Shown: positions 1 to 64,000 of the stretch, in pieces
Layout: each line of letters starts with the position of its first letter
How positions within the stretch are numbered: position 1 is the stretch's first letter
Source of the DNA: a virus
DNA length: 64,000 bases
Reading direction: 5' to 3' (one strand)
Virus record (IMG/VR): IMGVR_UViG_3300028840_002524
Location: 1 to 64,000 of that record
The notes under the pieces: generated by a model
Told to the model about the DNA's origin: nothing
The model's database searches: none
What the model saw: the letters and a program-made list of their open reading frames with translations, nothing else
Made by a program: the position numbers and the translations under genes

Positions 1-382
1 CCCTCACCCCCACACCCCCAGGACTGCGCAGTCCACCCCAAAGCGGCGCCCCCACCTAAAACGGCGCTGGCGACTCAAAAACATATAGACAGATAACCAA
101 TCCAACCCAACCCCAAACCAATCCTCCCATACCTGTGTGCAAGACCCATTGGCTGACCAGCAAAGAAGCAGGTGAATGTGCGGATGGCCGCGCAGGCGTG
201 GGTGCACGTAGAGAACCATACGAAAGACGCTCCTCGATCCTGACCCCATACAATCCCACTGAGCATACCGAGATCCGTGTGAAAGGGCCGTCCCCATACA
301 ACCAACCCGCAATCCACGCATCGTTTCGGGCGCAGGCGGGTGAATGCCATTCCCTGGGACCGGGACTGAAAAAAAATGAACG

Positions 383-486
383 ACTGTCGCTACCGACAGT
401 TAATTTTTTGGAGGACTGTCGCTACCGACAGTCCCGCCCTGGGAGCGCCGTCAAAAAAAAAATGAACGACTGTCGCTACCGACAGT
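383..486. repeat. Three clustered copies of the 18-bp palindrome ACTGTCG-CTAC-CGACAGT (383-400, 415-432, 469-486)
   Basis: Exact copies read from the sequence; two are preceded by AAAAAAATGAACG. Confidence 0.95.
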
Positions 487-666
487 GGATGCTTTTCCCT
501 TGACCGGCCCTGGGACCGGGGCGATGATTGAGGCGAGCTACCCGGCGCGGTCACCGACCACATAGCCCCGGGAAGCGACAACCGGCTCGGCTCCCCCTGG
601 GACCGGCAACGGCCCGAAGGGACCGAGAGGCGACTTTCGAGATCACCGATTTACGAGGTTGCACCC

Positions 667-3600
667 ATGACACGCTGCCAAGCCTGCGGCCATCCTTCCG
701 TATCCCTCGCCTGTACCTCCTGCGGCACCCTTGCCGAAAACGAGAACGGCCCATCCCTGGGCGGCGGTTGGGCGCCCCATCCATACGATCCCGTCTCGGG
801 TATCTGCTTCGAGATGCACGGCAAGCACCTGCTTCCCGGGGATGAGGTGCGCGTCCAGCTCAAGAACGGCCGCAAGGCCACGGGATATGTGGACTACGCC
901 AGCACGAGCAAGACCCTCTACCTGTGCAAAGAGCATACGCGGCGCACGTGGAAGCGCGGGGTCTGGGTGCAATTCAAGGCCGAGGACATCGCCTCGGTGG
1001 ACATCGTGAAGCTATCCGAGGGCGAGGAGCGGCCGTACGCGCTAACGCTCAGGTCCGAATCCCCCGTGATTGCGGACTGGATCAAAGAGGCGCCCGAGCG
1101 CACCCCCGGCCCGCAGCACGCCCACGAGAACAACAGCCGGGCCGTGACGTTCCCCTTCCGAAAGGGCCTCGAAAGCAAGCTCTTCCGCCTCTTCGAGGAG
1201 CCCATCGGCCTCGGATGCCCCTATCTGTACCGCCTGGAGCCCGACGGTATCCTCATCGCCGACGTGACCGAGGAAACCATCACCCTGTGGAAAACCAACG
1301 ATCCCGGCCGATACCTGGGGTTCGATCCGAGAGAAAATATCCTCGATCACCTCCAAAAAATGGGGAAATCGGGGGTGGTTTTGTTGGGGCGCAAGGACTT
1401 ACGTTCGACTGTCGGTAGCGACAGTCGTTCAATTTTTGAAAATGAACCCACGCCCGCGAGCGTACGCCAGCGGCGCGGCGGCACCTACAGAACCGGCGGA
1501 AAGGCCGGTCCCGCCCGTACAGTCGTGCGCGGATTCCGTTTCCAGGTGGGTGGGAAGAAAGCACGCGGCCGACAGGCCAAGAACAAGGAGAAACAGGCGG
1601 CCGCAAAGCGCGTGGGGAAGCGCGGCCTCGCAAGGCGCATCTCCGCAGCCAAGAAGTGGCACAGGTCCTCAAGGGGCGCGGCCTATCATCGAGCTTTGGG
1701 CGATTACAACCGGGAAAGCATGAAACTGCGGTCCCAGGGGTTGTCAAAGCGCCTTTTCGAGAACGGTCTTGACTACTTTTTCGGAGATCCAGTGCTGTGG
1801 GCCCTCGATAGCCGGTCCCAGGGGGTCCGCACAGTCGCCGCTGGAGACCTGATTTCGGGTCACCTGTCAAGCACCCCTATGGGGGTGGGGGTGAATCCCC
1901 TGGGACCGACCGGGATACCAGATATGTCCACGCACGGGGAAAATTTGGCGTATGGGGAAAATTCTGCCCTGGGTGAGGAGGAGTGGAAGCCGTCGAGGCT
2001 CGGCGTCATCAAACCCGGAATGCGGGTGGTCTCCCGTGTCGGGTGGGTGGGCACGGTTCTCAAGGTGGTGGAAACGTCGAGCAACCCGTACGCGGTCGTG
2101 AAGTGGGACAAGACGGGATCGACGGGGCGGCACACGGTCACGACCCTGCATCCCGTGGAAGAGGATATGTCCACGCACGGGGAAAATTCCGCCCTTTCCG
2201 CGTCGCAGATCCGTGAGGGCGACAGTCCTGAGCTTCTACGGGCCATCGACGATTTCGCCAGCGGAATCACGCGCAAGAAGCCCGGCGGGATGTACGGGGA
2301 GTACATTCGTGCCCTTGGTATCGCCATGATGCGCGGCGGTTCGGGGCCCGATGCGAAAGCGTGGTGGCGGGCAGACCCCAAGGGATTCGACCCGAACTAC
2401 GCCTCGTGGCTCCAGGGCGAGATCGAGAAGCTGTTCAAGCAGCACGGCCAGCCCGTGAAGAAGTTCACCCCCGTGAGCGAGTCGGAAGACCGCTCTGGCG
2501 AGTCCGCAGGCCCGCGAAGCGAAAGCGTCGCCGAAGGGTCCGACGTGGTGAGCGCGGTGCAGGCAGCCATGGTGCCCACAAGGCCCAAGCGCATGCGGAA
2601 CCCGCGCACCGGGAAGATGGGCACCCTTCGCGTCCCGAGGGAACCCTCGTTCGTCGAGGACTTCCGGCCCGAGTTCCCCGAGAACCACGAGATGCAGCGC
2701 AAGCTGGCCGGGCACATCACCAAGGGGGCGTCCGAGTGGCGCGAGGAGAAAGCGCCCAGGGTTCGCCTCCCCTCCGGGTGGAGTGTGAAGCGATGGACCT
2801 ACTGGCGGCGGGACTTCCCGGAGACCCCCATGCGCAAGGAGTCGCAGGCCCTCCTCATCGCGTACCAGGGGAAGCCCGTGTTCACATTGGACTTCCAAGG
2901 CCGCAGCCCGCACGCCCTCGGCGTCGTGAAGGGGTCGAAGGTCGAGCGGCACTACGGCGTGGTGCAGGACAGCACCACGGAGTTCCTGGAAGACCTTCGG
3001 GACACCATCGAGGACGCCGGGTCCGTAGGCGAGGCCGTGGACAGCGTTACGAGCTTCACCCCCGTGAGTGAGTCCGTGAGCGAGGCGGTTGACTATGAGG
3101 ATCCGAAATATGAGGACCTTGTGAGCTTCTTGCAGTCGGCGGGTCGTGAGGCGCTCCAGTATCCCAAGGACAAATGGAGCAGCGTGTACTTCAAAAACGT
3201 GAAAGCGCATCACGTGGCGGAAATCGACTTCCCCGCCTTTAACGCGGCGAAGCGGGGGGTCCGGGGGATCACGAAGGATATGTACGACCACGCCCTCGCC
3301 GGGGCCTTCGAGAACCTGCAAGACGAGATCGAGGGGGCCAGCTCGTTCGAGTGGGGCGATAAGGAGGGGTTCATTGGCCGGGATCCCAAGACGCAGGATT
3401 ACCGAATGTTCCCTGTCGATGAGAGCGTGAGTGAATCCGTGAACGAGGCGGTAGGTCGGGACGCTTTCCACATCTGGCACATCACGGGCGCGAGCAACGC
3501 CAAGGCCATCCAGTCGGGCGGGTTCAAGCCCATGCCCACGAGCAAGGGACCGGGGGTATCGGTGGCCGTGCACCCGGCTGCGGCCCGGGGCCTTTTGCGG

Positions 3601-6600
3601 ACGGCGCAGCGCATGTTCTCGTTCCGGACCTTCGAGGACATGAAAGCGTGGTTCGTGGAGATGGGCGCGGACCCCGACGACCCCAAGTGGGGCAGGGTGG
3701 GGAACGAAGGTGATCCTGCGCGGGCGTACGTCAGTGCCATGTCCCTGTTTCACCCGGCCGTGGGTGGCAGCGCGACCAAGATCCCGAGGAATGAGTTCCT
3801 TTGGGCCGACATCGGGAAGAACCTGCATCGACAGGGGCCGCCGTTCGTGGCCGTCGAGGTCATCGGCAGTGACATGGACTTCGACGCCTATTCCGGATAC
3901 GAGGCCCTGTTCGACAAGCTTGCCGACGCCTACAAGCGGTTCTCGCCCAAGTCCATCGAGGCCGAGGTGTTCCTCGACGGCCGGGACATCGGGATCATGA
4001 ACGAGGTGTGGGACGAGCTGTACGTGGACATCAACAAGACCCCCGAGAAGATCCGCGAATCCCTCTCGGAAGGTGGGTGGTGGAACCCCAAGGAGATGAG
4101 CACCGAAGAGCTCCAGAAGGAACTCGCGGACATCGAGCGCGACTACGGGCGGAACCTCACCATGAGCGGCGGGGCCGTGGACCGTCGGCGCGGGACCATG
4201 ATCAACAAGATGCGCGAGATCAAGCGCGAATTGCAGAGCCGTGGGGTGCGGACGGAATCCGAGGTGATGGACATCGGTTTCCTCCAGGCCAAGGACCCCT
4301 ACACCGTCAAGTACGCCTGGAAACGGCGCGGGCCGATCAAGGTCGTGACGGTGGACGGGAAACGGGCCGCTGAGGAGTTTCTCGCCAGCGTGAAGCGGGA
4401 CGGCGGGAACGGGATGATCGTCAAGGGCGTGAAAGAGTCGGAAGGACCGCGAAGCGAGAGCGTTGTGGCGGAGGAGAAGTACGGAGTGTACCGGGTCTAT
4501 GTCCGCTACGGGAAGTACGGAGACAAGAAGCCGGTCCCCTACTATCTGGCAGGGACGCCATCCAGCATCCGCGAGCTGTTCGCCGATCCCGAGACGGCGG
4601 AGTACGACGAGGACGATAACAAGCTCATGCCGTACAAGATGGCGTGGGAACGCCCTGCTCGCTCTGAGGAGTCGGCCGTCACCGAAGCGAAGGAATACGT
4701 CCTTTGGGGGCTTCCCAAGGGCTCGAAGGATCAGATCGACGCCAAGGTGCTTCTCTCGAACGGGCGCAGCATGCGCGACATCGAGAAGGTCAAGAAGCTG
4801 GCCGGGCGCGACGGGTGGCACACGTTCCGGGTCCAGGTGATCGACCTCTCGAAGCCCTTCGACGCGGGTGCCGCGTTCGCCGGGGCCGTCGGCGAAGCCG
4901 TCAAGGGAATGAAGAACCTCACCTTCCTGCTCAACAAGCCCGAGGCGCCCATCGAGATGCGCGGCCGGTCGAAGAAGGGCTACATGGCCGTTTTCAAGGA
5001 GGGGAAGCACTACAAGGTGGCGCACGTGCCCACGGGCCTCGTGGCCTCCCCGCCCTTCCGCCTGCAAGCGGACGCGGCGGCTCTGGCCGTCCAGATCGAG
5101 GAGGAACTCGGGTCGAAACTCGACTTCCCGGCGGATCGGAAGCCCACCGATGTTCTCAAACGCATCGCGGACATCGTGATCGAGTACCGGATGGGCAAGC
5201 CCTTCGGCTACTGGGAGAGCGACGAGGACGGCGTGGCACCCCTGTTCGAGGGCCTTTTCGAGAGCTACAAGGCCGGGTGGATGAAGCTCACCCCCGCCGA
5301 GAAAAAGACCATGATCGAGGTGGTCAGGGCGCAGTACAAGACGCGCAGGAACGTCCCCTCGCAGCCCTACCGGGATGACTACGCGCCCATGCGCCGGGCG
5401 TTCGGCGTTCCCGCCGCCCTGGAACACAGCGGAGAGGAGCTGCCCGATCACTACTACGAAGCGTTCCGGTGGGCGTGGCAGATGGTCCAGCGCGGGGCCG
5501 ACCCCGACAAGTCCATCCCGGGAAAGATCGTGTACGAGGGCCTTTCCGAGAGCGGAGTTACGGTCAGGTACATGGGCGGTGAGCGCAGGCGTGGCCGGGG
5601 CGGCCTCCGTGGGCGCTCCATGGGCCGTGGCCCGGCCTCCTATCCGTTCGAGTTCGACCGGGGAATGGAAGATGTGGTATCCGAGCTGCGCACCTACCTC
5701 AAGGGGAAGCGGTTCAAGACCGATAACGTCGATTCGCTGACGTTCCTCGTGGGCCGTAAGGGCGCCACGGCCGCCGTCGCGTGGCTGAAAGACAAGGGGG
5801 TCCCCATCGACTACGACCTCCAGGATATGTCCGGGCCCGGCGAGGCCAAGCCTTTCGAGAGCATCCAGGAGGCCCTCCCTCGCGGGTTCAGCGTCGAGGT
5901 CGTGCAGTCGCGGAAGAACCCCGACTGGATCAAGGTGTCCGTGGAGGGCGACTTCCGGGGCGAGCGCGTGTACGGCGAGACGCAGCCCTTCCACATCGGG
6001 ATCAGCAAGCCCACCAGGAGACTCGTGGGCCAGATCACGCAGGCCGCGTTCAAGCGGGGCGAGTACGGGAAGGGCGTGCCCATGGGCCTCCAGGGCAAGC
6101 TCGAAGCCGCCGTCCTCGACGCCCTTGAGAAACACGCGGTCGAGAGGGGCATCTCGTACGCGCACCTCGAAGGGCTCGCCGAGGCCACCCGCAGGCCAAA
6201 GAAGCCCAGGGGCACCAAGACCAAGAAATTCGTGATGTACTTCCCCACCGAGCAGGACGCCATCGACTACGCCAGGGCGTTCGGCTTCAAGCCGGGGGAG
6301 ACGCGGGAGGAGAAACTCGGGTGGACCGTGGACGTGCGCCGGGGCGGCCCGGCCATGCGGTCCGATTTCATCTATACCGAGCCCAACCCTGACTTTGAGA
6401 CGTTCCTCCGGGCGTGGGTGGGCGAGCACCACGGACCGGCCATGGCCGACAGGGTGGCCGACGACTACCTGCGGATCTTCGCGGGGGCCAAGAAACCCAC
6501 GCCTTTCGAGGAGCGGCAGGCCGCCTCCATGAAGAAGCTCTACAAGGACCAGTACGGCAAGGAGCCGGGGCGCGTGAAAGCGCCCAAGGGGTCCGCAGCG

Positions 6601-9600
6601 GCGGCGCGGTTCAGGCTGCCAAGGGGCGTGCGCGTGCCCGGCGGAATGTACGCGGTGGGCCTCGCGGCCGGTCCGAACAAGGACTACCACCGGGGTTCCT
6701 GGAACGCCGAAGTGTACATCCCGCTCACGTTCGAGGTGGTGAGCACCACGGACGCGGCGGTGGACGCCGTGCACAGGTTCACAGGAAAGAACGATCTCGG
6801 CGGGAGCAACTTCTTCGAGCCGAACCGGCCCAACGGCACCCGGGCAGCCCGGAACGACCGGGCCGGGATCGTGTTCGACTCGGGCGGAATGGCTGTGGGA
6901 CGGGTCACCTACGGGGGCACCTTCATCCCCGCCGACTCACCCGGGTTCATGCGCGAGGGCCTCGAAGAGGCTGGAAAGGGACGGGCGCAGGTCATTCGAG
7001 GGATCCAGGCCGAACTCACCAAGATCATGAAGGACTTCGAGCGCGGGAAGTACAAGTCCCAGTACGACGATGTGGACGCCGTGGACGTGCACCTCCAGGT
7101 GCTCAACGGCAAGTGGAAGGTGTGGGTGGGCGAGGTTCCCGCCTCGGAGCGGCGGAAAGGGTACTGGACCTCCGAGGACTCCTGGTACTCCGTGAGCGAC
7201 GGCGAGTCGGCCAACGACCTAAAGGTCACGGCCGAGGAGATGTTCTACGACCTCGTGGGCAGGTACAGCGGCAAGTTCGAGGAGTCCGCGCCCATCGCCG
7301 AGTTCGAGCCCAGGCTCAAGCTCCCGGCCGATCCCACCGACCGGCCCAGAACCTACAAACCCAACAGAAGCGAGAAAAGCGTCATTCGCCGCACGGTGCG
7401 CGACGCCCTGGCGGTGACCTACTTCGACTCCGTGAATCAGGCCGTGTCCACCGTGGGCGACGCCATCGGGCGCCTCGGGTACCAGTTTGACGAACCCCTC
7501 TCGGGGCGGCAGCCCAAGCGGCCGGGCGAGACCGGCCGGGTGGCGCTGCATCTCCAGCGCATGACCAACGACCCCTACTGGCCCCTCGACCTGACCACAG
7601 GTCCGGTCCAGTTCACCTTTTACGTCATGCCGAACGGCAAGGTCGAGGCGGTGGGCTACTACACCGAGGGCGCCGAGGAGCGCCCCAACCCGGTCGTGGA
7701 GGGGATCAACGATCCTCACATCTTCAAGGCCGTATTCCTTGCGGGCGGCCCGGGTTCGGGCAAATCCTTCATTGCGAACCAGATGTTCAAGGGCACCGGG
7801 CTCAAGTTCCTGAACAGCGACCTCGCGTTTGAGCACCTGCTCACCAAGCGGGACCTCCCATTCGACATTAACCCGGACAACGAGGAGGTTTACGCCAAGC
7901 AGATGCAGGCCCGGGGCCGCGCCAAGGAGCTCACCAAGCTGCGGCGTCAGCTCTGGCTCGACGGGATGCTCGGGCTCGTGGTGGACGGAACGGGGAAAGA
8001 CTACGACAAGATCGCCAAGATGGCGACCAACCTCAAGGGCCTCGGGTACGACACGAGCATGGTGTTCGTGAACACGTCCCTCGACGTGGCCCACCAGCGG
8101 AACAAGGACCGGAAGCGGTCCGTCCCGGCCGACGTGGTGAACGATTCGTGGAGGCAGGTCCAGTCCAATATGGGCAAGTTCCAGGCGTTCTTCGGGAGCA
8201 AGAACTTCAAGATCGTGGACAACAGCAAGCCCCTCGACAAGCAGGGCATCCAGGAGCTGGGGGTGAACCTGCGCCGGGCGGCCATGAAGATGACCGACGG
8301 ACCCATCGAGAACCCCGTGGGGCAGGCCATCGTGAACACCCTGCACAAGACCGGCGGAAAAACCATGAGCGACATCGCCAACGCCCAGACCGAGGCGGCC
8401 GCGAGGATGCACGGGTACCTTGGCACGTTCATCGCCGAGTTCAGGGGCCTCGACAGCGCCGCCCTCCGGGTCCTTCTGGCCGAGACCACGGTGGACGCAG
8501 AGGTCCGGGAGATCATGGAACTTCGGAAAGACCTCGCCAAGGCGGAGGCCGAGGGCGACGAGACCAAGGTGGCGGGCATTCGGTACGCCCTCGGGATGGC
8601 CGAGGCCGCGCTGGAGGTCGCCCAGGGCGAGGAGGGCCTGGAAGCGGAGGAAGAGCTCCAGGACATGGGGGTTACGTTCTACAAGGAGGGACGGCCATCG
8701 ACGGTGATGGGGCCCTATCCGACGGTTTCGGCCGCCATGCTCGCGGCTGACCGGGTGTATCCCGTGGAAATAGGGGAACCGTGGGGAGATACCATCGACT
8801 CTCGCCAGCGGCGCGAGACGGTGGACGGCTATGTCGAGACCATGCCGTGGGTTACGGCCGAGGTCCTCAGCGTGGAGCCCGGTGTGGTCATGTACCACGA
8901 GGGTTCCGTGGGGGCGTCCCTCGACAGGGGCCTCCTCGAAGGGCTGCGCACCCGCGTGCGCCCCGTGGCCGACCCGTTCCTCCTCCCCGAGGGGGTCACG
9001 GCGGCACAGAAAGCGGTGGTAAAGGACCTCCGTAAGTTCTTCAAGAAAAAGAAGATAAAGGTCCGGTACAAGAGCCTCGCCACCCAGGGGCCGTGGGTCG
9101 AGGTCAGGGTGGACCAGGGGAAGGACTTCAAACCGTGGCTGAGTGGGGCAGAGCTCAAGAACTTTCCCGATGACATCCGGTCCACGGCCGTGCAGGTCCT
9201 CGGGGGCGCCCCGGGGCAACTCTCCTACGGGAACGCCCAGGGGAACATGATCGCCATGTTCCCGGAGCGGTGGTGGGACTTCCTCACCCGCATGGGCGAG
9301 AAGGTCACGCCGGTGGCCGAATCGGTGGGTGTGATGGACCTCTCGGGGGTGCAATCCATCCTCAAGGGGGCCGGGGGCAAGATCGAGCACGCGGCCGAGA
9401 AGCTAGCCGAGCTCTGGGTCAACGCGGCCGGGGCGGTCGCCCTGTTCATGAGTTACGCCCAGAAAGCCGGGGTTACCGTCGAAGTGGCCCGGAAAGCGGC
9501 GGGCGTGCTCTCGGGCATGACCGAGGCGGAGATCGAGGAGGCAATGCCCTCCTGGGGGTACACGGGCGGAACACCTGTGGGCGTGCCGCGCACAAGGGGG

Positions 9601-12600
9601 CGCAAGACGTTCCCGAGCGAGCGTCAGATCAAGATCGCGGCCAAGCAGGCCGGGACCTCGTACGAGGACGCCTGGGTGATCGCCCGAGACTACTTCGCGT
9701 ACGCCATCCCCATCAACCAGATCATCAAGACGCATCCGGGCATGGCACCGGCGGAGGTCACCGGGGTGGTGGCCTACCTCCTGACCAAGTTCGAGCAGCC
9801 CACCGGGCACCGCAGGGAGGGCCTCGTGCACCTCTCGGCGGCCATCACCGAGGCGTGGTACGACGTGGAGCAGCGGTCCATCTCGCGCTGGCGTGAAGCC
9901 ACGGAGCGGATCGGCAACATGCTCAAGTCCAAGCAGACGGTGTACGCGATCACGGCCGCCCTGGATTCGGCTGCCGAGGACGCGGTGAAGGAGGCCCAGA
10001 CCCTCCGAGGGGCCGAGAAGGAGGCATTCCTCGACCTGGGCGCCCGCTACATCGCAATCGCCCAGACCCTCAAGGCGTCGAAGCCCTACGCGGACGCCAT
10101 GAAGGAGCTCCTCCAGGTGGAGGTGGCTCTCGATTTCCTGGAGGGGATGCTCACCGGCGAGGCCAAGAACGCCTTTGAACACCTCATCAAGGACGGGTAC
10201 GACACGGACCGCTTCGTGCCGGTCGTGGCCGTCGGCGAGGAGGTCGGGCAGGCTGGCCTGGGCTGGACCGACGGGGAGGCGACCCTCTGGGAATCCTACG
10301 TTGTCCACCGGGGAATCCTGGAAAGCAAGGAGTACCGCGACAAGGACGGCGTGGAATACGAGCAGTTCTCCGAGGGCGGGGACGTGTACGTGTTCAACCG
10401 GATCTTCCCGGGCAGCATCCAGATTTTCACGCCCCTGGGCGAGGAGATCAGGCCCGACACCTGCGGCGTGTGCGGAAGCACCCCGGCGGGGGAGATGTAC
10501 CACGGGCCGAAGCTGTGCGCCGACTGCCACGCGGTGGTCTCCGAGAAGATCAAAGCCGAGAAGGAGCCCCGGGAAGGGCTGCACACGGCGACGGCCAAGA
10601 AGTGGTGCGAGGAGGCCGGGGTAGGCAAACGCCGCAAAAGCGGCAAAGATCGCATCGAGAACATGGCCGACATTCTTTCCAAGGCCAAGGGCAAGTACGC
10701 CGAGGCGGTGAGCGAGCGCAGCGTCGTGGAAGTCATCGCTCGGCAGGTGGACAAGGGCAGGATCACGGCCGAGGTCGCCGAGCGGCTTCTCACCGAGGCC
10801 GAGCTGCCCACGGACGTGCCCCGGCGCATCCTGCTCCCGACCGAGCCGGTGGACCACGACTTCGAGACGGCCGAGGCCATCGAGGACTGGTTCGAGGACT
10901 GCCGGGAGACGTTCAGGTTCGACAGCCGGGAAGCCATGCCCCACGGCGTGGCCTACTTCGGCGAGAACGAGGTCGTGGTCGTGGCCTACGACCATCTCCT
11001 CTCGGAGGACGCCCGCGACGCGGTGATCCAGGCGGCCGATGCGCAGCGCGTATGGGACGGGCTCATTCCCGTCGGCGATGCCAGCACGCCGTTCCACTCT
11101 CTCCTCGTGCGGGAGGGGGAGGCCGATCTCGTGCGGGCCCAGGGATTCACGACGGAGCACCGCACCGACCTCGAAAAGCGTAGGCGCGTGCGGTTCATCC
11201 AGGCCGGGGTCGAGAACTTCGTGCCCGGGTCCGTCAAGACGGCATACCTCTCGGACGGGACCGAGATCACCTTCGGGACGCCGACGGCCGAGAAGGACGC
11301 CCTCCTTGCCAAGGCGTGGGAGGAGTTCGACGGGACCGTCAGCGGGAAGGACCCCCTCGAAGTCGAGGAGGGGCTTTTCCGCCACTACACCGGCGCCCCG
11401 AGCGGCCTGGGCGAGGCCGCCGACGCCGCTCTCCAGAAGGTCACAGCCCTGGACAACGCCACCGTGAGCGAGGCCCCGGCTCTGTGGGCCCGGCTCCAGA
11501 CGGAGGGAACCCGGGTTCAGTCGATCATCTTCCCGGCCGACAAGAACGAGAAGGAGGCGACGGAGGGGGCGTCGGCCCTCGGGTACACGCCCGTGGAGGT
11601 GGGGAAGGTGGAGCGGAACGTCCGTGTCGGCGTGCGCGAGCCCGTGGTCGGGGCGCCCACCAGGGCGCTCTCATTCGGAGAGGGGATCACCGTGATCCTC
11701 CAGGGGGCGCAGGAAAACACGGTCCGAGTCTACGACGATCCGTACGAACCGGAACGCCTCCTCCGGGAGATCGCCCTCCACAACCTCGTGGAAGGGGCCG
11801 ACAAGGTAGCCCCCATGGGGCCGCGATCCTGGGCCCTGGGCTATCCCGACAACAGCGCCTCCCTCCTCGTGTACTTCCCGAGGCACGGGATCGCCCGGAT
11901 GTTCACCCGGGAGGACCTGGGCATCCGGTTCGAGGGGGAACTCAGCGAGCAGGTCACGGGCATGCCGGTGGCGCCGCCCGAGACCGAGGCCGAGTCCATG
12001 GACCAGAAGCTCGACAGCATCGTGCGCAAGCTCGTGCTGAACGGCAGCCTCGACGCCCTCCAGGATGTGGCGTTCGACGATGACACGGGGTCCATTTACC
12101 TGTTCTTCTCGGCCGCCATCACGAGGGAGGAAGCCGAGGACATCACCCAGGACCTCGGCAACGAGTACCAGCAAACGCGGCTCGTGGCGTCGCCCGATCA
12201 GTCCCTCGACGGCGAGGTGGGAGAGTCCGATTGGTGGGTTGTGTTCGTGCCGGGCGAGGACGAAACGGGCGCCCCGGGCGAGCCCGACCCCACGCGGTGG
12301 GGCGCCACCAAGGTGCCCGAGCAACAACCGCAGGGCCTCTCCCAGTTCATGGACAAGGACGCGGTGCAGTCCATCGCCAAGGGTGTCAGCCTGGACAAGG
12401 CCATCGACGCCCTCACAACCGAGAGCCTCGCCGAGGTGGACTTCAATCCCCTCTCGTTCGCGCTGGCGTTCGCCGCGCACCACGGCCTCGACGAAACGTC
12501 CCTCGCCTCCTCTCCTCTCGCGCCGGGGACCGTGTTCCTGACGGTGAAGAACGAGGCGGGCACAATGAAGCGCGTTGACTTCTCAGCCCCGGGAGTGGGC

Positions 12601-12726
12601 GACGGGGTGAACGTGGTGGTCACCGATGCGGCCAACGGCCAGAAGGAAACGGTGGGCCACTTCAAGAACCCCACCCTGACCGAACTCCTTGGAAAGCTCG
12701 GAGACAACCCGGCATGGAAAGCGTAA
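667..12726 (+). CDS. Giant (4019 aa) multi-module putative internal head/cargo polyprotein
   Basis: Uninterrupted 12-kb ORF with high-GC codon bias. Contains Zn ribbons, an SH3-like module, an ART-like module (HIT...GF...GVS...EAEVF) and a P-loop kinase (GGPGSGKS), separated by Glu-Ser/Ala/Gly linkers. The true start codon is uncertain. Confidence 0.8.
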   Translation: MTRCQACGHPSVSLACTSCGTLAENENGPSLGGGWAPHPYDPVSGICFEMHGKHLLPGDEVRVQLKNGRKATGYVDYASTSKTLYLCKEHTRRTWKRGVWVQFKAEDIASVDIVKLSEGEERPYALTLRSESPVIADWIKEAPERTPGPQHAHENNSRAVTFPFRKGLESKLFRLFEEPIGLGCPYLYRLEPDGILIADVTEETITLWKTNDPGRYLGFDPRENILDHLQKMGKSGVVLLGRKDLRSTVGSDSRSIFENEPTPASVRQRRGGTYRTGGKAGPARTVVRGFRFQVGGKKARGRQAKNKEKQAAAKRVGKRGLARRISAAKKWHRSSRGAAYHRALGDYNRESMKLRSQGLSKRLFENGLDYFFGDPVLWALDSRSQGVRTVAAGDLISGHLSSTPMGVGVNPLGPTGIPDMSTHGENLAYGENSALGEEEWKPSRLGVIKPGMRVVSRVGWVGTVLKVVETSSNPYAVVKWDKTGSTGRHTVTTLHPVEEDMSTHGENSALSASQIREGDSPELLRAIDDFASGITRKKPGGMYGEYIRALGIAMMRGGSGPDAKAWWRADPKGFDPNYASWLQGEIEKLFKQHGQPVKKFTPVSESEDRSGESAGPRSESVAEGSDVVSAVQAAMVPTRPKRMRNPRTGKMGTLRVPREPSFVEDFRPEFPENHEMQRKLAGHITKGASEWREEKAPRVRLPSGWSVKRWTYWRRDFPETPMRKESQALLIAYQGKPVFTLDFQGRSPHALGVVKGSKVERHYGVVQDSTTEFLEDLRDTIEDAGSVGEAVDSVTSFTPVSESVSEAVDYEDPKYEDLVSFLQSAGREALQYPKDKWSSVYFKNVKAHHVAEIDFPAFNAAKRGVRGITKDMYDHALAGAFENLQDEIEGASSFEWGDKEGFIGRDPKTQDYRMFPVDESVSESVNEAVGRDAFHIWHITGASNAKAIQSGGFKPMPTSKGPGVSVAVHPAAARGLLRTAQRMFSFRTFEDMKAWFVEMGADPDDPKWGRVGNEGDPARAYVSAMSLFHPAVGGSATKIPRNEFLWADIGKNLHRQGPPFVAVEVIGSDMDFDAYSGYEALFDKLADAYKRFSPKSIEAEVFLDGRDIGIMNEVWDELYVDINKTPEKIRESLSEGGWWNPKEMSTEELQKELADIERDYGRNLTMSGGAVDRRRGTMINKMREIKRELQSRGVRTESEVMDIGFLQAKDPYTVKYAWKRRGPIKVVTVDGKRAAEEFLASVKRDGGNGMIVKGVKESEGPRSESVVAEEKYGVYRVYVRYGKYGDKKPVPYYLAGTPSSIRELFADPETAEYDEDDNKLMPYKMAWERPARSEESAVTEAKEYVLWGLPKGSKDQIDAKVLLSNGRSMRDIEKVKKLAGRDGWHTFRVQVIDLSKPFDAGAAFAGAVGEAVKGMKNLTFLLNKPEAPIEMRGRSKKGYMAVFKEGKHYKVAHVPTGLVASPPFRLQADAAALAVQIEEELGSKLDFPADRKPTDVLKRIADIVIEYRMGKPFGYWESDEDGVAPLFEGLFESYKAGWMKLTPAEKKTMIEVVRAQYKTRRNVPSQPYRDDYAPMRRAFGVPAALEHSGEELPDHYYEAFRWAWQMVQRGADPDKSIPGKIVYEGLSESGVTVRYMGGERRRGRGGLRGRSMGRGPASYPFEFDRGMEDVVSELRTYLKGKRFKTDNVDSLTFLVGRKGATAAVAWLKDKGVPIDYDLQDMSGPGEAKPFESIQEALPRGFSVEVVQSRKNPDWIKVSVEGDFRGERVYGETQPFHIGISKPTRRLVGQITQAAFKRGEYGKGVPMGLQGKLEAAVLDALEKHAVERGISYAHLEGLAEATRRPKKPRGTKTKKFVMYFPTEQDAIDYARAFGFKPGETREEKLGWTVDVRRGGPAMRSDFIYTEPNPDFETFLRAWVGEHHGPAMADRVADDYLRIFAGAKKPTPFEERQAASMKKLYKDQYGKEPGRVKAPKGSAAAARFRLPRGVRVPGGMYAVGLAAGPNKDYHRGSWNAEVYIPLTFEVVSTTDAAVDAVHRFTGKNDLGGSNFFEPNRPNGTRAARNDRAGIVFDSGGMAVGRVTYGGTFIPADSPGFMREGLEEAGKGRAQVIRGIQAELTKIMKDFERGKYKSQYDDVDAVDVHLQVLNGKWKVWVGEVPASERRKGYWTSEDSWYSVSDGESANDLKVTAEEMFYDLVGRYSGKFEESAPIAEFEPRLKLPADPTDRPRTYKPNRSEKSVIRRTVRDALAVTYFDSVNQAVSTVGDAIGRLGYQFDEPLSGRQPKRPGETGRVALHLQRMTNDPYWPLDLTTGPVQFTFYVMPNGKVEAVGYYTEGAEERPNPVVEGINDPHIFKAVFLAGGPGSGKSFIANQMFKGTGLKFLNSDLAFEHLLTKRDLPFDINPDNEEVYAKQMQARGRAKELTKLRRQLWLDGMLGLVVDGTGKDYDKIAKMATNLKGLGYDTSMVFVNTSLDVAHQRNKDRKRSVPADVVNDSWRQVQSNMGKFQAFFGSKNFKIVDNSKPLDKQGIQELGVNLRRAAMKMTDGPIENPVGQAIVNTLHKTGGKTMSDIANAQTEAAARMHGYLGTFIAEFRGLDSAALRVLLAETTVDAEVREIMELRKDLAKAEAEGDETKVAGIRYALGMAEAALEVAQGEEGLEAEEELQDMGVTFYKEGRPSTVMGPYPTVSAAMLAADRVYPVEIGEPWGDTIDSRQRRETVDGYVETMPWVTAEVLSVEPGVVMYHEGSVGASLDRGLLEGLRTRVRPVADPFLLPEGVTAAQKAVVKDLRKFFKKKKIKVRYKSLATQGPWVEVRVDQGKDFKPWLSGAELKNFPDDIRSTAVQVLGGAPGQLSYGNAQGNMIAMFPERWWDFLTRMGEKVTPVAESVGVMDLSGVQSILKGAGGKIEHAAEKLAELWVNAAGAVALFMSYAQKAGVTVEVARKAAGVLSGMTEAEIEEAMPSWGYTGGTPVGVPRTRGRKTFPSERQIKIAAKQAGTSYEDAWVIARDYFAYAIPINQIIKTHPGMAPAEVTGVVAYLLTKFEQPTGHRREGLVHLSAAITEAWYDVEQRSISRWREATERIGNMLKSKQTVYAITAALDSAAEDAVKEAQTLRGAEKEAFLDLGARYIAIAQTLKASKPYADAMKELLQVEVALDFLEGMLTGEAKNAFEHLIKDGYDTDRFVPVVAVGEEVGQAGLGWTDGEATLWESYVVHRGILESKEYRDKDGVEYEQFSEGGDVYVFNRIFPGSIQIFTPLGEEIRPDTCGVCGSTPAGEMYHGPKLCADCHAVVSEKIKAEKEPREGLHTATAKKWCEEAGVGKRRKSGKDRIENMADILSKAKGKYAEAVSERSVVEVIARQVDKGRITAEVAERLLTEAELPTDVPRRILLPTEPVDHDFETAEAIEDWFEDCRETFRFDSREAMPHGVAYFGENEVVVVAYDHLLSEDARDAVIQAADAQRVWDGLIPVGDASTPFHSLLVREGEADLVRAQGFTTEHRTDLEKRRRVRFIQAGVENFVPGSVKTAYLSDGTEITFGTPTAEKDALLAKAWEEFDGTVSGKDPLEVEEGLFRHYTGAPSGLGEAADAALQKVTALDNATVSEAPALWARLQTEGTRVQSIIFPADKNEKEATEGASALGYTPVEVGKVERNVRVGVREPVVGAPTRALSFGEGITVILQGAQENTVRVYDDPYEPERLLREIALHNLVEGADKVAPMGPRSWALGYPDNSASLLVYFPRHGIARMFTREDLGIRFEGELSEQVTGMPVAPPETEAESMDQKLDSIVRKLVLNGSLDALQDVAFDDDTGSIYLFFSAAITREEAEDITQDLGNEYQQTRLVASPDQSLDGEVGESDWWVVFVPGEDETGAPGEPDPTRWGATKVPEQQPQGLSQFMDKDAVQSIAKGVSLDKAIDALTTESLAEVDFNPLSFALAFAAHHGLDETSLASSPLAPGTVFLTVKNEAGTMKRVDFSAPGVGDGVNVVVTDAANGQKETVGHFKNPTLTELLGKLGDNPAWKA
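1408..1425 (-). promoter_or_regulatory. Reverse-orientation copy of the 18-bp palindrome with its AAAAATTGAACG flank, inside the giant ORF
   Basis: ACTGTCGGTAGCGACAGT followed by CGTTCAATTTTT. Confidence 0.6.
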
Positions 12727-14426
12727 GCAGGCGACTCTCGGCCCGGCGCATGGCTATGGCCGAACGGGTGCATATCCCCCTGGGGTCTCTGGGAGTCCCC
12801 AGGGACGATATGCCCCAGATACGGAGCGACCTTGTTCCCGAATTCCTGCGGTGGCTCACGGCGCAGCGCGTCCCCCACCGCCGAACGCGGGTTCAGGTGG
12901 ACAAGATCAAGGCCACGCAGCGCGAGATCGACATCGACAAGGTGGCCTCGATGGTGGCCTCCGCCCCAGAGAAATCTCTCGCCAAGCCCGTGATCATCTC
13001 AAAGGACTTCTACCTCCTCGACGGGCATCACCGGTGGCTCGCCCTCGTGAACAAGGACCCGGCCTACAAGATCGAGGCCGTCCAGGTCGGCATTCCCATC
13101 TGGAAGCTCCTCGCCTACGCCCGCGAGTTTCCGCAGGCTTCCTACAAGCAGATGGGCGAGGCCGAGGAGCAGAGCGTCTACAAAAAGCGCATGCACAAGG
13201 CGCTCAAGGGGTGGAAGAAGCTTTTCCCCGTCAAGAAGGAGGGCCACAGCACAGTCGGCACCCTCTACTTCGACACGCCCGAGGAGGCGCTCAAGTGGAA
13301 AGAGGATGCGGCCGCGTTCATCGAGCGCATCAAACCCATCGGGGCCACCGAGCGAGCGCCCCAGCTCGTGAAGAAATGGGAGATGCTCAAGGACGATTTC
13401 GAAAAGTGGGTGGGGTGGGAAGACCCTCGCCGCAACCTCTACTCTTTCGAGAAAGCGGCTCGTGACATCGCTTGGACGTTCTGGGATTACCGCAAGGAAC
13501 TCCTCGACGTGTTCATGTATCAGGTCGAGCCCATCGCCGGGCCTCTCGGGCAGTCGGAGCTCAAGGGCAAGCGCGAGATGACCGACGTGAAGCGCATTGG
13601 CCCGTTCCATCTCGGGATGGCGGCCTCCGGGCCCTGGGGGAAACCGCTCGAACCGGATGAGGAGATGATCGCCAATTACAAGCGCCTATCCGACCGGCTA
13701 CCGACCATCGTAGCGAAGCTCAAGCGCAACGGTCTCCTCCAATACATGAAGGGCGTGCGGTTCCGCGTCGAGGAGGCGAAGGGGGAGGCCGGGGCAACAT
13801 ACGACGCCGTGAACAGGATGGTCCACATCAAGAACCGGGCCGACGATCACGCCGTATACCACGAACTCGCCCACCACCTGGAGCACCTGCTGAGGAAGGG
13901 ACAGCTTCACGGCGGAGCACGGCCGTGGCGCGACTGGCGGTTCTGGTTCGAGGGCACTGACGCCAAGTTCACCAAGAAAGACTACGAGGCCGTCGGGATC
14001 CACCCGGGCGAGAATCGCCACATCGAGGGGCGTCTCAAGCGGGCGCAGGTTCCGCAGTACGTGAAAATGTTCGTCAAGGCCGTGCACTACGGCTACTACG
14101 CCGCCCGCTCCCCCGGCGCGGGATGGCGATACACGGATTACATCCCGGCCAAGCACATGGGGGAGGCCCTTCAAGGTCTCATCGGTCGGCCCATCAACAC
14201 GGGGATTCCCTCGGCCTACGGCCACGTGAACGCTGGCGAAGCGTTTTCCGAGACCATGGCCTACTTCATGCTCGGGAAGCTCAAGAAGGGCACCGGTCTG
14301 TGGATGCTCAAGCAGATATTCCCCACCCTCAAGGAGTCCGATGAAAAAGACAGCAAAGAAAAAGAGCGCATCGTCGAAGCGGCCGAGCGGCGCGTCAAGC
14401 ACAGGCGCGAAGCCGAGCGTTCCTGA
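12714..14426 (+). CDS. ParB/Srx-like N-terminal domain fused to a zincin-like (HExxH) metallopeptidase
   Basis: PVIISKDFYLLDGHHRW (ParB-like), VYHELAHHLE, and downstream SAYGHVNAGEAFSE carrying the third-ligand Glu. Start may be 12750 or 12756. Confidence 0.75.
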   Translation: MESVSRRLSARRMAMAERVHIPLGSLGVPRDDMPQIRSDLVPEFLRWLTAQRVPHRRTRVQVDKIKATQREIDIDKVASMVASAPEKSLAKPVIISKDFYLLDGHHRWLALVNKDPAYKIEAVQVGIPIWKLLAYAREFPQASYKQMGEAEEQSVYKKRMHKALKGWKKLFPVKKEGHSTVGTLYFDTPEEALKWKEDAAAFIERIKPIGATERAPQLVKKWEMLKDDFEKWVGWEDPRRNLYSFEKAARDIAWTFWDYRKELLDVFMYQVEPIAGPLGQSELKGKREMTDVKRIGPFHLGMAASGPWGKPLEPDEEMIANYKRLSDRLPTIVAKLKRNGLLQYMKGVRFRVEEAKGEAGATYDAVNRMVHIKNRADDHAVYHELAHHLEHLLRKGQLHGGARPWRDWRFWFEGTDAKFTKKDYEAVGIHPGENRHIEGRLKRAQVPQYVKMFVKAVHYGYYAARSPGAGWRYTDYIPAKHMGEALQGLIGRPINTGIPSAYGHVNAGEAFSETMAYFMLGKLKKGTGLWMLKQIFPTLKESDEKDSKEKERIVEAAERRVKHRREAERS

Positions 14427-15186
14427 GATTCATTCGAAGTCCAGGCTCGTGCCGGTCAAGTCGCTCAAGCCAAACGACTGGAACCCCAACGTCGTGCCCG
14501 ACGATATTCTCGTGTCCATCGTGGCCGGGATTCACAAGCACGGTTTCGTGGGCGCCGTCCTCGTGTGGAAGGGGCGCAACATCATCATCGACGGCGAGCA
14601 CCGCTGGATCGCCGCCAAGAAATCGGGCCTCACCAAGATCCCGATCATCGAACTCGAAGTGGATGAGGCACGAGCGCGGGAGCTCACCATTGCGTTCAAT
14701 CAGAAGCGTGGGTTCTTCGACCCCGACCGTCTGACCGACGTGGTGCAGTTCATCGCCGACAAGACCGACGCGGCCCGCAAGGACCTCCAGGTCATGCTCG
14801 GATTCTCGGCCAAGGAAATCGACGGGATGCTCCACGACGCAGCGAACGAGGCCGAGAAAGAGCTCTCCAAGAAGATCAAAGAGGAGGGAGGAAATCCCAA
14901 GGTCGAAACGCGGCCGCCCCCTCCTCCGCTTCCCCCGCCGCCCGGTGATCCCGAGGACGACGGCGGCGCAGCGGCCGCTGGCGACAGCGACTCCGCCCCC
15001 GGGTACGGCGACGGCGCTCCGACGGAGGAGAACCCAACGGGAAAATTCCCGTTCACGTTTTACGCCCCGTCCATGGACGACTACGAGCGGATGCGTGATC
15101 TCTTCTATTCAGACGGCGAGTTCTCGTTCTCGAAGCTAAACGAAATGCTGGAATCCGCCGTAGAGCATTCACAAGCCGCCGAGTAG
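14341..15186 (+). CDS. ParB-like nuclease-domain protein
   Basis: LKPNDWNPN...IIIDGEHRW motif; Pro-rich linker. Confidence 0.8.
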   Translation: MKKTAKKKSASSKRPSGASSTGAKPSVPEIHSKSRLVPVKSLKPNDWNPNVVPDDILVSIVAGIHKHGFVGAVLVWKGRNIIIDGEHRWIAAKKSGLTKIPIIELEVDEARARELTIAFNQKRGFFDPDRLTDVVQFIADKTDAARKDLQVMLGFSAKEIDGMLHDAANEAEKELSKKIKEEGGNPKVETRPPPPPLPPPPGDPEDDGGAAAAGDSDSAPGYGDGAPTEENPTGKFPFTFYAPSMDDYERMRDLFYSDGEFSFSKLNEMLESAVEHSQAAE

Positions 15187-15261
15187 CGGCTTTCTCGTGG
15201 ATACGGAAAGTAGGCCCCGGTTCCCGGATCGACCGCTGGAAAAAGGTCAAGAAAATTCTGC

Positions 15262-15292
15262 TTGACGCTCCACCAGCGGGACGTTCTACTGT
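15262..15292 (+). promoter_or_regulatory. Putative sigma70-type promoter upstream of the 2049-aa gene
   Basis: TTGACG at 15262 after an A-rich tract; weak -10 candidates TCTACT or TACTGT; intergenic. Confidence 0.35.
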
Positions 15293-15320
15293 ACTGAGAC
15301 CGGGATAAAAAAATTGAACG

Positions 15321-15338
15321 ACTGTCGCTACCGACAGT
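15321..15338 (+). promoter_or_regulatory. Copy of the 18-bp palindrome (operator-like) between the putative promoter and the RBS
   Basis: AAAAAAATTGAACG-ACTGTCGCTACCGACAGT, 30 bp upstream of the GTG start. Confidence 0.65.
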
Positions 15339-15367
15339 CGTGATTTTCTCCGAGTAGGAGGGCTCCC

Positions 15368-18300
15368 GTGCCTGGAAAAGCCACTCTTGCGTTTCGTCTT
15401 TACTGCTCGCTTGCCGCTTCACCGAAGCCCATTAGCGAGTTTACCCTCCTCAACAACACGGACCTTCTGACCGCCCTTCACGAGGCGGGTGCTCACCTCG
15501 AAGCGGATCTCTTCGACGCCCTGAGCGAGGACAGCAAAAGGTGGGTCCGGGACGTGGTTCTCCACATGGAGCCGTTCGACCTCAAGGAGGTCGATCTCAC
15601 CGGCAAAGTGGACTTCGACGAGTTCTGGTCCTTCCCGACCGACGAGGCGGCGCGGAGTTTCGCGTCGGGCCTCCCGGCCACGGTGGACAAGGCTGTTCGA
15701 AACAACCTCGTAGGATTCCGTGGGGTCCTGGATCAGCCCATCGAGCAGCGGGCGATCAAGGCGGGCGGCCAACTGTCCTCCTATCTGGAGTGGCACAGCG
15801 CCGTCAACGTGCAGGACACGCCTGCCCGTCCGATGGAAGCCGACATGAACTTCCCGGCGCGGCTGTGCGCCCGGTACGACCCCCGCGACGTGCGAACGCT
15901 CGCGGCCGAATACCCGGCCGATCACGTGATGCCGCAGCGCGAGAACTTCGCCAAGTTCGTCGAGGCCCTCGGCGCCATCGAGCCCCACGACGACTTCGAC
16001 CCCGTGCTGGAGCGGTTCGTCAAGGTGGCGTGGCCCTCCGAACTCATGGACAACCTCAAGGCCGCGATCCCTTCCACGGGCCTGAACTTCGAGGACCTAC
16101 GGGAGCAGGTGAGCTTCGTGGCGCGGCACCTACCGCGCACCCTCCTGTCCCTGAACCCTTCTGACCTTTCCTCCCACCTGGGCGAGCATCTCGCCCACGA
16201 GCTCGTGGAGTTCATCCACTGGGCGTTCCCGGGTGTTTCCGAAGAGGACCCCGACCCCGAGGGCGACGCCGACGCCGATGGCGAGCAGGAAGCCGACGCC
16301 GAGGGGGATGCGGAAAAGGCCAAGATGGGTGAGTCCGTGCAGATCGAGCCGAACTACGCCCTCGTGTACGTGAGCGGACGCGACGACGTGGCGAAGCTCG
16401 TGGGCCCCGCCATGGCCTCGAAGGAAATGAAAAACTGGACGGACGTGGACGGCCTGTCGAATTGGCTCATGTACGGCCACCGCATCCGCAACGTAGGCGT
16501 CATGCGGCCGAAAGACCTCGGCGGATACGCCATCTACATCCCCAAGAACCAGCTCTCCGACCTCAAGATGGTGTTCGGGGAACTCGGGATCGCGGAATCG
16601 AGCGTCCGGGTAGTGACCGCCGACGACGCCGCAAGCGTGGCGGAAGGGGGCGTCCGAGACACCCTCGGCCGGTGGTACCGCGTGATCAAAGAAGAGCTCT
16701 ACAACACCCTCATGGTCTCCGAAGCCGAGTACGCCCTGGCGTGGCTCGCGCACAAGGCGGGATTCCGCCCGGAGCCGTCCCTCGGCGAGTTCGGCCTCTC
16801 TTCGCAGCAGGCCGCCACCTCCCGCCGGGCAGCCGAGCGCATGCACGACAAGTACCCGGGTTTCGCCGGGGAAAGCGCGGGCGCCGTCAAGAGGCTCGCC
16901 AAGGTGCGGGCCCCTGCCCTCCAGGAGTACAAGCCCAGGAAGGGCAAACACACCCCGAAGCAGCGCAAGCACGGCGGCGGGAACTACGTGTTCCCTCCGA
17001 CCGAGAAGGACCCTTACGGCCGCTACCCCATGACCAACGCGGCCCAGGCCCGCAACGCCCTCGCCCGTGCCGGGGCCTGTGACGAGCAGTCCTCCTGGAT
17101 GAAAATCCGGGGAATCTCCTGCGCGGACCTCAAGAAGAAGGTCGCCAACGCCGCCAAGAAGGACTTCCCGTCCATCGAGGTAGGCGAGCGCGTGGGAGAA
17201 GCGTTCCTCGACAAAAACTGGGTCTCGTACCTGATCCCGGTGGGCGAAACCCCGGCCCTTCACAAGCAACTCCGCGCCATCAACAACAGCCAGATCGTTC
17301 CGAAGCTGGCAAAGAAAGCCCACATCCGCCCCGACATGATTTTCGGGGTAGAGACGCCGGTGGGGTTCCGCATCTTCGTGTACTCCGGGAACAAGGGCGG
17401 CGTCTTGGACATCTTGCAGCAGGCCGGGATCATGGACGCCTACGAAGGGCCATGCTCCCCTCCCGTCCAGGAAGCATATCCCGAGGGCGACACACCTCTG
17501 ACCTTCCTGTTCCGGGGCGTCTCGGCAGACCACGCCCGTGAGTGGGCCGAGGAATGGCAGGGCCTCGGGTACATCACCTCCTTCAACGTCTCTTCCTCCG
17601 GGAACGACACCACCGTCAGTATGATGGCCGGGAACCCGGGGCAGGTCCGGATCGCGGGGCTCATGCTCGGGAACTACATCGAGCCCGACGATCCCGCCTA
17701 CGGCACCCCTTCCGAGGGCGTAGAAGAGAGCCGGTCCTCCGCGCTCACGGCAGTGACCAACTACGCGGGGGTGATCAGCCGCACGGACGGAGAAGGGTAC
17801 GCCGACTTCGCCCACGCGATGGCCGACCACTACCTCTCCGGTGCCGCTCTTCCCGACCCGAAGCTCTGGGCACGGAAGTACGGCGACTTCGACCCCATCT
17901 GGGCCGACCTCGTGGGCGAGAAGGTCCGCGAGATCCTTTCGCAGCACGGCATCAACGTGCGCGAGAGCGTTTCCGAAGCCGTCATGAAGTCCATCGCCTA
18001 CATCGACCTCGACAAGAAGGAGGCGGATCGTCTTCGGGAAGCCTACGACAAGGCGAACCCGTGGGACCCCTCCTGGGGCGAGCAGTACACGATGGAATCC
18101 GACATCGTGGACCTCCTGAACAAGAACGGTCGCTTCGGCGACATGCGGGCGGAGTACGGCAAGGGCAGCGACCGCTACGCAATGCGGCTTTGGGTCGATC
18201 CGAGCCACGTGCGGCAGCTCTCGCGCCTCCTCTCGGCGGCCTACGGGCTGCGCGTGAAGGAAAGCACCGCTCTGGTGTTCGACTCCGAAGCGGTTCTCCA

Positions 18301-21300
18301 GTCCATCGCCGAGGGTGTGTTCGAACACCTGAACCGCCCTGTTTCTGTGTCCGTGGACGCCATAGGCGGGGGCATCCTGCGCGGGTTCGTCGAACCGACA
18401 GCCGCCCTGGAGCTCTTCGCCGAAGCCCTCACCCACTTGGGCGAGGGTACCGAGGTCGAGATCGACAAGAACGAGTCCATTTTCCGGGCCAAGGGACTCC
18501 CCGAGGGCCTCGGATGGGACACCCCCGGTGACCTATACCCGGCCGACGGACCGGAGGCCCTGGGCGAGGACAGCCTCTTCGCCCCCACGAAGGTCAAGCC
18601 CTCCGGGGAGACCGACAACCCGTCCAACCGGGCAGCGGCCTCCGCGAAAAAGGTCATGAGCAAGAACGGCCCCAAGAAGATGGCGAAGGACCCCAAGGAG
18701 GTGGGCCGGGGCGAGAAGGGGGACAAGGCCGGGGGCAAGAAGCCCAAGACCATCCCCCGCGACGCCAGCGGCGGCCCGGGTACCTCGGGCGAGTCCGATC
18801 CCTCCGCCGACTACACCAAGGCCACCGTCGGCGTGAAGGGCAGTCTCTTCACCGTCCTGGGCAAGAAGAAGGGCGAGAAGGGTCCCCAGGCAAAGGGAGG
18901 CGAGGCCAAGGGCAAGGTCGTGACGCCCGGCGTCGCCATCAAGTCCTTCGAGTGCACCTGCCCCCACTGCTCGAACAGCGTCAAGGAGAACGTGCTCAAG
19001 CGGTTCGCCCCGGCGCTCCTGGAGCAGGACCCGGTGGCCGGGGGCGGCGCGACGGCCGTATCCCCCGCCAACGACCGGCCCGGCAACATCGAGGCCCCTC
19101 CCGGAGCGGCCTCCACTCCTCCGAAGAGCGAGCCCGCCAAGGAGCCCGAGAAGCCCACGGAGGCCGACCCGACGAAACGTCAGGACGACGAGGAAGAGGG
19201 CGGTCCGACCCAGGGTCTCGTGTGCCCCTTCTGCGGGAAGGAAATCCCCCGCGACGTGCTCAAGGGCATGATGGGCGAACTCCTCGCCCAACTCGCGGCC
19301 CAGCTCCAGCAGGGCTCGACCAAGCCCGAGGAGCCCGAGGAAGAAAAGCCCGAGGATGAGGAAGAGGAGGAAGAGGAAACCCCGGAAGAGGAGCCCGCTC
19401 CCGAGCCCGAACCCGAGCAGCAACCGGCCCAGGCCCCGGCGGGCGAGACACCCCCGGCAGCCCCCATGGCCCCCGCAGCTCCGGGCAAGCCCAAGGAGTC
19501 CATCGAAGAGCGCGGACGGACGGACTTCGTGCAGCAGTTCATGGGCTTCGACATCACCTACTACAACGCCCGGCAAGGCTTCGAGGCCAACAGCGCCGAG
19601 GAGCTCCAGGACGCCATCGAGGCGCGGTATCCCGGCTCGTTCCGGGGCTACGTCCTCGACGCCGTGCGCTCTCTCATCGTCAAGGTGCCGGTGAAGCAGG
19701 CCGACAAGTTCGACCAGATGCTTCGGCAGCAACTCCTCAAGGTCAAGTCACCCTCGGTTATCTCCTCCTCGGTCCAGACCAAGGACGGCGAGCCCGTCGT
19801 GGAGACGGAGCAGGAGCCCGGGGAGCCGGTGATCGAGGCGGGAGGCTCTGGAATGGGTCGATTTCGGCAGGGAGCGCCCGTTAGGGGGACCGACAGCCTC
19901 AGCGTGGGTGACCTGCTTGTGAACGTGAGCAAGCAATTCGGCGCTGTGAACGTCGCTAGGGTTACCGATGTGGGTGGAATCGGCGGCGTTGTGACGGCCA
20001 TCTTCGTGGACCCGAACAATCCGTCGAAGAAACGGATGCCGTCGGACCGCGAGTTCGCCATCCACGACTTCGACACGAGCGACTACTTCTTCGCCGAAGG
20101 CGTCGAGTCCGAGGAGCCCATCGCCGTGGGCGAGATCGGGGTGGACAACGACGGAATCCCGGCCGGTGTCCGGGTCCGGGTCCTCGACAGCCACCGGGGG
20201 AAAGCCAAGGTGGACGCCGGGGGCCGCGTGATCGACGTGGCCGCCGAGGATGTTCTCGTGTACCCCTCGGGGTCCACAATCGAGGAGTGCCTCGCGGCCC
20301 TCGAAAGGGGCGAGTCCCTGGGGGCCGTCGCCATGCGGCGCCTCACCTCCAGGACCAAGGCCGTGCGCCTTGCGGCCCTGGGCGAGACCACCGAAGGATC
20401 TTCCGGGAAGTACCTCAGCATGTACTTCCCCAACGTCGAAGCGTGCCACAAGGCCAAGGCCGCCGTGGGCGCCCTGGGGAGCAAGATCACCGACGGCACC
20501 GAGGTATCTTTCGCCGTCGAGCCCCTGAACGGGGAGAGCACCCGGCTGCGCACCATCGCCGAGCAGCTCGGCGGCGCGGTTCTCCGGACGATCACCCCTC
20601 CGGGGCCGGTCGCGGAACAGCTCGACATCGACACCGACAGCACCGACCTGGGCGAGGTGAACAACCTTTTCCAGGGCGCTCTCGCGGACATCAAGGGGGC
20701 TCGTGACCTCCTGATCAAGGCCCAGACCGGAGACATGGCCCGCGCCGTGGCCCTCCTCAAGAGCATGGGGGCCAAGGAAAAGGTCATGAACGCCCTCCAG
20801 GGCGTGGCCGACTCCATCGAGGAGCACGGCACCAACCTCAAGGAGACCCTCGGGGCCCTCGACAAGGCCCACGACGTGTTCTCCAAGGCATACCCGGACG
20901 CCCCCAACGGGGCCCCGGAAGAGGAGCCCGCTCCCGAGAACGGCGAGATGCCACCGGCCGAAGAGCCCGCCCCCGAGAACGGGAACGGCGAGCCCATGCC
21001 GGTCGAAGAGCCTCCGGTGGAGGCGCCCCCGGCCGAGGAGCAGCCGCCCCCGGCGGTCTCCCCGCGCCCCGTCGAGTCCATGAACAAAATCCTGGGCGAG
21101 ATGCGCAGGTCGGCCCACTGGCCGCTGATCCGGTACGCTCTCTCCGAGGACGATTTCCAGACGTTCGGGAACTTCATGCGTTCCATCTCTCCCAAGATCA
21201 CGGCCCACGAGGTTTCCGCCGTGTTCGAGACCATCCAGGAAGTCACGGAGATGGACATGGCCCTCGAATCCGGGATCGTTCACGGAGCGCATTTCCTCGC

Positions 21301-21517
21301 CAAGAGCGACGTGGAAATGCCGGGGGAGATCACGGGACCGACCATGGCGGGGCAGGAGAAGCCGCGCCTCATCGGTGGGCAGACCGTTCGGGTCAAAGGC
21401 GTGTACTTCGGAGAGGACGGGAAACTCCGGGTGAACCTGGACGAACCCATCGAGATGACGGTGTACGCCGACGACATGATGACCGCCATCCAGAGCGGCC
21501 AGCTCGTGGCCGACTGA
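15368..21517 (+). CDS. Second large (2049 aa) multi-module putative head core/cargo polyprotein
   Basis: GGAGG RBS before GTG. Modules are separated by VRESVSEA, VGEA and VAEG-type linkers. Contains acidic and Pro-rich stretches plus CPHC and CPFC pairs, and shares a module with the 4019-aa protein. Confidence 0.8.
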   Translation: MPGKATLAFRLYCSLAASPKPISEFTLLNNTDLLTALHEAGAHLEADLFDALSEDSKRWVRDVVLHMEPFDLKEVDLTGKVDFDEFWSFPTDEAARSFASGLPATVDKAVRNNLVGFRGVLDQPIEQRAIKAGGQLSSYLEWHSAVNVQDTPARPMEADMNFPARLCARYDPRDVRTLAAEYPADHVMPQRENFAKFVEALGAIEPHDDFDPVLERFVKVAWPSELMDNLKAAIPSTGLNFEDLREQVSFVARHLPRTLLSLNPSDLSSHLGEHLAHELVEFIHWAFPGVSEEDPDPEGDADADGEQEADAEGDAEKAKMGESVQIEPNYALVYVSGRDDVAKLVGPAMASKEMKNWTDVDGLSNWLMYGHRIRNVGVMRPKDLGGYAIYIPKNQLSDLKMVFGELGIAESSVRVVTADDAASVAEGGVRDTLGRWYRVIKEELYNTLMVSEAEYALAWLAHKAGFRPEPSLGEFGLSSQQAATSRRAAERMHDKYPGFAGESAGAVKRLAKVRAPALQEYKPRKGKHTPKQRKHGGGNYVFPPTEKDPYGRYPMTNAAQARNALARAGACDEQSSWMKIRGISCADLKKKVANAAKKDFPSIEVGERVGEAFLDKNWVSYLIPVGETPALHKQLRAINNSQIVPKLAKKAHIRPDMIFGVETPVGFRIFVYSGNKGGVLDILQQAGIMDAYEGPCSPPVQEAYPEGDTPLTFLFRGVSADHAREWAEEWQGLGYITSFNVSSSGNDTTVSMMAGNPGQVRIAGLMLGNYIEPDDPAYGTPSEGVEESRSSALTAVTNYAGVISRTDGEGYADFAHAMADHYLSGAALPDPKLWARKYGDFDPIWADLVGEKVREILSQHGINVRESVSEAVMKSIAYIDLDKKEADRLREAYDKANPWDPSWGEQYTMESDIVDLLNKNGRFGDMRAEYGKGSDRYAMRLWVDPSHVRQLSRLLSAAYGLRVKESTALVFDSEAVLQSIAEGVFEHLNRPVSVSVDAIGGGILRGFVEPTAALELFAEALTHLGEGTEVEIDKNESIFRAKGLPEGLGWDTPGDLYPADGPEALGEDSLFAPTKVKPSGETDNPSNRAAASAKKVMSKNGPKKMAKDPKEVGRGEKGDKAGGKKPKTIPRDASGGPGTSGESDPSADYTKATVGVKGSLFTVLGKKKGEKGPQAKGGEAKGKVVTPGVAIKSFECTCPHCSNSVKENVLKRFAPALLEQDPVAGGGATAVSPANDRPGNIEAPPGAASTPPKSEPAKEPEKPTEADPTKRQDDEEEGGPTQGLVCPFCGKEIPRDVLKGMMGELLAQLAAQLQQGSTKPEEPEEEKPEDEEEEEEETPEEEPAPEPEPEQQPAQAPAGETPPAAPMAPAAPGKPKESIEERGRTDFVQQFMGFDITYYNARQGFEANSAEELQDAIEARYPGSFRGYVLDAVRSLIVKVPVKQADKFDQMLRQQLLKVKSPSVISSSVQTKDGEPVVETEQEPGEPVIEAGGSGMGRFRQGAPVRGTDSLSVGDLLVNVSKQFGAVNVARVTDVGGIGGVVTAIFVDPNNPSKKRMPSDREFAIHDFDTSDYFFAEGVESEEPIAVGEIGVDNDGIPAGVRVRVLDSHRGKAKVDAGGRVIDVAAEDVLVYPSGSTIEECLAALERGESLGAVAMRRLTSRTKAVRLAALGETTEGSSGKYLSMYFPNVEACHKAKAAVGALGSKITDGTEVSFAVEPLNGESTRLRTIAEQLGGAVLRTITPPGPVAEQLDIDTDSTDLGEVNNLFQGALADIKGARDLLIKAQTGDMARAVALLKSMGAKEKVMNALQGVADSIEEHGTNLKETLGALDKAHDVFSKAYPDAPNGAPEEEPAPENGEMPPAEEPAPENGNGEPMPVEEPPVEAPPAEEQPPPAVSPRPVESMNKILGEMRRSAHWPLIRYALSEDDFQTFGNFMRSISPKITAHEVSAVFETIQEVTEMDMALESGIVHGAHFLAKSDVEMPGEITGPTMAGQEKPRLIGGQTVRVKGVYFGEDGKLRVNLDEPIEMTVYADDMMTAIQSGQLVAD

Positions 21518-21529
21518 CCGGAGAGAAGC

Positions 21530-21868
21530 ATGATCGACGTAAAAACAAGCCTGAAATACACGGCCCCGGCCTCGGCCGCCATCGTGGTCGAATTCCGTAA
21601 CGACGGGAATCTCAACCCGTACGTGGTGGTCGAGAACAAGGATGGCGTGAACTCCATCGCCGCGAAGTACCAGGAGAGCGACGATGGTGTGACCTGGACC
21701 GACATCGCCGGTACGAACGTGAATATCGGCCCTGGCGATGCCGACGGGCAGGTGGTCGTATCGAGCAGGGCTCGCATCGCCCTCCACGCGGGAGGCAACG
21801 CGGACCTGCTATTCTCCCTCATTCGGCAGGTAAACGGAGACCCCACAGACATGGGGTGCATCACATAG
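21530..21868 (+). CDS. Hypothetical virion protein (112 aa, beta-rich)
   Basis: GGAGA RBS; lies in the head gene cluster. Confidence 0.65.
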   Translation: MIDVKTSLKYTAPASAAIVVEFRNDGNLNPYVVVENKDGVNSIAAKYQESDDGVTWTDIAGTNVNIGPGDADGQVVVSSRARIALHAGGNADLLFSLIRQVNGDPTDMGCIT

Positions 21869-21911
21869 TCTGACAGCGGCGAAAGCCGAGAACATTTTTC
21901 AGGAGGACAGG

Positions 21912-22610
21912 ATGAGCTTCAGCATCGGGTACGCGGAACACGAGGCGAAAAAGGACCAGATGAAGGTAGGCGTTCCCGGTGGGGGAGCGCCCTCGCAGCC
22001 GCAGGCGATCATCGAGTGCCCCGTGGACAGGATCGGTGGATTCCGTCTCACGAACCAGGGCGACACGGACTTCGACTACCAGCTCTGTCTCCGGGGGCTC
22101 TCCAGAGCCATCGCGGCCGAGGTGGTCGGTCCCCTGGGTTCCCAGAACTACAGGGGCGAGTTCGCGTTCAAGCAGATCACCCCGGGAACCGTGGTGATCC
22201 TCGAAGCCGCCGGTGAGACCTTCACCGACAACGGCGACGGCACGCTGACCGGCGACGCGGGCGGCACCGGCACCGTGGACTACGCGCTCGGCACCTACGA
22301 CGTGACCTTCGCGGCCGTCACCACGGGCGCCGTCACCGCCAACTACACCACCGTGGGCTGGATCCGCTACGGCGCGGCCGCCACGCTCGTGGGCGGCGGC
22401 GGAGGCCGGTACGTGGAACTCGAACCGGCTCTCGGCGATCCCTGGGCCGACGCCATCAAGGGCCACAGCCACGTGGGCATCGAAGCTTACTGCGCGGGCG
22501 GCAGCGACGATTCCCTCATGGACGTGCAGGCGACCCACTTCGGCGACGACAGCGAGTTCAAGCTGGACGAGCCCATCGAGATTCGCGGGAACCTCAACAC
22601 GACCTACTAA
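21912..22610 (+). CDS. Virion structural protein with the shared 'DNGDG...IDY' beta module
   Basis: AGGAGG RBS; ETFTDNGDGTLTGDAGGTGTVDY is nearly identical to a sheath insertion. Confidence 0.7.
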   Translation: MSFSIGYAEHEAKKDQMKVGVPGGGAPSQPQAIIECPVDRIGGFRLTNQGDTDFDYQLCLRGLSRAIAAEVVGPLGSQNYRGEFAFKQITPGTVVILEAAGETFTDNGDGTLTGDAGGTGTVDYALGTYDVTFAAVTTGAVTANYTTVGWIRYGAAATLVGGGGGRYVELEPALGDPWADAIKGHSHVGIEAYCAGGSDDSLMDVQATHFGDDSEFKLDEPIEIRGNLNTTY

Positions 22611-22694
22611 GGCCGTGTTCCGGGTACGCAAAACCGGTGAGGTGTGGCCCGGGGTTCGCCCCCGGGCACGCCCCACCTTCAACGGAGGGAAAAG

Positions 22695-23504
22695 ATGGAT
22701 AGTAGGATCGAGCGCAGGGCACGGCTCACCAAGCCCTCTCCCTACCTCCTGTTCCACCCTCCCGCCAACGCAAGAGTCTCAGCAGTCGTCCACAACCCGG
22801 CCGATCCTCCCCATATCGCGTGGGCCACTGGCCTGTGGGAGCTGGACTACGGCCTGCGGCCCACCTTCTCCGTTCAGGGAGTCCAACAGCGGCAGGGAAA
22901 CGCCATCGCCCTCGACGCCCAGGGGAGCCCCACCGTGGGACCTCCTGCGGTGCGTGAGAGCGAGTTCGCGTATCCCTACGCCTGGGCGCCTTTTGTCCCG
23001 GCCGTGCAGGGAAGCACCGTGCCGCGTGGCAAGGAGGAGGCGGCGGCCGTGATGGTGCCCCAGGACGTGGGGCCCGACGTGCGGGACTTGCGGATCCTTC
23101 GTTTCCGCTGGCGCGGAACGGTGGCCGCAGCGGTGGTGGTCGGGAGCGGCGACGGGACAGTGGGTCCCTTCACCCTGGACCTCACGAACGGTGGCCTGCT
23201 CGGCATGCCCATCGTTCCGGGGACGGTGGTGATCACGGCGCCTCTCGTGGCAGGCGGGAACGCCGTCGCGGGCGACTGGCCGTGGCCCAGAGGCGAGTGG
23301 CAACCGGAGTGCCGGTACGGCCGCATGATCGGGGATGTGGACCCGTCGGTGGATTCGATCATCGACTACGAAACGGGCCAGATCACCATCACGTTCAGCG
23401 GCCCCATCGTGAACGCCGTGGGCAATATCGTCGGCGACTACGAACACGACTACGAGCACGTGCCCCTGGACATTTTCGTGTCCTGGGATGCGGACTCCAT
23501 CTGA
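22695..23504 (+). CDS. Virion structural protein with the shared beta module
   Basis: GGAGG RBS before ATG 22695; IVPGTVVIT...GDVDPSVDSIIDYETG. Confidence 0.65.
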   Translation: MDSRIERRARLTKPSPYLLFHPPANARVSAVVHNPADPPHIAWATGLWELDYGLRPTFSVQGVQQRQGNAIALDAQGSPTVGPPAVRESEFAYPYAWAPFVPAVQGSTVPRGKEEAAAVMVPQDVGPDVRDLRILRFRWRGTVAAAVVVGSGDGTVGPFTLDLTNGGLLGMPIVPGTVVITAPLVAGGNAVAGDWPWPRGEWQPECRYGRMIGDVDPSVDSIIDYETGQITITFSGPIVNAVGNIVGDYEHDYEHVPLDIFVSWDADSI

Positions 23505-23513
23505 GAGTAGGCA

Positions 23514-23960
23514 ATGCCTCTACCCGCTCTGAAAAGTTTGGCGAAAAAATCCGGAACGTCCTTGGACCGCGCTGAGGAGCTGTGGGACAAGGCCAAGGAG
23601 CGGGCGGCCGAGGAAGGTCACAAAGAGGATTGGCCCTACGTGATGGGCATCGTGAAGAAGATGCTCGGACTCGGGGAATCCTACTCTCCAGAGGACGCCA
23701 TGCTCACCACGGAAGTGGTCGGGCAGGGAGCCGCTGAGAAGCTCCTCATGGAAAACATGCCCGCAGGCATCCGCCAGAACCTCTACCAGAAGTACATCAA
23801 CATGGAGCTTCAGTGGAGGCGGAAGCTAACGGGCCGGGACATGAATTGGAACTTCTTCCTTCGATCCCTGCGAGAAGCGGTGATGATCCTTCTCAACTGG
23901 TCCTCGGGTGAGGAAACGACGGAGAGTTTCGATTCCGGGGAACTTGGCGGAGTGATCTAA
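23514..23960 (+). CDS. Small head-associated hypothetical protein
   Basis: N-terminal helical domain LKSLAKKSG...AEELWDKAK...YVMGIVKKM followed by an LGES linker. Confidence 0.65.
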   Translation: MPLPALKSLAKKSGTSLDRAEELWDKAKERAAEEGHKEDWPYVMGIVKKMLGLGESYSPEDAMLTTEVVGQGAAEKLLMENMPAGIRQNLYQKYINMELQWRRKLTGRDMNWNFFLRSLREAVMILLNWSSGEETTESFDSGELGGVI

Positions 23961-23961
23961 C

Positions 23962-24339
23962 ATGACCAAACTCAAGCTTCCGGACATCCGGGACCTCGAC
24001 GTAGTGGGCCTCCACTACGAGCCCGGCCGGGGGCGCGAAACGGTGGTCATTCAGATTCCTTCGGAGGAAGGGGCGAGCACGTACAGGATCAACCTTCGGG
24101 AACCGGAGGAATACCAGTACATCGCCCGTCTGCCCAACGGGCGGAGGATTATCGACATTCTTCGGATCGAGGGTCACCTCGCGGTGAGACCACGAACCGG
24201 TGAGTTTTTGAAACTGGAGGATTCCGATGCCGCGTCTGCTGACGGATTCAATGCCTCTGTCGTTCAAGCTCTTGGAGCGTTCCGAGCAGGCAGACGGCCG
24301 CGTCCGCGTCCGTGGGAGATTTCAACACTGCGACCTTAA
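23962..24339 (+). CDS. Hypothetical protein
   Basis: Starts just after the previous stop; 3' end overlaps the protease gene by about 110 nt. Confidence 0.5.
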   Translation: MTKLKLPDIRDLDVVGLHYEPGRGRETVVIQIPSEEGASTYRINLREPEEYQYIARLPNGRRIIDILRIEGHLAVRPRTGEFLKLEDSDAASADGFNASVVQALGAFRAGRRPRPRPWEISTLRP

Positions 24340-26515
24340 AAACCGGAACGGTCGCGTGTATCCCCGCCGCGTGTGGGAACAGCACCTCACGAACGATGCC
24401 GACTTCATGAAGTCGATTCGGGAGGGGAAGGTGTTCGGCCACCTGGAGCACCCGGATGACGGGCGCTCGAACCTCAACCTCGCCGCCATCAAGATCGAGA
24501 ACCTGTCCATGACCTCGGAGGGCGAGGTGGTCGGCGAGCTGACCACCCTGTCCACCAGGGCGGGCAAGACGGCGGCCTCGCTGTTCAACGACGGCCTCAA
24601 GATCGGCATCTCCTCCCGGGGCCACGGCTCCGTGCAGAAGAACACCGAGGGGATCGACGAGGTGCAGGAGGATTTCATCCCCGAGGCGTTCGACCTCGTG
24701 GCCGAGCCCTCCACACCGGGCGCCGATCTCGTGAAGGAGGCGTTCGAGAGCGTTGCTCCCGTGGCCGCCCTCACCGAGGGGAAGATTCCCCAGGACGTGC
24801 GGGAGCGTGTCCGGACGGAGAACGAGCTGGCAATGCTCAACTCCAGGCTCGAAACAATGGAGCGCCTCAAGGAAGCCAAGAAGGTCACCCGCGTGACGAT
24901 CCACGAGGCGAGCGATCTCCTCTACGACCTGCACCGCAAGTTCAAGTCCGAGCTGAACGCGGCCGACTTCGTGAACCTGGAGGAGCGCATCGTGGCCGTG
25001 AAGGAGTTCTCCCGGGCCTCGTTCCCGGAGGACGATGACATCTCCATGGGGAGTTCCATGTACAGGGATGAGGAGGACGACGATCTCGACATGGACCCCG
25101 ACGACATGCCCGACGAAACCGAGTGCGGCGCCATGCGTCCCGAGATGCGCGGCCGGGTACGCTCCTACGGCGAGATGGGCGACGAGTGGACCGACGCCGA
25201 GGAGGACGACTACGACGATATGCCCGACGACATGGACGCCGACGCCTACGAGCGCGTGATCCGGTCCAGGTGGCAGCGCAACGTCCGCGAGCGCCGGGAG
25301 GCCGCCAAGAGGATCATCCTGGGTGAGATGGCCGACGAGGCCGCCGCCCGCGAGCTCGTGATCTTCATCGAGAACGACGGCGATCTCTACCGGCAGCAAC
25401 ATACGCCCATCAACAAGAACCTCATCACCAAGATGGCCCGGGGAATGTACGATTCCCGCAAGGCCGCCAAGCTTTTCGGGTACCTCGTGGACGCGGCAGC
25501 GAAGAAGTACGCCAAGGAGATGGGTTCGGGGATGCCGTGGCACAAGATGTTCGACAAGCAGACCAGGAACATGGCCGCCGTGGAACTCACAGGCACGTTC
25601 GAGGCGGAAGCCAAGGACGGAGAATTCAGCCACCTCCTGCCCAAGAAGTACGCGGGCTTCGTGCCCGAGGGCCGTAGGCGCGTACGCGAGCAGGCCACGG
25701 CCGACCTGTCCCACAGGGTCGAGGTGACCATCGACCTCACGGACCTCTCCCCGGAGCAGCGCGAGAAGTTCGACGTTTTCCGCCCTGGCGAGTCGCTCGA
25801 AACCATGGCGACCGTCGTAAAGGCGGGGCTCCCCGAGGACCTCGGCGTCACGGAGTGCGAGGGCAGGTGGCTCGACGGCGACAAAATCTGCATCGAGCTG
25901 GGCTTCACCGGCAACCCCAAGTCTCTCGCCAAGTCCGTCTCCGAGGTGATGGGCCAGAAGGTCAAGCTGGAGTCCATCACGGACGGCCGCGACCCGGGTG
26001 CCCCCATCGGGTTCACGCCCGAGGTGGTGAACCTGATCCAGGGACTCCGCGACCGCTTCCGGGCCGTATCCAGCCGGTGCGAGAAGCTGGAGACCGAGAA
26101 CCAGCGCCTCCGCGACCTGGGCGACGCCATGACCGAGCTTCACCGCCGGGAGGCGCTCCAGCGTAGGCAGGAGGAAATCCTCAAGGAACACCCGGCCCTC
26201 CAGGCCGCCCTCCCCGAGCTGAACAAGGCCCGGACGGTGGAAGAGCTGGAAGAAAAGGCGGGGGTGTTCCTGGGAATCCAGGGTCAGAACATCAATTTCC
26301 GCAAGCCCGAGGAGGACGGCGGAAAGCCCAAGAAGGACAAGAAAACCGAAGGCGCACCCAGTCACGGGAGCACCGGCGTGCAAAACGGCGTTCCTCGCCC
26401 GGGAGAGCTGGGCGGGGGCACCACCGTCACCGACGGGAACGCTCGCACCAAGGGTTCCGTGGAGGAGGGGAAGACCACGACATCGCGGCTTTCCCGACAC
26501 TACCGCACCCGCTGA
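24227..26515 (+). CDS. Prohead protease (T4 gp21-like) fused to acidic and coiled-coil scaffold-like regions
   Basis: KNRNGRVYP, GHLEHP, GISSRGHGS and FDLVAEPS are the gp21-family signature motifs; GGAGG RBS; directly upstream of the capsid gene. Confidence 0.92.
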   Translation: MPRLLTDSMPLSFKLLERSEQADGRVRVRGRFQHCDLKNRNGRVYPRRVWEQHLTNDADFMKSIREGKVFGHLEHPDDGRSNLNLAAIKIENLSMTSEGEVVGELTTLSTRAGKTAASLFNDGLKIGISSRGHGSVQKNTEGIDEVQEDFIPEAFDLVAEPSTPGADLVKEAFESVAPVAALTEGKIPQDVRERVRTENELAMLNSRLETMERLKEAKKVTRVTIHEASDLLYDLHRKFKSELNAADFVNLEERIVAVKEFSRASFPEDDDISMGSSMYRDEEDDDLDMDPDDMPDETECGAMRPEMRGRVRSYGEMGDEWTDAEEDDYDDMPDDMDADAYERVIRSRWQRNVRERREAAKRIILGEMADEAAARELVIFIENDGDLYRQQHTPINKNLITKMARGMYDSRKAAKLFGYLVDAAAKKYAKEMGSGMPWHKMFDKQTRNMAAVELTGTFEAEAKDGEFSHLLPKKYAGFVPEGRRRVREQATADLSHRVEVTIDLTDLSPEQREKFDVFRPGESLETMATVVKAGLPEDLGVTECEGRWLDGDKICIELGFTGNPKSLAKSVSEVMGQKVKLESITDGRDPGAPIGFTPEVVNLIQGLRDRFRAVSSRCEKLETENQRLRDLGDAMTELHRREALQRRQEEILKEHPALQAALPELNKARTVEELEEKAGVFLGIQGQNINFRKPEEDGGKPKKDKKTEGAPSHGSTGVQNGVPRPGELGGGTTVTDGNARTKGSVEEGKTTTSRLSRHYRTR

Positions 26516-26555
26516 CAGCAGCGCATGACCTGTTTGTGACCAGAAGGAGGAAAAA

Positions 26556-28019
26556 ATGATTCGAGGCGCGAAGAGCTCCTACGCCACGGCGGGAACCATC
26601 GACGAACGCTTCGTGGCGAAGCACAGGAGCATCGTGGAGAGGTTCAAGAACTTCTCCCTCCCGGAAATCGGGATCACCGAGTCGGAAAACCCGTTCGAGG
26701 CCATGGCCGCCAAGGCGGGCAAGGGGTCCGTGGACGACCTGAACCCCTTCGCCATGACCAAAGCCGCCATCCTCATGCAGAACTTCGTGAACGAGTCGCT
26801 GCGGCAGAACCTCGACGAAACGTCGCGGGCCAACCTGCCCACGTGGATCAAGAACGGCCTCGCGCTGATCTCGGTCACGTTCGCGGAGGACATCGTGGAC
26901 CAGCTCATCTCGGTCCAGCCGATGGCGAACAGGAAGGGCCTCGTGCACTACCTGGACATCATCACCGAGGCGAGCAAGGGCAACATCCAGGCGGGAACCC
27001 GCCTCTTCAACGCTCTCCAGGGCTTTCGGGGAACGGAGAACTACTCCTCGGAGAAGGTCGTGGGCGAGCCCATCGGCGCGGCCGGTGCGACGGACTACAA
27101 CCCGACGCTCGGCTACCGCCCGGTCATCCCCGGCACGTTCATCATGACGGACGGGGCGCTGGTCATCCGTGACGACAGGAACGGAAACCTGATCGGCGAC
27201 ATCGCGGGCGGCGGTCCCACCAACACCATCAACTACGTCACCGGCGTGGTGGACGCCCGGTTCTCGGCCGTCACCACCGGCGCGATCACGGCGAACTACG
27301 AGTACAACGTGGAAGCGGCCCTGGCGCTCCCCGAGTACGGCATCGTGCTCAGGCAGGAGTCTCTGGAAGCCCGTCCCCGTGCGCTCGGCGCCACCTGGAG
27401 CCAGCAGGCGGTGTTCGATTTCCTGAACGATTTCGGCATCGACGCGGAGCCCACCATCATCGACGCGGGGGCCCGCATCATCCAGATGGAAACCTGCAAG
27501 CACGTAATCAACTTCCTCACGAACGTCGCCGCAGGCGGCAGCGTCGTGTTCGACAACGCCCCGCCCGCCACGGCCGTTCCCTACACCCTCCACATCAAGA
27601 CGTTCTCGTTCTACGTCTCCAGGCTCCAGAACCTCATCTGGGAAAAGACCCAGACCGTTCGCCCGAACGTGCTGGTGATCTCCCCGGACATCTGGTTCAT
27701 CGTGGCCGCTCAGGACGGGTTCGAGGGCGTCACCCCGGTGGCGAACGACGGCATCGCCGGTCCGAGGAAAATCGGCACCCTCACCCGCCACGGGATCGAG
27801 GTTTTCGCCGACCCGACGTACACCCAGGAGTCGGGCGTCCTCACCTACAGGGGCCCGGAGTTCGTCTCCACGGCCGCCGTCATGGGGATGTACATCCCCC
27901 TCTACAAGAGCCCGGTGCACGTTCGCGGCTTCCGGAAGGACGTGGCGCTCCTGAGCGAGTACGCCCTTCACGCCGTGGACGACCAGCAGATCGGTCTGCT
28001 CTCGGTAATCAATCTCTGA
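26556..28019 (+). CDS. Major capsid protein (T4 gp23-like)
   Basis: ISVQPM...GLVHYL and EARPRALGATWSQQ resemble gp23 motifs; strong AAGGAGG RBS; follows the protease. Confidence 0.92.
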   Translation: MIRGAKSSYATAGTIDERFVAKHRSIVERFKNFSLPEIGITESENPFEAMAAKAGKGSVDDLNPFAMTKAAILMQNFVNESLRQNLDETSRANLPTWIKNGLALISVTFAEDIVDQLISVQPMANRKGLVHYLDIITEASKGNIQAGTRLFNALQGFRGTENYSSEKVVGEPIGAAGATDYNPTLGYRPVIPGTFIMTDGALVIRDDRNGNLIGDIAGGGPTNTINYVTGVVDARFSAVTTGAITANYEYNVEAALALPEYGIVLRQESLEARPRALGATWSQQAVFDFLNDFGIDAEPTIIDAGARIIQMETCKHVINFLTNVAAGGSVVFDNAPPATAVPYTLHIKTFSFYVSRLQNLIWEKTQTVRPNVLVISPDIWFIVAAQDGFEGVTPVANDGIAGPRKIGTLTRHGIEVFADPTYTQESGVLTYRGPEFVSTAAVMGMYIPLYKSPVHVRGFRKDVALLSEYALHAVDDQQIGLLSVINL

Positions 28020-28053
28020 TCGTGACTTGCGCGAGGCCGTAAGGGGCTGATTC

Positions 28054-28281
28054 ATGGCGAAGAAGAAAGCGACCAAAAAGGGGCCAGCCAAGAAGAAGGT
28101 CAAGAAAAAGGCAGTGCCCAAACGAAAGACCGGTCGCAAGAAGAAAGTCGCCAAGAAGAAGTCCCAACGCGGTGGGAAGGGTAGGAAGTTCGCCAAAGCG
28201 AAAGCTGCCCCGGGCCGCAAAAAGGCCAAGCGCAAGGAACAGGAAGAGACAGAAAAACCGAAGTACGGTCAAGGCGAATAA
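28054..28281 (+). CDS. Small Lys-rich basic protein (histone H1-like composition)
   Basis: MAKKKATKKGPAKKKVKKK...; between the capsid gene and the terminator. Confidence 0.75.
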   Translation: MAKKKATKKGPAKKKVKKKAVPKRKTGRKKKVAKKKSQRGGKGRKFAKAKAAPGRKKAKRKEQEETEKPKYGQGE

Positions 28282-28287
28282 CGGACA

Positions 28288-28326
28288 GGGACGGGGCTCC
28301 TTCGGGAGCCCCTCCCGCCGTTTCTT
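28288..28326 (+). terminator. Rho-independent terminator
   Basis: Stem GGGGCTCC-TTCG-GGAGCCCC (cUUCGg tetraloop) followed by a T-rich tail. Confidence 0.8.
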
Positions 28327-28344
28327 CTACGATGAGCAGAGCGT

Positions 28345-29448
28345 GTGCTGACAGTGGAACCCAAGGCGCAGAAGTGCCACATCGCATTCAAGGGCGACCT
28401 GTGGTGTCCCTTTCCCCTGAAGCTTGACACATACCAGGGGTGCGGCCATTCGTGCCTCTATTGCTCTGCCCGCCTCCAGCGCCGCACGGCCTACCAGCGC
28501 ACCTTCCACGTCCCGCGCTCCATCCCGAGCCTCAAGCGCCAAGTCTCCGGGAAAACAGGCACCACGGCCTGGAAACTTGTCCAGGAGGGCATGACTTTCC
28601 AGTGGGGCTACGCGGCTGACCCTTTCCCGCCCATCGAATCCGAGTACGGGACCTCCCTCGACGCCCTCCGGATCTTCTCTCACCTGGGCGTCTCCTTCTC
28701 CCTCTGCACCAAGTCGGTGATCCCCGGGGAGAAGCCCTACCTGGAGGAGTTCAAGAAGCTGGGGAACCGCGTGCTCTTCCGCATGTCCTTCTCGACCCTC
28801 GACGATGCGGCAGCGGCCGTCATCGAGCCGAACGCGCCGCCTCCCTCCGAGCGCCTCGCCCTCCTCGAACGGTTGACGGACCTGGGCGTCAATACACTCG
28901 CCCGGCTCTCGCCCACCATTCCGGGCACCACCTTCGAACGGGTGACCCCCGAGGAGATTGCCAAGACGCTCCGACGGCTGCGGACCGCGTGCCGGTACGT
29001 GAACTTCCACCCGTTGCAGGTGGACTTCCGGTCCGAGAAAACAGCGTGGGTCCCTATGTTCGACGCTCTCGGGCTGCGGTACCACACCTGGAAAGCCCGG
29101 TTTGTGCGGCATGCGAAAGGCCGGGCAAGCCACTTCCTGACCCCGACGGATTCCTGGCGCTCGATGCTCATCAAGAACGCCCGGACGGCTGCGCAGGCCG
29201 AGGGGGTCGAGGTCGGGTTCGATTCCGGGCCCGGCACCCTCGGCGCGTTCTCCTCGGACGGCGCCACGTGCTGCGGGTCCTGGGATGGGATCAAACACAA
29301 CCCCGACGCCATCATTCCCATGGTGAAGGACGGTAGGGTAAACTCTATGAAGTTTGAGCGGGCGTTCTCGCTCCCGCCGAAACACTACGCCGAGGTTCGC
29401 TCGGCTATTTACTCTCTATTCGAAAAGGCCAGAAAGGCGCGGGCATGA
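28345..29448 (+). CDS. Radical SAM protein (spore photoproduct lyase-like family)
   Basis: DTYQGCGHSCLYC (CxxxCxxC), DPFPPIE, TKS and IEPNAPPPSERL motifs. Confidence 0.85.
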   Translation: MLTVEPKAQKCHIAFKGDLWCPFPLKLDTYQGCGHSCLYCSARLQRRTAYQRTFHVPRSIPSLKRQVSGKTGTTAWKLVQEGMTFQWGYAADPFPPIESEYGTSLDALRIFSHLGVSFSLCTKSVIPGEKPYLEEFKKLGNRVLFRMSFSTLDDAAAAVIEPNAPPPSERLALLERLTDLGVNTLARLSPTIPGTTFERVTPEEIAKTLRRLRTACRYVNFHPLQVDFRSEKTAWVPMFDALGLRYHTWKARFVRHAKGRASHFLTPTDSWRSMLIKNARTAAQAEGVEVGFDSGPGTLGAFSSDGATCCGSWDGIKHNPDAIIPMVKDGRVNSMKFERAFSLPPKHYAEVRSAIYSLFEKARKARA

Positions 29449-30317
29449 ATATCTGGCACGAGAAACTGGACGTGGCGCTCATCGAGCCCCACCCGGATAA
29501 CGCCAACGAGCAGGTGGAACACGTGTTCAACACGCTCACGGCCAACATCCGATCCAGGGGGATGCTCAGCACCCCGCTCGTGCGCGTGGTCGCCTATACG
29601 GGGAAAGGTAAGAATCGGAAGCCGTCCCGCTACCAGTGCGTGGACGGCCACCACAGGATCGAGGCGTACAAGGCCGCCGGGCACACGGACCCTCTCCTCT
29701 GCATCGTCACCGACATGACGGACAAGGAAGCGGCCGAGCACCTCATGTCCATGAACAACCTCTCGGGCGAGCCCAACCCCAAGAAGCTCGGCGCCCTGAT
29801 CGACAAGATGCTGAACGAGCTCGGGTCCACGGCCGTCGAGATCGCGCAGCACACGGCCTACTCTCCTTCCGAGATCGACGCTTTCCTCGCCGAGGCCGCA
29901 GACGCGGCGGATGCTTTCACCGGCCTCGACGTGGGTGGCGGCCCTTCCCCGGCCGAGGGGGAGGGGGAGGAGGACGTAGAGCAGTGGACCTTCTACGTGG
30001 AAGAGAACCAGGGGCAGGTGATCCACCGGGCCCTGGAGCAGGCCAAGAAGCTAAACAAGACGGAGAGCGAGAACCCGGAGGCCGACGCCCTGGAGTTCGT
30101 GTGCTCCTTCTTCCTTTCGAAGAAGAGCAAGAACCTGGAGGACGGCGTGCTCCTGACGGTCCCTCTCCCTACAAAGCAGCAATTCCTTGACCTTTGGGAG
30201 CGGTTCCGGGCCGCGAATCCGGGCAAGGATATGGAGGATTTCCTATACACTCTCATGGGACCGCTGGAGGAAACCCTCCCTGAAATCGTCGCCGGGGGTA
30301 AGGTCGCCAAGGTGTGA
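29445..30317 (+). CDS. ParB-like nuclease-domain protein
   Basis: IEPHPDNAN...CVDGHHR; ATGA overlap with the radical SAM gene. Confidence 0.82.
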   Translation: MNIWHEKLDVALIEPHPDNANEQVEHVFNTLTANIRSRGMLSTPLVRVVAYTGKGKNRKPSRYQCVDGHHRIEAYKAAGHTDPLLCIVTDMTDKEAAEHLMSMNNLSGEPNPKKLGALIDKMLNELGSTAVEIAQHTAYSPSEIDAFLAEAADAADAFTGLDVGGGPSPAEGEGEEDVEQWTFYVEENQGQVIHRALEQAKKLNKTESENPEADALEFVCSFFLSKKSKNLEDGVLLTVPLPTKQQFLDLWERFRAANPGKDMEDFLYTLMGPLEETLPEIVAGGKVAKV

Positions 30318-30371
30318 GCCCTCGGATAAAATAGGTGGGGCATCGTATGTAACGCTTTTAGGAGTAGAACC

Positions 30372-30872
30372 ATGGTGAAGTACAAGGACCCTTACGGCCG
30401 TACCGAGGAAACCATCGCAGCCTGGGCAGAGATCAAGCCCGAGGACAGGCAGGAGATGGAGGTCGCGGAGATCGCCAAGGTACGCGGAATGGAAGTGAAT
30501 CGGTTCATCAACGCCGGTCGCTCCTCCATCATTTTGCCCGCCAGCGCCGAGAGCGGCGGCAGCGGACACGGCTCGCGTCTCGATCCGGGCGACTTCGTGG
30601 ACGGCGCGTACTACGAGAAGTGCCTCAAGCACGCCCAGGGACTCATGCGGCTGTGCTTCGTGGACGACAAGCTTCTCGACGACCTCGCCAAGCAGAAGCG
30701 CATCCGGGACGGCGAGGAATTCCCCGACTGGGTGAAAGAGGCAAAGTCCCAGCTCGACAAGGAGGGAGGCACCAAGGCCAAGCACACGGAGCAGTTCATG
30801 GAGAACGATCCCGTGGACCGGCTGGCCCAGGTGCAGGCCGAAGGTCGCCCTCACGCGAGCGAAGAACGATAG
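30372..30872 (+). CDS. Hypothetical protein
   Basis: AGGAG RBS, coding bias. Confidence 0.7.
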   Translation: MVKYKDPYGRTEETIAAWAEIKPEDRQEMEVAEIAKVRGMEVNRFINAGRSSIILPASAESGGSGHGSRLDPGDFVDGAYYEKCLKHAQGLMRLCFVDDKLLDDLAKQKRIRDGEEFPDWVKEAKSQLDKEGGTKAKHTEQFMENDPVDRLAQVQAEGRPHASEER

Positions 30873-30910
30873 GCTTCGGGCGATCCGACGCCTAAAAGGA
30901 GGAAAGAAGC

Positions 30911-31408
30911 ATGGCAAAGCACCAGTACAGGGTCGCCGCGAGGGGTTCCCTAATTCTCCCCATGGAGAACGGCGGGACCAAGCGGCTGGAGCCGGGCCAG
31001 ATCGTCACCGGTCCCCACTTCGCCAAGTTCGTGGGGAAGGGCCTCATGCCCGTGATGGACACGCCCCCCAAGCCGAAAGCGGCGCAACTCCCTGCCCCGT
31101 TCGTCAAGGCCGATGAGAAGGAGGCCCCCGAGGCCCCCGAGGCCGACGAACAGGAGGAGGCTCCCAAGGGCGAAGAGGTCGAAAGATCCGCACCGGCCGA
31201 AGAGCCCGTGGCCGAGCCTGAGCCCGAACCCGAACCGGAGACGGAGGAGGAACCGGAACCCAAAGGGGACTCCCTCCCGGCGAGCAAGTCCGAGCTCAAG
31301 AAGATGAACAAGGAATCCCTCACGGCCCTCGCAACGGAGCTGGGCCTCGACTCCGAGGGAACCAACAAGGAAATCGCGGCGCGGATCGCCAAGGATTTGG
31401 GCCTGTAA
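30911..31408 (+). CDS. Protein with an acidic Pro/Glu linker and a C-terminal Rho-N/HeH-like helical domain
   Basis: SELKKMNKESLTALATELGLDSEGTNKEIAARI; AGGAGG RBS. Confidence 0.7.
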   Translation: MAKHQYRVAARGSLILPMENGGTKRLEPGQIVTGPHFAKFVGKGLMPVMDTPPKPKAAQLPAPFVKADEKEAPEAPEADEQEEAPKGEEVERSAPAEEPVAEPEPEPEPETEEEPEPKGDSLPASKSELKKMNKESLTALATELGLDSEGTNKEIAARIAKDLGL

Positions 31409-31409
31409 T

Positions 31410-32114
31410 ATGGTGACCCAAGCGGAAATGCGCCGTTACATCCTCGATTCCCTCGCGGATGAAGGGGTGGACGTGGAGCTCAATGAGCGGCAGCTCGACA
31501 CGTCGATTCGCAAGGCGCTCCAGCTCTGGACCAAGTACAACCCGATGCGCCGGTGGATCAACCTCGGCGACATCGGACCGGCCCTCACGACCACCTACAC
31601 TCCTTCCGAGGATGAGGTGGGAATCGCGGGCGTGGTCGATGTTCGCTTCATGGACATCGACCCGCAGACCAGACCGTACATCACCCCTTCCACCTACGAG
31701 CTAAGGTGGGGGATGAGGGGGCCTCGCCTGTTCTTCGAGCTTCACGTGGCCGAGCGCCGCATGGAGCGTTTCACAGGCGAGGCTCCGGACTGGTACTGGG
31801 AGGAAGAGGAGGGGGTCCTCTACATCTACAATCCCATCCGTCCGGTCAAGGTGATGGCCCTCTTTCTGAAAAAGGTTCGGATCGAGGACATCAAGGAATA
31901 CCAGATGGACGAGTTCGAGATCGCCTGCGTGGCCGAAGCCAAGTTCCTACTGGCTCGGATACTCGGCAAGTTCGGACCCATCCCAGGCGCGGACGGGGAA
32001 ATTCAAACCGACGCCGACCGTCTCAGGGAGGAGGCCAAGGAAGAGAAAGGCGAGGTTCGCCGCCGACTGGAACGCTCGCTCAGGTCCGTACCTCCGCCCA
32101 GATATGTGGGTTAA
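31410..32114 (+). CDS. Neck/head-completion protein (T4 gp13-like)
   Basis: YILDSL...VDVELNERQLDTSIRKALQ at the N-terminus; LARILGKFGPIPG...REEAKEE at the C-terminus. Confidence 0.75.
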   Translation: MVTQAEMRRYILDSLADEGVDVELNERQLDTSIRKALQLWTKYNPMRRWINLGDIGPALTTTYTPSEDEVGIAGVVDVRFMDIDPQTRPYITPSTYELRWGMRGPRLFFELHVAERRMERFTGEAPDWYWEEEEGVLYIYNPIRPVKVMALFLKKVRIEDIKEYQMDEFEIACVAEAKFLLARILGKFGPIPGADGEIQTDADRLREEAKEEKGEVRRRLERSLRSVPPPRYVG

Positions 32115-32147
32115 ACAACGTAAACCGTTTGAGAGGAGGAAACTACT

Positions 32148-32882
32148 ATGGGTCTCGACACTCTGACAAGGGAAGGAACCCCTTATGCACGCGGATCTTC
32201 GTTCAACGCCCTGGTGCAGATCCTACAGAACGCGGGCATCGCCGTGGACAAAGGCGGCGCTGGCGTCGGATGGGTGCGGTTCGCCGCGCAGCCCCTCGCC
32301 GACGACACCCTGACGATCAACGGGCGCGTCTACTGCTTCGATCCCACGGGCGGGGCCCCGGCCTACGACGTTGCCGTCACCATCGGCGCGGCCGTGACCA
32401 ACACCATCGACAACCTTCTGGCGGAGATCAACGCCGACGCGGACACCCGCTGCCACGCAGCGAAGGGCGCGGGCGCGGTGGTCTGCATGCTCCAGTCCAC
32501 GGACACGGGACCGACCTCGAACTTCGCCTTGGCGGAGTCCACGGCCGGTGTCCGGATGATCCTGAGCGCCGCAGCAGCGGTCGGCGGGGAAGCCAAGAAC
32601 GCCATCCCCACCATCCGCAAGGCCACCTACGAGGTGACGGCCGCCGACGTGGCGTCCCTCGCAATCCCGGCCGAGCTGCCCGTCGCCACCTTCCCGGGAA
32701 CCGTCGCCCCCACGGTCATCGTGGTGGGAGTCGTGACCTCGGCCGGTGTGGTGGTCCCGCTGACGGTCGCCATCACGCTCGTGTGGAGGCAGTTCAACTC
32801 CGGATTCTGGACCCTGTGCATCCAGGACTCGGCAGCGGTGCTCACGGCCGCCGACGTGGTGTCCGTGCTGGTGATCTCGTAG
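32148..32882 (+). CDS. Putative virion structural/decoration protein
   Basis: GAGGAG RBS; Ala/Val/Thr-rich beta composition; followed by a terminator. Confidence 0.6.
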   Translation: MGLDTLTREGTPYARGSSFNALVQILQNAGIAVDKGGAGVGWVRFAAQPLADDTLTINGRVYCFDPTGGAPAYDVAVTIGAAVTNTIDNLLAEINADADTRCHAAKGAGAVVCMLQSTDTGPTSNFALAESTAGVRMILSAAAAVGGEAKNAIPTIRKATYEVTAADVASLAIPAELPVATFPGTVAPTVIVVGVVTSAGVVVPLTVAITLVWRQFNSGFWTLCIQDSAAVLTAADVVSVLVIS

Positions 32883-32900
32883 GGACAACTTTTGCGTTCT

Positions 32901-32938
32901 GAGGGGACGGGGGCGCTTCTGCGCCCCCTCCCTCTTTC
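32901..32938 (+). terminator. Putative Rho-independent terminator
   Basis: GGGGGCGC-TTCT-GCGCCCCC stem extended by GAGGG/CCCTC, then TTT. Confidence 0.6.
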
Positions 32939-32960
32939 GGCTTGATACTTATGGCCGTCC

Positions 32961-33518
32961 ATGGAACTTCCCGTCTATTTTCCCGTCACCGAGGGGGACA
33001 TCAAACGGGGAATTCGCTCCCCGAACCTCGGCGGCCATAGCTTCCCGTGCAGCGCGACGAATGCGTTCTACGGGATTGAGCCCACAGATTCGATCAAGCA
33101 GGCTTTCGAGAAGCTCTTTCCCGGCGGCGGCCCGGGAACGGACGATGTTGAGTACATTTTTACCTCCACACGAAGCACACCCCAGGGCGGAATACTTTAT
33201 CTTGAAATAGGAAACGTCACCTGCATGCGTGCTGGTGTCACGGCCATTTCGGCCACGAACCTTACAGGAATCTCGGTGCGCGTAGACGCGGCCGATGGAG
33301 GACGGGATTTCGATTTCGAGGTGGTGACCGCCCCAAGCAGCGCCACCCCGACACCCATCGGGGCGCTGTCCCTCAGCGGCGCCCTGTCGAATCAAAGAGA
33401 CGACTTAAACGTAGCGATCCCGGCGGGAACCGAGTGGGGTGTTCGGGTTGTTCAAACGAGCGGTTCCGGACGCTCTTCTTTCCGTAAGATGGTAGTAGCA
33501 GTTCGACTGAGGAATTAA
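32961..33518 (+). CDS. Fibre-tip-like protein, paralogous to the C-terminal domain of the collagen protein
   Basis: GISVRVDA...GVRVVQTSGSGRSSF is shared with 33522-35243. Confidence 0.65.
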   Translation: MELPVYFPVTEGDIKRGIRSPNLGGHSFPCSATNAFYGIEPTDSIKQAFEKLFPGGGPGTDDVEYIFTSTRSTPQGGILYLEIGNVTCMRAGVTAISATNLTGISVRVDAADGGRDFDFEVVTAPSSATPTPIGALSLSGALSNQRDDLNVAIPAGTEWGVRVVQTSGSGRSSFRKMVVAVRLRN

Positions 33519-33521
33519 CAC

Positions 33522-35243
<1,722 letters not shown>

Positions 35244-35244
35244 G

Positions 35245-36369
35245 GTGTCGATTGTTCTCGTGGTCAAAAATGAGGGCACAGAAGACGTTCTCATCGAGGA
35301 CCTCGGGTTCACTATTTCCGGAGAATCCCAGGAGCAGGTGAATGACCTGTTCGACATCCGGAGCTTTCTTCTCTCGGAGAATTTGCGGCAGTTTGCGCTG
35401 GCGGGAACGCTCAAGCTCAACGACGGGACATCCGACATCCCCGTTTCCGAGGTGGACGATTTCATTCAGTACCACAACACGGGCCCTGATCAGGCCCATG
35501 AGGTGGCGGTAGACGCAACCGAGTTCAGCGGCCATCTTGGAACCGGGGACAGCGACGTACAGGCGGCCCTGCGAACCCTCGATCAGCTCCCGATCTCCGG
35601 TGTGACGGGCCCCACGGGTCCGGACGTGCACAATGATCTCACCGGCCGAGACACCTACCCGGCCCACCCGGATAGCGCCCTCAGCCGTTCCGTGCAGAAC
35701 AAGTCCGACAATTACACAATGGTCCTGTCGGATTTCGGAACCACCCTGCGGTTCACGAACTCCACCCAGAAAACGCTCACCCTCTACTCCCTTTCGGGAA
35801 CCGAGACCGGGCGCGAGGTGGAGGTGATCCGGACAGGGACGGGGAGTCTCCTCCTGGCAGTCCCCTCGGGATATACGCTGTACTTCCTCGGCGTGCAGTA
35901 CACGGGGGCCGCGACGGTCGAGATCAACGAGCAATGGAGGCGCATTCAGCTTCGGGCGATCTCGGCGACGGAATGGGAGGCGAGCCTCGACGCCTTGGCG
36001 TTCAACGAGTGGAGCTCTGAGGTGTCCGATGACGGCGAGTCCACCACCACATCACAGACGTTGCAGACGAAGCTATCCCACACGACAGAGGAACTCCCGG
36101 CTGGAAAATACAGGGTGGGATATGGGTGTGAGTACGGGAATAACATCCAGAAAGCCACCGAGGTCACCGTCGAGGTCGAGGGTTCCACCGTCGCGCTCGT
36201 GCAATCGTCTGTCACCGAGGGGGATTACTGGAATCCGTTCGCAGGATTTTATTACTACGACCTTGCAGCCGACGGAACCATCACCGTTGATCTCAAATAT
36301 AGGAACCTTGACACCGGCGGAACCGCGAGGATTCGCTGCGCACGGATTGAGGTATGGAGGGTGGAGTAG
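35245..36369 (+). CDS. Fibre-associated protein sharing its N-terminal domain with the collagen protein
   Basis: VKNEG...DLGF...AGTLKLNDGT...FIQYHNTG matches the collagen N-terminus. Confidence 0.7.
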   Translation: MSIVLVVKNEGTEDVLIEDLGFTISGESQEQVNDLFDIRSFLLSENLRQFALAGTLKLNDGTSDIPVSEVDDFIQYHNTGPDQAHEVAVDATEFSGHLGTGDSDVQAALRTLDQLPISGVTGPTGPDVHNDLTGRDTYPAHPDSALSRSVQNKSDNYTMVLSDFGTTLRFTNSTQKTLTLYSLSGTETGREVEVIRTGTGSLLLAVPSGYTLYFLGVQYTGAATVEINEQWRRIQLRAISATEWEASLDALAFNEWSSEVSDDGESTTTSQTLQTKLSHTTEELPAGKYRVGYGCEYGNNIQKATEVTVEVEGSTVALVQSSVTEGDYWNPFAGFYYYDLAADGTITVDLKYRNLDTGGTARIRCARIEVWRVE

Positions 36370-37268
36370 TGGCGAACGCTTCGTACACGTACACGGTTCC
36401 CGGGTCGTTTCCGAACGGGAAGGTAGCGCCCGCCCGCTTGGACAAAGAGATCCGCGAGTCGGCCATCGTTACCGCCCTCGATGGAGTCTCCACCGGGGGG
36501 ACGACGTGCACCGTCACGTTCAAGGCACAGCTCTCCTCGACGGACAAGCAAATTCTCGACGGCGACCCGTCGCAGACGCCGAACCCCGCCACACCGTGCC
36601 CGGTCGGCAGCCTGATCGGGGACCATTCCGGTGAGCCTCTTTCCGAACAGGTCCCCATCCCCGTGCAGCCGGTGGACACGTCTGGGCTCGATCCCGAGAC
36701 GGCCCTCAACTGCACCGAGGGCCTGTACGTCCCGGTCGAGATCGGTGTAAATCCGTCTGTGCTGAACCAGACGTGGCCGTTCCCCATCGACGCAGTGGCC
36801 GCTCGGTACGTGTTCGACAACCCAGAGTGGGAGCTGGGTGACAAGTTCGACGCCTTCGGGATCGGCGCTGGCGATCCGTCCGTAGGCCCGGTGACGGCGC
36901 CCGTCGCGCAGGGTGGCCGCGTGATCCCTGTGTACCCCACGGTTTTCCAGTACGTGCGGCACGGCTTGTTCGTGAAGTTCGGGAACGAGGACAAGGAGTA
37001 CCGCGTGGCCTCCGAGGACCAGCAGGCCGGGACCATCACGATCATGGAGGACCTGGAGGTGGCGCTCAGCGGCGGGGAGGACGTGCGGCTGAGGCGGCCG
37101 TTCGCAATATCCGTCCCGGTCCACAAGGGGGTCCTCTACCCCATCGGCGACCTGACGGCCGGGTCCTCCCTTGTCAGCGCGGGGAACGTGCTGCGCATCC
37201 GGTACCACCACAAGACAGCGCCGCCGTCGGCCTACGAGATAGGAATGGCCCTAATAACCCTCTTTTGA
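36369..37268 (+). CDS. Hypothetical virion protein
   Basis: GTG start overlaps the previous stop, GGAG RBS; beta-rich. Confidence 0.6.
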   Translation: MANASYTYTVPGSFPNGKVAPARLDKEIRESAIVTALDGVSTGGTTCTVTFKAQLSSTDKQILDGDPSQTPNPATPCPVGSLIGDHSGEPLSEQVPIPVQPVDTSGLDPETALNCTEGLYVPVEIGVNPSVLNQTWPFPIDAVAARYVFDNPEWELGDKFDAFGIGAGDPSVGPVTAPVAQGGRVIPVYPTVFQYVRHGLFVKFGNEDKEYRVASEDQQAGTITIMEDLEVALSGGEDVRLRRPFAISVPVHKGVLYPIGDLTAGSSLVSAGNVLRIRYHHKTAPPSAYEIGMALITLF

Positions 37269-37278
37269 GGTAACGACG

Positions 37279-37875
37279 ATGCCCGACGGAAAGTACAACT
37301 ACGCCGACGGCCTCAAAGGCTGCCTCGGGTTTTCTCGCACGAAGGGCGGCGGGTTCGGCGGCTTCCTGTCCCGAGCCATCCGGATGTTCTCGGCCGGGGA
37401 ATGGAGCCACGTGTTCGTGGTCCTCGACCGGGTTCCGGACACAGGCGACTACTACATTATCGAGGCGGCCGAGGCGGGGGTGCAGATCAGCCTGTTCTCG
37501 GAGTACGCCGAGGACAAGAACATCGAGTTCGCCCTCTACAAGCCCAAGGTGTCCGAGGAGGCCATCGCCGAGGGGGTCAGGAAGATCCTCCCACTGAACG
37601 GCCGCGCCTACGGTTACCTCCAGTTCGTGGGGTTCATCCTCGTGTGGCCCTACTACATGGTGACCGGGAAGCGGAGACACAACCCGTTCGGTGGTGGTAT
37701 CATCTGCTCCGAGCTCGGACTCATCTACGCGAGGGGAACGCGGGTGAATCCGCCCGTGTTCGACAGGATGGACCTGAACCTCACGTCTCCCGAGGACCTG
37801 AACGACAACGCCGACACTGACCGTACGCACTGGCTTTTGAAGCTGACACACAAGGGGATTCCAGGATCACTATGA
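37279..37875 (+). CDS. Permuted papain-like NlpC/P60 (YiiX/YebB-like) enzyme
   Basis: WSHV, IIEA, YGY and ICSEL, with His before Cys (permuted order). Confidence 0.8.
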   Translation: MPDGKYNYADGLKGCLGFSRTKGGGFGGFLSRAIRMFSAGEWSHVFVVLDRVPDTGDYYIIEAAEAGVQISLFSEYAEDKNIEFALYKPKVSEEAIAEGVRKILPLNGRAYGYLQFVGFILVWPYYMVTGKRRHNPFGGGIICSELGLIYARGTRVNPPVFDRMDLNLTSPEDLNDNADTDRTHWLLKLTHKGIPGSL

Positions 37876-38870
37876 GCAACGTGATGCTACACGTGCACAA
37901 CGTCTGTATCTTGGGGGGAGTCCCTGCGTTCATCGCGGACCTCGCGGCGGCCTTTCCCCAGTTCACACACGTTGCCCTCCACGTGAAGGATCAGTCTGAG
38001 CGCAGTGCCGAGCAAATGCTGAACCATGACGGGATCACGGTAGCCCACGGTCCGTGCTCCGAGACCGTCATCGAGTCCTTTGACCCTGCCGTCCTCATCC
38101 TCCACAACATCTCAGGCTCCTCCGTAGAGGGGAAAGCTCCTTGGGGCTGGTTACGCCGGTGGCCGACGATATTCTGGCATCACAGCAGAGTACGCCCGGC
38201 CATCGCTGCCGACCTGCATGTATTCGTCTCCGAGCACCTTCGCCGAAGCTACGCCAACTTGCTTGATAGCATGTTCATAAAGCGGTGGAAGGTGGTGCCT
38301 CCGTGCATCCAGACGGGACGTTTCGCAAGGGTCAAGAGAACCACGGAGCGCACCATCGGGAAGCTCGCCACCCCAACGAGGCCAGAGAAATACCCGTTCG
38401 TCCTCCTCAAGGTGGCGAAGCGCGTGAACGCCCGCCTCGTGATGCCCGGGGCAAACAAGTTCTATCCGAACGAGAACGGGCGCCTCATGTCCCTCATCCC
38501 TTCGTGGCACAAGGTCCCGTGGTTCATGTCCAAGATGGGCGTTTTCGTCTACGTGAACGCGCCGAAGTTCGGCCCGGAGACGTGGTGCCGTGGGGTCACA
38601 GAGGCGCTCGCATCCGGGCTCCCTGTGGTGGCAGAGAACCGTGGAGGGATCGCCGAGCAGATCAAGGAGCGCAGTACGGGGTTCTTGGTCCCTCCGGATG
38701 ACGAATACCTCATCTGGGCCCGCGTGGCTGAGCTCTTCGAGAACCCTGACCTCGCCGAAAAGATGGGAGCGGCCGGTAGGAAGTGGGCGCAGGAGAACGC
38801 GGACATCAAGGTGCTGCAACGTGAGCTGACCGGCGACATCCTCGGGATGGTCACGGGGAGGCCCGTCTAA
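37872..38870 (+). CDS. Glycosyltransferase (GT-B, GT4-like)
   Basis: ETWCRGVTEALASGLPVV...GGIAEQI...GFLV (EX7E motif). Confidence 0.88.
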   Translation: MSNVMLHVHNVCILGGVPAFIADLAAAFPQFTHVALHVKDQSERSAEQMLNHDGITVAHGPCSETVIESFDPAVLILHNISGSSVEGKAPWGWLRRWPTIFWHHSRVRPAIAADLHVFVSEHLRRSYANLLDSMFIKRWKVVPPCIQTGRFARVKRTTERTIGKLATPTRPEKYPFVLLKVAKRVNARLVMPGANKFYPNENGRLMSLIPSWHKVPWFMSKMGVFVYVNAPKFGPETWCRGVTEALASGLPVVAENRGGIAEQIKERSTGFLVPPDDEYLIWARVAELFENPDLAEKMGAAGRKWAQENADIKVLQRELTGDILGMVTGRPV

Positions 38871-39397
38871 TGCCCATCTCCTATCCCGACGCGCTGAGCA
38901 GGATCGGATGGAAGATCATCCAGGTGAAGCCCAAGTCCGTCCTTGACATCGGGTGTGGGTGCGGCCTGTACGGCGTTCTCGCCAGGGAATACACGGACAT
39001 TGACCAACGCAGGCTTGAGCCGTCCACGTGGCAGGCACGCATCGAGGCCGTCGAGGTTTTCCCGGCCTATGTTGGGGAGGTCCACGAGTGGGCCTACGAC
39101 CGGGTGTTCATCGGGGACGCGCTCGAAATACTGCCCGACCTTGGGCGCTACGATCTTATAATCTGTGCCGACGTGATCGAACATTTCTCCTTCGAGGATG
39201 GCTCGCGGCTGCTTGACACGATCCGCGACAAGTCCGACCACGCGATCCTGAGCACACCCGCGAAGTGGATCCCGCAGAAGGACGTATTCGGAAACGAGCA
39301 CGAGACGCATCGCCACCACTGGACCGGCGAGCAGCTCTCGCGGTGGGGAACCGTGGTCCAGATAGGAAGCACCCTTGTGCTGGAGATGAGCGCATGA
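38870..39397 (+). CDS. Class I SAM-dependent methyltransferase
   Basis: VLDIGCGCG, YDLIICADVIEH. Confidence 0.88.
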   Translation: MPISYPDALSRIGWKIIQVKPKSVLDIGCGCGLYGVLAREYTDIDQRRLEPSTWQARIEAVEVFPAYVGEVHEWAYDRVFIGDALEILPDLGRYDLIICADVIEHFSFEDGSRLLDTIRDKSDHAILSTPAKWIPQKDVFGNEHETHRHHWTGEQLSRWGTVVQIGSTLVLEMSA

Positions 39398-39873
39398 CCA
39401 CCCCGACGAAAAAAGAACTACAGAAGATGTTCGGCCGCTCCTGGTCCTCGGGAGGGGAAACACCCTGCGGGCAGGGGTCTACCCTCGGTAACACCGTCGA
39501 GATGCGCGAGGGGCTGCGCGATTTCATCGTGAAATACGGGGTGGACAAAATTCGGGACTGCGGGTGCGGCTTCGAGGTGAAGGACGTGATCACGGAGCCC
39601 ATTGACGAGTGCGACCTGATCATCTGCAAGGACGTGTTCATTCACTGGACCAACGAGATGATCATGGACGCCATCGCCAATTTCAGGGACTACGGCCAGT
39701 ATCTCTTTGCCGAGAGCACCCCCGGCATCACCAATGCCGACCGCATGACGACAGGGGGAGGCTTCTCTCGTGTGAACCTGGAGGCGCTCCCGTTCAACCT
39801 CGGGGAGCCCATGGAAGTCATCCATGACAAGAAGTTCCGCCGGTACTATGGGTGGTGGGACCTGAACCCCTGA
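39394..39873 (+). CDS. Methyltransferase-like protein, apparently internally shortened
   Basis: GQGST, IRDCGCG and DLIICKDVFIH, but an unusually short spacing between motif I and the DLI motif. Confidence 0.6.
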   Translation: MTTPTKKELQKMFGRSWSSGGETPCGQGSTLGNTVEMREGLRDFIVKYGVDKIRDCGCGFEVKDVITEPIDECDLIICKDVFIHWTNEMIMDAIANFRDYGQYLFAESTPGITNADRMTTGGGFSRVNLEALPFNLGEPMEVIHDKKFRRYYGWWDLNP

Positions 39874-39884
39874 GAGGGCGTACC

Positions 39885-40643
39885 ATGTTCTACAGGTTTG
39901 TAAAAAGCGGCGTTCGACTTCCCCTCGACCTGGACGATATGTACCAGGACGAGGCGTGCTTCATTGCGGGGGGCGCCCCCGTCCTGGAGGACTTCGCCAA
40001 GTTGCTCCACGGCCGCAGGCCGCCAATCCTCGCCATTAACAACGCCGCCACGACGGTGCCCGCCACGTTCTGGGTGGGCGGCGACAAACCGGATTGCATT
40101 GACCGCTCCATCCTCTGCGATCCAACCCTCTTGAAGTTCGGTGTGATCAGCAGAAGGGACTACGCCGTGGAGGGGCGCCCGTGGAAGCTGTGGCCCGGCA
40201 CCCTCTTCTTCGGGACCAAGGACGGATTCAACCAGCGGAACTTCCTCGACCGGCACCGCGATATGTGCTGGTGGAAGAACACGTTTTTTCTTGCTCTCCA
40301 GCTCGCCTACCGCCTGGGTTTCCGGACGGTATACCTCGTGGGCTGCGGCTTCAAAATGGAAAAGGAAAGTCAATACGCATGGAAAACCGCGTTGACCGAT
40401 GAAGAGGTGGCCTGGAACCAGCGCCTCTACAACAACTCCCTTATTCGTTTGAAGGAATTAAAACCTCTCTTTGAAAAAAAGGGACTTCGGGTCGTGAGCT
40501 CTACGCCGGGATCTCTGGCGAATGACATTCTGGAATATGTAGAACCGAGGGATGCGCTGCGCGAGTTCGAGCTTCCCGAGCCGAACACGGTAGTGCTCCC
40601 CCATAGTTCGAAGGTGTCGAAGCCCACGCCCCAGAGGGCATAA
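39885..40643 (+). CDS. Maf/DUF115-like (MptE-like) putative glycosyltransferase
   Basis: CFIAGGAP, ILAINN, ALQLAYRLGFRTVYLVGCGF. Confidence 0.65.
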   Translation: MFYRFVKSGVRLPLDLDDMYQDEACFIAGGAPVLEDFAKLLHGRRPPILAINNAATTVPATFWVGGDKPDCIDRSILCDPTLLKFGVISRRDYAVEGRPWKLWPGTLFFGTKDGFNQRNFLDRHRDMCWWKNTFFLALQLAYRLGFRTVYLVGCGFKMEKESQYAWKTALTDEEVAWNQRLYNNSLIRLKELKPLFEKKGLRVVSSTPGSLANDILEYVEPRDALREFELPEPNTVVLPHSSKVSKPTPQRA

Positions 40644-40685
40644 CCCCGCACGAGAAGCAGGATGAGATTGTGATGGAAGCAAAGC

Positions 40686-41018
40686 ATGGAAGTACCGACT
40701 CAAGCCATGAATACGCTCAGCGATACCGCGTGGGGTGCGCTCTTTGTCATGATGTGTACGACGATGGGATCGGCCATCGTGTACCTCATGCTTTACGTCC
40801 GTTCGCTCAATAGGAAGATCGAGGACCTCGGTGAGAAGCGGACACAGGATGCGAAAGACGATGCAGCCGAGGCTCAGAAGCTTGTGCGAGAGTCTCTGGA
40901 GGCCGTAAACAAGGCAACCCGGGCCATCGAGGAGCTTTCCCGTAAGGTTGGTGAGTGGCATTCGACTACTATGGATGAACTCGCAAACCTTCGACGCAGG
41001 CTCCCAGGAGGAGACTAA
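40686..41018 (+). CDS. Small membrane protein with one TM helix and a coiled coil (holin-like or spanin-like)
   Basis: Hydrophobic N-terminal segment followed by a charged helix. Confidence 0.5.
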   Translation: MEVPTQAMNTLSDTAWGALFVMMCTTMGSAIVYLMLYVRSLNRKIEDLGEKRTQDAKDDAAEAQKLVRESLEAVNKATRAIEELSRKVGEWHSTTMDELANLRRRLPGGD

Positions 41019-41263
41019 TGATGGAAGCCCTCCGAAAATGGGTGAACGCGCTGTTCGGAAAGAACGGTTTCAGCGAGGAGAGCCACGAGATCGAGGTCAA
41101 GCGGATCAAGGAACGCAGGAATTTTCTGAACGATGAAACGCATGCGAACCTCGGTCGTATGGGAAAGGCTTACGAGGATCTCGACATCCCCGAGGCCCCG
41201 GCCTCCGAACCTGACTGCCTGGACTCCGACGCGCTGGACGCCCGAGGATGCGCGGGCCCGTAG
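41018..41263 (+). CDS. Hypothetical protein
   Basis: TAATG coupling, AGGAG RBS. Confidence 0.55.
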   Translation: MMEALRKWVNALFGKNGFSEESHEIEVKRIKERRNFLNDETHANLGRMGKAYEDLDIPEAPASEPDCLDSDALDARGCAGP

Positions 41264-41272
41264 GAGGTTCCC

Positions 41273-41500
41273 ATGACCACCGAGGAAGAGGTCCAGGAGA
41301 TGCTTGAGGCCGTTGTCCCTCCGGACCGGGCGGCCCAGGATACCTACGTCATCGCGGCGTACAAGGACAGCCCAACGGATGAGGGAGAGGTCGGGGTCCG
41401 ACAGGCGCTCATGACCAACGAGGAGCAGTTCGGTCTCGCCGAGGACGCCCTCGACGCCCTCTGGACGTACGTGGGTCTCGAACGCGGCTGGCCCTCGTAG
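41273..41500 (+). CDS. Hypothetical protein
   Basis: AGGAGG RBS. Confidence 0.6.
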   Translation: MTTEEEVQEMLEAVVPPDRAAQDTYVIAAYKDSPTDEGEVGVRQALMTNEEQFGLAEDALDALWTYVGLERGWPS

Positions 41501-41507
41501 TTTTCCA

Positions 41508-41536
41508 TTGGACACCGGCACATCGACCCATAGAAT
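41508..41536 (+). promoter_or_regulatory. Putative sigma70-type promoter
   Basis: TTGGAC/TGGACA, 16-17 nt spacer, TAGAAT, in an intergenic gap. Confidence 0.45.
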
Positions 41537-41616
41537 GGGTGTATCCCATACCCGGGGGGTACCCGGGGGGCACGAACGGCGACCGTTATAGCTCGCTGGC
41601 GGCCCGGGGAGGAAAG

Positions 41617-41904
41617 ATGGCGACTCCGGAAGGGCTTGTTCGTAGATTCTACGGCTGGCTGCACAAGGTTGAGACCGACCTAAAGCGCGACCGAGGCGCG
41701 GCGCCCATCCTGCCGAAACTCCCCACCACACGGCCCACCTCTCTCACCGAAGTCTCGCGCCTGACCGTAGGCGTGTACGGTGCTCTCACCGGCACAAAGC
41801 ACGAGGAACGTGCGGCCTATTGGCGCGGCATCTTCGAGGGAATAGAGCGCGACGGTTGGCAGGATTCCGCGACTGTTGGTAGCGACAGTGGAGAAAAAAA
41901 TTGA
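41617..41904 (+). CDS. Hypothetical protein
   Basis: GGAGG RBS before ATG 41617; the ORF track gives an upstream GTG at 41539. Confidence 0.5.
   Translation: MATPEGLVRRFYGWLHKVETDLKRDRGAAPILPKLPTTRPTSLTEVSRLTVGVYGALTGTKHEERAAYWRGIFEGIERDGWQDSATVGSDSGEKN
41872..41889 (-). promoter_or_regulatory. One-mismatch copy of the 18-bp palindrome
   Basis: ACTGTTGGTAGCGACAGT just upstream of the gp14-like gene. Confidence 0.55.
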
Positions 41905-42476
41905 CTTGGCCGACACGATACCCGGCGTACATTCGGACGGTGATGGGCGTGCAGGCAGAGCACGACATCCGCCGAATCCCCCGCCTGTGGTATTGGCGCT
42001 TCAACCTCGAAACGACCGACGAGGATACGGTCTATGGCGAGGCGGCCGAGACCCTTCGGAAATACCATGACCCCATCGGGGTGCACCTCCTTGTCCGCGA
42101 GTGGTCCAAGGAAGAGGGTCCCACGAAGATGGGGGTAGACAAGGACGTGGACCTCAAGCTCACCATCTCGCTCGCCGAGGTTGCCCGGCTCGGGCAGCAC
42201 TACGGCCTGGGCAACGAGGCCGAGGAAGGATACATCCCCCACGCCGACGACGTGTTCCAATGGCGCGGGGAACTCTATACGGTCACGGAGAGGCTCCGGA
42301 TCGAGAAGATGATCGGCCCCACCCGGTGGGTGGGACTCTACGCGGGCGCGGCCGTGAAGCTCGTACACGACTCGACCGACATGGACAAGCCGATCAGGGA
42401 ACTACCAGACGACCCACCGCAGCCGCCGTGGCCGGTGGAGATGAGGAAAGATGGCGTCAGTCAAGGTACACCATAG
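41901..42476 (+). CDS. Head closure/neck protein (T4 gp14-like)
   Basis: DTVYGEA, KMGVD...LTIS and IPHADDVFQW pattern; gene position. Confidence 0.55.
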   Translation: MTWPTRYPAYIRTVMGVQAEHDIRRIPRLWYWRFNLETTDEDTVYGEAAETLRKYHDPIGVHLLVREWSKEEGPTKMGVDKDVDLKLTISLAEVARLGQHYGLGNEAEEGYIPHADDVFQWRGELYTVTERLRIEKMIGPTRWVGLYAGAAVKLVHDSTDMDKPIRELPDDPPQPPWPVEMRKDGVSQGTP

Positions 42477-43071
42477 CGTGAAGGTCGGCGGCCGGGTCTA
42501 CAAGCTCCGGACGCGCAAACCCTTCATGACCACCTTGGTGGAGAGCGAGATTCGCGCCACGATACCGCAGATGCGTAACGTGGCGTGGGAGACTCGTGAC
42601 CTACTGATCGACAAGGCCCTCGCGGGAACCGCCCAGGGGCGCCAGAAGGTGCTAAGCCGTGGCGACTTCCCCCGCTCCAAGGCCCCCGGCGGGAGGAAGC
42701 AACGGCGCCCCTTCCCATTCGACCGCGACTCCAACCTACGCCTACAGCCTGACTACGTGGACTGGAAGGTCCGCAACGGCTACGACCCGAGGCCCCTGCT
42801 CGCCTCGGGAGGGTACCTTCGAAATCTCGACGTGTTCGAGTCCAGGACCAAGCAGGGCGTGACCTACGCGGTCCGTCTCAGGCGCGGCCGTTCCATCCGG
42901 ACAGGCATCCCCTACTCCATCCTGTGGCGGTGGCTCGAATTCGGGAACTCCACCACCAAGCCCCGTCCGCATTGGCGCCCCACGGCCCGGATCGTGAAGC
43001 GCCTCGTGAAGCGGATTCCAGATGACGCCAGGGCGCAGGCCGTCCGTGATGCTCTCAGGGAAGCAACATGA
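42451..43071 (+). CDS. Putative neck/tail completion protein
   Basis: WLEFGN...PRPHWRP C-terminal motif like HK97-gp10-type proteins. Confidence 0.55.
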   Translation: MASVKVHHSVKVGGRVYKLRTRKPFMTTLVESEIRATIPQMRNVAWETRDLLIDKALAGTAQGRQKVLSRGDFPRSKAPGGRKQRRPFPFDRDSNLRLQPDYVDWKVRNGYDPRPLLASGGYLRNLDVFESRTKQGVTYAVRLRRGRSIRTGIPYSILWRWLEFGNSTTKPRPHWRPTARIVKRLVKRIPDDARAQAVRDALREAT

Positions 43072-43796
43072 TCCGACCGATAGACGAGGCCCTAAAGGGA
43101 TTCTTCGGCCGCCTCCTGTGGGGCGGGCGCTCGATCCCCGTGGTCTACGCCTCCCCGGATCGTGCGTATGGAGAGATCACCCGGTGGCTCGCCCAGAACA
43201 ATCGAATCAAGGTCGAGACGGCCGAAGAGCAGATCAGGGCCAAGAAGCTAAAAATCCCGATGCCCTTCTGCTCCGTCTGGACAGAGCCAATGGACTTCGA
43301 CGCGGAGCGGTTCAGCCCGGGGCGTATCCGTGGGTTCGACCTCGATGAGGAGGCGGGCACGGCGAAGGTCATGAAGGTGCCCAAGCCCGTGGTGGCAACC
43401 CTCCAGGCCGATTTCTGGATGAAGAATGTACACGAGGCCAAGATCCTCGAAACGCAACTTGAGCTGCAATTTTGGGACAACGAGCGGACAATTCCTGTTG
43501 ACTTTTCGGACGACAGGCACTATCAGCCGCCGTATGATGTGCTCGTGCACATGAAAGTTCTGGGGCGCACGAGATTCTGGATCAAAAAGACGGGACCGCT
43601 GACCGACAACAGCGACCTTGAAACCGAGGGGAAACTTCGAAGTATACGACGGACGTTTTCGGGAGAGGTAAGGGCTCAGATTCCTCACGTGCCGCAACTG
43701 CACAAGGTACTCAGGGACCTCACCTACTCCTTTATCGACGATAACACCCAGACCGAGCTCGAATCGCTCGACGTGCAAGTATCTGGAGGACCGTAG
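43068..43796 (+). CDS. Tail terminator/sheath stabiliser (T4 gp15-like)
   Basis: IPVVYASPDR, PMPF; directly upstream of the sheath gene. Confidence 0.6.
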   Translation: MIRPIDEALKGFFGRLLWGGRSIPVVYASPDRAYGEITRWLAQNNRIKVETAEEQIRAKKLKIPMPFCSVWTEPMDFDAERFSPGRIRGFDLDEEAGTAKVMKVPKPVVATLQADFWMKNVHEAKILETQLELQFWDNERTIPVDFSDDRHYQPPYDVLVHMKVLGRTRFWIKKTGPLTDNSDLETEGKLRSIRRTFSGEVRAQIPHVPQLHKVLRDLTYSFIDDNTQTELESLDVQVSGGP

Positions 43797-43798
43797 CA

Positions 43799-46700
43799 AT
43801 GGCGCAGAACGTGGCAGGCATCGACATTCGGGAAATCGACCTATCTCTATACGTCCCGACGGGCAGCAACGCCATCTTCGGCGTCGTGGGCCCCGCCACC
43901 AAGGGCGACACGGACGTGCTCGGGACCTACACGGACGAGGGAAACTTCGTGGCCGCACGCGGCCGTCCCGTGGACCGGCAGCACAGCGTCCGGGCAGGCA
44001 TCCGCTACCTGCGGAACGGCAATCAGCTCAAGCACGTGCGCGTGGCGGGGACGCTGCTCGACACGGCCGAGCTGACACTCCGGAACGCAACCCTGGACAA
44101 GGACATCGTGACCTTCACGGCCAAGTCGCCGGGCACCTGGGCGAACGGAAACGTCCAGATCGGGATCGTGCACAACGGTTCCCCCGCGACCTCCTACGAC
44201 GTTTACGTGTACTTCTACGGCGTGCGCGTGGACGGCGGGGCCTACACCAACATGACCAACGCCACGATCACCACGCTCATGGCGAATGACCCCTACGTGG
44301 ACGTGGCCCTCGACACAGGCGCCGGGACGGATTTCCCCGACGAAACCACCGACGCGGTGACGAGCCAGCTCACCCCCGAGTCCCTCGCAGGCGGCGAGGA
44401 CGGAGCATTCGCCTCGACGCGCTCCGACGACTCCTCGACCGGTGGCCTCGGCGAGCAGACCGCCTACTCGGGCGTCACCATCGCCACAGGCGACGGCGCC
44501 TCCACGACCCTGAGCGGGACCGTGAGCCCCGGAGCACCCATCACGCCGGGCACGTTCATCATCACGAGCCCCGGTCCTGTGGTGTGGACCGACGACGGTG
44601 AGGGCAATCTCGCCAGCGCCGGGCCCGATGCCGGGTTCATCAACTACCAGACGGGCGAGTTCGTCCTGGAATTCACCGCAGCCCCGGCCCTCGCGTCCCT
44701 GATCACGGCGGCATGGACAACCGGGTGGGGCGAGACGGCCGACACGGCCGTGGCCGCAACGCTCGCCTACAGCGGCACGCTCTCGCGGCCGGGCGTCTAT
44801 CCCGGGGCGGCAGCGGGCGCGAACAAGGTTCTCTTCACCCACCTCCTCACGCAGGCAGCGGCAGCCGTGGGCGGCGGTGCGGGAACCGTGAACTTCCTCG
44901 CCCTCTTCGGCGGGGCGGTCTACGTCTCGGATGACATCGAGATCAGCGCCACCATCGGCGCCGTCGTTCGGACGTTCACCTGGGACGGAACCCTGACGGC
45001 GGCCGGGCTCGTGAACGTCGCCTCGGACACAGGAGGCTACACGGCCACAATCGACCCCTCCAACGGGGACACCACATTCTCCACAGGCCCGGACAACGCC
45101 ACGAACATCGACATCGAGGCACGGCATCACGCCTCGGACGACGGCACCGGCGTGCTCACGGGTGTGAACGTGGCTTCCGGAACCATCAACTACCAGACGG
45201 GTGCGTGGACGCTGACCTTCACGGCACAGCCCACGGTGGGAGGCACCATCGACGCCTACTACCGCCACGCCACGATCCTCGGTACCGGTGACGGGTCCAC
45301 CAAGGACTACAGCGGCACCCTGGAGGAATACCCGGTTCGGCCGGGCACCGTGGTGGTCACGGACCTCACGGAAACCTTCACCGACAACGGCGACGGCACC
45401 CTCACGGGTGGCGCGGGCGGAACGGGAACCATCGACTACTGGACCGGTGTGATCTCGGTCTCCTTCTTCGCCAACGTCGCCCTCGGGGATGAGGTGATCG
45501 TGACGGCCGACCGCATCCTGGCCCACATGACCTCCATCCTCGGCGGCCCCATCGGCAACGAGCGCACGATCACCGGCGGCGTGATCACCGACGGCCTCTA
45601 CGCCATCCTCGATTCGGGATCCGTCTCGGGGCTGCGGTTCCGGGTGATGTTCGACAGCGCGGCCGTCGAGACCTACGACAACGTGGCCGACCTCGCCGCC
45701 CTGCTCACCACGGTGAACGGGGTTTCCGAGTACGTCACCCTGGAAAGCCTGATCACGACGGCCGAGCCCGACGTGACGGCGGCCCAGAACGTGGGCATGG
45801 CGGGGGCGTTCACCAACAGCGACGTGGTGGGGGCCAAGGTGGGCAGCACCTACACCGGCCTCCAGCTCTTCTCGAACCCGGACACGGTGCCCTGCCACTT
45901 CATCACCACCCCGGGCATCTTCCACCGGCAGGTCCAGGACGCCGGGATCACCCTGTGCTCCACCGGCGGCCGACGGTGCATCTGGATCCACTCCATGCCC
46001 GACTTCACGCCCCCGGAGCAGATGACCGACGATCTCCCGGGCGTAAACTCGGCCGATCCCGTGCAGGACATGATCGACTACTCGAACGGCTCCTACACGG
46101 CGGTCGCCAAGGTTCCGTACCCGCCCCTCTCGGCCTGGAACTCCTCCTTCGGGGCGGCCTTTGGAACGTGGCTGAACTACTACGACCAGTACACCGACGC
46201 GGACGTGTGGGAACCGCCCGAGGGCGACATCGGCTCCCTCGCCGCCTACACGGACAACAACGCCTATGCGTGGTACCCCATCGCGGGCGAGCAGCGCGGC
46301 GGCGTCCGGGACGTGAACACCATCCGGTACAGCCCGGACAAGAACGAGCGCAAGCTCATGGGCCCCACCACCTCGGTGAGCACGCCCAACGTGATCAACC
46401 CCCTGGTCCGGTTCGAGGGCCGGGGCATCTACCTGTACGGGCAGCGGACCACCCAGAGGAACGCGACCGCCTTGGACCGCATCAACGTGCGGTGGACCCT
46501 GAACGTCGTGGAGAACCAGATCGACGTGGTGTCCCGGGTGTTCCCCTTCGAGATCAACGACGACGTGCTGTGGCGCCAGATCGAAGCCGCCGTCCGGTCC
46601 ATCGTGGACCCCGTGGCCGAGCTCCGAGGGTTCACGGACGTTCGCGTGGTGTGCGACGAAACCACCACGCTCCCCACGGACATCGAGAACTACCGCGCCA

Positions 46701-46807
46701 TCTGCAAGGTGTTCATCAAGCCCGCGCTGGCGATGGAGGAGCTGGAATACCAGATGATCCTCACGCCGCAGGGCGTGGACTTCGACACGGTGGCCCCCGT
46801 CGGCTAA
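43799..46807 (+). CDS. Tail sheath protein (gp18-like) with inserted beta modules
   Basis: N-terminal GIDIREIDLS...GVVGPATKG; C-terminal WYPIAGEQRG, INPL, YGQRT, LDRINVR, FEIND. Confidence 0.95.
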   Translation: MAQNVAGIDIREIDLSLYVPTGSNAIFGVVGPATKGDTDVLGTYTDEGNFVAARGRPVDRQHSVRAGIRYLRNGNQLKHVRVAGTLLDTAELTLRNATLDKDIVTFTAKSPGTWANGNVQIGIVHNGSPATSYDVYVYFYGVRVDGGAYTNMTNATITTLMANDPYVDVALDTGAGTDFPDETTDAVTSQLTPESLAGGEDGAFASTRSDDSSTGGLGEQTAYSGVTIATGDGASTTLSGTVSPGAPITPGTFIITSPGPVVWTDDGEGNLASAGPDAGFINYQTGEFVLEFTAAPALASLITAAWTTGWGETADTAVAATLAYSGTLSRPGVYPGAAAGANKVLFTHLLTQAAAAVGGGAGTVNFLALFGGAVYVSDDIEISATIGAVVRTFTWDGTLTAAGLVNVASDTGGYTATIDPSNGDTTFSTGPDNATNIDIEARHHASDDGTGVLTGVNVASGTINYQTGAWTLTFTAQPTVGGTIDAYYRHATILGTGDGSTKDYSGTLEEYPVRPGTVVVTDLTETFTDNGDGTLTGGAGGTGTIDYWTGVISVSFFANVALGDEVIVTADRILAHMTSILGGPIGNERTITGGVITDGLYAILDSGSVSGLRFRVMFDSAAVETYDNVADLAALLTTVNGVSEYVTLESLITTAEPDVTAAQNVGMAGAFTNSDVVGAKVGSTYTGLQLFSNPDTVPCHFITTPGIFHRQVQDAGITLCSTGGRRCIWIHSMPDFTPPEQMTDDLPGVNSADPVQDMIDYSNGSYTAVAKVPYPPLSAWNSSFGAAFGTWLNYYDQYTDADVWEPPEGDIGSLAAYTDNNAYAWYPIAGEQRGGVRDVNTIRYSPDKNERKLMGPTTSVSTPNVINPLVRFEGRGIYLYGQRTTQRNATALDRINVRWTLNVVENQIDVVSRVFPFEINDDVLWRQIEAAVRSIVDPVAELRGFTDVRVVCDETTTLPTDIENYRAICKVFIKPALAMEELEYQMILTPQGVDFDTVAPVG

Positions 46808-46848
46808 AGCCGGGGAACGCATGACGACCGACTATTAGGAGTAGAAAC

Positions 46849-47388
46849 ATGGCCCTCGCATATCGCTACACGGGCGGCCACCTGCGGCAGGCTCAAGGCA
46901 GGTGGAACGAGCAGAAGAGCAACATGGGGATGATCGAGCTCCACGTGGACACCCTCGGCATCCCCGGGGGGCAGGAAATCCTGTCCCTGTCCTTCTCGGA
47001 AGCGACCATCCCCGGCCGCAAGATCACCCGGGGGCAGATCGAGTACCTGAACGGCACGGTCTTCTACCCGCAGCGGCCCGAGCCCCTGGGCGAAATGCCC
47101 ATCATCTTCCGCGACTACATCGACTCGAACACACGGCTCACCATCGAGCGGTGGTTCGACAAGGTGTACGACGAGCGGACGGGGCTCATGACCGTCACGA
47201 ACCGGCTCAAGGTGTCGGGCCACCTCGTGCTCTTCGGCTCGGACGGCGTGACCGGGATTCGCACCTACACCCTCTTCGGCGTTTTCCCCATGGGCGAACC
47301 CGACATCCGGGTGGACCACAAGACCGGTGAGCAGATCCTCATGGAGATGAACCTCTCCGTGGACCTCATCCAGGGCAAGCGCGTGTAA
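46849..47388 (+). CDS. Tail tube protein (gp19-like)
   Basis: Follows the sheath gene; 179 aa; YTLFGVFP motif. Confidence 0.85.
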   Translation: MALAYRYTGGHLRQAQGRWNEQKSNMGMIELHVDTLGIPGGQEILSLSFSEATIPGRKITRGQIEYLNGTVFYPQRPEPLGEMPIIFRDYIDSNTRLTIERWFDKVYDERTGLMTVTNRLKVSGHLVLFGSDGVTGIRTYTLFGVFPMGEPDIRVDHKTGEQILMEMNLSVDLIQGKRV

Positions 47389-47394
47389 AAGGAG

Positions 47395-47420
47395 TGGGGA
47401 CCTCCGGGGGTCCCCTTCCT
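47395..47420 (+). terminator. Putative terminator hairpin after the tube gene
   Basis: GGGGACC-TCCGG-GGGTCCCC stem-loop followed by a pyrimidine tail. Confidence 0.45.
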
Positions 47421-47447
47421 ATCCATCTATTCTGAAAGGGGCGAAGC

Positions 47448-48320
47448 ATGACCGACGACGCTGCACAGACGGAAGCGGCCGGGAACGGGCACCCGGCAGC
47501 GACCGCCGAGACCGCTGCACCGCCAGCGGCAGAAAAGGGCATCACCCTGCCATACGATCTCCCCTCCAGAGGGGTGTTCTACGGGGAGAAGCTCCCCAAC
47601 GGCACGGTGACCATGTTCCCCATTCGAGGGGAGCAAGAGGAACTCCTCGCCGGGGCCGGGGATGGTGTCGAAGCCACGCCGGTTTTCCGGTCCGTGGTAG
47701 CGCAACTCTCCGACCTCAAGGGCCTCGCTTACGAGGACCTCCTCCTGAGCGACTGGGTGGCCCTTCTCCTGAACCTTCTCGCGTTCTCGTACACGCCTAT
47801 CGTGCGCCTGCGGCCGCGATGCACCTACTGTCACAAGTTCTTCCCCAAGCACGTCAACATCGAGGAGATGCCGTGCACCGTGGTGAAGGATGAGGAACGA
47901 GACAAGTGGGCCTCGGCGTTCAAAACGGACCCTCTTCCGTTCAGCAAGGCCGTCGTGGAGTGGAAATTGCTCACACTCAGCGACATGATCCGGGCGGAGG
48001 AGTGGGCCGAGCAGCAGCAAAGCACCCAGATGACCCCGGGAAGCCCGCTGCACACGTACACCATCGCCCGCCACATCAAGACCATCAACGGCAAGGAGAC
48101 CAAGATTCTCCACGCCATCGACTGGGTGCGGCAGGCGTACGGGCGCGACCTTCGTGCGCTCTCCGAGGAGTTCCGGAAGTGGGAGACGGGCTACGACCTG
48201 ACTCCCAAGTTCAGATGCCCGCACTGTGGGGGCACGTTCCGACAGAAGCTTCCGCTGGACGGCAGCTTTTTTCGTGCGGTTCGTTCCGGACCTGGAGAAT
48301 CTCCGTCGCCAGAGGTTTGA
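47448..48320 (+). CDS. Tail assembly chaperone/baseplate hub assembly protein (gp26-like)
   Basis: YDLPSRGVFY, two CxxC pairs, near-terminal SFF; between the tube and tape measure genes. Confidence 0.75.
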   Translation: MTDDAAQTEAAGNGHPAATAETAAPPAAEKGITLPYDLPSRGVFYGEKLPNGTVTMFPIRGEQEELLAGAGDGVEATPVFRSVVAQLSDLKGLAYEDLLLSDWVALLLNLLAFSYTPIVRLRPRCTYCHKFFPKHVNIEEMPCTVVKDEERDKWASAFKTDPLPFSKAVVEWKLLTLSDMIRAEEWAEQQQSTQMTPGSPLHTYTIARHIKTINGKETKILHAIDWVRQAYGRDLRALSEEFRKWETGYDLTPKFRCPHCGGTFRQKLPLDGSFFRAVRSGPGESPSPEV

Positions 48321-48477
48321 CATCATGGTCCATGGGAAGCAGCCCTACGAGTCGTGGGCTGCGATGACCTCTTGGCAGCGTGAGGATTTCGTGGCTCGGC
48401 TCGCGGACAAGTTCCGCGAGGAGAAAGCGAGACACGATGACGCGATGAGGAAAGCGCGTAGTGGCCGACGCGGTTGA
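48274..48477 (+). CDS. Small chaperone extension ORF, probably reached by frameshift
   Basis: LENL...FDIMVH...MTSWQRE resembles the small ORF after gp26 in T4-like phages; in the +1 frame. Confidence 0.55.
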   Translation: MRFVPDLENLRRQRFDIMVHGKQPYESWAAMTSWQREDFVARLADKFREEKARHDDAMRKARSGRRG

Positions 48478-50443
48478 GAATTTGGGGTTTGTTTTCTCCG
48501 CCAAGGACCTCGCCTCGGGTGTGGTCTCCAAGGCCGAGGAGAACATGGAGGCCGCCGTCACGACGGCCGAAGCCCACGTTACGGACCTCGCCGACGCTGC
48601 CGAGGACGCCACCCAGACCATCGGAACGAGTACCGATTCGGTTGTTTCGGCCATCCAAGGGGGCTTCAATCAGACCAATCTGATCCTACGCTCCCTCACG
48701 ATGGCCCTCACCACTTCCACGGATGAAATACTTGCGGCGACTGGCGCTGCCGCAGAGGGCCTCGGCGAGCTGGACACGGCCGCCGAGGACGCAAAGAAGG
48801 GAACCGACTCCCTCGCCAAGTCCTCGGAGGGACTCTTCGGCAAACTGAACTTCGTTCAAGGCGCCATCGGGTCCATCGTTAAGCTGGGCGGCATAGGGAT
48901 GATCTTCGGCGCCGGGTTCGGCCTGGGGATGAAGGGCATCACGGCCCTGATCAACCTGATCAGCGAGACTCTACAGCCCGCCCTGGAGATCCTCACCAAC
49001 GCTTTCAAGACGGCCTTTGCTCCCGTGTCGGAGGAGCTCTACAAGCTGGCCGTCCAGGTGGCTCCCCTCCTCACCAAGGCCATCATGCCGGTGGTGGATA
49101 TACTCACGGAGATCATTCCACACATCGGGAACTTTGTCGCCGACCTGACGGCAGGCGGCGGCATGATGGGGACAGTGTTCGGGGGGCTTAAAACCCTATT
49201 CGACAACCTACGCGCCCCGGTGATGACCATCGTGGAGACCCTCGGCAACCTCGCCAAGACGGTTCTCCCGGTCCTCCTCCGGGTGTTCAACATGATTGTG
49301 GAGTCGGCCGTCGTTCCCATCCTCACCAAGGTGGCGAACATCCTCGCGGCCGTGATCCAGCGCCTCGCTCCCATCATCGAGAAGCTCATCCTGAAGCTGG
49401 AGCCCATCTTCGGCCTTGTGATCGAGGCCGTAGCCGAGGTGGCTGACATCCTCCTCGACGCGCTGCTCCCGGCGATGGAGCCGATCCTGGACATGCTCGA
49501 CGAAATGCTCCCCGATCTCGTGCCTCTCCTCAAGGAAATGGTGGTGGCGTGGCTCGAAATGGCGAAAGCCCTGGTCCCCATCCTGCCGCCGCTCATCAAA
49601 CTGGTGGCGCTCCTCGTGGGGAAGGTCCTCGGACCCGTCGCGCTCAAGGCTCTGGGCATGTATATCAAGCTGTGGACGGAGGTTTACAAGCTCATCGCCA
49701 AGCTTCTCACCCCGGCAATCAAATGGGTGGCCCGGTTCCTCGCCGACATCGCCCGGGAGTGGGACAACATGGGCCTGTCTGCCAAGGAAACCCTCGATCT
49801 CATCTGGTGGGGGGTGAAGCAGGCGTGGGAATGGATCGTGGACAAGTCGAAGTGGCTGTCCGAGAAGGTGATTGGGTTCTTCACAGGCATTCCCGATATG
49901 CTGAAAGGGGCCTTTACCTCCTACATGGACTGGCTCAAGGGGGCTTACGAGTCCATTTTCAAGTTCCTGGGACTCGAATCGACCGGGAAAATAGCGGGGG
50001 CGTTCATTGATACCCTCAAAAACCTTGTCCTCGCCCCCATCGACACCATCAAAGCGATCATAAATGACACGATCATCGACACGATCAACACCATTCTCGC
50101 GTGGAAAGTGCCGGTGATCGGCGGGACGCTGGCGAAAAACCTCGGTTTGAACACACTCCCGTACCTCCAACAGGGCGGAATCGTCACAGAACCCACCGTG
50201 GCGACCCTTGTGGAGAAGGGAATCCCCGAGGCCGTGGTTCCGCTGGAGCCCACATACATCCAAAGATTCATGGCGAGCGTTATGCCGAGCCTCGGGGCGC
50301 AGGAAATGGGGCCTGTGGAGGTTCGGACGGACTCGGAACTCAAGGATCTTCTGCGCGAGGCCGTGGGTTTCCTCGCCAAGATCGCCACAAAACTCGATGA
50401 GGGCGAGCAGCGACGCGCCCCGTCCCTCGGTGGAGGCTTCTAA
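48461..50443 (+). CDS. Tape measure protein
   Basis: Long amphipathic helical repeats with periodic Pro and Trp; LQQGGIVTEPT...GIPEAVVPL; gene position. Confidence 0.85.
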   Translation: MADAVENLGFVFSAKDLASGVVSKAEENMEAAVTTAEAHVTDLADAAEDATQTIGTSTDSVVSAIQGGFNQTNLILRSLTMALTTSTDEILAATGAAAEGLGELDTAAEDAKKGTDSLAKSSEGLFGKLNFVQGAIGSIVKLGGIGMIFGAGFGLGMKGITALINLISETLQPALEILTNAFKTAFAPVSEELYKLAVQVAPLLTKAIMPVVDILTEIIPHIGNFVADLTAGGGMMGTVFGGLKTLFDNLRAPVMTIVETLGNLAKTVLPVLLRVFNMIVESAVVPILTKVANILAAVIQRLAPIIEKLILKLEPIFGLVIEAVAEVADILLDALLPAMEPILDMLDEMLPDLVPLLKEMVVAWLEMAKALVPILPPLIKLVALLVGKVLGPVALKALGMYIKLWTEVYKLIAKLLTPAIKWVARFLADIAREWDNMGLSAKETLDLIWWGVKQAWEWIVDKSKWLSEKVIGFFTGIPDMLKGAFTSYMDWLKGAYESIFKFLGLESTGKIAGAFIDTLKNLVLAPIDTIKAIINDTIIDTINTILAWKVPVIGGTLAKNLGLNTLPYLQQGGIVTEPTVATLVEKGIPEAVVPLEPTYIQRFMASVMPSLGAQEMGPVEVRTDSELKDLLREAVGFLAKIATKLDEGEQRRAPSLGGGF

Positions 50444-51078
50444 TGCCCGAAGGTCCTCCAGTCATGTGCTCCCTGGTGCTCGAAGCCGACCCGCTGAACC
50501 GGCTCAACTTCGAGTCGTTCCCGTCCGAGGAGGGGATTCGGGAGCAATACCAGAGCAACTGGAAACCCGGCATCGAGGCGGGCGCCTCGGAACCCCTGTA
50601 CTGGACGTGGCAGGGGGGTGGTTGGGCAAACTGGACCCTCACCCTCAAGTTCCAGGCCGGGGCCACCGAGTCCGCGACCCCTGGAAAGACGGATGATCAG
50701 ATTCTCCAGGAGATGGAGCGCAAACTGCGATGGATCCAGGCGCTCGGGGCGCCCAGGGGGCGCAAGAGGCAGCCCTCGGAGCTCCGGACCAACGCCCGGC
50801 CGGGCGACCCGCCCTACATCCTGGTGGTGTTTGGCGGCTTCATGACGCTGAGGAACCTCTGCCTTGGTGCCTCCGTCCAATGGACCGGGCCGTATGACCC
50901 GGTGACGGCCCGGCCGCACGGGGCAAAGGCCGAGATCGCTCTACAGCGCGTATCTGGCTTCTACCCGGACTGGTACACCATCGCGGAAGGGAAAACAACG
51001 CTGACCGGGCCGAGCAACCCGGTGTTCCAGGCCACACCCGAAGGCCCTGCGGCCGGTGGGGTGGTCGCAGTGGGATAA
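50443..51078 (+). CDS. Baseplate tube-initiator-like protein
   Basis: Follows the tape measure gene; PPYILVVFG motif of tube-like baseplate proteins. Confidence 0.6.
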   Translation: MPEGPPVMCSLVLEADPLNRLNFESFPSEEGIREQYQSNWKPGIEAGASEPLYWTWQGGGWANWTLTLKFQAGATESATPGKTDDQILQEMERKLRWIQALGAPRGRKRQPSELRTNARPGDPPYILVVFGGFMTLRNLCLGASVQWTGPYDPVTARPHGAKAEIALQRVSGFYPDWYTIAEGKTTLTGPSNPVFQATPEGPAAGGVVAVG

Positions 51079-51082
51079 AAGC

Positions 51083-51433
51083 ATGGCTTCTGACGGACAA
51101 TTCGAGCTGGACCTGCCTTTCACCTCTCCTTTCAAGGAGACACCCCTCTTCTTGAAGGACGGGAAGGCGTTTTTCGGCATCTGGAAGCCGCCTGCCATCC
51201 AGATCGACGGCGATGAGAAGCGGATCAAGGTGGATCTCGCCCACGAGGGCGACCTCACCAAGTACGCCGAGGAGGAATACGGCGATCCGAGCCTTTTCTG
51301 GGTGATCGGGCACGTGAACAAGATCAATTATCCGCCCCGGGACGTGGTGAACGGGCTCGTGATCATCATTCCCAAGGAGGAACACGTCATGGCGGCCCTC
51401 CAGGCGGCGCAGGAACGTAAACAAAATGTTTAG
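51083..51433 (+). CDS. LysM-like baseplate wedge protein (gp53/tail X-like)
   Basis: GDLTKYAEEEYGDPSLFWVIGHVN...LVIIIP. Confidence 0.75.
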   Translation: MASDGQFELDLPFTSPFKETPLFLKDGKAFFGIWKPPAIQIDGDEKRIKVDLAHEGDLTKYAEEEYGDPSLFWVIGHVNKINYPPRDVVNGLVIIIPKEEHVMAALQAAQERKQNV

Positions 51434-52637
51434 CAAGCAGCTAAAGATCGAAATCCTGGACCCCACGACGGGCGCGAAGGACGCCACGCCGCTCGTGGAG
51501 TCTTTTTCGATCCTCCACAGCGCCTTTCGGCACGGCCGACAGTGGGAAATTCGGTTCGCGGATGAGGACTGGAACTTCTGGGAGCCCTACGTGGCTGGAA
51601 TCGACCCTCTGCGCGTTCGGCTGACCTTTTCGAAGAGCAACACCCAGGAGACCACAGGATGGCTCACACTCTACGTGGACGCTTCTGAGGCCGACTACAA
51701 CCGCTCCAGGCTGGACGGGACTCTCCGTGGCGGTGACGCGCTCCTAAAGATGGCCCTGGAGGACAGGACCAAGGCGTGGCCGCAACTCACCGTGGACGCC
51801 ATCCTGACCCAACTCGCAGCGAGCTACGGATTCGTCCCGGACACCACGGGCATGCTCGGGTCCCGCACGTGGTACCAGCTCGACGAAACCGACATTGACT
51901 ACCTCAAGTATCTCCTGGGGTTCGCCTCGACCACGGGCGGCCGGGGAGACGTGTGGCTGTGGTTCGACAATGGGACGCTGCACCTCAAGCCTTTCGACAC
52001 CAAGGCCCCTTCGAAGGACAAGTACCTCATCGGGGGGATCGACGACAGGCTCGCGCACGCCCCGGCGGGATTCTACGGGGGACAAGTGGACAGGGGCGGC
52101 GGGCGCCTATTCGACGCCATCGCCCACGACACGAGCACAAAAACGACGCTCAGTTTCACGGCCGGGGCGGTCTCGGCCGGTGGCCCGGCGCTCTCCACCT
52201 TCGTTCCGCGCATCCCGGCCCAGGGCCGACGGAGCGCCTACGTCACGGACGCGGACATCTCGCTCCTGCGGGCGGTCGCGCAAGCCCGGTGGGCCAAGTA
52301 CGCCATGCGGTACTTTGGGATCACCCTCGAAACGAAGGGTTCCCTGCGCACAACCGTGGGCGACATGATCGAGGTGGACTTCCTCAAGGAGTACCCGGAC
52401 AAGGGGGCTTTCGTTCGAGGGCGCTACCCCGTGTTCGAGGTGGAGCACAAGTACACCAGGGGCGTGTTTCGGACCAATATCACCGGCTACCGTCGGGAAG
52501 CGGAGGCCGGGGAGACCGCTGCGGCGGGCGCCAACGTGTCCTCCTCTCGCGGGCAGGACGCATACTTGACCGAGCTCAAGACCGGGCAGACCGGCCTCGG
52601 GCAGGGCACGAAAGTGACGGCGAGGGCTCTCGGATGA
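51426..52637 (+). CDS. Baseplate hub protein (gp27/late control D-like)
   Basis: QLDETDIDYL, GRYPVFEVEHKY; gene position. Confidence 0.75.
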   Translation: MFSKQLKIEILDPTTGAKDATPLVESFSILHSAFRHGRQWEIRFADEDWNFWEPYVAGIDPLRVRLTFSKSNTQETTGWLTLYVDASEADYNRSRLDGTLRGGDALLKMALEDRTKAWPQLTVDAILTQLAASYGFVPDTTGMLGSRTWYQLDETDIDYLKYLLGFASTTGGRGDVWLWFDNGTLHLKPFDTKAPSKDKYLIGGIDDRLAHAPAGFYGGQVDRGGGRLFDAIAHDTSTKTTLSFTAGAVSAGGPALSTFVPRIPAQGRRSAYVTDADISLLRAVAQARWAKYAMRYFGITLETKGSLRTTVGDMIEVDFLKEYPDKGAFVRGRYPVFEVEHKYTRGVFRTNITGYRREAEAGETAAAGANVSSSRGQDAYLTELKTGQTGLGQGTKVTARALG

Positions 52638-53407
52638 ACCTGTGCAACGGCCTGTGGGCCGCCATCGTTGTTGACACCAAGGACCCCCTGGGGTCCAGGC
52701 GCGTGAAGGTCCGCGTGCCCGAGCTCCACGGGACCGTCCAGGATCAGACGATCAAGGACGTAAACCTGCCGTGGGCGCGGCCGTGCTTCCCGTACGGCGG
52801 CCCGACATACGGCGATGATTTCGTTCCGGGCCTCCAAGCGCAGGTGTGGGTGGCATTCGAGCACGGGGACCCGCAATCCCCTATATGGGTCGGATGCGTC
52901 TACGCCAGCGGCGAGGGGCCTGCCCCGGAGTTCGCCCAGGTCGGCCCGGCGAACCAGCAGCCCAAGGGGAACTACCGCCGCACAGAGGGCGGGTGGTTCG
53001 TGGGCGTGATCGAGAGCGCCTCGACCAAGGTGTACCGGGCCAAGTCGCCCACGGGGATGCTCGTGGAGGTCGATGAGTCGGCCAAGAAGGTGACCGTCCA
53101 GACGGCCACGGGGTTCAAGCTGGAACTCGATGAGAGTTCGAGTACCGTGGTCCTCCAGGACGCGACCGGGAACAAGATTGAACTCAAGACCACCGACGGC
53201 GGTATCACCCACGCGGTCAAGGCCCTCCTCGAAGCGCCATTGATCGCCCTTGGGCAGGCAGCAGCCGAACCCGTCGTGAAGGGGACCAGTTTTCTCGCGG
53301 CGTTCATCGGGCATACGCACCCGGGCGTAACGTCGGGACCGGCCTCGACAGGCCCGGCCACCCCACTACCGCCCTCGATCCTTTCCTCTAAGGTGTTTAC
53401 GGAATGA
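52634..53407 (+). CDS. Baseplate central spike (gp5/gpV/VgrG-like OB fold)
   Basis: DPLGSRRVKVRVP, LPWARP, VWVAFEHGDP...PIWVG and C-terminal HTH metal-binding apex. Confidence 0.9.
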   Translation: MNLCNGLWAAIVVDTKDPLGSRRVKVRVPELHGTVQDQTIKDVNLPWARPCFPYGGPTYGDDFVPGLQAQVWVAFEHGDPQSPIWVGCVYASGEGPAPEFAQVGPANQQPKGNYRRTEGGWFVGVIESASTKVYRAKSPTGMLVEVDESAKKVTVQTATGFKLELDESSSTVVLQDATGNKIELKTTDGGITHAVKALLEAPLIALGQAAAEPVVKGTSFLAAFIGHTHPGVTSGPASTGPATPLPPSILSSKVFTE

Positions 53408-53817
53408 GCCTCGACCTCAGCCCTATCAGCGGCGTTTGGACCGGCCCGGCGTTCCCCTTCCGCCACGGGGTGGCAGGGGTGCTCGGCCCGAAGTCCGATG
53501 ATGATGTGCTCGCCACGGCGATCCAGATCACGCTCAAGACCCGGAAAGGGTCCTGGAAGCCTGATCCGAGCTTCGGTTCGTTCGTCTGGGACCTCCTCTT
53601 CGAGCCCCTCGATCCGATCACCGAGCAACTTGTCAAGTATTACACCGTGAAAGACATCACGGATCAGATACCCTATGTGGAAGTCACGAGCGTGTCGGTG
53701 GCTTCGTTCCCGGATGACCACCTCGTGGAAGTGAAAATCGCCTACAAGCGGCAGAGCGATGCCACCGACAGCATCAAGCAGACTGCCGTTGTTTTTGACA
53801 AGCAAAGGGCGGCGTGA
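53404..53817 (+). CDS. Baseplate wedge protein (gp25-like)
   Basis: TRKGSWKPDPSFGSFVWDLLFEP. Confidence 0.88.
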   Translation: MSLDLSPISGVWTGPAFPFRHGVAGVLGPKSDDDVLATAIQITLKTRKGSWKPDPSFGSFVWDLLFEPLDPITEQLVKYYTVKDITDQIPYVEVTSVSVASFPDDHLVEVKIAYKRQSDATDSIKQTAVVFDKQRAA

Positions 53818-56732
53818 TGGCTCTACCCGAAGTCACCCACACGGAGCGCACACAGGACGCGGTTCTCCGGGCCCTGAATAGCCTTGTGCGCGTCCGGTTC
53901 CCGGCAGATTTCAAGGACGTGTTCAAGGCGGGCGTCTCGCAGGGGTGCCTGTCGGCCCTCGCCTGGATGCACGCGCAGCGGTCCTTCTACTACAACCGCC
54001 TTTCCATCAATGCGTTCCTGGAATCCTGCGACGAACGGGAAGCGTGCCGGGCCCTGTGCAAGGCGCTCGGGTACACCATGCGCCCGGCGTCGAGCGCCTC
54101 GGTGGCCGTACGCGCTTACCCCGACCCGCCCCAGACCGTTCCGGTCACGCTTCGCCAGGGCGAGCAAGTCCTCGTGGGCGACCTGATCTTTGAGGTCCCC
54201 ACCGACTACACCATCCCGGCCGGGAAATCCGTGTGGCCCGACGATACGACCGACAACATCATCTCCCTGGTTGAGGGCTCGACGGCCGAGGACGAGTTCG
54301 TCGGCGACGGGTCCGCGTTCCAGGAGTTCGAGGTGTCCAAGGACGGCGTGATCGACGGTAGCGTGGTCGTGACGATTGCGGGGGAAGTCTGGGACATCGT
54401 GGAATCGGTGATTTTCACCGAGGGTGACGGCTACGGCCGGGACATTTACGAGGGGGACGGCCTCGACAACCAGACGTACGACCTCGCCCTTCTCTACGCG
54501 ATCATAGACCCCGACAGCGAGGACGCCCCCATCATCCTGGTGGACGGCACGCGGTGGCTCCTCGTTAGCTCCTTCACAGGTGCGGCCGAGGAAGTGACGG
54601 TCACGCAGACTGTGGACGGCTTGTCCACCGTGGCTTTCGGTCTCGCGGCCGACGGCTCGGCCCCCGTGAACGGGGCACAGATCGACGTGATCTACCAGAT
54701 CAGCGGGCCGCAGCAGCGGGTGGAGCTCAAGTACGACGATGACGACCGGGCCACGGTTGTGGCAGGAGACGGCGATTCGGGGCTCATCCCGGCCACCGGC
54801 GCGGCCGTTGTGGTCTCCTACCGCGTGGGCGGCGGCACACAGGGCAACATCGACATCGGGGCCCTGGACACCACGATTCGGGGGTATCTCCCGGACGGAA
54901 AGCAAATCAACGTGCGGCTGTACAACTATGAGCCCGGGAGCGGCGGCGAGGATCGAGAGACCCTCGACCACGCCAAGTTCTACGCCCCTCGGGTGGCGAA
55001 GAGCAATGACCGGGCCGTCCGCAAGGAGGACTACGACGCCCTGGGCTCGACCTACATCGACGCGCTCTACGGCGCCCCGGCCTACGCTTCGGCGAAGCTC
55101 AAGCAGGACAAGCCCGAGCGAAACGAGGTCGAGGTGGCTGTCTGGAGCCGGGACGCCAACGGGCGACTCGCCACGGCACAGGACGCGCTCAAGGAGGCCC
55201 TCCGGGGGTACCTCCTCACCAAGCGGGTGGAAACCGTCTACATCACCATGGTGGACGGGACCGTGCTCTACTTCGATGTGGAACTCGGGGTGTCCCTCTA
55301 CACGGGGTATTACTCCGACACGGTGTTCTCCTCCATTCAGACGGCGCTTCAAACCTTTTTCAACTCGGCCCTCGTGAAGCCCGGGGATGACCTGTCGATC
55401 TCGCAGCTCTACGAAGTCCTCCAACAGGTGGAGGGCGTCTATCGGGTGGTGATCTACAACCTCACCGGGACCCTCCAGATGCTCCTGGAGCTGACAGGGG
55501 ATGGCACCACGCAGGCGTTCACGGATCGACTCGTGAAGCCCGACGGCCTCGACATCCAGGGGAACTCGGTCCAGATCAAGACACCGAATCAGGCCAGCCC
55601 GACCCAGACCGTCACGGATGACGGCGACGGGGCGCTCATCGGCGACGTGGACCCCCTCGGCACCAACACGATCAACTACGACACGGGCGAGTTCACGGTC
55701 ACCTTCGGGACGGCCCCCGACTCGGGTGCGGCCATCTACGTCGAAGCCCGCTATGTGTCGAACCTGGAATGGGAGGAGACCCTCGACTCATCCGACGGCG
55801 CCCTCTCCTCCATCGACGTGATCTCGGAGTATTTCCCCATCACCAAGACGCCCCCGAGAGGGGTGGCGTTCGGGCAGACTGTCCAGTTCACCGTCCCCGA
55901 GGAGCTCCAGCCCGTGGTTCCTGGGCGCCTGTTCCTCATCGGGGGATACGGAACCGGCGAGCTCATCGCCTACGACGACGGCGCGGGGAACATCGCGGGC
56001 GACGTGGATGGCACCTACACCAACGAGATCGACTACGAGACCGGTCTCGTGTCCTTCCGCTGGAACGCGGTGCCCCCGGACTCGGGCGGAATTGGCACCA
56101 CCATCACAGTGAGCCCGGTCCCGGACGGGGTTACCACCTCGTTTACCTGGACAGCGGCCGCCATCGGGTGGGCGGCCATTCTGGCAACCGGTCTGTACGA
56201 GGGGCGCCTCAAGATCGACTTCTCGACGGCCTGGGCAGCGTCCGGATTCCGGGATGCGTTCGACAACTGGCAGGGGCGTCTCGACGGCCTGGACCTGGAC
56301 CACTTCGAAATCCCGACCATCGACTACGCGGCCGGTACCGGCACCCTCAAGTTCTTGTCGGCCCCGCAGGCCGGGGAGCCCGCTGTGGTGCCCATCACCC
56401 TCGCGCCCGTCACGGTAATGCTGTACTCGAACTTCGTGTGGTACGTGAAAACGCTGGCGGCGGCCGGTCACGACCATTTCCTCTACGCGGACAACGAGGG
56501 GCGGCTCTGGGGGCAGCCTGCGGCGTCTTATCCGACGAACCAACTCATCCACGCCACAGGCCACCTCATCGCCGACCTCGCCTCCGGGCCGGTGGTCTCG
56601 GGACGTACCCCGATCATCTCCTACGACGCATGGAGGCAGTCGAACAAGCGCGACATCCCGGTGGACTCCCTGGAGATCGGCGGCCTCGGCACCGTTCTCT
56701 CCGAGGAGCTTGAGAAGGAGATCGACCTCTAA
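53814..56732 (+). CDS. Baseplate wedge protein (gp6/baseplate J-like)
   Basis: LGYTMRPASSA, YRVGGGTQGNI, GGEDRET, RAVRKEDY. Confidence 0.88.
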   Translation: MMALPEVTHTERTQDAVLRALNSLVRVRFPADFKDVFKAGVSQGCLSALAWMHAQRSFYYNRLSINAFLESCDEREACRALCKALGYTMRPASSASVAVRAYPDPPQTVPVTLRQGEQVLVGDLIFEVPTDYTIPAGKSVWPDDTTDNIISLVEGSTAEDEFVGDGSAFQEFEVSKDGVIDGSVVVTIAGEVWDIVESVIFTEGDGYGRDIYEGDGLDNQTYDLALLYAIIDPDSEDAPIILVDGTRWLLVSSFTGAAEEVTVTQTVDGLSTVAFGLAADGSAPVNGAQIDVIYQISGPQQRVELKYDDDDRATVVAGDGDSGLIPATGAAVVVSYRVGGGTQGNIDIGALDTTIRGYLPDGKQINVRLYNYEPGSGGEDRETLDHAKFYAPRVAKSNDRAVRKEDYDALGSTYIDALYGAPAYASAKLKQDKPERNEVEVAVWSRDANGRLATAQDALKEALRGYLLTKRVETVYITMVDGTVLYFDVELGVSLYTGYYSDTVFSSIQTALQTFFNSALVKPGDDLSISQLYEVLQQVEGVYRVVIYNLTGTLQMLLELTGDGTTQAFTDRLVKPDGLDIQGNSVQIKTPNQASPTQTVTDDGDGALIGDVDPLGTNTINYDTGEFTVTFGTAPDSGAAIYVEARYVSNLEWEETLDSSDGALSSIDVISEYFPITKTPPRGVAFGQTVQFTVPEELQPVVPGRLFLIGGYGTGELIAYDDGAGNIAGDVDGTYTNEIDYETGLVSFRWNAVPPDSGGIGTTITVSPVPDGVTTSFTWTAAAIGWAAILATGLYEGRLKIDFSTAWAASGFRDAFDNWQGRLDGLDLDHFEIPTIDYAAGTGTLKFLSAPQAGEPAVVPITLAPVTVMLYSNFVWYVKTLAAAGHDHFLYADNEGRLWGQPAASYPTNQLIHATGHLIADLASGPVVSGRTPIISYDAWRQSNKRDIPVDSLEIGGLGTVLSEELEKEIDL

Positions 56733-58756
56733 TGGCTCTTGCGCATCCTATCTTTGTCCCGCTGTATACAAGCGGTACGCCTGTTGGAATCCTCAAGGTG
56801 GTGCAGAGCGGGTTCTCTACCATCTTCGGGAATGAGAACGGGAACTCGAACATCTCTCTTCCAAGCATCATGACGAAGAATGTGTTTGTCTGGGACGGCA
56901 ACATCATTCTTCCCGTGGGGCATTTCTCCACATCGGCACAGGGCGGTGTTCGATTCAACCCAAAAACGGGCACGTTCAACTTTGGGGATCTATACACGTG
57001 GGCCGCGCAGCGTATCCCCCTTGGGGACCGCATCGGGTTCATCAATACTTCCTGGTTCCAGAGCGGGCCATCTCCCCGCTACAGGGATCACGCCGGTGGG
57101 AGCGGTCCCGCAACAACGCCAAATGAGTGGGCGGTGCTCGGGGATACCGTCCACGTGATCGGTAGCTCGCTCGCAATACAGTGGGCGTACCCCTTCACAA
57201 CCACCCCCGGATCGGTCTCGCTCACGGTGAAGAAGCTTTGTCCCTATAAGGGGTTCATGTACGCCTTGGAGTTCCATGGCGGGGGAGCGAGGCTTGCGAA
57301 GTACAATTCTGGGTGGTCGTGGGTCGCCGCCATACAGCCGATCACGGACCAGGGCGACCTACAAGCCAACGGTGCTGGAGCGGCTTTCTTCGAGGCGGGA
57401 GGAAAGCTGTGGTTCTTCGCCTCGTACAACAACGGAGGAACGCAGTGGCACCGCATCTTCGAGGTGGACGAAACGGCCGGGACGTTCACAGAGGACAACA
57501 CCCTCATTCCCTCGGGGTGGAAAGGGGTCCCGACGAACACTACGCGCCGGTGCTTCGACGTGATCGACGACACGGGTGCATCTCGCCTCGTGTACCTCTT
57601 CGCGCACAATGACGCTGGAGCCGGGTGGGATTGCTACGAGTTCGACGGGGTGAACCCCATGAACGATGGCTCGGGCGGCGATGCCCCTGTTTCGAGCGGC
57701 GGCCACCGACTCGGGGCGACGGCCGGGGCTATCTGGGACGAATCCGCCGCTGGATGCCATGTGGAGCAGTCTTTCGACTCGGTGCCGTCCGAGTACGCCA
57801 CAATCAAACACCGTACCTACGACATCGGCGCCAACGCCCCGGCAGACGTGGACCTTCGGTACGAGGACCTGAGCGACCCCACGAGCCGTCCCGTGTTCCC
57901 TGTCTGCTCCGAGAAGACCGGCGTGGGGAGCGAGGGGAAAACCAACCTCATCACGAAACCGGCCGGGATCACAACCCTCGCCGACCTGAACGATGATTTT
58001 TCGGACGACGTGATCGACCCTATCCTGTGGGAGATTGTTAACCCATCTATCCGAGAATCATCCTATGACTTCGGCGGCGGTTCTACGGCAGGCACGCGCA
58101 TCTTCTACTCCATCGTAGAGGGGAGTGGCGAGATCAGGTTCGGCGCGAGCGCACCGACCCCGGCGGTGCAAGCAAATAATGGAATCGGTCTCAAGAGCAG
58201 ATGGGGCATGACGGGGGCTTTCACGGTTCGCGCCAGGATCGCCAACCTCGCAGCTCTGCTCACGCAAGCGAGCCGGTGGTACAAGATGGTCCTCATGGTG
58301 AAGGAGGCCACCAACCAGGGGTACGGAATCTTCTTCTGGCGGAACACGAACGTGTACGCCAAGGCGTTCTCCATGTCCCCCAACAACGTGATCTCCGTGG
58401 GCGCTGACGGCGCCACCCTGATCACGGACGGGATGGACATGGACATATCCCGCGACGCCCTGGGGAATTTCACCATGACGGTGGACGCCAACGGGACTCC
58501 CGAGGTGCTCGCGTCTCCGGGAACGCTCCCTCTCTACACGGGTGAGATGCAGGCTTGGATCGCCGCCTTTACTGAGACCTCCAGCCAGTGGACAGGTTCG
58601 CCCCAGGGACCGGGGTTCTCCGATTTCCAGGTATTCGGCGCGGGCGGCATCGGGCTGTTCGAGGGCGGAGTACAGCATGATTTCATGTGGGATCATGTCC
58701 TGGACCTCGGCGTGGGCCAGAACCTCTCCGCTGTCATTCACGCTGATACGGATTAA
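56732..58756 (+). CDS. Putative baseplate/tail-fibre-associated protein
   Basis: Coupled to the gp6-like gene; Trp/Gly-rich beta composition; slightly lower GC. Confidence 0.55.
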   Translation: MALAHPIFVPLYTSGTPVGILKVVQSGFSTIFGNENGNSNISLPSIMTKNVFVWDGNIILPVGHFSTSAQGGVRFNPKTGTFNFGDLYTWAAQRIPLGDRIGFINTSWFQSGPSPRYRDHAGGSGPATTPNEWAVLGDTVHVIGSSLAIQWAYPFTTTPGSVSLTVKKLCPYKGFMYALEFHGGGARLAKYNSGWSWVAAIQPITDQGDLQANGAGAAFFEAGGKLWFFASYNNGGTQWHRIFEVDETAGTFTEDNTLIPSGWKGVPTNTTRRCFDVIDDTGASRLVYLFAHNDAGAGWDCYEFDGVNPMNDGSGGDAPVSSGGHRLGATAGAIWDESAAGCHVEQSFDSVPSEYATIKHRTYDIGANAPADVDLRYEDLSDPTSRPVFPVCSEKTGVGSEGKTNLITKPAGITTLADLNDDFSDDVIDPILWEIVNPSIRESSYDFGGGSTAGTRIFYSIVEGSGEIRFGASAPTPAVQANNGIGLKSRWGMTGAFTVRARIANLAALLTQASRWYKMVLMVKEATNQGYGIFFWRNTNVYAKAFSMSPNNVISVGADGATLITDGMDMDISRDALGNFTMTVDANGTPEVLASPGTLPLYTGEMQAWIAAFTETSSQWTGSPQGPGFSDFQVFGAGGIGLFEGGVQHDFMWDHVLDLGVGQNLSAVIHADTD

Positions 58757-64000: not shown

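Follow-up and report, generated by a model that had tools for sequence, protein, structure and literature searches.

A 4019-residue modular phage protein punctuated by T4 gp21-type cleavage motifs: a candidate array of capsid-internal cargo proteins

The window, by which we mean the whole 64,000-nt stretch of DNA analysed here, covers the opening 64 kb of a virus contig that is 116 kb long (63% GC). The source virus is a myovirus, with genes for a sheath, a tape measure, a baseplate wedge and a collagen-like fibre. Near the start of the window lies an open reading frame of 4019 aa, P0001 (667..12726, + strand), annotated as a putative modular cargo protein and referred to below as the giant; it begins with ATG and has a GAGG ribosome-binding site 9 nt upstream. 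It is followed on the same strand by a 570-aa protein with a ParB-like N-terminus (DGHHRW) and an HExxH motif, for which the zincin assignment is putative (12714..14426), by a ParB_N protein (14341..15186), and by a second giant ORF of 2049 aa (15368..21517) with the same style of linker (e.g., NVRESVSEA). A weak 'MCP_Sipho' match in this second ORF was dismissed, since it falls in a low-complexity acidic tract.

An S77 (T4 gp21-like) prohead protease with a C-terminal extension of ~540 aa (24227..26515, +) lies 11.5 kb downstream of the giant and adjoins the gene for a Gp23-type major capsid protein (26556..28019, +). A T4-type portal is encoded elsewhere on the same contig. The presence of a gp21-like protease at position 24227, claimed earlier from the letters alone, is borne out by matches to PF03420 (E 1e-14) and phrog_207 (E 3e-38) and by an alignment of the S77 domain to the T4 gp21 structure 5JBL (E 4.5e-7), in which GHLEHP and ISSRG, with the catalytic His and Ser, are kept.

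The giant itself, all features of which are on the + strand, opens with a Zn-ribbon, CxxC...CxxC (676..741), followed by L-A-E at aa 22–24. This segment is a possible targeting propeptide; the site after it reads L-H-E-G in G001, a complete relative of 131 kb with terminal repeats and a 93% identical capsid protein, and V-V-E-A or I-V-E-S in family members. The family N-module and a basic helical segment (aa about 176–397; 1192..1857) were delimited by HMMER, BLASTP blocks and an AF2 model of the family member P0014. A small module (1919..2183) sits between 22-nt direct repeats (1919–1940 and 2162–2183) that encode DMSTHGE, and the densest cargo region according to motif counts (aa 591–2340; 2437..7686) is made up of modules of ~70–260 aa. 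A P-loop kinase module, AAA_33/Zeta_toxin-like (7693..8256; Pfam domain at aa 2354–2520), comes directly after V-V-E-G. An F-L-E-G junction (aa 3157–3165; 10135..10161) and the family C-module (aa about 3745–3925; 11899..12441) complete the layout.

The description of this protein as a large chain of unrelated modules holds: BLASTP finds no internal repeat, and the kinase is the single domain recognised in the Pfam scan, which at E up to 0.1 detected no MuF domain (MuF / SPP1 gp7-type test) and also gave no peptidase domain. NCBIfam and PDB sequence searches returned nothing useful, and when the entire giant was used in a pattern scan of IMG/VR there were no matches. In tblastn searches against cultured phages, aa 1–2000 had no match and aa 2001–4019 matched through the kinase module alone, and no cultured relative was found; a scan of genome contigs likewise gave nothing and did not identify the host. 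Pelagiphage HTVC008M encodes the kinase homologue as a free-standing protein of 220 aa, the start of which aligns a few residues from V-V-E-G. For the arsenal of host-takeover or anti-defence proteins envisaged in the earlier note, the single recognisable P-loop kinase module is all the support there is. The orphan modules offer a set of candidates for phage proteins that act early.

An exhaustive HMMER search with aa 1–433 of the giant matched 41 proteins. Among these are two giants of 2488 and 2678 aa and 38 others (205–2118 aa) that share aa about 176–397, and most of the 38 also carry the C-module. The common plan runs from a Zn-ribbon through the N-module (FLEGP...YYRVE...YLGFDPR) and strongly basic helices to a variable insert and an acidic alpha/beta C-module. 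The family has no match in Pfam or PHROG; Foldseek with a model of the family core gave no significant match in PDB or BFVD, and the ESM Atlas yielded no usable one. On these homologies, the giant belongs, as an enlarged member with ~3400 aa of putative inserted cargo, to an uncharacterised family known from metagenomes. This is a family of myoviruses with T4-type capsids, its conserved N-terminal part and C-module bracketing what appears to be variable cargo.

The motif [VLIFM]-x-E-[SAG] occurs 47 times in the giant against 20.7 copies expected (z ~6, 2.3-fold), expected motif counts being those of composition-preserving shuffles, and pairs of motifs no more than 6 residues apart are in 11-fold excess (9 against 0.8). 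All the example motifs quoted in the earlier note are present where it placed them, to within a few codons. The signal is strongest over aa 591–2340 (23 motifs, 8.3 expected) and weaker yet present beyond; aa 1–590 show no enrichment. The enrichment anticipated relative to the rest of the genome was also found, as the other 81 proteins together hold 119 motifs where 101.6 are expected (ratio 1.17), with a density of 0.48 per 100 aa compared with 1.17 in the giant.

The enrichment needs a hydrophobic residue at P3, Glu at P1 and a small residue at P1', with P2 free. Asp, Gln or Lys in place of Glu at P1 gives ratios of 1.0–1.8 (z at most 2.1), P1' residues other than S/A/G give 0.85–1.2, and S/A/G at P3 ([SAG].E[SAG]), the phiKZ-type form, is depleted (0.4–0.8). 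Of the two cleavage types proposed earlier, the T4 gp21-like one is thus retained and the S/A/G-x-E type of phiKZ is not. The consensus extends to E-[SG]-[VL]-[GS]-E-[AG], a shape that arises because the sites occur in tandem. With T4 as a positive control, the same statistic flags gp22 (10 motifs against 3.0), gp67, gp21 and gp23, which are known gp21 substrates, and none besides; the sheath, tube, portal, Hoc and RnlB proteins carry no flag. The gp22 sites LSES, LTES, ITES and VTEA resemble the linkers of the giant. With T4 as its validation, the statistic offers a simple way to predict from sequence which proteins of uncultured phages are substrates of Glu-specific prohead proteases.

It could be objected that the signal is a chance or compositional artefact of a high-GC protein rich in Glu, Ala, Gly and Ser, the more so as the rest of the proteome also lies slightly above its shuffles, or that the giant is an assembly chimera. 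The enrichment reaches z ~6 in all three giants and amounts to 328 motifs against 145 expected in the 38 other family members, with the control motifs flat. Contigs from two sequencing runs, one of sediment and one of seawater, tile the giant ORF with zero differences (they share the same break points, so they are perhaps not independent), most of the junctions are spanned by a single 8149-nt contig, and the protein recurs on 3 contigs. In this tiling, contig joints with sides of only 21 letters were disregarded; the sequencing runs listed include no RNA data set. For practical purposes we regard both objections as refuted. The motif is a signature of T4 gp21 type, specific and non-random, and it marks module boundaries.

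Within this genome, only the large ORFs of the head cluster and the protease extension show motif enrichment: the second giant ORF and the C-terminal extension of the S77 protein are both enriched. A conserved gene order was found at 11 further loci, namely a large ORF, the family gene, another large ORF (930–1690 aa), ORFs of ~345 and ~290 aa, an S77 fusion (737 to over 1231 aa) and the capsid gene. At these loci the motif is in 2–3-fold excess in the large ORFs and in the protease fusions, but not in the ~345-aa and ~290-aa ORFs. Six records are long enough to show it, and in all six the S77 protease is encoded downstream of the family gene. With a conserved gene cluster and ~40 representatives, the family makes the polyprotein idea testable.

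The comparison with G001 shows how variable the insert is. Its counterpart of the giant is a 2678-aa ORF together with a separate 872-aa ORF, and the matching regions of the giant are aa 1–433, 1199–1259, 2219–2606, 2607–2652 (in a different order), 2621–2761 and 2956–4019, with a further block, aa 1340–1408, having its counterpart in the second giant ORF of G001. At the F-L-E-G corresponding to aa 3157 of the window protein, G001 has a stop codon and, after a gap of 15 nt, another start codon, that is, a gene boundary. Module content therefore differs between phages whose capsid proteins are 93% identical. Within the window, aa 524–599 of the giant and aa 793–866 of the second giant are paralogous, each copy having motifs on its flanks. 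Long and short homologues were sought through a word index, and this yielded only P0002, which has the kinase module in common and is not enriched in the motif, and P0044, the sole other homologue of a cargo module, which is preceded by L-S-E-S. In G004 and P0027 the ParB-like module of the 570-aa neighbour sits within the family ORF, which indicates that fusion and fission at linkers recur.

Block edges were set by homology to relatives, with no use of the motif. In the window giant a motif is found no more than 10 aa away from 9 of the 15 edges (3.0 expected, p about 0.001); the same is true of 8 of 12 and 7 of 12 edges in the related giants (2–3 expected; p 0.001–0.005 over the three giants). 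When breakpoints of the mosaic are counted over the whole family, 106 of 533 have a motif at a distance of 5 aa or less (56 expected); these breakpoints are mutually non-independent. The earlier claim that nearly every boundary carries the motif thus needs to be reduced to a majority, six of the 15 edges in the window giant having no strict motif nearby.

The same junctions are also joints at the DNA level. Direct repeats of 20–30 nt with 83–91% identity lie exactly at linkers and bracket single modules; in the dense region they pair positions 2454/3045 (FTPVSES), 2500/4435 (ES-GPRSESV) and 5243/5531 (hxEGLxES). Moreover, the linker flavour is phage-specific, VSESVSEA here and ESLGEA/G in G001. 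Both observations would suit a giant that is never cleaved, its motif being a connector kept as a recombination joint. Processing by some other enzyme, for example the HExxH neighbour, could be considered together with this, as the ParB + HExxH architecture of that neighbour is like that of P1 DdrB (PMC5512222), and the N4 vRNAP offers a precedent for a large protein packaged unprocessed (PMC5512222). We consider these possibilities improbable. DNA homology alone is insufficient to maintain a protein-level rule at P3, P1 and P1' across family members of 35–70% identity and 59–71% GC, the motif is also enriched in the extension of the protease and in genuine T4 substrates, and the HExxH region matches no peptidase family.

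The placement of the motif relative to folded domains gives a mixed picture. An AF2 model of aa 780–1860 of the giant, made with no alignment, had a mean pLDDT of 35, too low for calling linkers and domains. For P0014 the mean pLDDT was 79 (over 95 in the N-module and 70–89 in the basic helices), and of its seven motifs two lie in linkers, one is N-terminal and four are inside folded modules, including the conserved FLEGP. Copies inside confidently folded domains of the model are poor candidates that are unlikely to be cut, which means that only a subset of the 47 sites can be real cut sites. Cleavage at all 47 would leave 32 pieces at least 35 aa long, and the "dozens" of products proposed earlier are to be read as an upper bound. 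On the TOP-IDP scale of disorder propensity, motif flanks are no more disorder-prone than other positions. In the N-terminal three quarters of the giant, the motif Glu is conserved in 16 of 22 cases against about 50% for other Glu residues; in the C-terminal 860 aa it does no better than they do (5/11 against 46/77).

The best explanation of these patterns is, in our view, that the 4019-aa protein represents a concatenated array of capsid-internal cargo proteins. We put at roughly 60% the probability that it is packed in the capsid and cut at multiple sites by the S77 protease. The intact giant would be built into the prohead core, and the protease, once activated within the prohead, would cut after the Glu of hydrophobic-x-Glu before Ala, Gly or Ser at accessible sites between modules, releasing up to about 30 fragments of 35–376 aa. 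Being too big to exit the shell, these would remain with the DNA, like the T4 internal proteins. Insertion, deletion, transfer between giant ORFs, fusion and fission at linker sites would all be tolerated because each module is released separately, and the repeated linker DNA could supply the short homologies for module exchange. It is from the sequence patterns described above that we infer packaging, cleavage, retention, ejection and any effector function of the modules.

The resemblance to T4 gp22 raises the question of whether the giant might instead be a scaffold or core protein that is cut up and mostly expelled before DNA packaging, its modules serving as spacers. The motif signature is the same, gp22 having the highest density of this motif and many gp21 cuts; the second giant and the protease extension have the acidic, Pro-rich low-complexity tracts typical of scaffolds, and hardly any module has a recognisable enzymatic fold. 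We nevertheless think such a role quite unlikely. T4 gp22 is a protein of 269 aa with sites about 25 aa apart, and it is cut to small peptides and expelled, whereas the sites of the giant are 70–260 aa apart, so that whole modules lie between them and the fragments would be too large to exit the shell. Among the modules is a conserved P-loop kinase, which elsewhere is a free gene; modules turn over between phages whose capsid proteins are 93% identical, which is not the behaviour of a structural scaffold; and a dedicated protease–scaffold fusion is already present in the cluster.

Returning to the cargo array, the closest parallel is with the T4 internal proteins IPI, IPII, IPIII and Alt, which are diverse and have as their common feature only a targeting sequence removed by gp21 (PMC3012670, PMC9026906). 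The two systems share a Gp23-type capsid protein, an S77 protease, a hydrophobic-x-Glu-small type of cut, a short N-terminal segment ending in L-x-E (in the giant of possible targeting function), and diverse, fast-evolving cargo packed with DNA, which for the giant is the presumed state. In T4 every cargo protein comes from a small gene of its own, bears its own targeting peptide and is cut once, whereas the giant has about 30 modules in one chain, one conserved N-terminal part and cut-type motifs between the modules; no sequence similarity between the giant and the T4 internal proteins was seen.

Polyvalent proteins, for which processing has been predicted and the polyprotein analogy already drawn (Iyer et al. 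2017, PMC5512222), are likewise very large and multi-module, with a head-gene context, ParB partners, mosaicism and predicted proteolytic release. Their processing is assigned to an embedded zincin or assemblin-like peptidase, whereas the motif of the giant matches a separately encoded S77 protease; one hallmark-type domain, the P-loop kinase, is recognisable in the giant, and a ParB-like module is fused in its relatives. The sequence pattern of the giant seems best explained by standardised S77 sites between shuffled cargo modules, which would make it a T4 internal-protein system joined into one chain, with traits of polyvalent proteins.

The proteases of T4, phiKZ, 201phi2-1 and SPN3US all cut after Glu with a family-specific P3 (PMC5694885, PMC10052503), and the ejection proteins of giant phages undergo cleavage behind Glu at several positions (PMC10052503, PMC5694885). 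Many inner-body proteins of phiKZ, SPN3US and 201phi2-1, which have S80-type proteases, are cut in this way, some of them multiply, and the protease cuts its own C-terminus. Their sites, S/A/G-x-E or A-x-E, belong mostly to N-terminal propeptides of separate genes, and this form is depleted in the giant. [quoted passage not shown]

Should the cutting take place, the giant would be the first polyprotein of a DNA phage to have its products packed and delivered as a set. One targeting signal would then load dozens of unrelated proteins in fixed stoichiometry, and the turnover of cargo between near-identical phages would be accounted for. At somewhat less than even odds, we suggest in addition that a whole clade of uncultured myoviruses with T4-type capsids has adopted a polyprotein cargo strategy, in which one targeting framework carries a plug-and-play array and the linkers act both as cut sites and as recombination joints.

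In the capsid protein itself, NFVNES was dropped as a maturation site, as it is not conserved. The likely site is L-D-E-T (aa 86–89), which is conserved in five relatives and placed ahead of the conserved core, and which with Thr at P1' lies outside [VLIFM]-x-E-[SAG] as defined here.

In every case, the S77-type prohead protease is fused to a long and variable C-terminal extension, both in the window (24227–26515) and in the loci of relatives (L008, 17460–21152; L018, 11667–14762; and L007, 10323–12533). The full-length fusion comprises 762 aa in the window, and in the relatives its open frame spans as many as 1531 aa. The extension has an acidic or coiled-coil character and shows strong enrichment of the cut motif [VLIFM]-x-E-[SAG]; this ORF is therefore probably a protease–scaffold(–cargo) fusion.

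The capsid protein (26556–28019) contains a beta-rich stretch at about aa 163–262, which is also matched by other ORFs of ~350 aa located upstream of the protease in the relatives at L011 and L012. Directly 3' of the capsid gene, at 28345–30317, lie a radical-SAM-like ORF, with a Pfam match slightly under the cut-off (E = 2e-6), and a third ParB-like ORF. The T4-type portal gene is found outside the window, at 91298–92389 of the same contig; the gene order differs from that of T4 in that ~65 kb separate the portal from the genes for the protease and the capsid protein. The ORF at 33522–35243 encodes a collagen-like tail fibre protein, for which there are numerous PHROG tail-fibre matches.

A 570-aa ORF (12714–14426) overlaps the stop of the 4019-aa giant by 13 nt. 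Its N-terminus is ParB-like (DGHHRW; ParBc_2, E = 0.007; phrog_2859), and the same ORF carries the motif HELAHHLEH of a putative peptidase, an architecture similar to that of P1 DdrB.

The kinase module of the giant occurs at a similar relative position in the 4044-aa ENA protein P0002. The two proteins show no similarity apart from this module, and the cut motif is not enriched in P0002 (19 observed vs. 18.9 expected), indicating that the latter is a giant of a different kind. In the relative at the L021 locus, the module (13538–14116) is not part of the family gene but is located in the large ORF that follows it downstream. Modules are thus mobile among adjacent cargo ORFs.

In both runs, contig depth is approximately doubled (21 vs. 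12) at 457–1435, across the giant's N-terminal part, and contigs break at 1408–1435, which together suggest a co-occurring relative whose conserved N-terminus is exactly identical and which diverges afterwards.

Follow-up and report, generated by a model that had tools for sequence, protein, structure and literature searches.

Linker-coding direct repeats at module junctions of a giant, presumed polyprotein gene in an uncultured myovirus

In polymorphic toxin loci such as Rhs and CdiA, a conserved motif marks the point at which variable C-terminal toxin cassettes are swapped, and in Rhs this border motif is also a proteolytic site. Each of these proteins has one variable tip, with orphan cassettes downstream and secretion by the bacterium. 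The internal proteins of phage T4 are small, diverse and packed in the head; they are ejected into the host and are unrelated to each other except for a short conserved targeting/processing sequence (PMC3012670). The T4 protease gp21 cleaves L/I-x-E sites on the C-terminal side of Glu, Glu-Ala bonds among them (PMC9026906; PMC5694885). Polyvalent proteins, encoded by invading elements (phages and conjugative elements), are very large and composed of many modules whose domains also occur solo; the proteins are mosaic between relatives and are predicted to accompany the DNA, and release of their domains via embedded peptidase domains has been proposed (Iyer et al., 2017; PMC5512222). The text of that paper contains no linker code or junction mechanism, and the word "linker" is absent from it (PMC5512222).

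We analyzed a 64-kb stretch of DNA (the window) from an uncultured myovirus with a T4-type head, which carries a giant modular gene directly upstream of its head and tail genes (MCP, protease, sheath and baseplate). A ParB-like gene adjoins the giant gene as a separate gene. The features discussed below are as follows:

667..12726, + strand: giant gene P0001, 4019 aa, a chain of unrelated modules
1921..1945, + strand: repeat 1, copy a (DMSTHGEN), closing the N-terminal block that is conserved across both relatives
1966..2163, + strand: SH3-like (Tudor/KOW-like) cassette, aa 434-499, between the 25-mers of repeat 1
2164..2188, + strand: repeat 1, copy b (DMSTHGEN); peptide identity continues through SAL to 2196
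2188..2463, + strand: module aa 508-599, with a core (aa 524-599) paralogous to the second polyprotein
2464..2483, + strand: repeat 2, copy a (FTPVSES), which includes V-S-E followed by S
2509..2528, + strand: repeat 3, copy a (GPRSESV), leading into a strict linker motif at 2521 (ESVAE, then G)
2521..3015, + strand: module aa 619-783, homologous to portions of P0003 and P0012
3055..3074, + strand: repeat 2, copy b (FTPVSES), with ESVSE-A after it
3439..4071, + strand: module aa 925-1135, widely distributed, both as a stand-alone protein and in fusions with other domains
4255..4443, + strand: small module aa 1197-1259, common to L002 (61%) and many other proteins
4444..4463, + strand: repeat 3, copy b (GPRSESV)
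4684..4881, + strand: module aa 1340-1405, whose copy in the relative lies in its other polyprotein gene
5248..6972, + strand: five more strict linker motifs, EGLFES (5248), EGLSES (5536), ESIQEA (5857), EGLAEA (6169) and EGLEEA (6955)
15368..21517, + strand: second polyprotein of 2049 aa, in which the linker motif also occurs (EGVEES, ESVSEA)
24227..26515, + strand: prohead protease, Pfam Peptidase_S77 PF03420 (T4 gp21 family), E 1.1e-14, 54.8 bits against a cut-off of 27
26556..28019, + strand: major capsid protein (MCP), Pfam Gp23 PF07068 (T4 type), E 3.4e-25

Repeat pairs and the modules around them

An earlier note on this DNA had described three pairs of direct repeats at module junctions of the giant gene and proposed that linker-coding DNA serves as microhomology for in-frame shuffling of cassettes. 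Pattern search and translation bore out the pairs themselves, in position, frame and linker-coding content. Repeat 1, GATATGTCCACGCACGGGGAAAATT, is a 25-nt sequence that is exact at 1921 and 2164; repeat 2, TTCACCCCCGTGAG(C/T)GAGTC, occurs at 2464 and 3055 (19/20), and repeat 3, GG(C/A)CCGCGAAGCGA(A/G)AGCGT, at 2509 and 4444 (18/20). None of these patterns has a third site anywhere in the 64-kb window, where 100 shuffles gave an expectation of 0. The pairs encode DMSTHGEN, FTPVSES and GPRSESV, respectively, with all copies in frame 1 of the ORF at 667-12726 and with copy-to-copy spacings (243, 591 and 1935 nt) that are each divisible by 3. A further linker copy, VSESV(S/N)EA, is found at 3064 and 3427, with a rare AGT codon in common.

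Across the giant gene, two pairs matched at 19/20 or better, as against 0.1 expected from 30 codon-shuffled versions, and nine matched at 18/20 or better, as against 1.4 +/- 1.2; eight of these nine near-match pairs have both copies in the same frame. The best match of any 20-nt window in the codon-shuffled gene was 19/20, and a 25-nt exact match never arose. An 18/20 pair such as repeat 3 is within chance when taken alone, and gains weight from the peptide and the rare CGA codon (0.05) that its copies have in common. In repeat 1, 8/8 codons are identical, including rare GAT (0.20), GAA (0.21) and AAT (0.10), an agreement that two independent draws would give with a chance of ~0.012; its copies match at 25/25 positions within the genome, compared with 20/24 to the L002 ortholog. 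These common rare codons indicate that the 25-nt repeat was copied as DNA. An 8149-nt Logan contig covers 1408-9556 with zero differences, which rules out an assembly artefact of this record as the source of the repeats. For five of the six repeat copies, the nearest independently defined homology boundary is no more than 1 aa away (P ~0.015), a coincidence that is only moderately significant because homology boundaries are dense in the region.

The 25-mers bracket an SH3-like module, as had been claimed: its AF2 model (pLDDT 82) has four strands in a small barrel, and the top Foldseek matches are the PcrA/UvrD Tudor domain, KOW and CarD, with TM 0.6-0.7 and rmsd 1.4-2.4 over 53-56 residues at an E of only ~0.02. 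Homologs of this cassette are free-standing proteins of 56-76 aa. Copy a of repeat 1 extends to 1972 as DMSTHGEN-[LAYGEN]-SAL, with an internal 18-nt tandem duplication. Farther downstream, the core aa 524-599 matches the second polyprotein at aa 793-866 (29% identity, E 6e-5), in an alignment that stops 1 aa short of FTPVSES; the homology of module aa 1197-1259 likewise stops 1 aa before copy b of repeat 3. The homologs of module aa 619-783 in P0003 and P0012 have different neighbours, and KEGLAE-G precedes the P0012 copy. For module aa 925-1135 (model pLDDT 91), matches to ADP-ribosyltransferase-like folds are weak: the top rows in VIA-align (RhsP2, diphtheria toxin, TreTu, PARP16, pertussis S1 and DarT) are mostly ART toxins at a Z of only 5.6-3.8, and Foldseek gave E >0.4. 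The alignment of this module has invariant H, S and E-x-E columns.

The sole Pfam match in the 4019 aa is a Zeta_toxin/AAA_33 kinase (aa 2354-2520), and no internal paralogs were detected by self-BLASTP. Separate sets of homologs match aa 441-503, 524-783, 930-1135, 1197-1259 and 2340-2512. At the N-terminus, a Cys4 zinc-ribbon-like stretch precedes a conserved 418-aa block.

Module content in relatives

Two relatives only were available in the collections, with DNA for one of them. They are mosaic, with common blocks that are 52-68% identical and non-homologous stretches between. P0017/L002 and P0042 diverge directly after DMS[TP]HGE and directly before GPRSESV; the DMS[TP]HGE divergence point is common to all relatives compared (2-3), each of which has a second S[TP]HGE linker farther on. 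Linkers are where homology breaks, among other places at 1921-1963 and immediately ahead of 4444 (~4443). Of the 52 block boundaries, which are not all independent, 48% lie within 12 aa of phi-x-E-[SAG], as against 23 +/- 6% of random positions. Searches of the relative's complete genome recovered neither the SH3-like cassette nor aa 500-1198. The two phages have MCPs that are 93% identical, which indicates that the polyprotein evolves far faster than the MCP.

Module aa 1340-1405 has its counterpart at 27108-27290 of L002, in the relative's other polyprotein gene, with the join exactly at ...VREGLGE-A, so that the junction of this moved module lies within an ...E-x-x-x-E-A linker. Module content thus differs among relatives with breakpoints at repeats or linkers, as the earlier note had anticipated. 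The comparison supports the view that modules have been gained, lost and moved in frame at linkers, and it places their in-frame exchange at the linkers, whether the partners are related phages, a free-standing gene and the polyprotein, or the two polyprotein genes.

The linker motif and the origin of the repeats

The strict motif E[SG][LVI]xE[SAG] occurs 10 times in the giant protein (0.18 expected), six times in the L002 giant (0.12 expected), which words it differently (ESLGEG), and twice in the second polyprotein (0.12 expected). The looser motif [LIVF]xE[SA] occurs 28 times in the giant protein, compared with 11.3 +/- 3.4 expected. Strict motifs are limited to aa 619-2097, and within the conserved C-terminal 1000 aa the relatives have only some of the looser sites in common. 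The codons of the motif vary (AGC and TCC for Ser, from both Ser codon families, and GAA and GAG), which indicates that it is kept as a peptide; since most copies use different codons, there is no general DNA homology among the linkers.

The phi-x-E sites of the giant protein, read from its sequence, coincide with module borders, and a gene for an S77 prohead protease lies 11.5 kb downstream of the giant gene. The motif fits the L/I-x-E specificity of gp21, and the linkers look like cut sites of the phage's own S77 protease; such a presumed protease site, which the earlier note had missed, would be the likelier reason for linker recurrence. DMSTHGEN is not itself an L/I-x-E site, and such sites lie a few residues off.

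We consider it probable that the repeats are linker-coding copies in a hypervariable polyprotein gene, combining insertion scars with a motif conserved as peptide, and that the linkers are cut by the head protease. About two dozen unrelated modules follow one another in this gene, and many of the linkers have E-[S/G]-[L/V/I]-x-E with S, A or G after it. The giant protein would be made as a single chain, loaded into the prohead and cleaved at the linkers by the S77 protease into separate small proteins, which would then be ejected together with the DNA. This life as a packaged, cut chain is likely because the linkers match gp21-type sites and such a protease is encoded downstream. Insertion of a cassette would duplicate a linker, most clearly at the 25-nt DMSTHGEN repeat flanking the SH3-like cassette, so that the repeats would chiefly reflect insertion scars and motif conservation, and may themselves then promote additional in-frame deletions or swaps. 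The repeats are better viewed as footprints or by-products: that they cause shuffling is the least secure part of the claim, and selection alone would be expected to place breaks in linkers, whatever the recombination mechanism. We suggest only tentatively that the linker is a dual-use code, both a prohead-protease cut site at the peptide level and, as DNA or frame punctuation, a standard junction through which any cassette could enter, in frame, the polyprotein genes of all phages that use this code, in which case the 25-nt repeat would be a fresh insertion footprint.

It seems rather unlikely that the short DNA identities are themselves the recombination substrates, with the array growing and shrinking at exact repeats on short timescales. 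Recombination between the copies of a pair would remove whole modules, since every repeat is in frame, and 25 nt is sufficient in length for short-homology recombination; however, the exact runs extend over 14 nt in repeat 2 and 11 nt in repeat 3, and exact 13-14-nt runs are present at non-linker places of the giant gene too. An 18-nt tandem duplication within the same linker in both phages suggests slippage, and the breakpoints relative to L002 match the repeats at 1921-1963 and ~4443, whereas the varied codons of most linker motifs and the one junction resolved at nucleotide level (L002 27100), where the common DNA is just GA(A/G) GC(G/C), argue against this reading. What stands of the earlier proposal is the in-frame gain, loss and movement of modules at linkers; its microhomology component sits poorly with the few bases common at that junction. 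No deletion junctions at the repeats were found in contigs of the two runs holding this DNA, a check that says little, since contigs drop rare variants and both runs look like one data set.

Convergent selection for a protease-site or flexible-linker peptide only, without any historical or mechanistic tie to recombination, is less probable still. It would account for a strongly enriched motif family with varied codons that recurs in a different gene and, reworded, in relatives. Repeat 1, however, has no cut-site motif and is nevertheless identical over its whole length with three rare codons, rare CGA and AGT codons are common to the copies of other pairs, and the module content of relatives differs at exactly these places. 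An origin of the repeats as chance matches in a GC-rich, codon-biased gene, or as an assembly artefact there, is very improbable in view of the shuffling results, the identical 7-8-aa peptides and the independent Logan contig, even though a single 18/20 match falls within the null and exact 13-14-mers occur elsewhere in the gene.

If the repeats are indeed linker copies in a cleaved polyprotein gene, the phage would carry, and rapidly re-assort, a large kit of injected proteins in this gene: a single promoter, packaging event and protease would free many independent effectors, and new effectors would slot in at standard junctions. Were the dual-use code also true, simple recombination would suffice to re-equip the injected protein arsenal. 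The extreme mosaicism of giant phage proteins would be explained, and a simple rule (cut at the linker) would split such genes into testable units, a potentially rich source of unknown anti-host or anti-defence modules.

Relation to known systems

The window encodes the same protease and MCP families as T4, in which IPI, IPII, IPIII and Alt are processed by gp21; Alt is an ADP-ribosyltransferase, and module aa 925-1135 has a weak ART-like fold. In T4 each of these proteins has its own gene and an N-terminal targeting peptide of 10-20 aa, whereas here about two dozen modules are joined by internal linkers in one 4019-aa frame. Inspection of the N-terminus of the giant protein showed no obvious T4-like CTS.

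The giant protein resembles polyvalent proteins in having many unrelated domains that are also found solo or recombined, and in being encoded by a phage near its head genes. None of the polyvalent hallmark domains (zincin-like MPTase, DdrB-like ParB, SNF2 and methylases) was found by Pfam in the 4019 aa. The presumed cutter here is the prohead protease, encoded by a gene of its own, which would act on a linker code that recurs along the chain, in contrast to the embedded peptidases of polyvalent proteins.

The analogy with Rhs and CdiA lies in the two uses of one short motif, as a cut site and as a recombination border. Unlike those loci, the giant gene has many internal cassettes and no orphan array, and it combines a different protease and motif with a phage-head setting.

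Repeats and linker motif in the giant gene

All three pairs of short repeats that the earlier note placed at linker-coding junctions of the giant gene were found exactly where it reported them, each in frame 1 of that gene. The features concerned are listed below; residue numbers refer to the giant protein P0001 unless another protein is named.

667-12726 (+): giant gene, encoding P0001 (4019 aa)
1921 and 2164 (+): repeat 1, copies a and b, exact 25-mer GATATGTCCACGCACGGGGAAAATT, encoding DMSTHGEN
1966-2163 (+): putative SH3-like cassette between the two copies of repeat 1 (aa 434-499)
2464 and 3055 (+): repeat 2, TTCACCCCCGTGAG(C/T)GAGTC, encoding FTPVSES
2509 and 4444 (+): repeat 3, copies a and b, GG(C/A)CCGCGAAGCGA(A/G)AGCGT, encoding GPRSESV
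15368-21517 (+): second putative polyprotein gene (2049 aa)
24227-26515: prohead protease
26556-28019: major capsid protein

Each repeat pattern occurs at two sites only across the 64-kb window, even when two to three mismatches are tolerated, and at none in shuffled sequences. Measured against 30 codon-shuffled versions of the giant gene, pairs matching at 19/20 or better number two (0.1 expected) and those at 18/20 or better number nine (1.4 ± 1.2 expected), eight of the nine sharing the same frame. It is clear that chance did not produce the 25-mer or the 19/20 pair; the 18/20 pair is convincing only jointly with its common peptide and common rare codon. An 8149-nt Logan contig spans 1408-9556 with zero differences, and the repeats are therefore no quirk of one assembly. 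The 25-mer had no match in IMG/VR beyond the source record, which was possibly masked.

Many of the linkers share the motif E-[S/G]-[L/V/I]-x-E-[S/A/G], with 10 occurrences in the giant protein against the 0.18 that residue shuffling would give, six in the related giant protein of another phage (0.12 expected) and two in the 2049-aa second polyprotein (0.12 expected). For the looser form [LIVF]-x-E-[SA] the count was 28 against 11.3 ± 3.4 expected. FTPVSE-S, and the ESVAE-G that follows GPRS, belong to the same family. Differing codons encode the motif copies, with serine drawn from both of its codon families and Glu from both of its codons, which argues that the linker family is kept as peptide and not as DNA.

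Some linker copies nevertheless seem, from their codons, to derive from copying at the DNA level. Codon choice in the two DMSTHGEN copies is identical at 8/8 positions, including GAT (relative use 0.20), GAA (0.21) and AAT (0.10), an agreement that two independent codon draws would reach with a probability of ~0.012. With copy a's 18-nt tandem duplication (GGGGAAAATT ... GGGGAAAATT) left out, their likeness extends across SAL. Motif convergence is no explanation here, because DMSTHGEN itself is not an L/I-x-E site. Within the window the two copies agree at all 25 nt, as against 20/24 for the orthologous linker in a related phage; the duplication therefore postdates the split between the phages, unless later homogenisation made the copies alike. 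The GPRSESV copies have the rare CGA codon (0.05) in common, and the VSESV(S/N)EA pair at 3064/3427 the rare AGT codon (0.04). Tandem duplication of a 243-nt unit was ruled out, as what follows one 25-mer is unrelated to what follows the other.

We also observed 18-nt tandem duplications within the same DMS[TP]HGE linker of both phages (1939-1963 in the window; 11219-11254 in L002, the locus of the related phage). The units read TCC ACG CAC GGG GAA AAT / TTG GCG TAT GGG GAA AAT in the window and TCT CCG CAC GGG GAA TTT / ...ATT in the relative, and an A/T-rich patch after GGGG persists in this linker despite a genome of 65% G+C. Slippage or some nucleotide-level function may account for the duplication and the patch. 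The heptamer at GGGGAAAATT is out of phase for a canonical -1 frameshift site, and this possibility was ruled out.

A putative polyprotein of the phage head

The window covers the opening 64 kb of a virus record in IMG/VR that is 116 kb long, and nearly all genes in the window are encoded on the + strand. The giant gene is followed downstream by a ParB-like gene and the second huge ORF (15368-21517), then by genes for the head maturation protease, major capsid protein, tail fibre, sheath, tape measure and baseplate. The protease belongs to Peptidase_S77, the T4 gp21 family (Pfam, E 1.1e-14), and the capsid protein to the Gp23 family (Pfam), with less than 30% identity to that of any cultured phage. 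T4 gp21 cleaves after Glu in L/I-X-E, a Glu-Ala bond being the first site determined (PMC9026906), and its relatives in giant phages also cleave after Glu (PMC5694885). Because an S77 protease is encoded in the same head gene cluster as the motif-bearing protein, we infer, as the simplest reading, that the giant protein is a polyprotein loaded into the prohead and cut into modules. The chain would enter the prohead, and the protease would then cut the linkers and free the modules. The conserved N-terminal 418 aa (667-1920), which have a zinc-ribbon-like CxxC...CxxC start and a very basic Arg/Lys-rich segment at aa about 265-340, are a possible anchor for the chain, either inside the prohead or on DNA.

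The sole recognisable domain in the giant protein is a Zeta-toxin/AAA_33-type kinase (aa 2354-2520). An exhaustive HMMER search with aa 419-1266 gave matches that form discrete, non-overlapping blocks.

Modules of the giant protein with homologs found by HMMER
aa 441-503: free-standing proteins of 56-76 aa (P0018, P0020, P0022, P0036, P0039)
aa 524-783 and 619-783: parts of P0003 and P0012
aa 930-1135: some 25 clusters, solo or fused, e.g., to LigD domains in P0007
aa 1197-1259: a small module in many architectures

Pfam gave no function for the solo homologs. Self-BLASTP detected no paralogous modules within the giant gene, so all beads of the string differ. The module between the 25-mers is confidently modelled as a small beta-barrel (pLDDT 82) with the PcrA/UvrD Tudor domain, KOW domains and CarD as best structural neighbours (TM 0.6-0.7, weak E-values), and "SH3-like" is a fair description of the predicted fold. 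For aa 925-1135 (3439-4071), which gave a model of very good quality (pLDDT 91), Foldseek returned nothing at E<0.001, and most of the weak neighbours by structure are ADP-ribosyltransferase toxins (Z 5.6-3.8); this module is a possible candidate for an Alt-like injected ADP-ribosyltransferase, a lead and not a finding.

Neighbouring genes have comparable features. The second polyprotein has zero Pfam or PHROG matches, yet carries the same linker motif (EGVEES, ESVSEA), and its alignment with the L002 homolog is a mosaic of 42-66% identity with gaps. A 570-aa ORF (12714-14426) starts 13 nt before the stop of the giant gene and is conserved in the relative only at aa 19-150 (69%); it may be another variable-cargo gene. 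A capsid stretch of roughly 70-100 aa (aa 173-250 / 331-428) is matched at 35-41% in four further genes of the relative, including one upstream of the giant gene in L002 (G001:C1:45929-46222 in the relative's genome), as a beta-rich module reused in several proteins.

Mosaicism and cassette movement among relatives

Relatives of the giant gene are few. Among cultured phages there was no match by megablast with the gene or by tblastn with aa 419-1266, and a search for loci related to the region of the repeats found none. Alignments of the N- and C-terminal blocks across IMG/VR and JGI metagenomes recovered one other phage only, and the full-length protein search matched only the kinase domain of P0002. 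A homolog search of longer proteins with the N-terminal piece found none, and a further search gave P0042. Two relatives were thus compared: P0017, encoded on L002 in a complete 131-kb phage genome with terminal repeats, and P0042, available as protein only.

Gene order near the giant gene is conserved between the window and L002, and the capsid proteins are 93% identical (26556-28019 versus G001:C1:16222-17676), which makes the capsid N-terminus useless as a test of site conservation. The giant genes share blocks of 52-68% identity (aa 1-433, 1199-1259, 2219-2606, 2621-2761 and 2956-4019), with a further block (aa 2607-2655) sited elsewhere in the relative, and between these blocks are stretches without any similarity. 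By these comparisons, the polyprotein evolves far faster than the structural genes. The SH3-like cassette was not found in the relative's complete genome. A search there with aa 500-1198 was also empty, an answer that proves little, though a capsid protein query was answered in that genome.

The boundaries of similarity fall close to linkers. All three giant proteins are collinear up to DMS[TP]HGE (aa 425-433 in the window, aa 419 in P0017 and aa 412 in P0042) and then diverge completely, and another linker of the S[TP]HGE type occurs later in each (VESTHGEVSEAL in P0042, TPHGESLGEA in P0017). At the DNA level, the first shared block ends at 1964, one base beyond the extended repeat 1a, and the second at 4427-4443, immediately before repeat 3b. 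Across three pairwise comparisons, 48% of 52 boundaries lie within 12 aa of phi-x-E-[SAG], compared with 23 ± 6% of random positions, a statistic that is indicative only since the boundaries are partly redundant. Several fall exactly on Glu (ESLGE-G, LLGE-G, AVSE-A). In the region of the repeats, some independent comparison places a homology boundary no more than 1 aa from five of the six repeat copies (P about 0.015).

One cassette (aa 1340-1405; 4684-4881) has, to judge from a three-sequence alignment, moved between genes. It is 51% identical, and 77% at the DNA level, to L002 27108-27290 in the relative's homolog of the second polyprotein. Upstream of ...NGI(N/A)VRE(S/G)(V/L)(S/G)E-A the relative's gene tracks the window's second polyprotein, and downstream of this linker (KEY(A/V)LW...) it tracks the window's giant gene; the switch point lies within the linker motif, where the shared nucleotides are merely GA(A/G) GC(G/C). 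A weaker paralogy between aa 524-599 and second polyprotein aa 793-866 (29%, E 6e-5) has its limits 1 aa before FTPVSES in one direction of comparison and at VRE-SVSEA in the second polyprotein.

In the relative, a TAG, an AGAGAGG resembling a Shine-Dalgarno site and a new ATG at L002:18035-18055 divide the giant gene into genes of 2678 and 872 aa, and at this point the window protein (about 10150-10175) reads straight through a ...LEGMLTGE-A linker. The split is apparently a gene fission or fusion at a linker, and the same borders therefore serve as gene borders.

Origin of the repeats and known systems

The earlier note's placement of the repeats at module junctions is borne out: such junctions are the places at which modules have been acquired, dropped or moved without loss of frame, and the relatives vary in module presence with breakpoints at the repeats or linkers. 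Comparison of the sequences gives good support for the exchange of cassettes bounded by linkers, also across two genes. The note had further proposed that the linker DNA acts as microhomology in an expandable array; the exchange of cassettes at junctions stands, and the role of DNA identity is hypothetical. Most linkers have no DNA identity in common, and the single resolved junction has only a few common bases, both of which count against microhomology. Selection against breaks within folded modules would by itself leave the surviving breakpoints in linkers. Two sequencing runs contain the window DNA, as Logan contigs only; their contig sets coincide, and they are apparently a single data set entered twice. 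No contig joint falls at the repeats, and at contig level this absence of deletion junctions is no evidence; the joints listed have sides of 21-24 letters and were treated as cross-matches from other organisms.

Since linkers mostly lack DNA identity, the resolved junction is short and selection suffices, the repeats would mainly be footprints of cassette insertions that duplicated the linker, together with peptide-level conservation of a probable cut site. A cassette would insert, the linker would be duplicated, and the repeat would remain. Once present, the 25-nt repeat may well favour deletion of the putative SH3-like cassette.

Our search of the available literature found no description of a polyprotein punctuated by prohead protease sites. 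The closest functional model is provided by T4's internal proteins together with Alt, unrelated small proteins that are united only by a short targeting/processing sequence and are packed into the head, trimmed by gp21 and injected (PMC3012670, PMC9026906); in the window, the same idea would take the form of a single fused reading frame. The general phenomenon, giant proteins that are mosaics of domains also existing solo and that peptidases release, is covered by the polyvalent proteins (PMC5512222). That work names embedded peptidase domains, whereas a repeated linker code and a junction rule are absent from it, and none of its hub domains was detected in the giant protein. The window gene can be classed as a variant within a known framework, that of head-packed, protease-processed phage proteins and polyvalent proteins.

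Follow-up and report, generated by a model that had tools for sequence, protein, structure and literature searches.

A 2049-residue modular protein encoded beside the head genes of an uncultured phage carries prohead protease-type motifs in its linkers and may be a second processed giant protein

Gene context of ORF2049

The DNA analysed here (the window) is a stretch of 64,000 nucleotides from the virus record IMGVR_UViG_3300028840_002524, and it comes from an uncultured phage known from metagenomic contigs only. Our subject is an open reading frame that, as the preliminary description of the window had reported, is open from a GTG at 15368 to a stop ending at 21517 and encodes 2049 aa, hereafter ORF2049. 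The identical protein is also encoded on a longer contig (139 kb). The features of the locus are as follows.

667..12726, + strand: ORF4019, a companion giant ORF of 4019 aa with the same motif, strongly enriched, and with modules in common with the ORF2049 family
12714..14426, + strand: ParB-like (DGHHRW) and HELAH zincin protein, 570 aa, with P1 DdrB architecture
15318..15341, + strand: terminator-like hairpin (10-bp stem, T-run) between a ParB gene and ORF2049
15354..15359, + strand: AGGAGG ribosome-binding site, 8 nt ahead of the ORF2049 GTG
15368..21517, + strand: ORF2049, GTG start, 2049 aa, 221 kDa, pI 4.9, GC3 0.87
19380..19405, + strand: 26-nt exact repeat, with a second copy at 20913-20938, coding for PEEEPAPE in two different spacers of ORF2049
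24227..26515, + strand: prohead protease, 762 aa, S77 domain at aa 15-220
26556..28019, + strand: Gp23-type major capsid protein, propeptide with ITE/S, PFE/A, VNE/S and LDE/T (aa 86-89); here and below a slash marks a candidate cut

The S77 protease and Gp23-type capsid genes lie 2.7-5 kb downstream of ORF2049, and in three phages a member of the ORF2049 family precedes the protease gene. The protease domain was recognised by both PF03420 (E 1.1e-14, 54.8 bits against a cut-off of 27) and phrog_207 (E 2.6e-38), and beyond it come Phi-x-E sites, an acidic tract and a C-terminal extension with coiled coil. In the capsid protein, the Phi-x-E sites of the propeptide stand just ahead of the Gp23 core, with LDE/T invariant in three phages. 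ParB-like genes flank ORF2049 (12714-14426, which also encodes the HELAH motif; 14341-15186; 29445-30317), and ParB-like and DdrB-like ParB-zincin genes are also the context of the head-packaged Dar system of phage P1 (PMC5512222).

The whole ORF2049 protein was assigned to no family in Pfam or PHROGs (E <= 0.1 and 0.01, respectively), a search of 50,697 phage records with blastn and tblastn returned no match, and the ESM Atlas gave no usable result for its N- and C-terminal parts. The protein contains no HExxH motif, and none of its modules could be assigned a recognised effector function, which we count against the reading preferred below. A role as the tail tape measure was ruled out, as the tape measure gene is found at 48461-50443 and ORF2049 lies upstream of the head genes.

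Modular organisation of ORF2049

We generated an AlphaFold model of aa 1-1030, for which the alignment was very shallow and the mean pLDDT was 57.8, and a second model of aa 1378-2049 from 3 sequences, in which a pLDDT of 35 leaves only rough secondary structure usable. The first model consists of confident domains with low-pLDDT linkers between them. Together with comparison to the homologues in the sister phage P0003 and in P0026, this gives the following map.

15368..16333, + strand: conserved N-terminal region (aa 1-290), acidic spacer (aa 287-318) and site KMGE/S (P1 Glu 322)
16334..16645, + strand: alpha/beta module aa 323-426, pLDDT 93-97; ends VAE/G, linker 421-430; VIA ranges 325-426 and 328-425
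16646..16864, + strand: helical module aa 427-499; ends AGE/S; variable in P0003
16865..17200, + strand: module aa 500-611 (core 541-606, pLDDT 89-96); ends VGE/RVGE/A, linker 607-616
17201..17473, + strand: module aa 612-702; ends VQE/A, linker 690-706
17474..17728, + strand: ferredoxin-like module aa 703-787, pLDDT 83-90; ends PSE/GVEE/S
17729..17977, + strand: module aa 788-870, paralogous to ORF4019 aa 524-599; ends in the double site VRE/SVSE/A
17978..18262, + strand: module aa 871-965; ends VKE/S, linker 966-971
18263..18445, + strand: module aa 966-1026; ends LGE/G
18446..19498, + strand: low-complexity block aa 1027-1377; ends KPKE/S; 72% identity to P0003
19499..20110, + strand: module aa 1378-1490 and variable region aa 1491-1581; sites VIE/A and FAE/GVE/S in predicted coil (secondary structure prediction only, pLDDT 35)
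20111..21076, + strand: conserved C-terminal module (aa about 1587-1845) and Pro-rich spacer (aa 1843-1900); ends RPVE/S
21077..21514, + strand: C-terminal domain aa 1904-2049; about 70% identity to P0003

All three homologues conserve the N-terminal region (53% identity to P0003; aa 8-77 match P0026), which is followed by the low-pLDDT stretch aa 270-326, in which an acidic spacer leads into ES-Phi. The N-terminal region is a candidate targeting region or propeptide; its sequence does not resemble the N-termini of other head-module proteins. At the other end, the module at aa about 1587-1845 is common to all three homologues (27% identity to P0026, E 5e-16).

Only one module has relatives elsewhere. 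A HMMER search of aa 1-1200 against 1.84 billion representatives retrieved relatives for module 500-611 only, in the form of stand-alone proteins of 100-126 aa that are weakly DUF6582-like: the module itself does not match DUF6582 (PF20223), and three of its relatives score 17.6-23.2 bits against a cut-off of 27.3. Foldseek searches of the 1030-residue model against PDB and BFVD returned only spurious whole-chain rows with TM below 0.1. VIA-align in its wide mode produced only matches to generic ferredoxin-like, ACT or RRM-like folds (Z 5.4-7.6), among them a Z of 7.6 between module 703-787 and generic beta-alpha-beta sandwiches; we use these matches for domain limits and not for function. The aligned ranges (325-426, 426-498, 615-688, 706-772 and 874-971) coincide with the site-bounded modules. 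No sequence paralogy could be detected among the ferredoxin-like modules.

The acidic and Pro-rich spacers and the Lys/Gly-rich tract named in the preliminary description are present in the translation, as is every motif string it had quoted (MGES, IAES, VAEG, VGERVGEA, VQEA, SEGVEES, VRESVSEA, VKES, PKESIEE, VIEA, FAEGVES and PVES). The block at aa 1027-1377 holds the basic Lys/Gly-rich tract, the string NPSNRAA, an acidic/Pro spacer and the two halves of a split Zn site, CPHC (aa 1198-1201, 18959-18970) and CPFC (aa 1286-1289, 19223-19234), the site being conserved in the close homologue only. NPSNRAA was considered as a shared targeting motif and rejected, as it is found solely in the ORF2049 protein family.

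Motif density is weak evidence by itself

The preliminary description had argued from the density of the linker motif that ORF2049 is a polyprotein. In raw terms the motif [VILMF]xE[SAG] is indeed denser here, with 0.93 per 100 aa compared to 0.50 in the rest of the genome and 0.44 in the tail and baseplate genes. Against shuffled sequences, however, the excess is small: 19 motifs were observed and 12.1 expected (z 2.1, P 0.03), or 25 and 15.3 when Pro is allowed at P3 (z 2.6), and the motif ranks about second to fourth among the class patterns. An Asp control shows no excess (8 vs 8.4 expected), and elsewhere in the genome, too, the motif is more frequent than in shuffled sequences (144 vs 116). 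Counted per Glu, the rate is 0.10 vs 0.071 in the rest of the genome (Fisher P 0.09), and the homologues are not enriched (17 vs 14.1 in P0003 and 14 vs 11.8 in P0026); both results count against the preferred reading. With no significant rise in the per-Glu rate and no enrichment in P0003 or P0026, Glu content alone comes close to accounting for the density, and the argument from density largely falls. In ORF4019, by comparison, the same motif is found 47 times vs 20 expected (z 6.5) and is the first of 49 class patterns.

Candidate sites are concentrated at domain boundaries

The placement of the sites is the stronger evidence. All five short inter-domain linkers of the model contain or abut a site, with P about 1e-4 vs random positions and 0.007-0.009 vs random Glu, and Glu is the only P1 residue for which this is true. 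All three long acidic/Pro-rich spacers of ORF2049 are followed by an xE/S-Phi site, and across the three homologues 6 of 10 spacers are followed by a site vs 1.8 expected in a post hoc test. Double sites spaced i,i+4 occur 1-2 times in ORF2049 vs 0-1 times in 28,860 aa of other proteins. It is thus the locations of the sites and the i,i+4 double sites that go beyond chance in this protein. Single-position context around all Glu carries no signal, the acidic tracts dominating. Two further results count against the preferred reading, namely that site Glu are conserved no more than Glu in general (64% vs 62%) and that only 9 of 25 sites are strictly conserved.

Modules are exchanged at candidate sites

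Comparison with P0003 provides further indications that the sites delimit units. The double site VRE/SVSE/A of ORF2049 is kept there as VRE/GLGE/A, and what directly follows it, in the slot of module 871-965, is a different cassette: aa 1048-1108 of the P0003 protein are 51% identical to ORF4019 aa 1340-1399 (E 2e-17), with the homology beginning at E/A, the cut position. The VQE/A site that ends module 612-702 is kept in P0003 as VWE/A, and the module itself is not kept. Within the window, aa 793-866 of ORF2049 (P0001) match ORF4019 aa 524-599 (E 2e-6; a different search, of module 788-870, gave E 5e-4). P0003 also has a 62-aa insertion at module 966-1026, bounded by LGE/A and ASE/S, and an 86-aa insertion in the block matching aa 1027-1377, which begins after KPKE/S and ends with VRVE/S.

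The preliminary description had proposed to look in homologues for gain or loss of modules at the linkers. The two site-flanked insertions are of this kind; over all indel edges proximity to sites is not significant (P 0.25 and 0.08), which again counts against the preferred reading. The two giant ORF families have modules in common and have exchanged them precisely at these sites, which refutes the idea that the homologues are collinear single-fold proteins and fits a multi-gene system. The heptapeptide ESVSEAV, common to ORF2049 and ORF4019, is encoded by codons that differ at 6 of 7 positions; because of this difference we reject a recent DNA copy, and we count the sharing, which suggests peptide-level selection, as evidence for the preferred reading.

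Proposed processing and alternative explanations

Since ORF2049 consists of small folded modules joined by linkers with a T4-type head protease motif, it is probably packed into the capsid and cut there. Our preferred reading, to which we give a probability of roughly 55%, is that ORF2049 is a multi-module protein which enters the head, is cut by the prohead protease and forms a companion to ORF4019. A precursor of roughly 221 kDa would be loaded into the prohead, probably targeted via the conserved N-terminal region, and the T4 gp21-type (S77) protease would cut it after Glu at roughly 8-14 Phi-x-E/S/A/G sites, some located in the linkers that join small modules (6-13 kDa), others terminating the long acidic/Pro-rich spacers. 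The predicted products are several ferredoxin-like alpha/beta modules, one weakly DUF6582-like module, a Zn-knuckle segment that is basic and Lys/Gly-rich, and a pair of larger C-terminal domains, all of which would stay in the head and exit with the DNA like the T4 internal proteins and the P1 Dar proteins. As each module would be self-contained and bounded by cut sites, modules could be inserted, lost or exchanged with the 4019-aa gene without harm to their neighbours. More tentatively, this may amount to a true polyprotein strategy, in which one or two giant precursors with a single targeting region enter the prohead and are diced there by the maturation protease; the resulting folded modules, a dozen or more of 6-13 kDa, would be small enough to exit with the DNA through the tail, and the linkers with their cut sites would act as neutral junctions at which cassettes move between giant genes and between phages.

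The preliminary description's view of a second polyprotein, processed by the same protease within a multi-gene system, therefore keeps the modularity, the ORF4019-type linker motif, the S77 protease and the swapped modules in its favour and loses its argument from density. That loss lends some weight to a rather unlikely alternative, in which ORF2049 is a large head-internal or ejected protein on the model of P1 DarB, N4 vRNAP or the SPN3US ejection proteins, kept whole or trimmed only at an N-terminal propeptide (e.g., at KMGE/S) and perhaps a C-terminal piece, with most internal Phi-x-E-small strings being uncut linker or helix-cap composition. The motif density is barely above background and not raised in homologues, known precedents are mostly cut near their termini (PMC10052503; PMC9024508), and the best-conserved arrangements of spacer and site lie near both protein ends in all three homologues. 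However, such a protein would leave unexplained why a Glu site, and Glu alone, is found at every short linker, and why there is a conserved double site with cassette homology starting at P1/P1'. Improbable, too, is the prohead core or scaffold role that the preliminary description had allowed for, in which ORF2049 would be degraded, like T4 gp22, gp67 and gp68, to small pieces leaving the head before DNA packaging, and not be delivered. The pI of 4.9, the long acidic spacers, the position just upstream of head-assembly genes and the predicted products of mostly 6-13 kDa all suit a core protein, and in T4 the core proteins end up as short fragments after cleavage (PMC5694885). We nevertheless favour cargo because the protease carries its own acidic, coiled-coil C-terminal extension, which can serve as scaffold; in addition, fast cassette turnover and modules in common with the kinase-bearing ORF4019 fit conflict cargo better, and folded domains of 9-12 kDa would be unlikely to pass the shell pores.

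Slightly more doubtful still is that ORF2049 acts inside the cell as a multi-domain protein outside the virion, its motif placement being a coincidence of linker composition. It has no structural-protein homology, and a terminator-like hairpin and a separate start precede it; on the other hand, three phages keep it ahead of the protease gene, its family has modules in common with the strongly motif-enriched ORF4019, and the placement statistics speak against coincidence. The protease itself might be a different one, namely the neighbouring ParB-zincin (HELAH) in MPTase-type processing, given that this 570-aa protein has an HExxH motif and P1 DdrB architecture and that MPTase domains have been proposed to process polyvalent proteins by Iyer et al. 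(PMC5512222). We give this explanation very little credence, as it is S77-type prohead proteases whose documented specificity combines Glu at P1 with a small P1' residue, and this motif recurs in the propeptide of the capsid protein and beyond the protease domain.

Comparison with known systems

The closest parallel is phage T4, where the packaged proteins IPI-III and Alt are released by the maturation protease gp21 (peptidase S77); an S77 protease and a Gp23-type capsid protein are encoded here too, and we propose the same logic for ORF2049. T4 Alt is cut after Glu at ITE-6 and LTE-619 (PMC5694885), and the candidate sites of ORF2049 are likewise hydrophobic-x-Glu, with cleavage expected after the Glu. 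T4 substrates are single proteins that lose a targeting peptide of 10-20 residues, and Alt also a C-terminal piece. In contrast, ORF2049 is one chain of 2049 aa with no evident short N-terminal targeting peptide, and it would be cut between about a dozen modules. In phiKZ, 201phi2-1 and SPN3US (gp175/gp245), many head proteins are cut after Glu at S/A/G-X-E or A-X-E with Ser favoured at P1' (A-X-E, with Ser preferred, for the SPN3US head protease; PMC10052503), long propeptides are cut at several sites and the protease has a C-terminal propeptide. There, P3 is small and most cuts fall within N-terminal propeptides of 111-254 residues, whereas P3 in ORF2049 is hydrophobic and the sites are distributed chain-wide between modules. 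No sequence homology to the ejection and inner-body proteins of these phages was found.

Very large proteins encoded beside ParB-like and zincin (DdrB-like) genes, and packed in the head as ORF2049 probably is, are also a feature of the P1 Dar system (DarB of 250 kDa, DdrB, DarA and Hdf), in which the cargo is targeted N-terminally and the capsid protein is cut at E120/S121 (PMC9024508). DarB has methyltransferase and helicase domains, of which ORF2049 has neither (no Pfam match), and we found no report of DarB being cut into modules. Like the polyvalent proteins of Iyer et al. (2017), ORF2049 is long and multi-module, with mosaic, fast-changing content, and stands in a late-gene, head-associated context with ParB-like/DdrB-like neighbours; unlike them, it has neither recognisable conflict domains nor a built-in MPTase, and its proposed processing is by the capsid protease at linker motifs. 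ORF4019 is similar in its motif, its ESVSEAV style of double site and one paralogous module, and it has one cassette in common with the sister phage's ORF2049 homologue. It differs in carrying a zeta-toxin-like kinase module, almost no long spacers and a strongly rather than weakly enriched motif, whereas ORF2049 has long acidic/Pro-rich spacers and no recognisable enzyme.

If cleavage is confirmed, ORF2049 would widen the known processing by prohead proteases from the trimming of propeptides to the dicing of a multi-module polyprotein, and would give bacteriophages an equivalent of RNA-virus polyproteins. If true, this would also explain how very large cargo genes evolve through cassette exchange, since the neighbours of a module would not matter when each module is bounded by cut sites. 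An S77 protease together with Phi-x-E/S linker sites in giant ORFs near head genes may serve as a sequence rule for recognising delivered phage proteins in metagenomes, and the modules of ORF2049 make up a set of candidates for proteins that act early or counter host defence. The arrangement suggests a natural design by which several small proteins could be loaded into a capsid from one precursor.

Genomic setting and homologues of ORF2049

We analyzed 64 kb from the start of a linear, 116-kb viral contig with 64% G+C. The virus is a myovirus; identity between its capsid protein and that of any cultured phage does not exceed 29%, and a T4-type portal is encoded elsewhere in its genome. The main features considered here are the following:

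12714-14426, + strand: 570-aa ParB-zincin protein with an N-terminal ParB-like nuclease motif, DGHHRW, and a HELAH zincin motif at aa 383
15318-15341: terminator-like hairpin preceding ORF2049
15368 (GTG) to stop at 21517, + strand: ORF2049, 2049 aa, 221 kDa, pI 4.9
24227-26515, + strand: prohead protease, 762 aa, with the Peptidase_S77 (T4 gp21-type) domain confined to residues 1 to ~220
43799-46807: sheath gene
48461-50443: tape measure gene

The GTG start of ORF2049 is preceded by an AGGAGG site, and searches of Pfam, PHROGs and the phage collection with the ORF2049 product gave no match. Upstream lie two ParB-like genes and the companion giant ORF4019 (4019 aa, with a zeta-toxin-like kinase module); downstream, the protease gene and a Gp23-type major capsid protein gene follow after five small genes that lack annotation. 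One of the two ParB-like genes encodes the 570-aa ParB-zincin protein, which is built like DdrB of phage P1, a protein packaged in the head (PMC5512222); the 570-aa protein starts with MESVS and ends with LKE/S and IVE/A sites (the slash marks a candidate cut). The gene directly 3' of the capsid gene (28345-29448, + strand) encodes CGHSCLYC, a CxxxCxxC motif of the kind usual in radical SAM enzymes, and is followed by a third ParB-like gene (29445-30317).

Only two homologues of the ORF2049 product were found, so that all family comparisons rest on three members. P0003 (2481 aa, sister phage contig IMGVR_UViG_3300017991_000005, locus L001) is collinear with ORF2049 but with insertions and replaced segments. 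P0026 (1886 aa, L005:2046-7703, contig IMGVR_UViG_3300033153_016035) comes from a phage of lower GC, in which it occupies the same position, 5' of a protease 59% identical to the one described here. It has only the N-terminal ~80 residues and the C-terminal module in common with ORF2049 (27% identity, E 5e-16), and its middle is built of Lys-rich helical segments and acidic/Pro-rich spacers, the latter very long. ORF2049 has a basic Lys/Gly tract and two CPxC knuckles, which may bind DNA; their conservation in P0003 is 72%, and P0026 lacks them. The heptapeptide NPSNRAA occurs once in ORF2049 (18617-18640, aa 1084-1090) and twice in P0003 (L001 10913 and 13928), one copy lying in the first acidic spacer of P0003; none was found elsewhere in the genome.

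The prohead protease and its expected cleavage sites

Relatives in the S77 family cleave after Glu, as in T4 Alt, which is cut at ITE-6 and LTE-619 (PMC5694885). In SPN3US, gp245 cleaves at A-X-E, preferring Ser at P1', and long propeptides receive several cuts (PMC10052503). Cleavage of the capsid protein of P1 falls at E120/S121 (PMC9024508). The capsid propeptide of the present phage carries ITE/S, PFE/A, VNE/S and LDE/T just before the Gp23 core, with LDE/T invariant in three phages. Beyond its S77 domain, the protease contains VKE/AFE/S...LTE/G, Asp-rich acidic stretches and a coiled coil. This layout suggests that the protease processes itself and brings its own scaffold; the region is probably a scaffold fused to it. 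In the cultured Pseudomonas phage QdP_Psa3, the protease is of like length (705 aa), but no giant ORF lies upstream. Outside the giant ORFs, the strongest per-gene site excess is found in a 206-aa protein (42451-43071, + strand), where 0.1-0.4 Phi-x-E-[SA] sites are expected and three occur (z 4.6-8.4); it may be another substrate of the protease.

Motif density in ORF2049

The preliminary description had quoted a series of recurring Glu-containing strings in ORF2049, all of which we located in the translation, and had proposed that their density sets this ORF apart, a claim that proved weak. ORF2049 contains 19 [VILMF]xE[SAG] motifs where shuffles predict 12.1 (z 2.1, P 0.03; z 2.4 when shuffled within 60-residue windows), or 25 against 15.3 when Pro is allowed at P3, and a control with Asp in place of Glu gave no excess. 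The remaining proteome is also above its own shuffles (144 vs 116 motifs), and the rate per Glu, 0.10 in ORF2049 vs 0.071 in the rest, does not differ significantly (P 0.09). Glu content by itself, which the preliminary description had named as grounds for rejecting its proposal, thus comes close to explaining the density in ORF2049. Enrichment is absent from the homologues, with 17 motifs vs 14.1 expected in P0003 and 14 vs 11.8 in P0026. In ORF4019, the motif stands out among 49 class patterns (47 vs 20 expected, z 6.5), and seven double sites at i,i+4 occur where 0.1 would be expected. Double sites number one or two in ORF2049 (P 0.07 and 0.02) and none or one in the remaining 28,860 residues encoded by the genome. 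Taken alone, ORF2049 is a weaker case than ORF4019.

Placement of sites between predicted domains

We modeled aa 1-1030 with AlphaFold (mean pLDDT 57.8) on an alignment of 16 rows, which has depth in one module only. Low-confidence linkers separate confident domains at 330-420 (pLDDT 93-97), 541-606 (89-96) and 707-764 (83-90) and moderate-confidence domains at 431-500, 617-689 and 874-965. All five short linkers (421-430, 607-616, 690-706, 868-873 and 966-971) contain or abut a site, in order VAE/G, VGE/RVGE/A, VQE/A, VRE/SVSE/A and VKE/S (P ~1e-4 vs random positions, 0.007-0.009 vs random Glu residues). When all twenty residues were scanned at P1, only Glu gave 5/5 linkers. Structure alignments, which are blind to the motif, returned the same units (325-426, 426-498, 615-688, 706-772 and 874-971), all of them generic ferredoxin-like alpha/beta sandwiches (Z 5.4-7.6) that therefore offer no functional clue. 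The sites within predicted helices (E452, E891, E982 and E1019) probably arose by chance, in keeping with a site excess over background of just ~7-8.

Each of the three long acidic/Pro-rich spacers of ORF2049 is followed by xE/S-hydrophobic (KMGE/SV, KPKE/SI and RPVE/SM); of the 10 spacers in the three homologues, 6 show this arrangement where 1.8 would be expected (P 0.003, a post hoc figure over partly homologous positions). An exact 26-nt direct repeat (19380-19405 and 20913-20938) encodes PEEEPAPE in two different Pro/Glu-rich spacers, which suggests that spacers were duplicated or homogenised via recombination.

Modules as units of exchange

Comparison of the homologues, suggested in the preliminary description, revealed modules gained, lost and replaced at linkers rather than collinear single-fold proteins. 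ORF4019 has a paralogue of ORF2049 module 793-866 at aa 524-599 (BLASTP E 5e-4, phmmer E 2e-6), and sites bound the module in both proteins. The double site VRE/SVSE/A is kept in P0003 as VRE/GLGE/A between flanks just ~30% identical, and right after it P0003 has a different cassette in place of module 871-965. This cassette is 51% identical (E 2e-17) to aa 1340-1399 of ORF4019, and the homology starts at the P1 Glu and P1' Ala themselves (E/AKEYALW vs E/AKEYVLW). Two clean P0003 insertions (62 and 86 aa) are adjoined by sites at both ends, LGE/A to ASE/S and KPKE/S to VRVE/S. Module 500-611, the sole part of ORF2049 with relatives among 1.84 billion representative proteins, matches mostly stand-alone proteins of 100-126 aa that are weakly DUF6582-like. 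The heptapeptide ESVSEAV is common to ORF2049 and ORF4019 (chance P 0.034 for a common 7-mer); its codons differ at six of seven positions, which points to selection at the peptide level and not to copied DNA.

Interpretation

We favor, at a probability of roughly 0.55, the reading that the ORF2049 product is a head-packaged precursor, cut by the prohead protease to give about a dozen pieces, and that it and ORF4019 belong to a single system. A tentative alternative, which we consider distinctly less probable, is a cargo protein trimmed near its ends only. We regard it as unlikely that the product is a scaffold or core protein, degraded and then expelled, and slightly more doubtful still that it is not a virion protein at all. 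Processing by the neighboring zincin seems the most improbable of these readings.

Our literature searches turned up no account of a giant chain in which S77-type sites separate many folded modules, nor of cassettes moving between two such giant genes. Compared with the polyvalent proteins of Iyer et al., ORF2049 carries no recognisable effector or MPTase domain and so falls outside their domain definition; its genomic context fits. As a head-packaged precursor, ORF2049 would follow the mechanism of the T4 internal proteins, the phiKZ/SPN3US ejection proteins and the P1 Dar proteins. The cut pieces may be small enough to pass through the tail.
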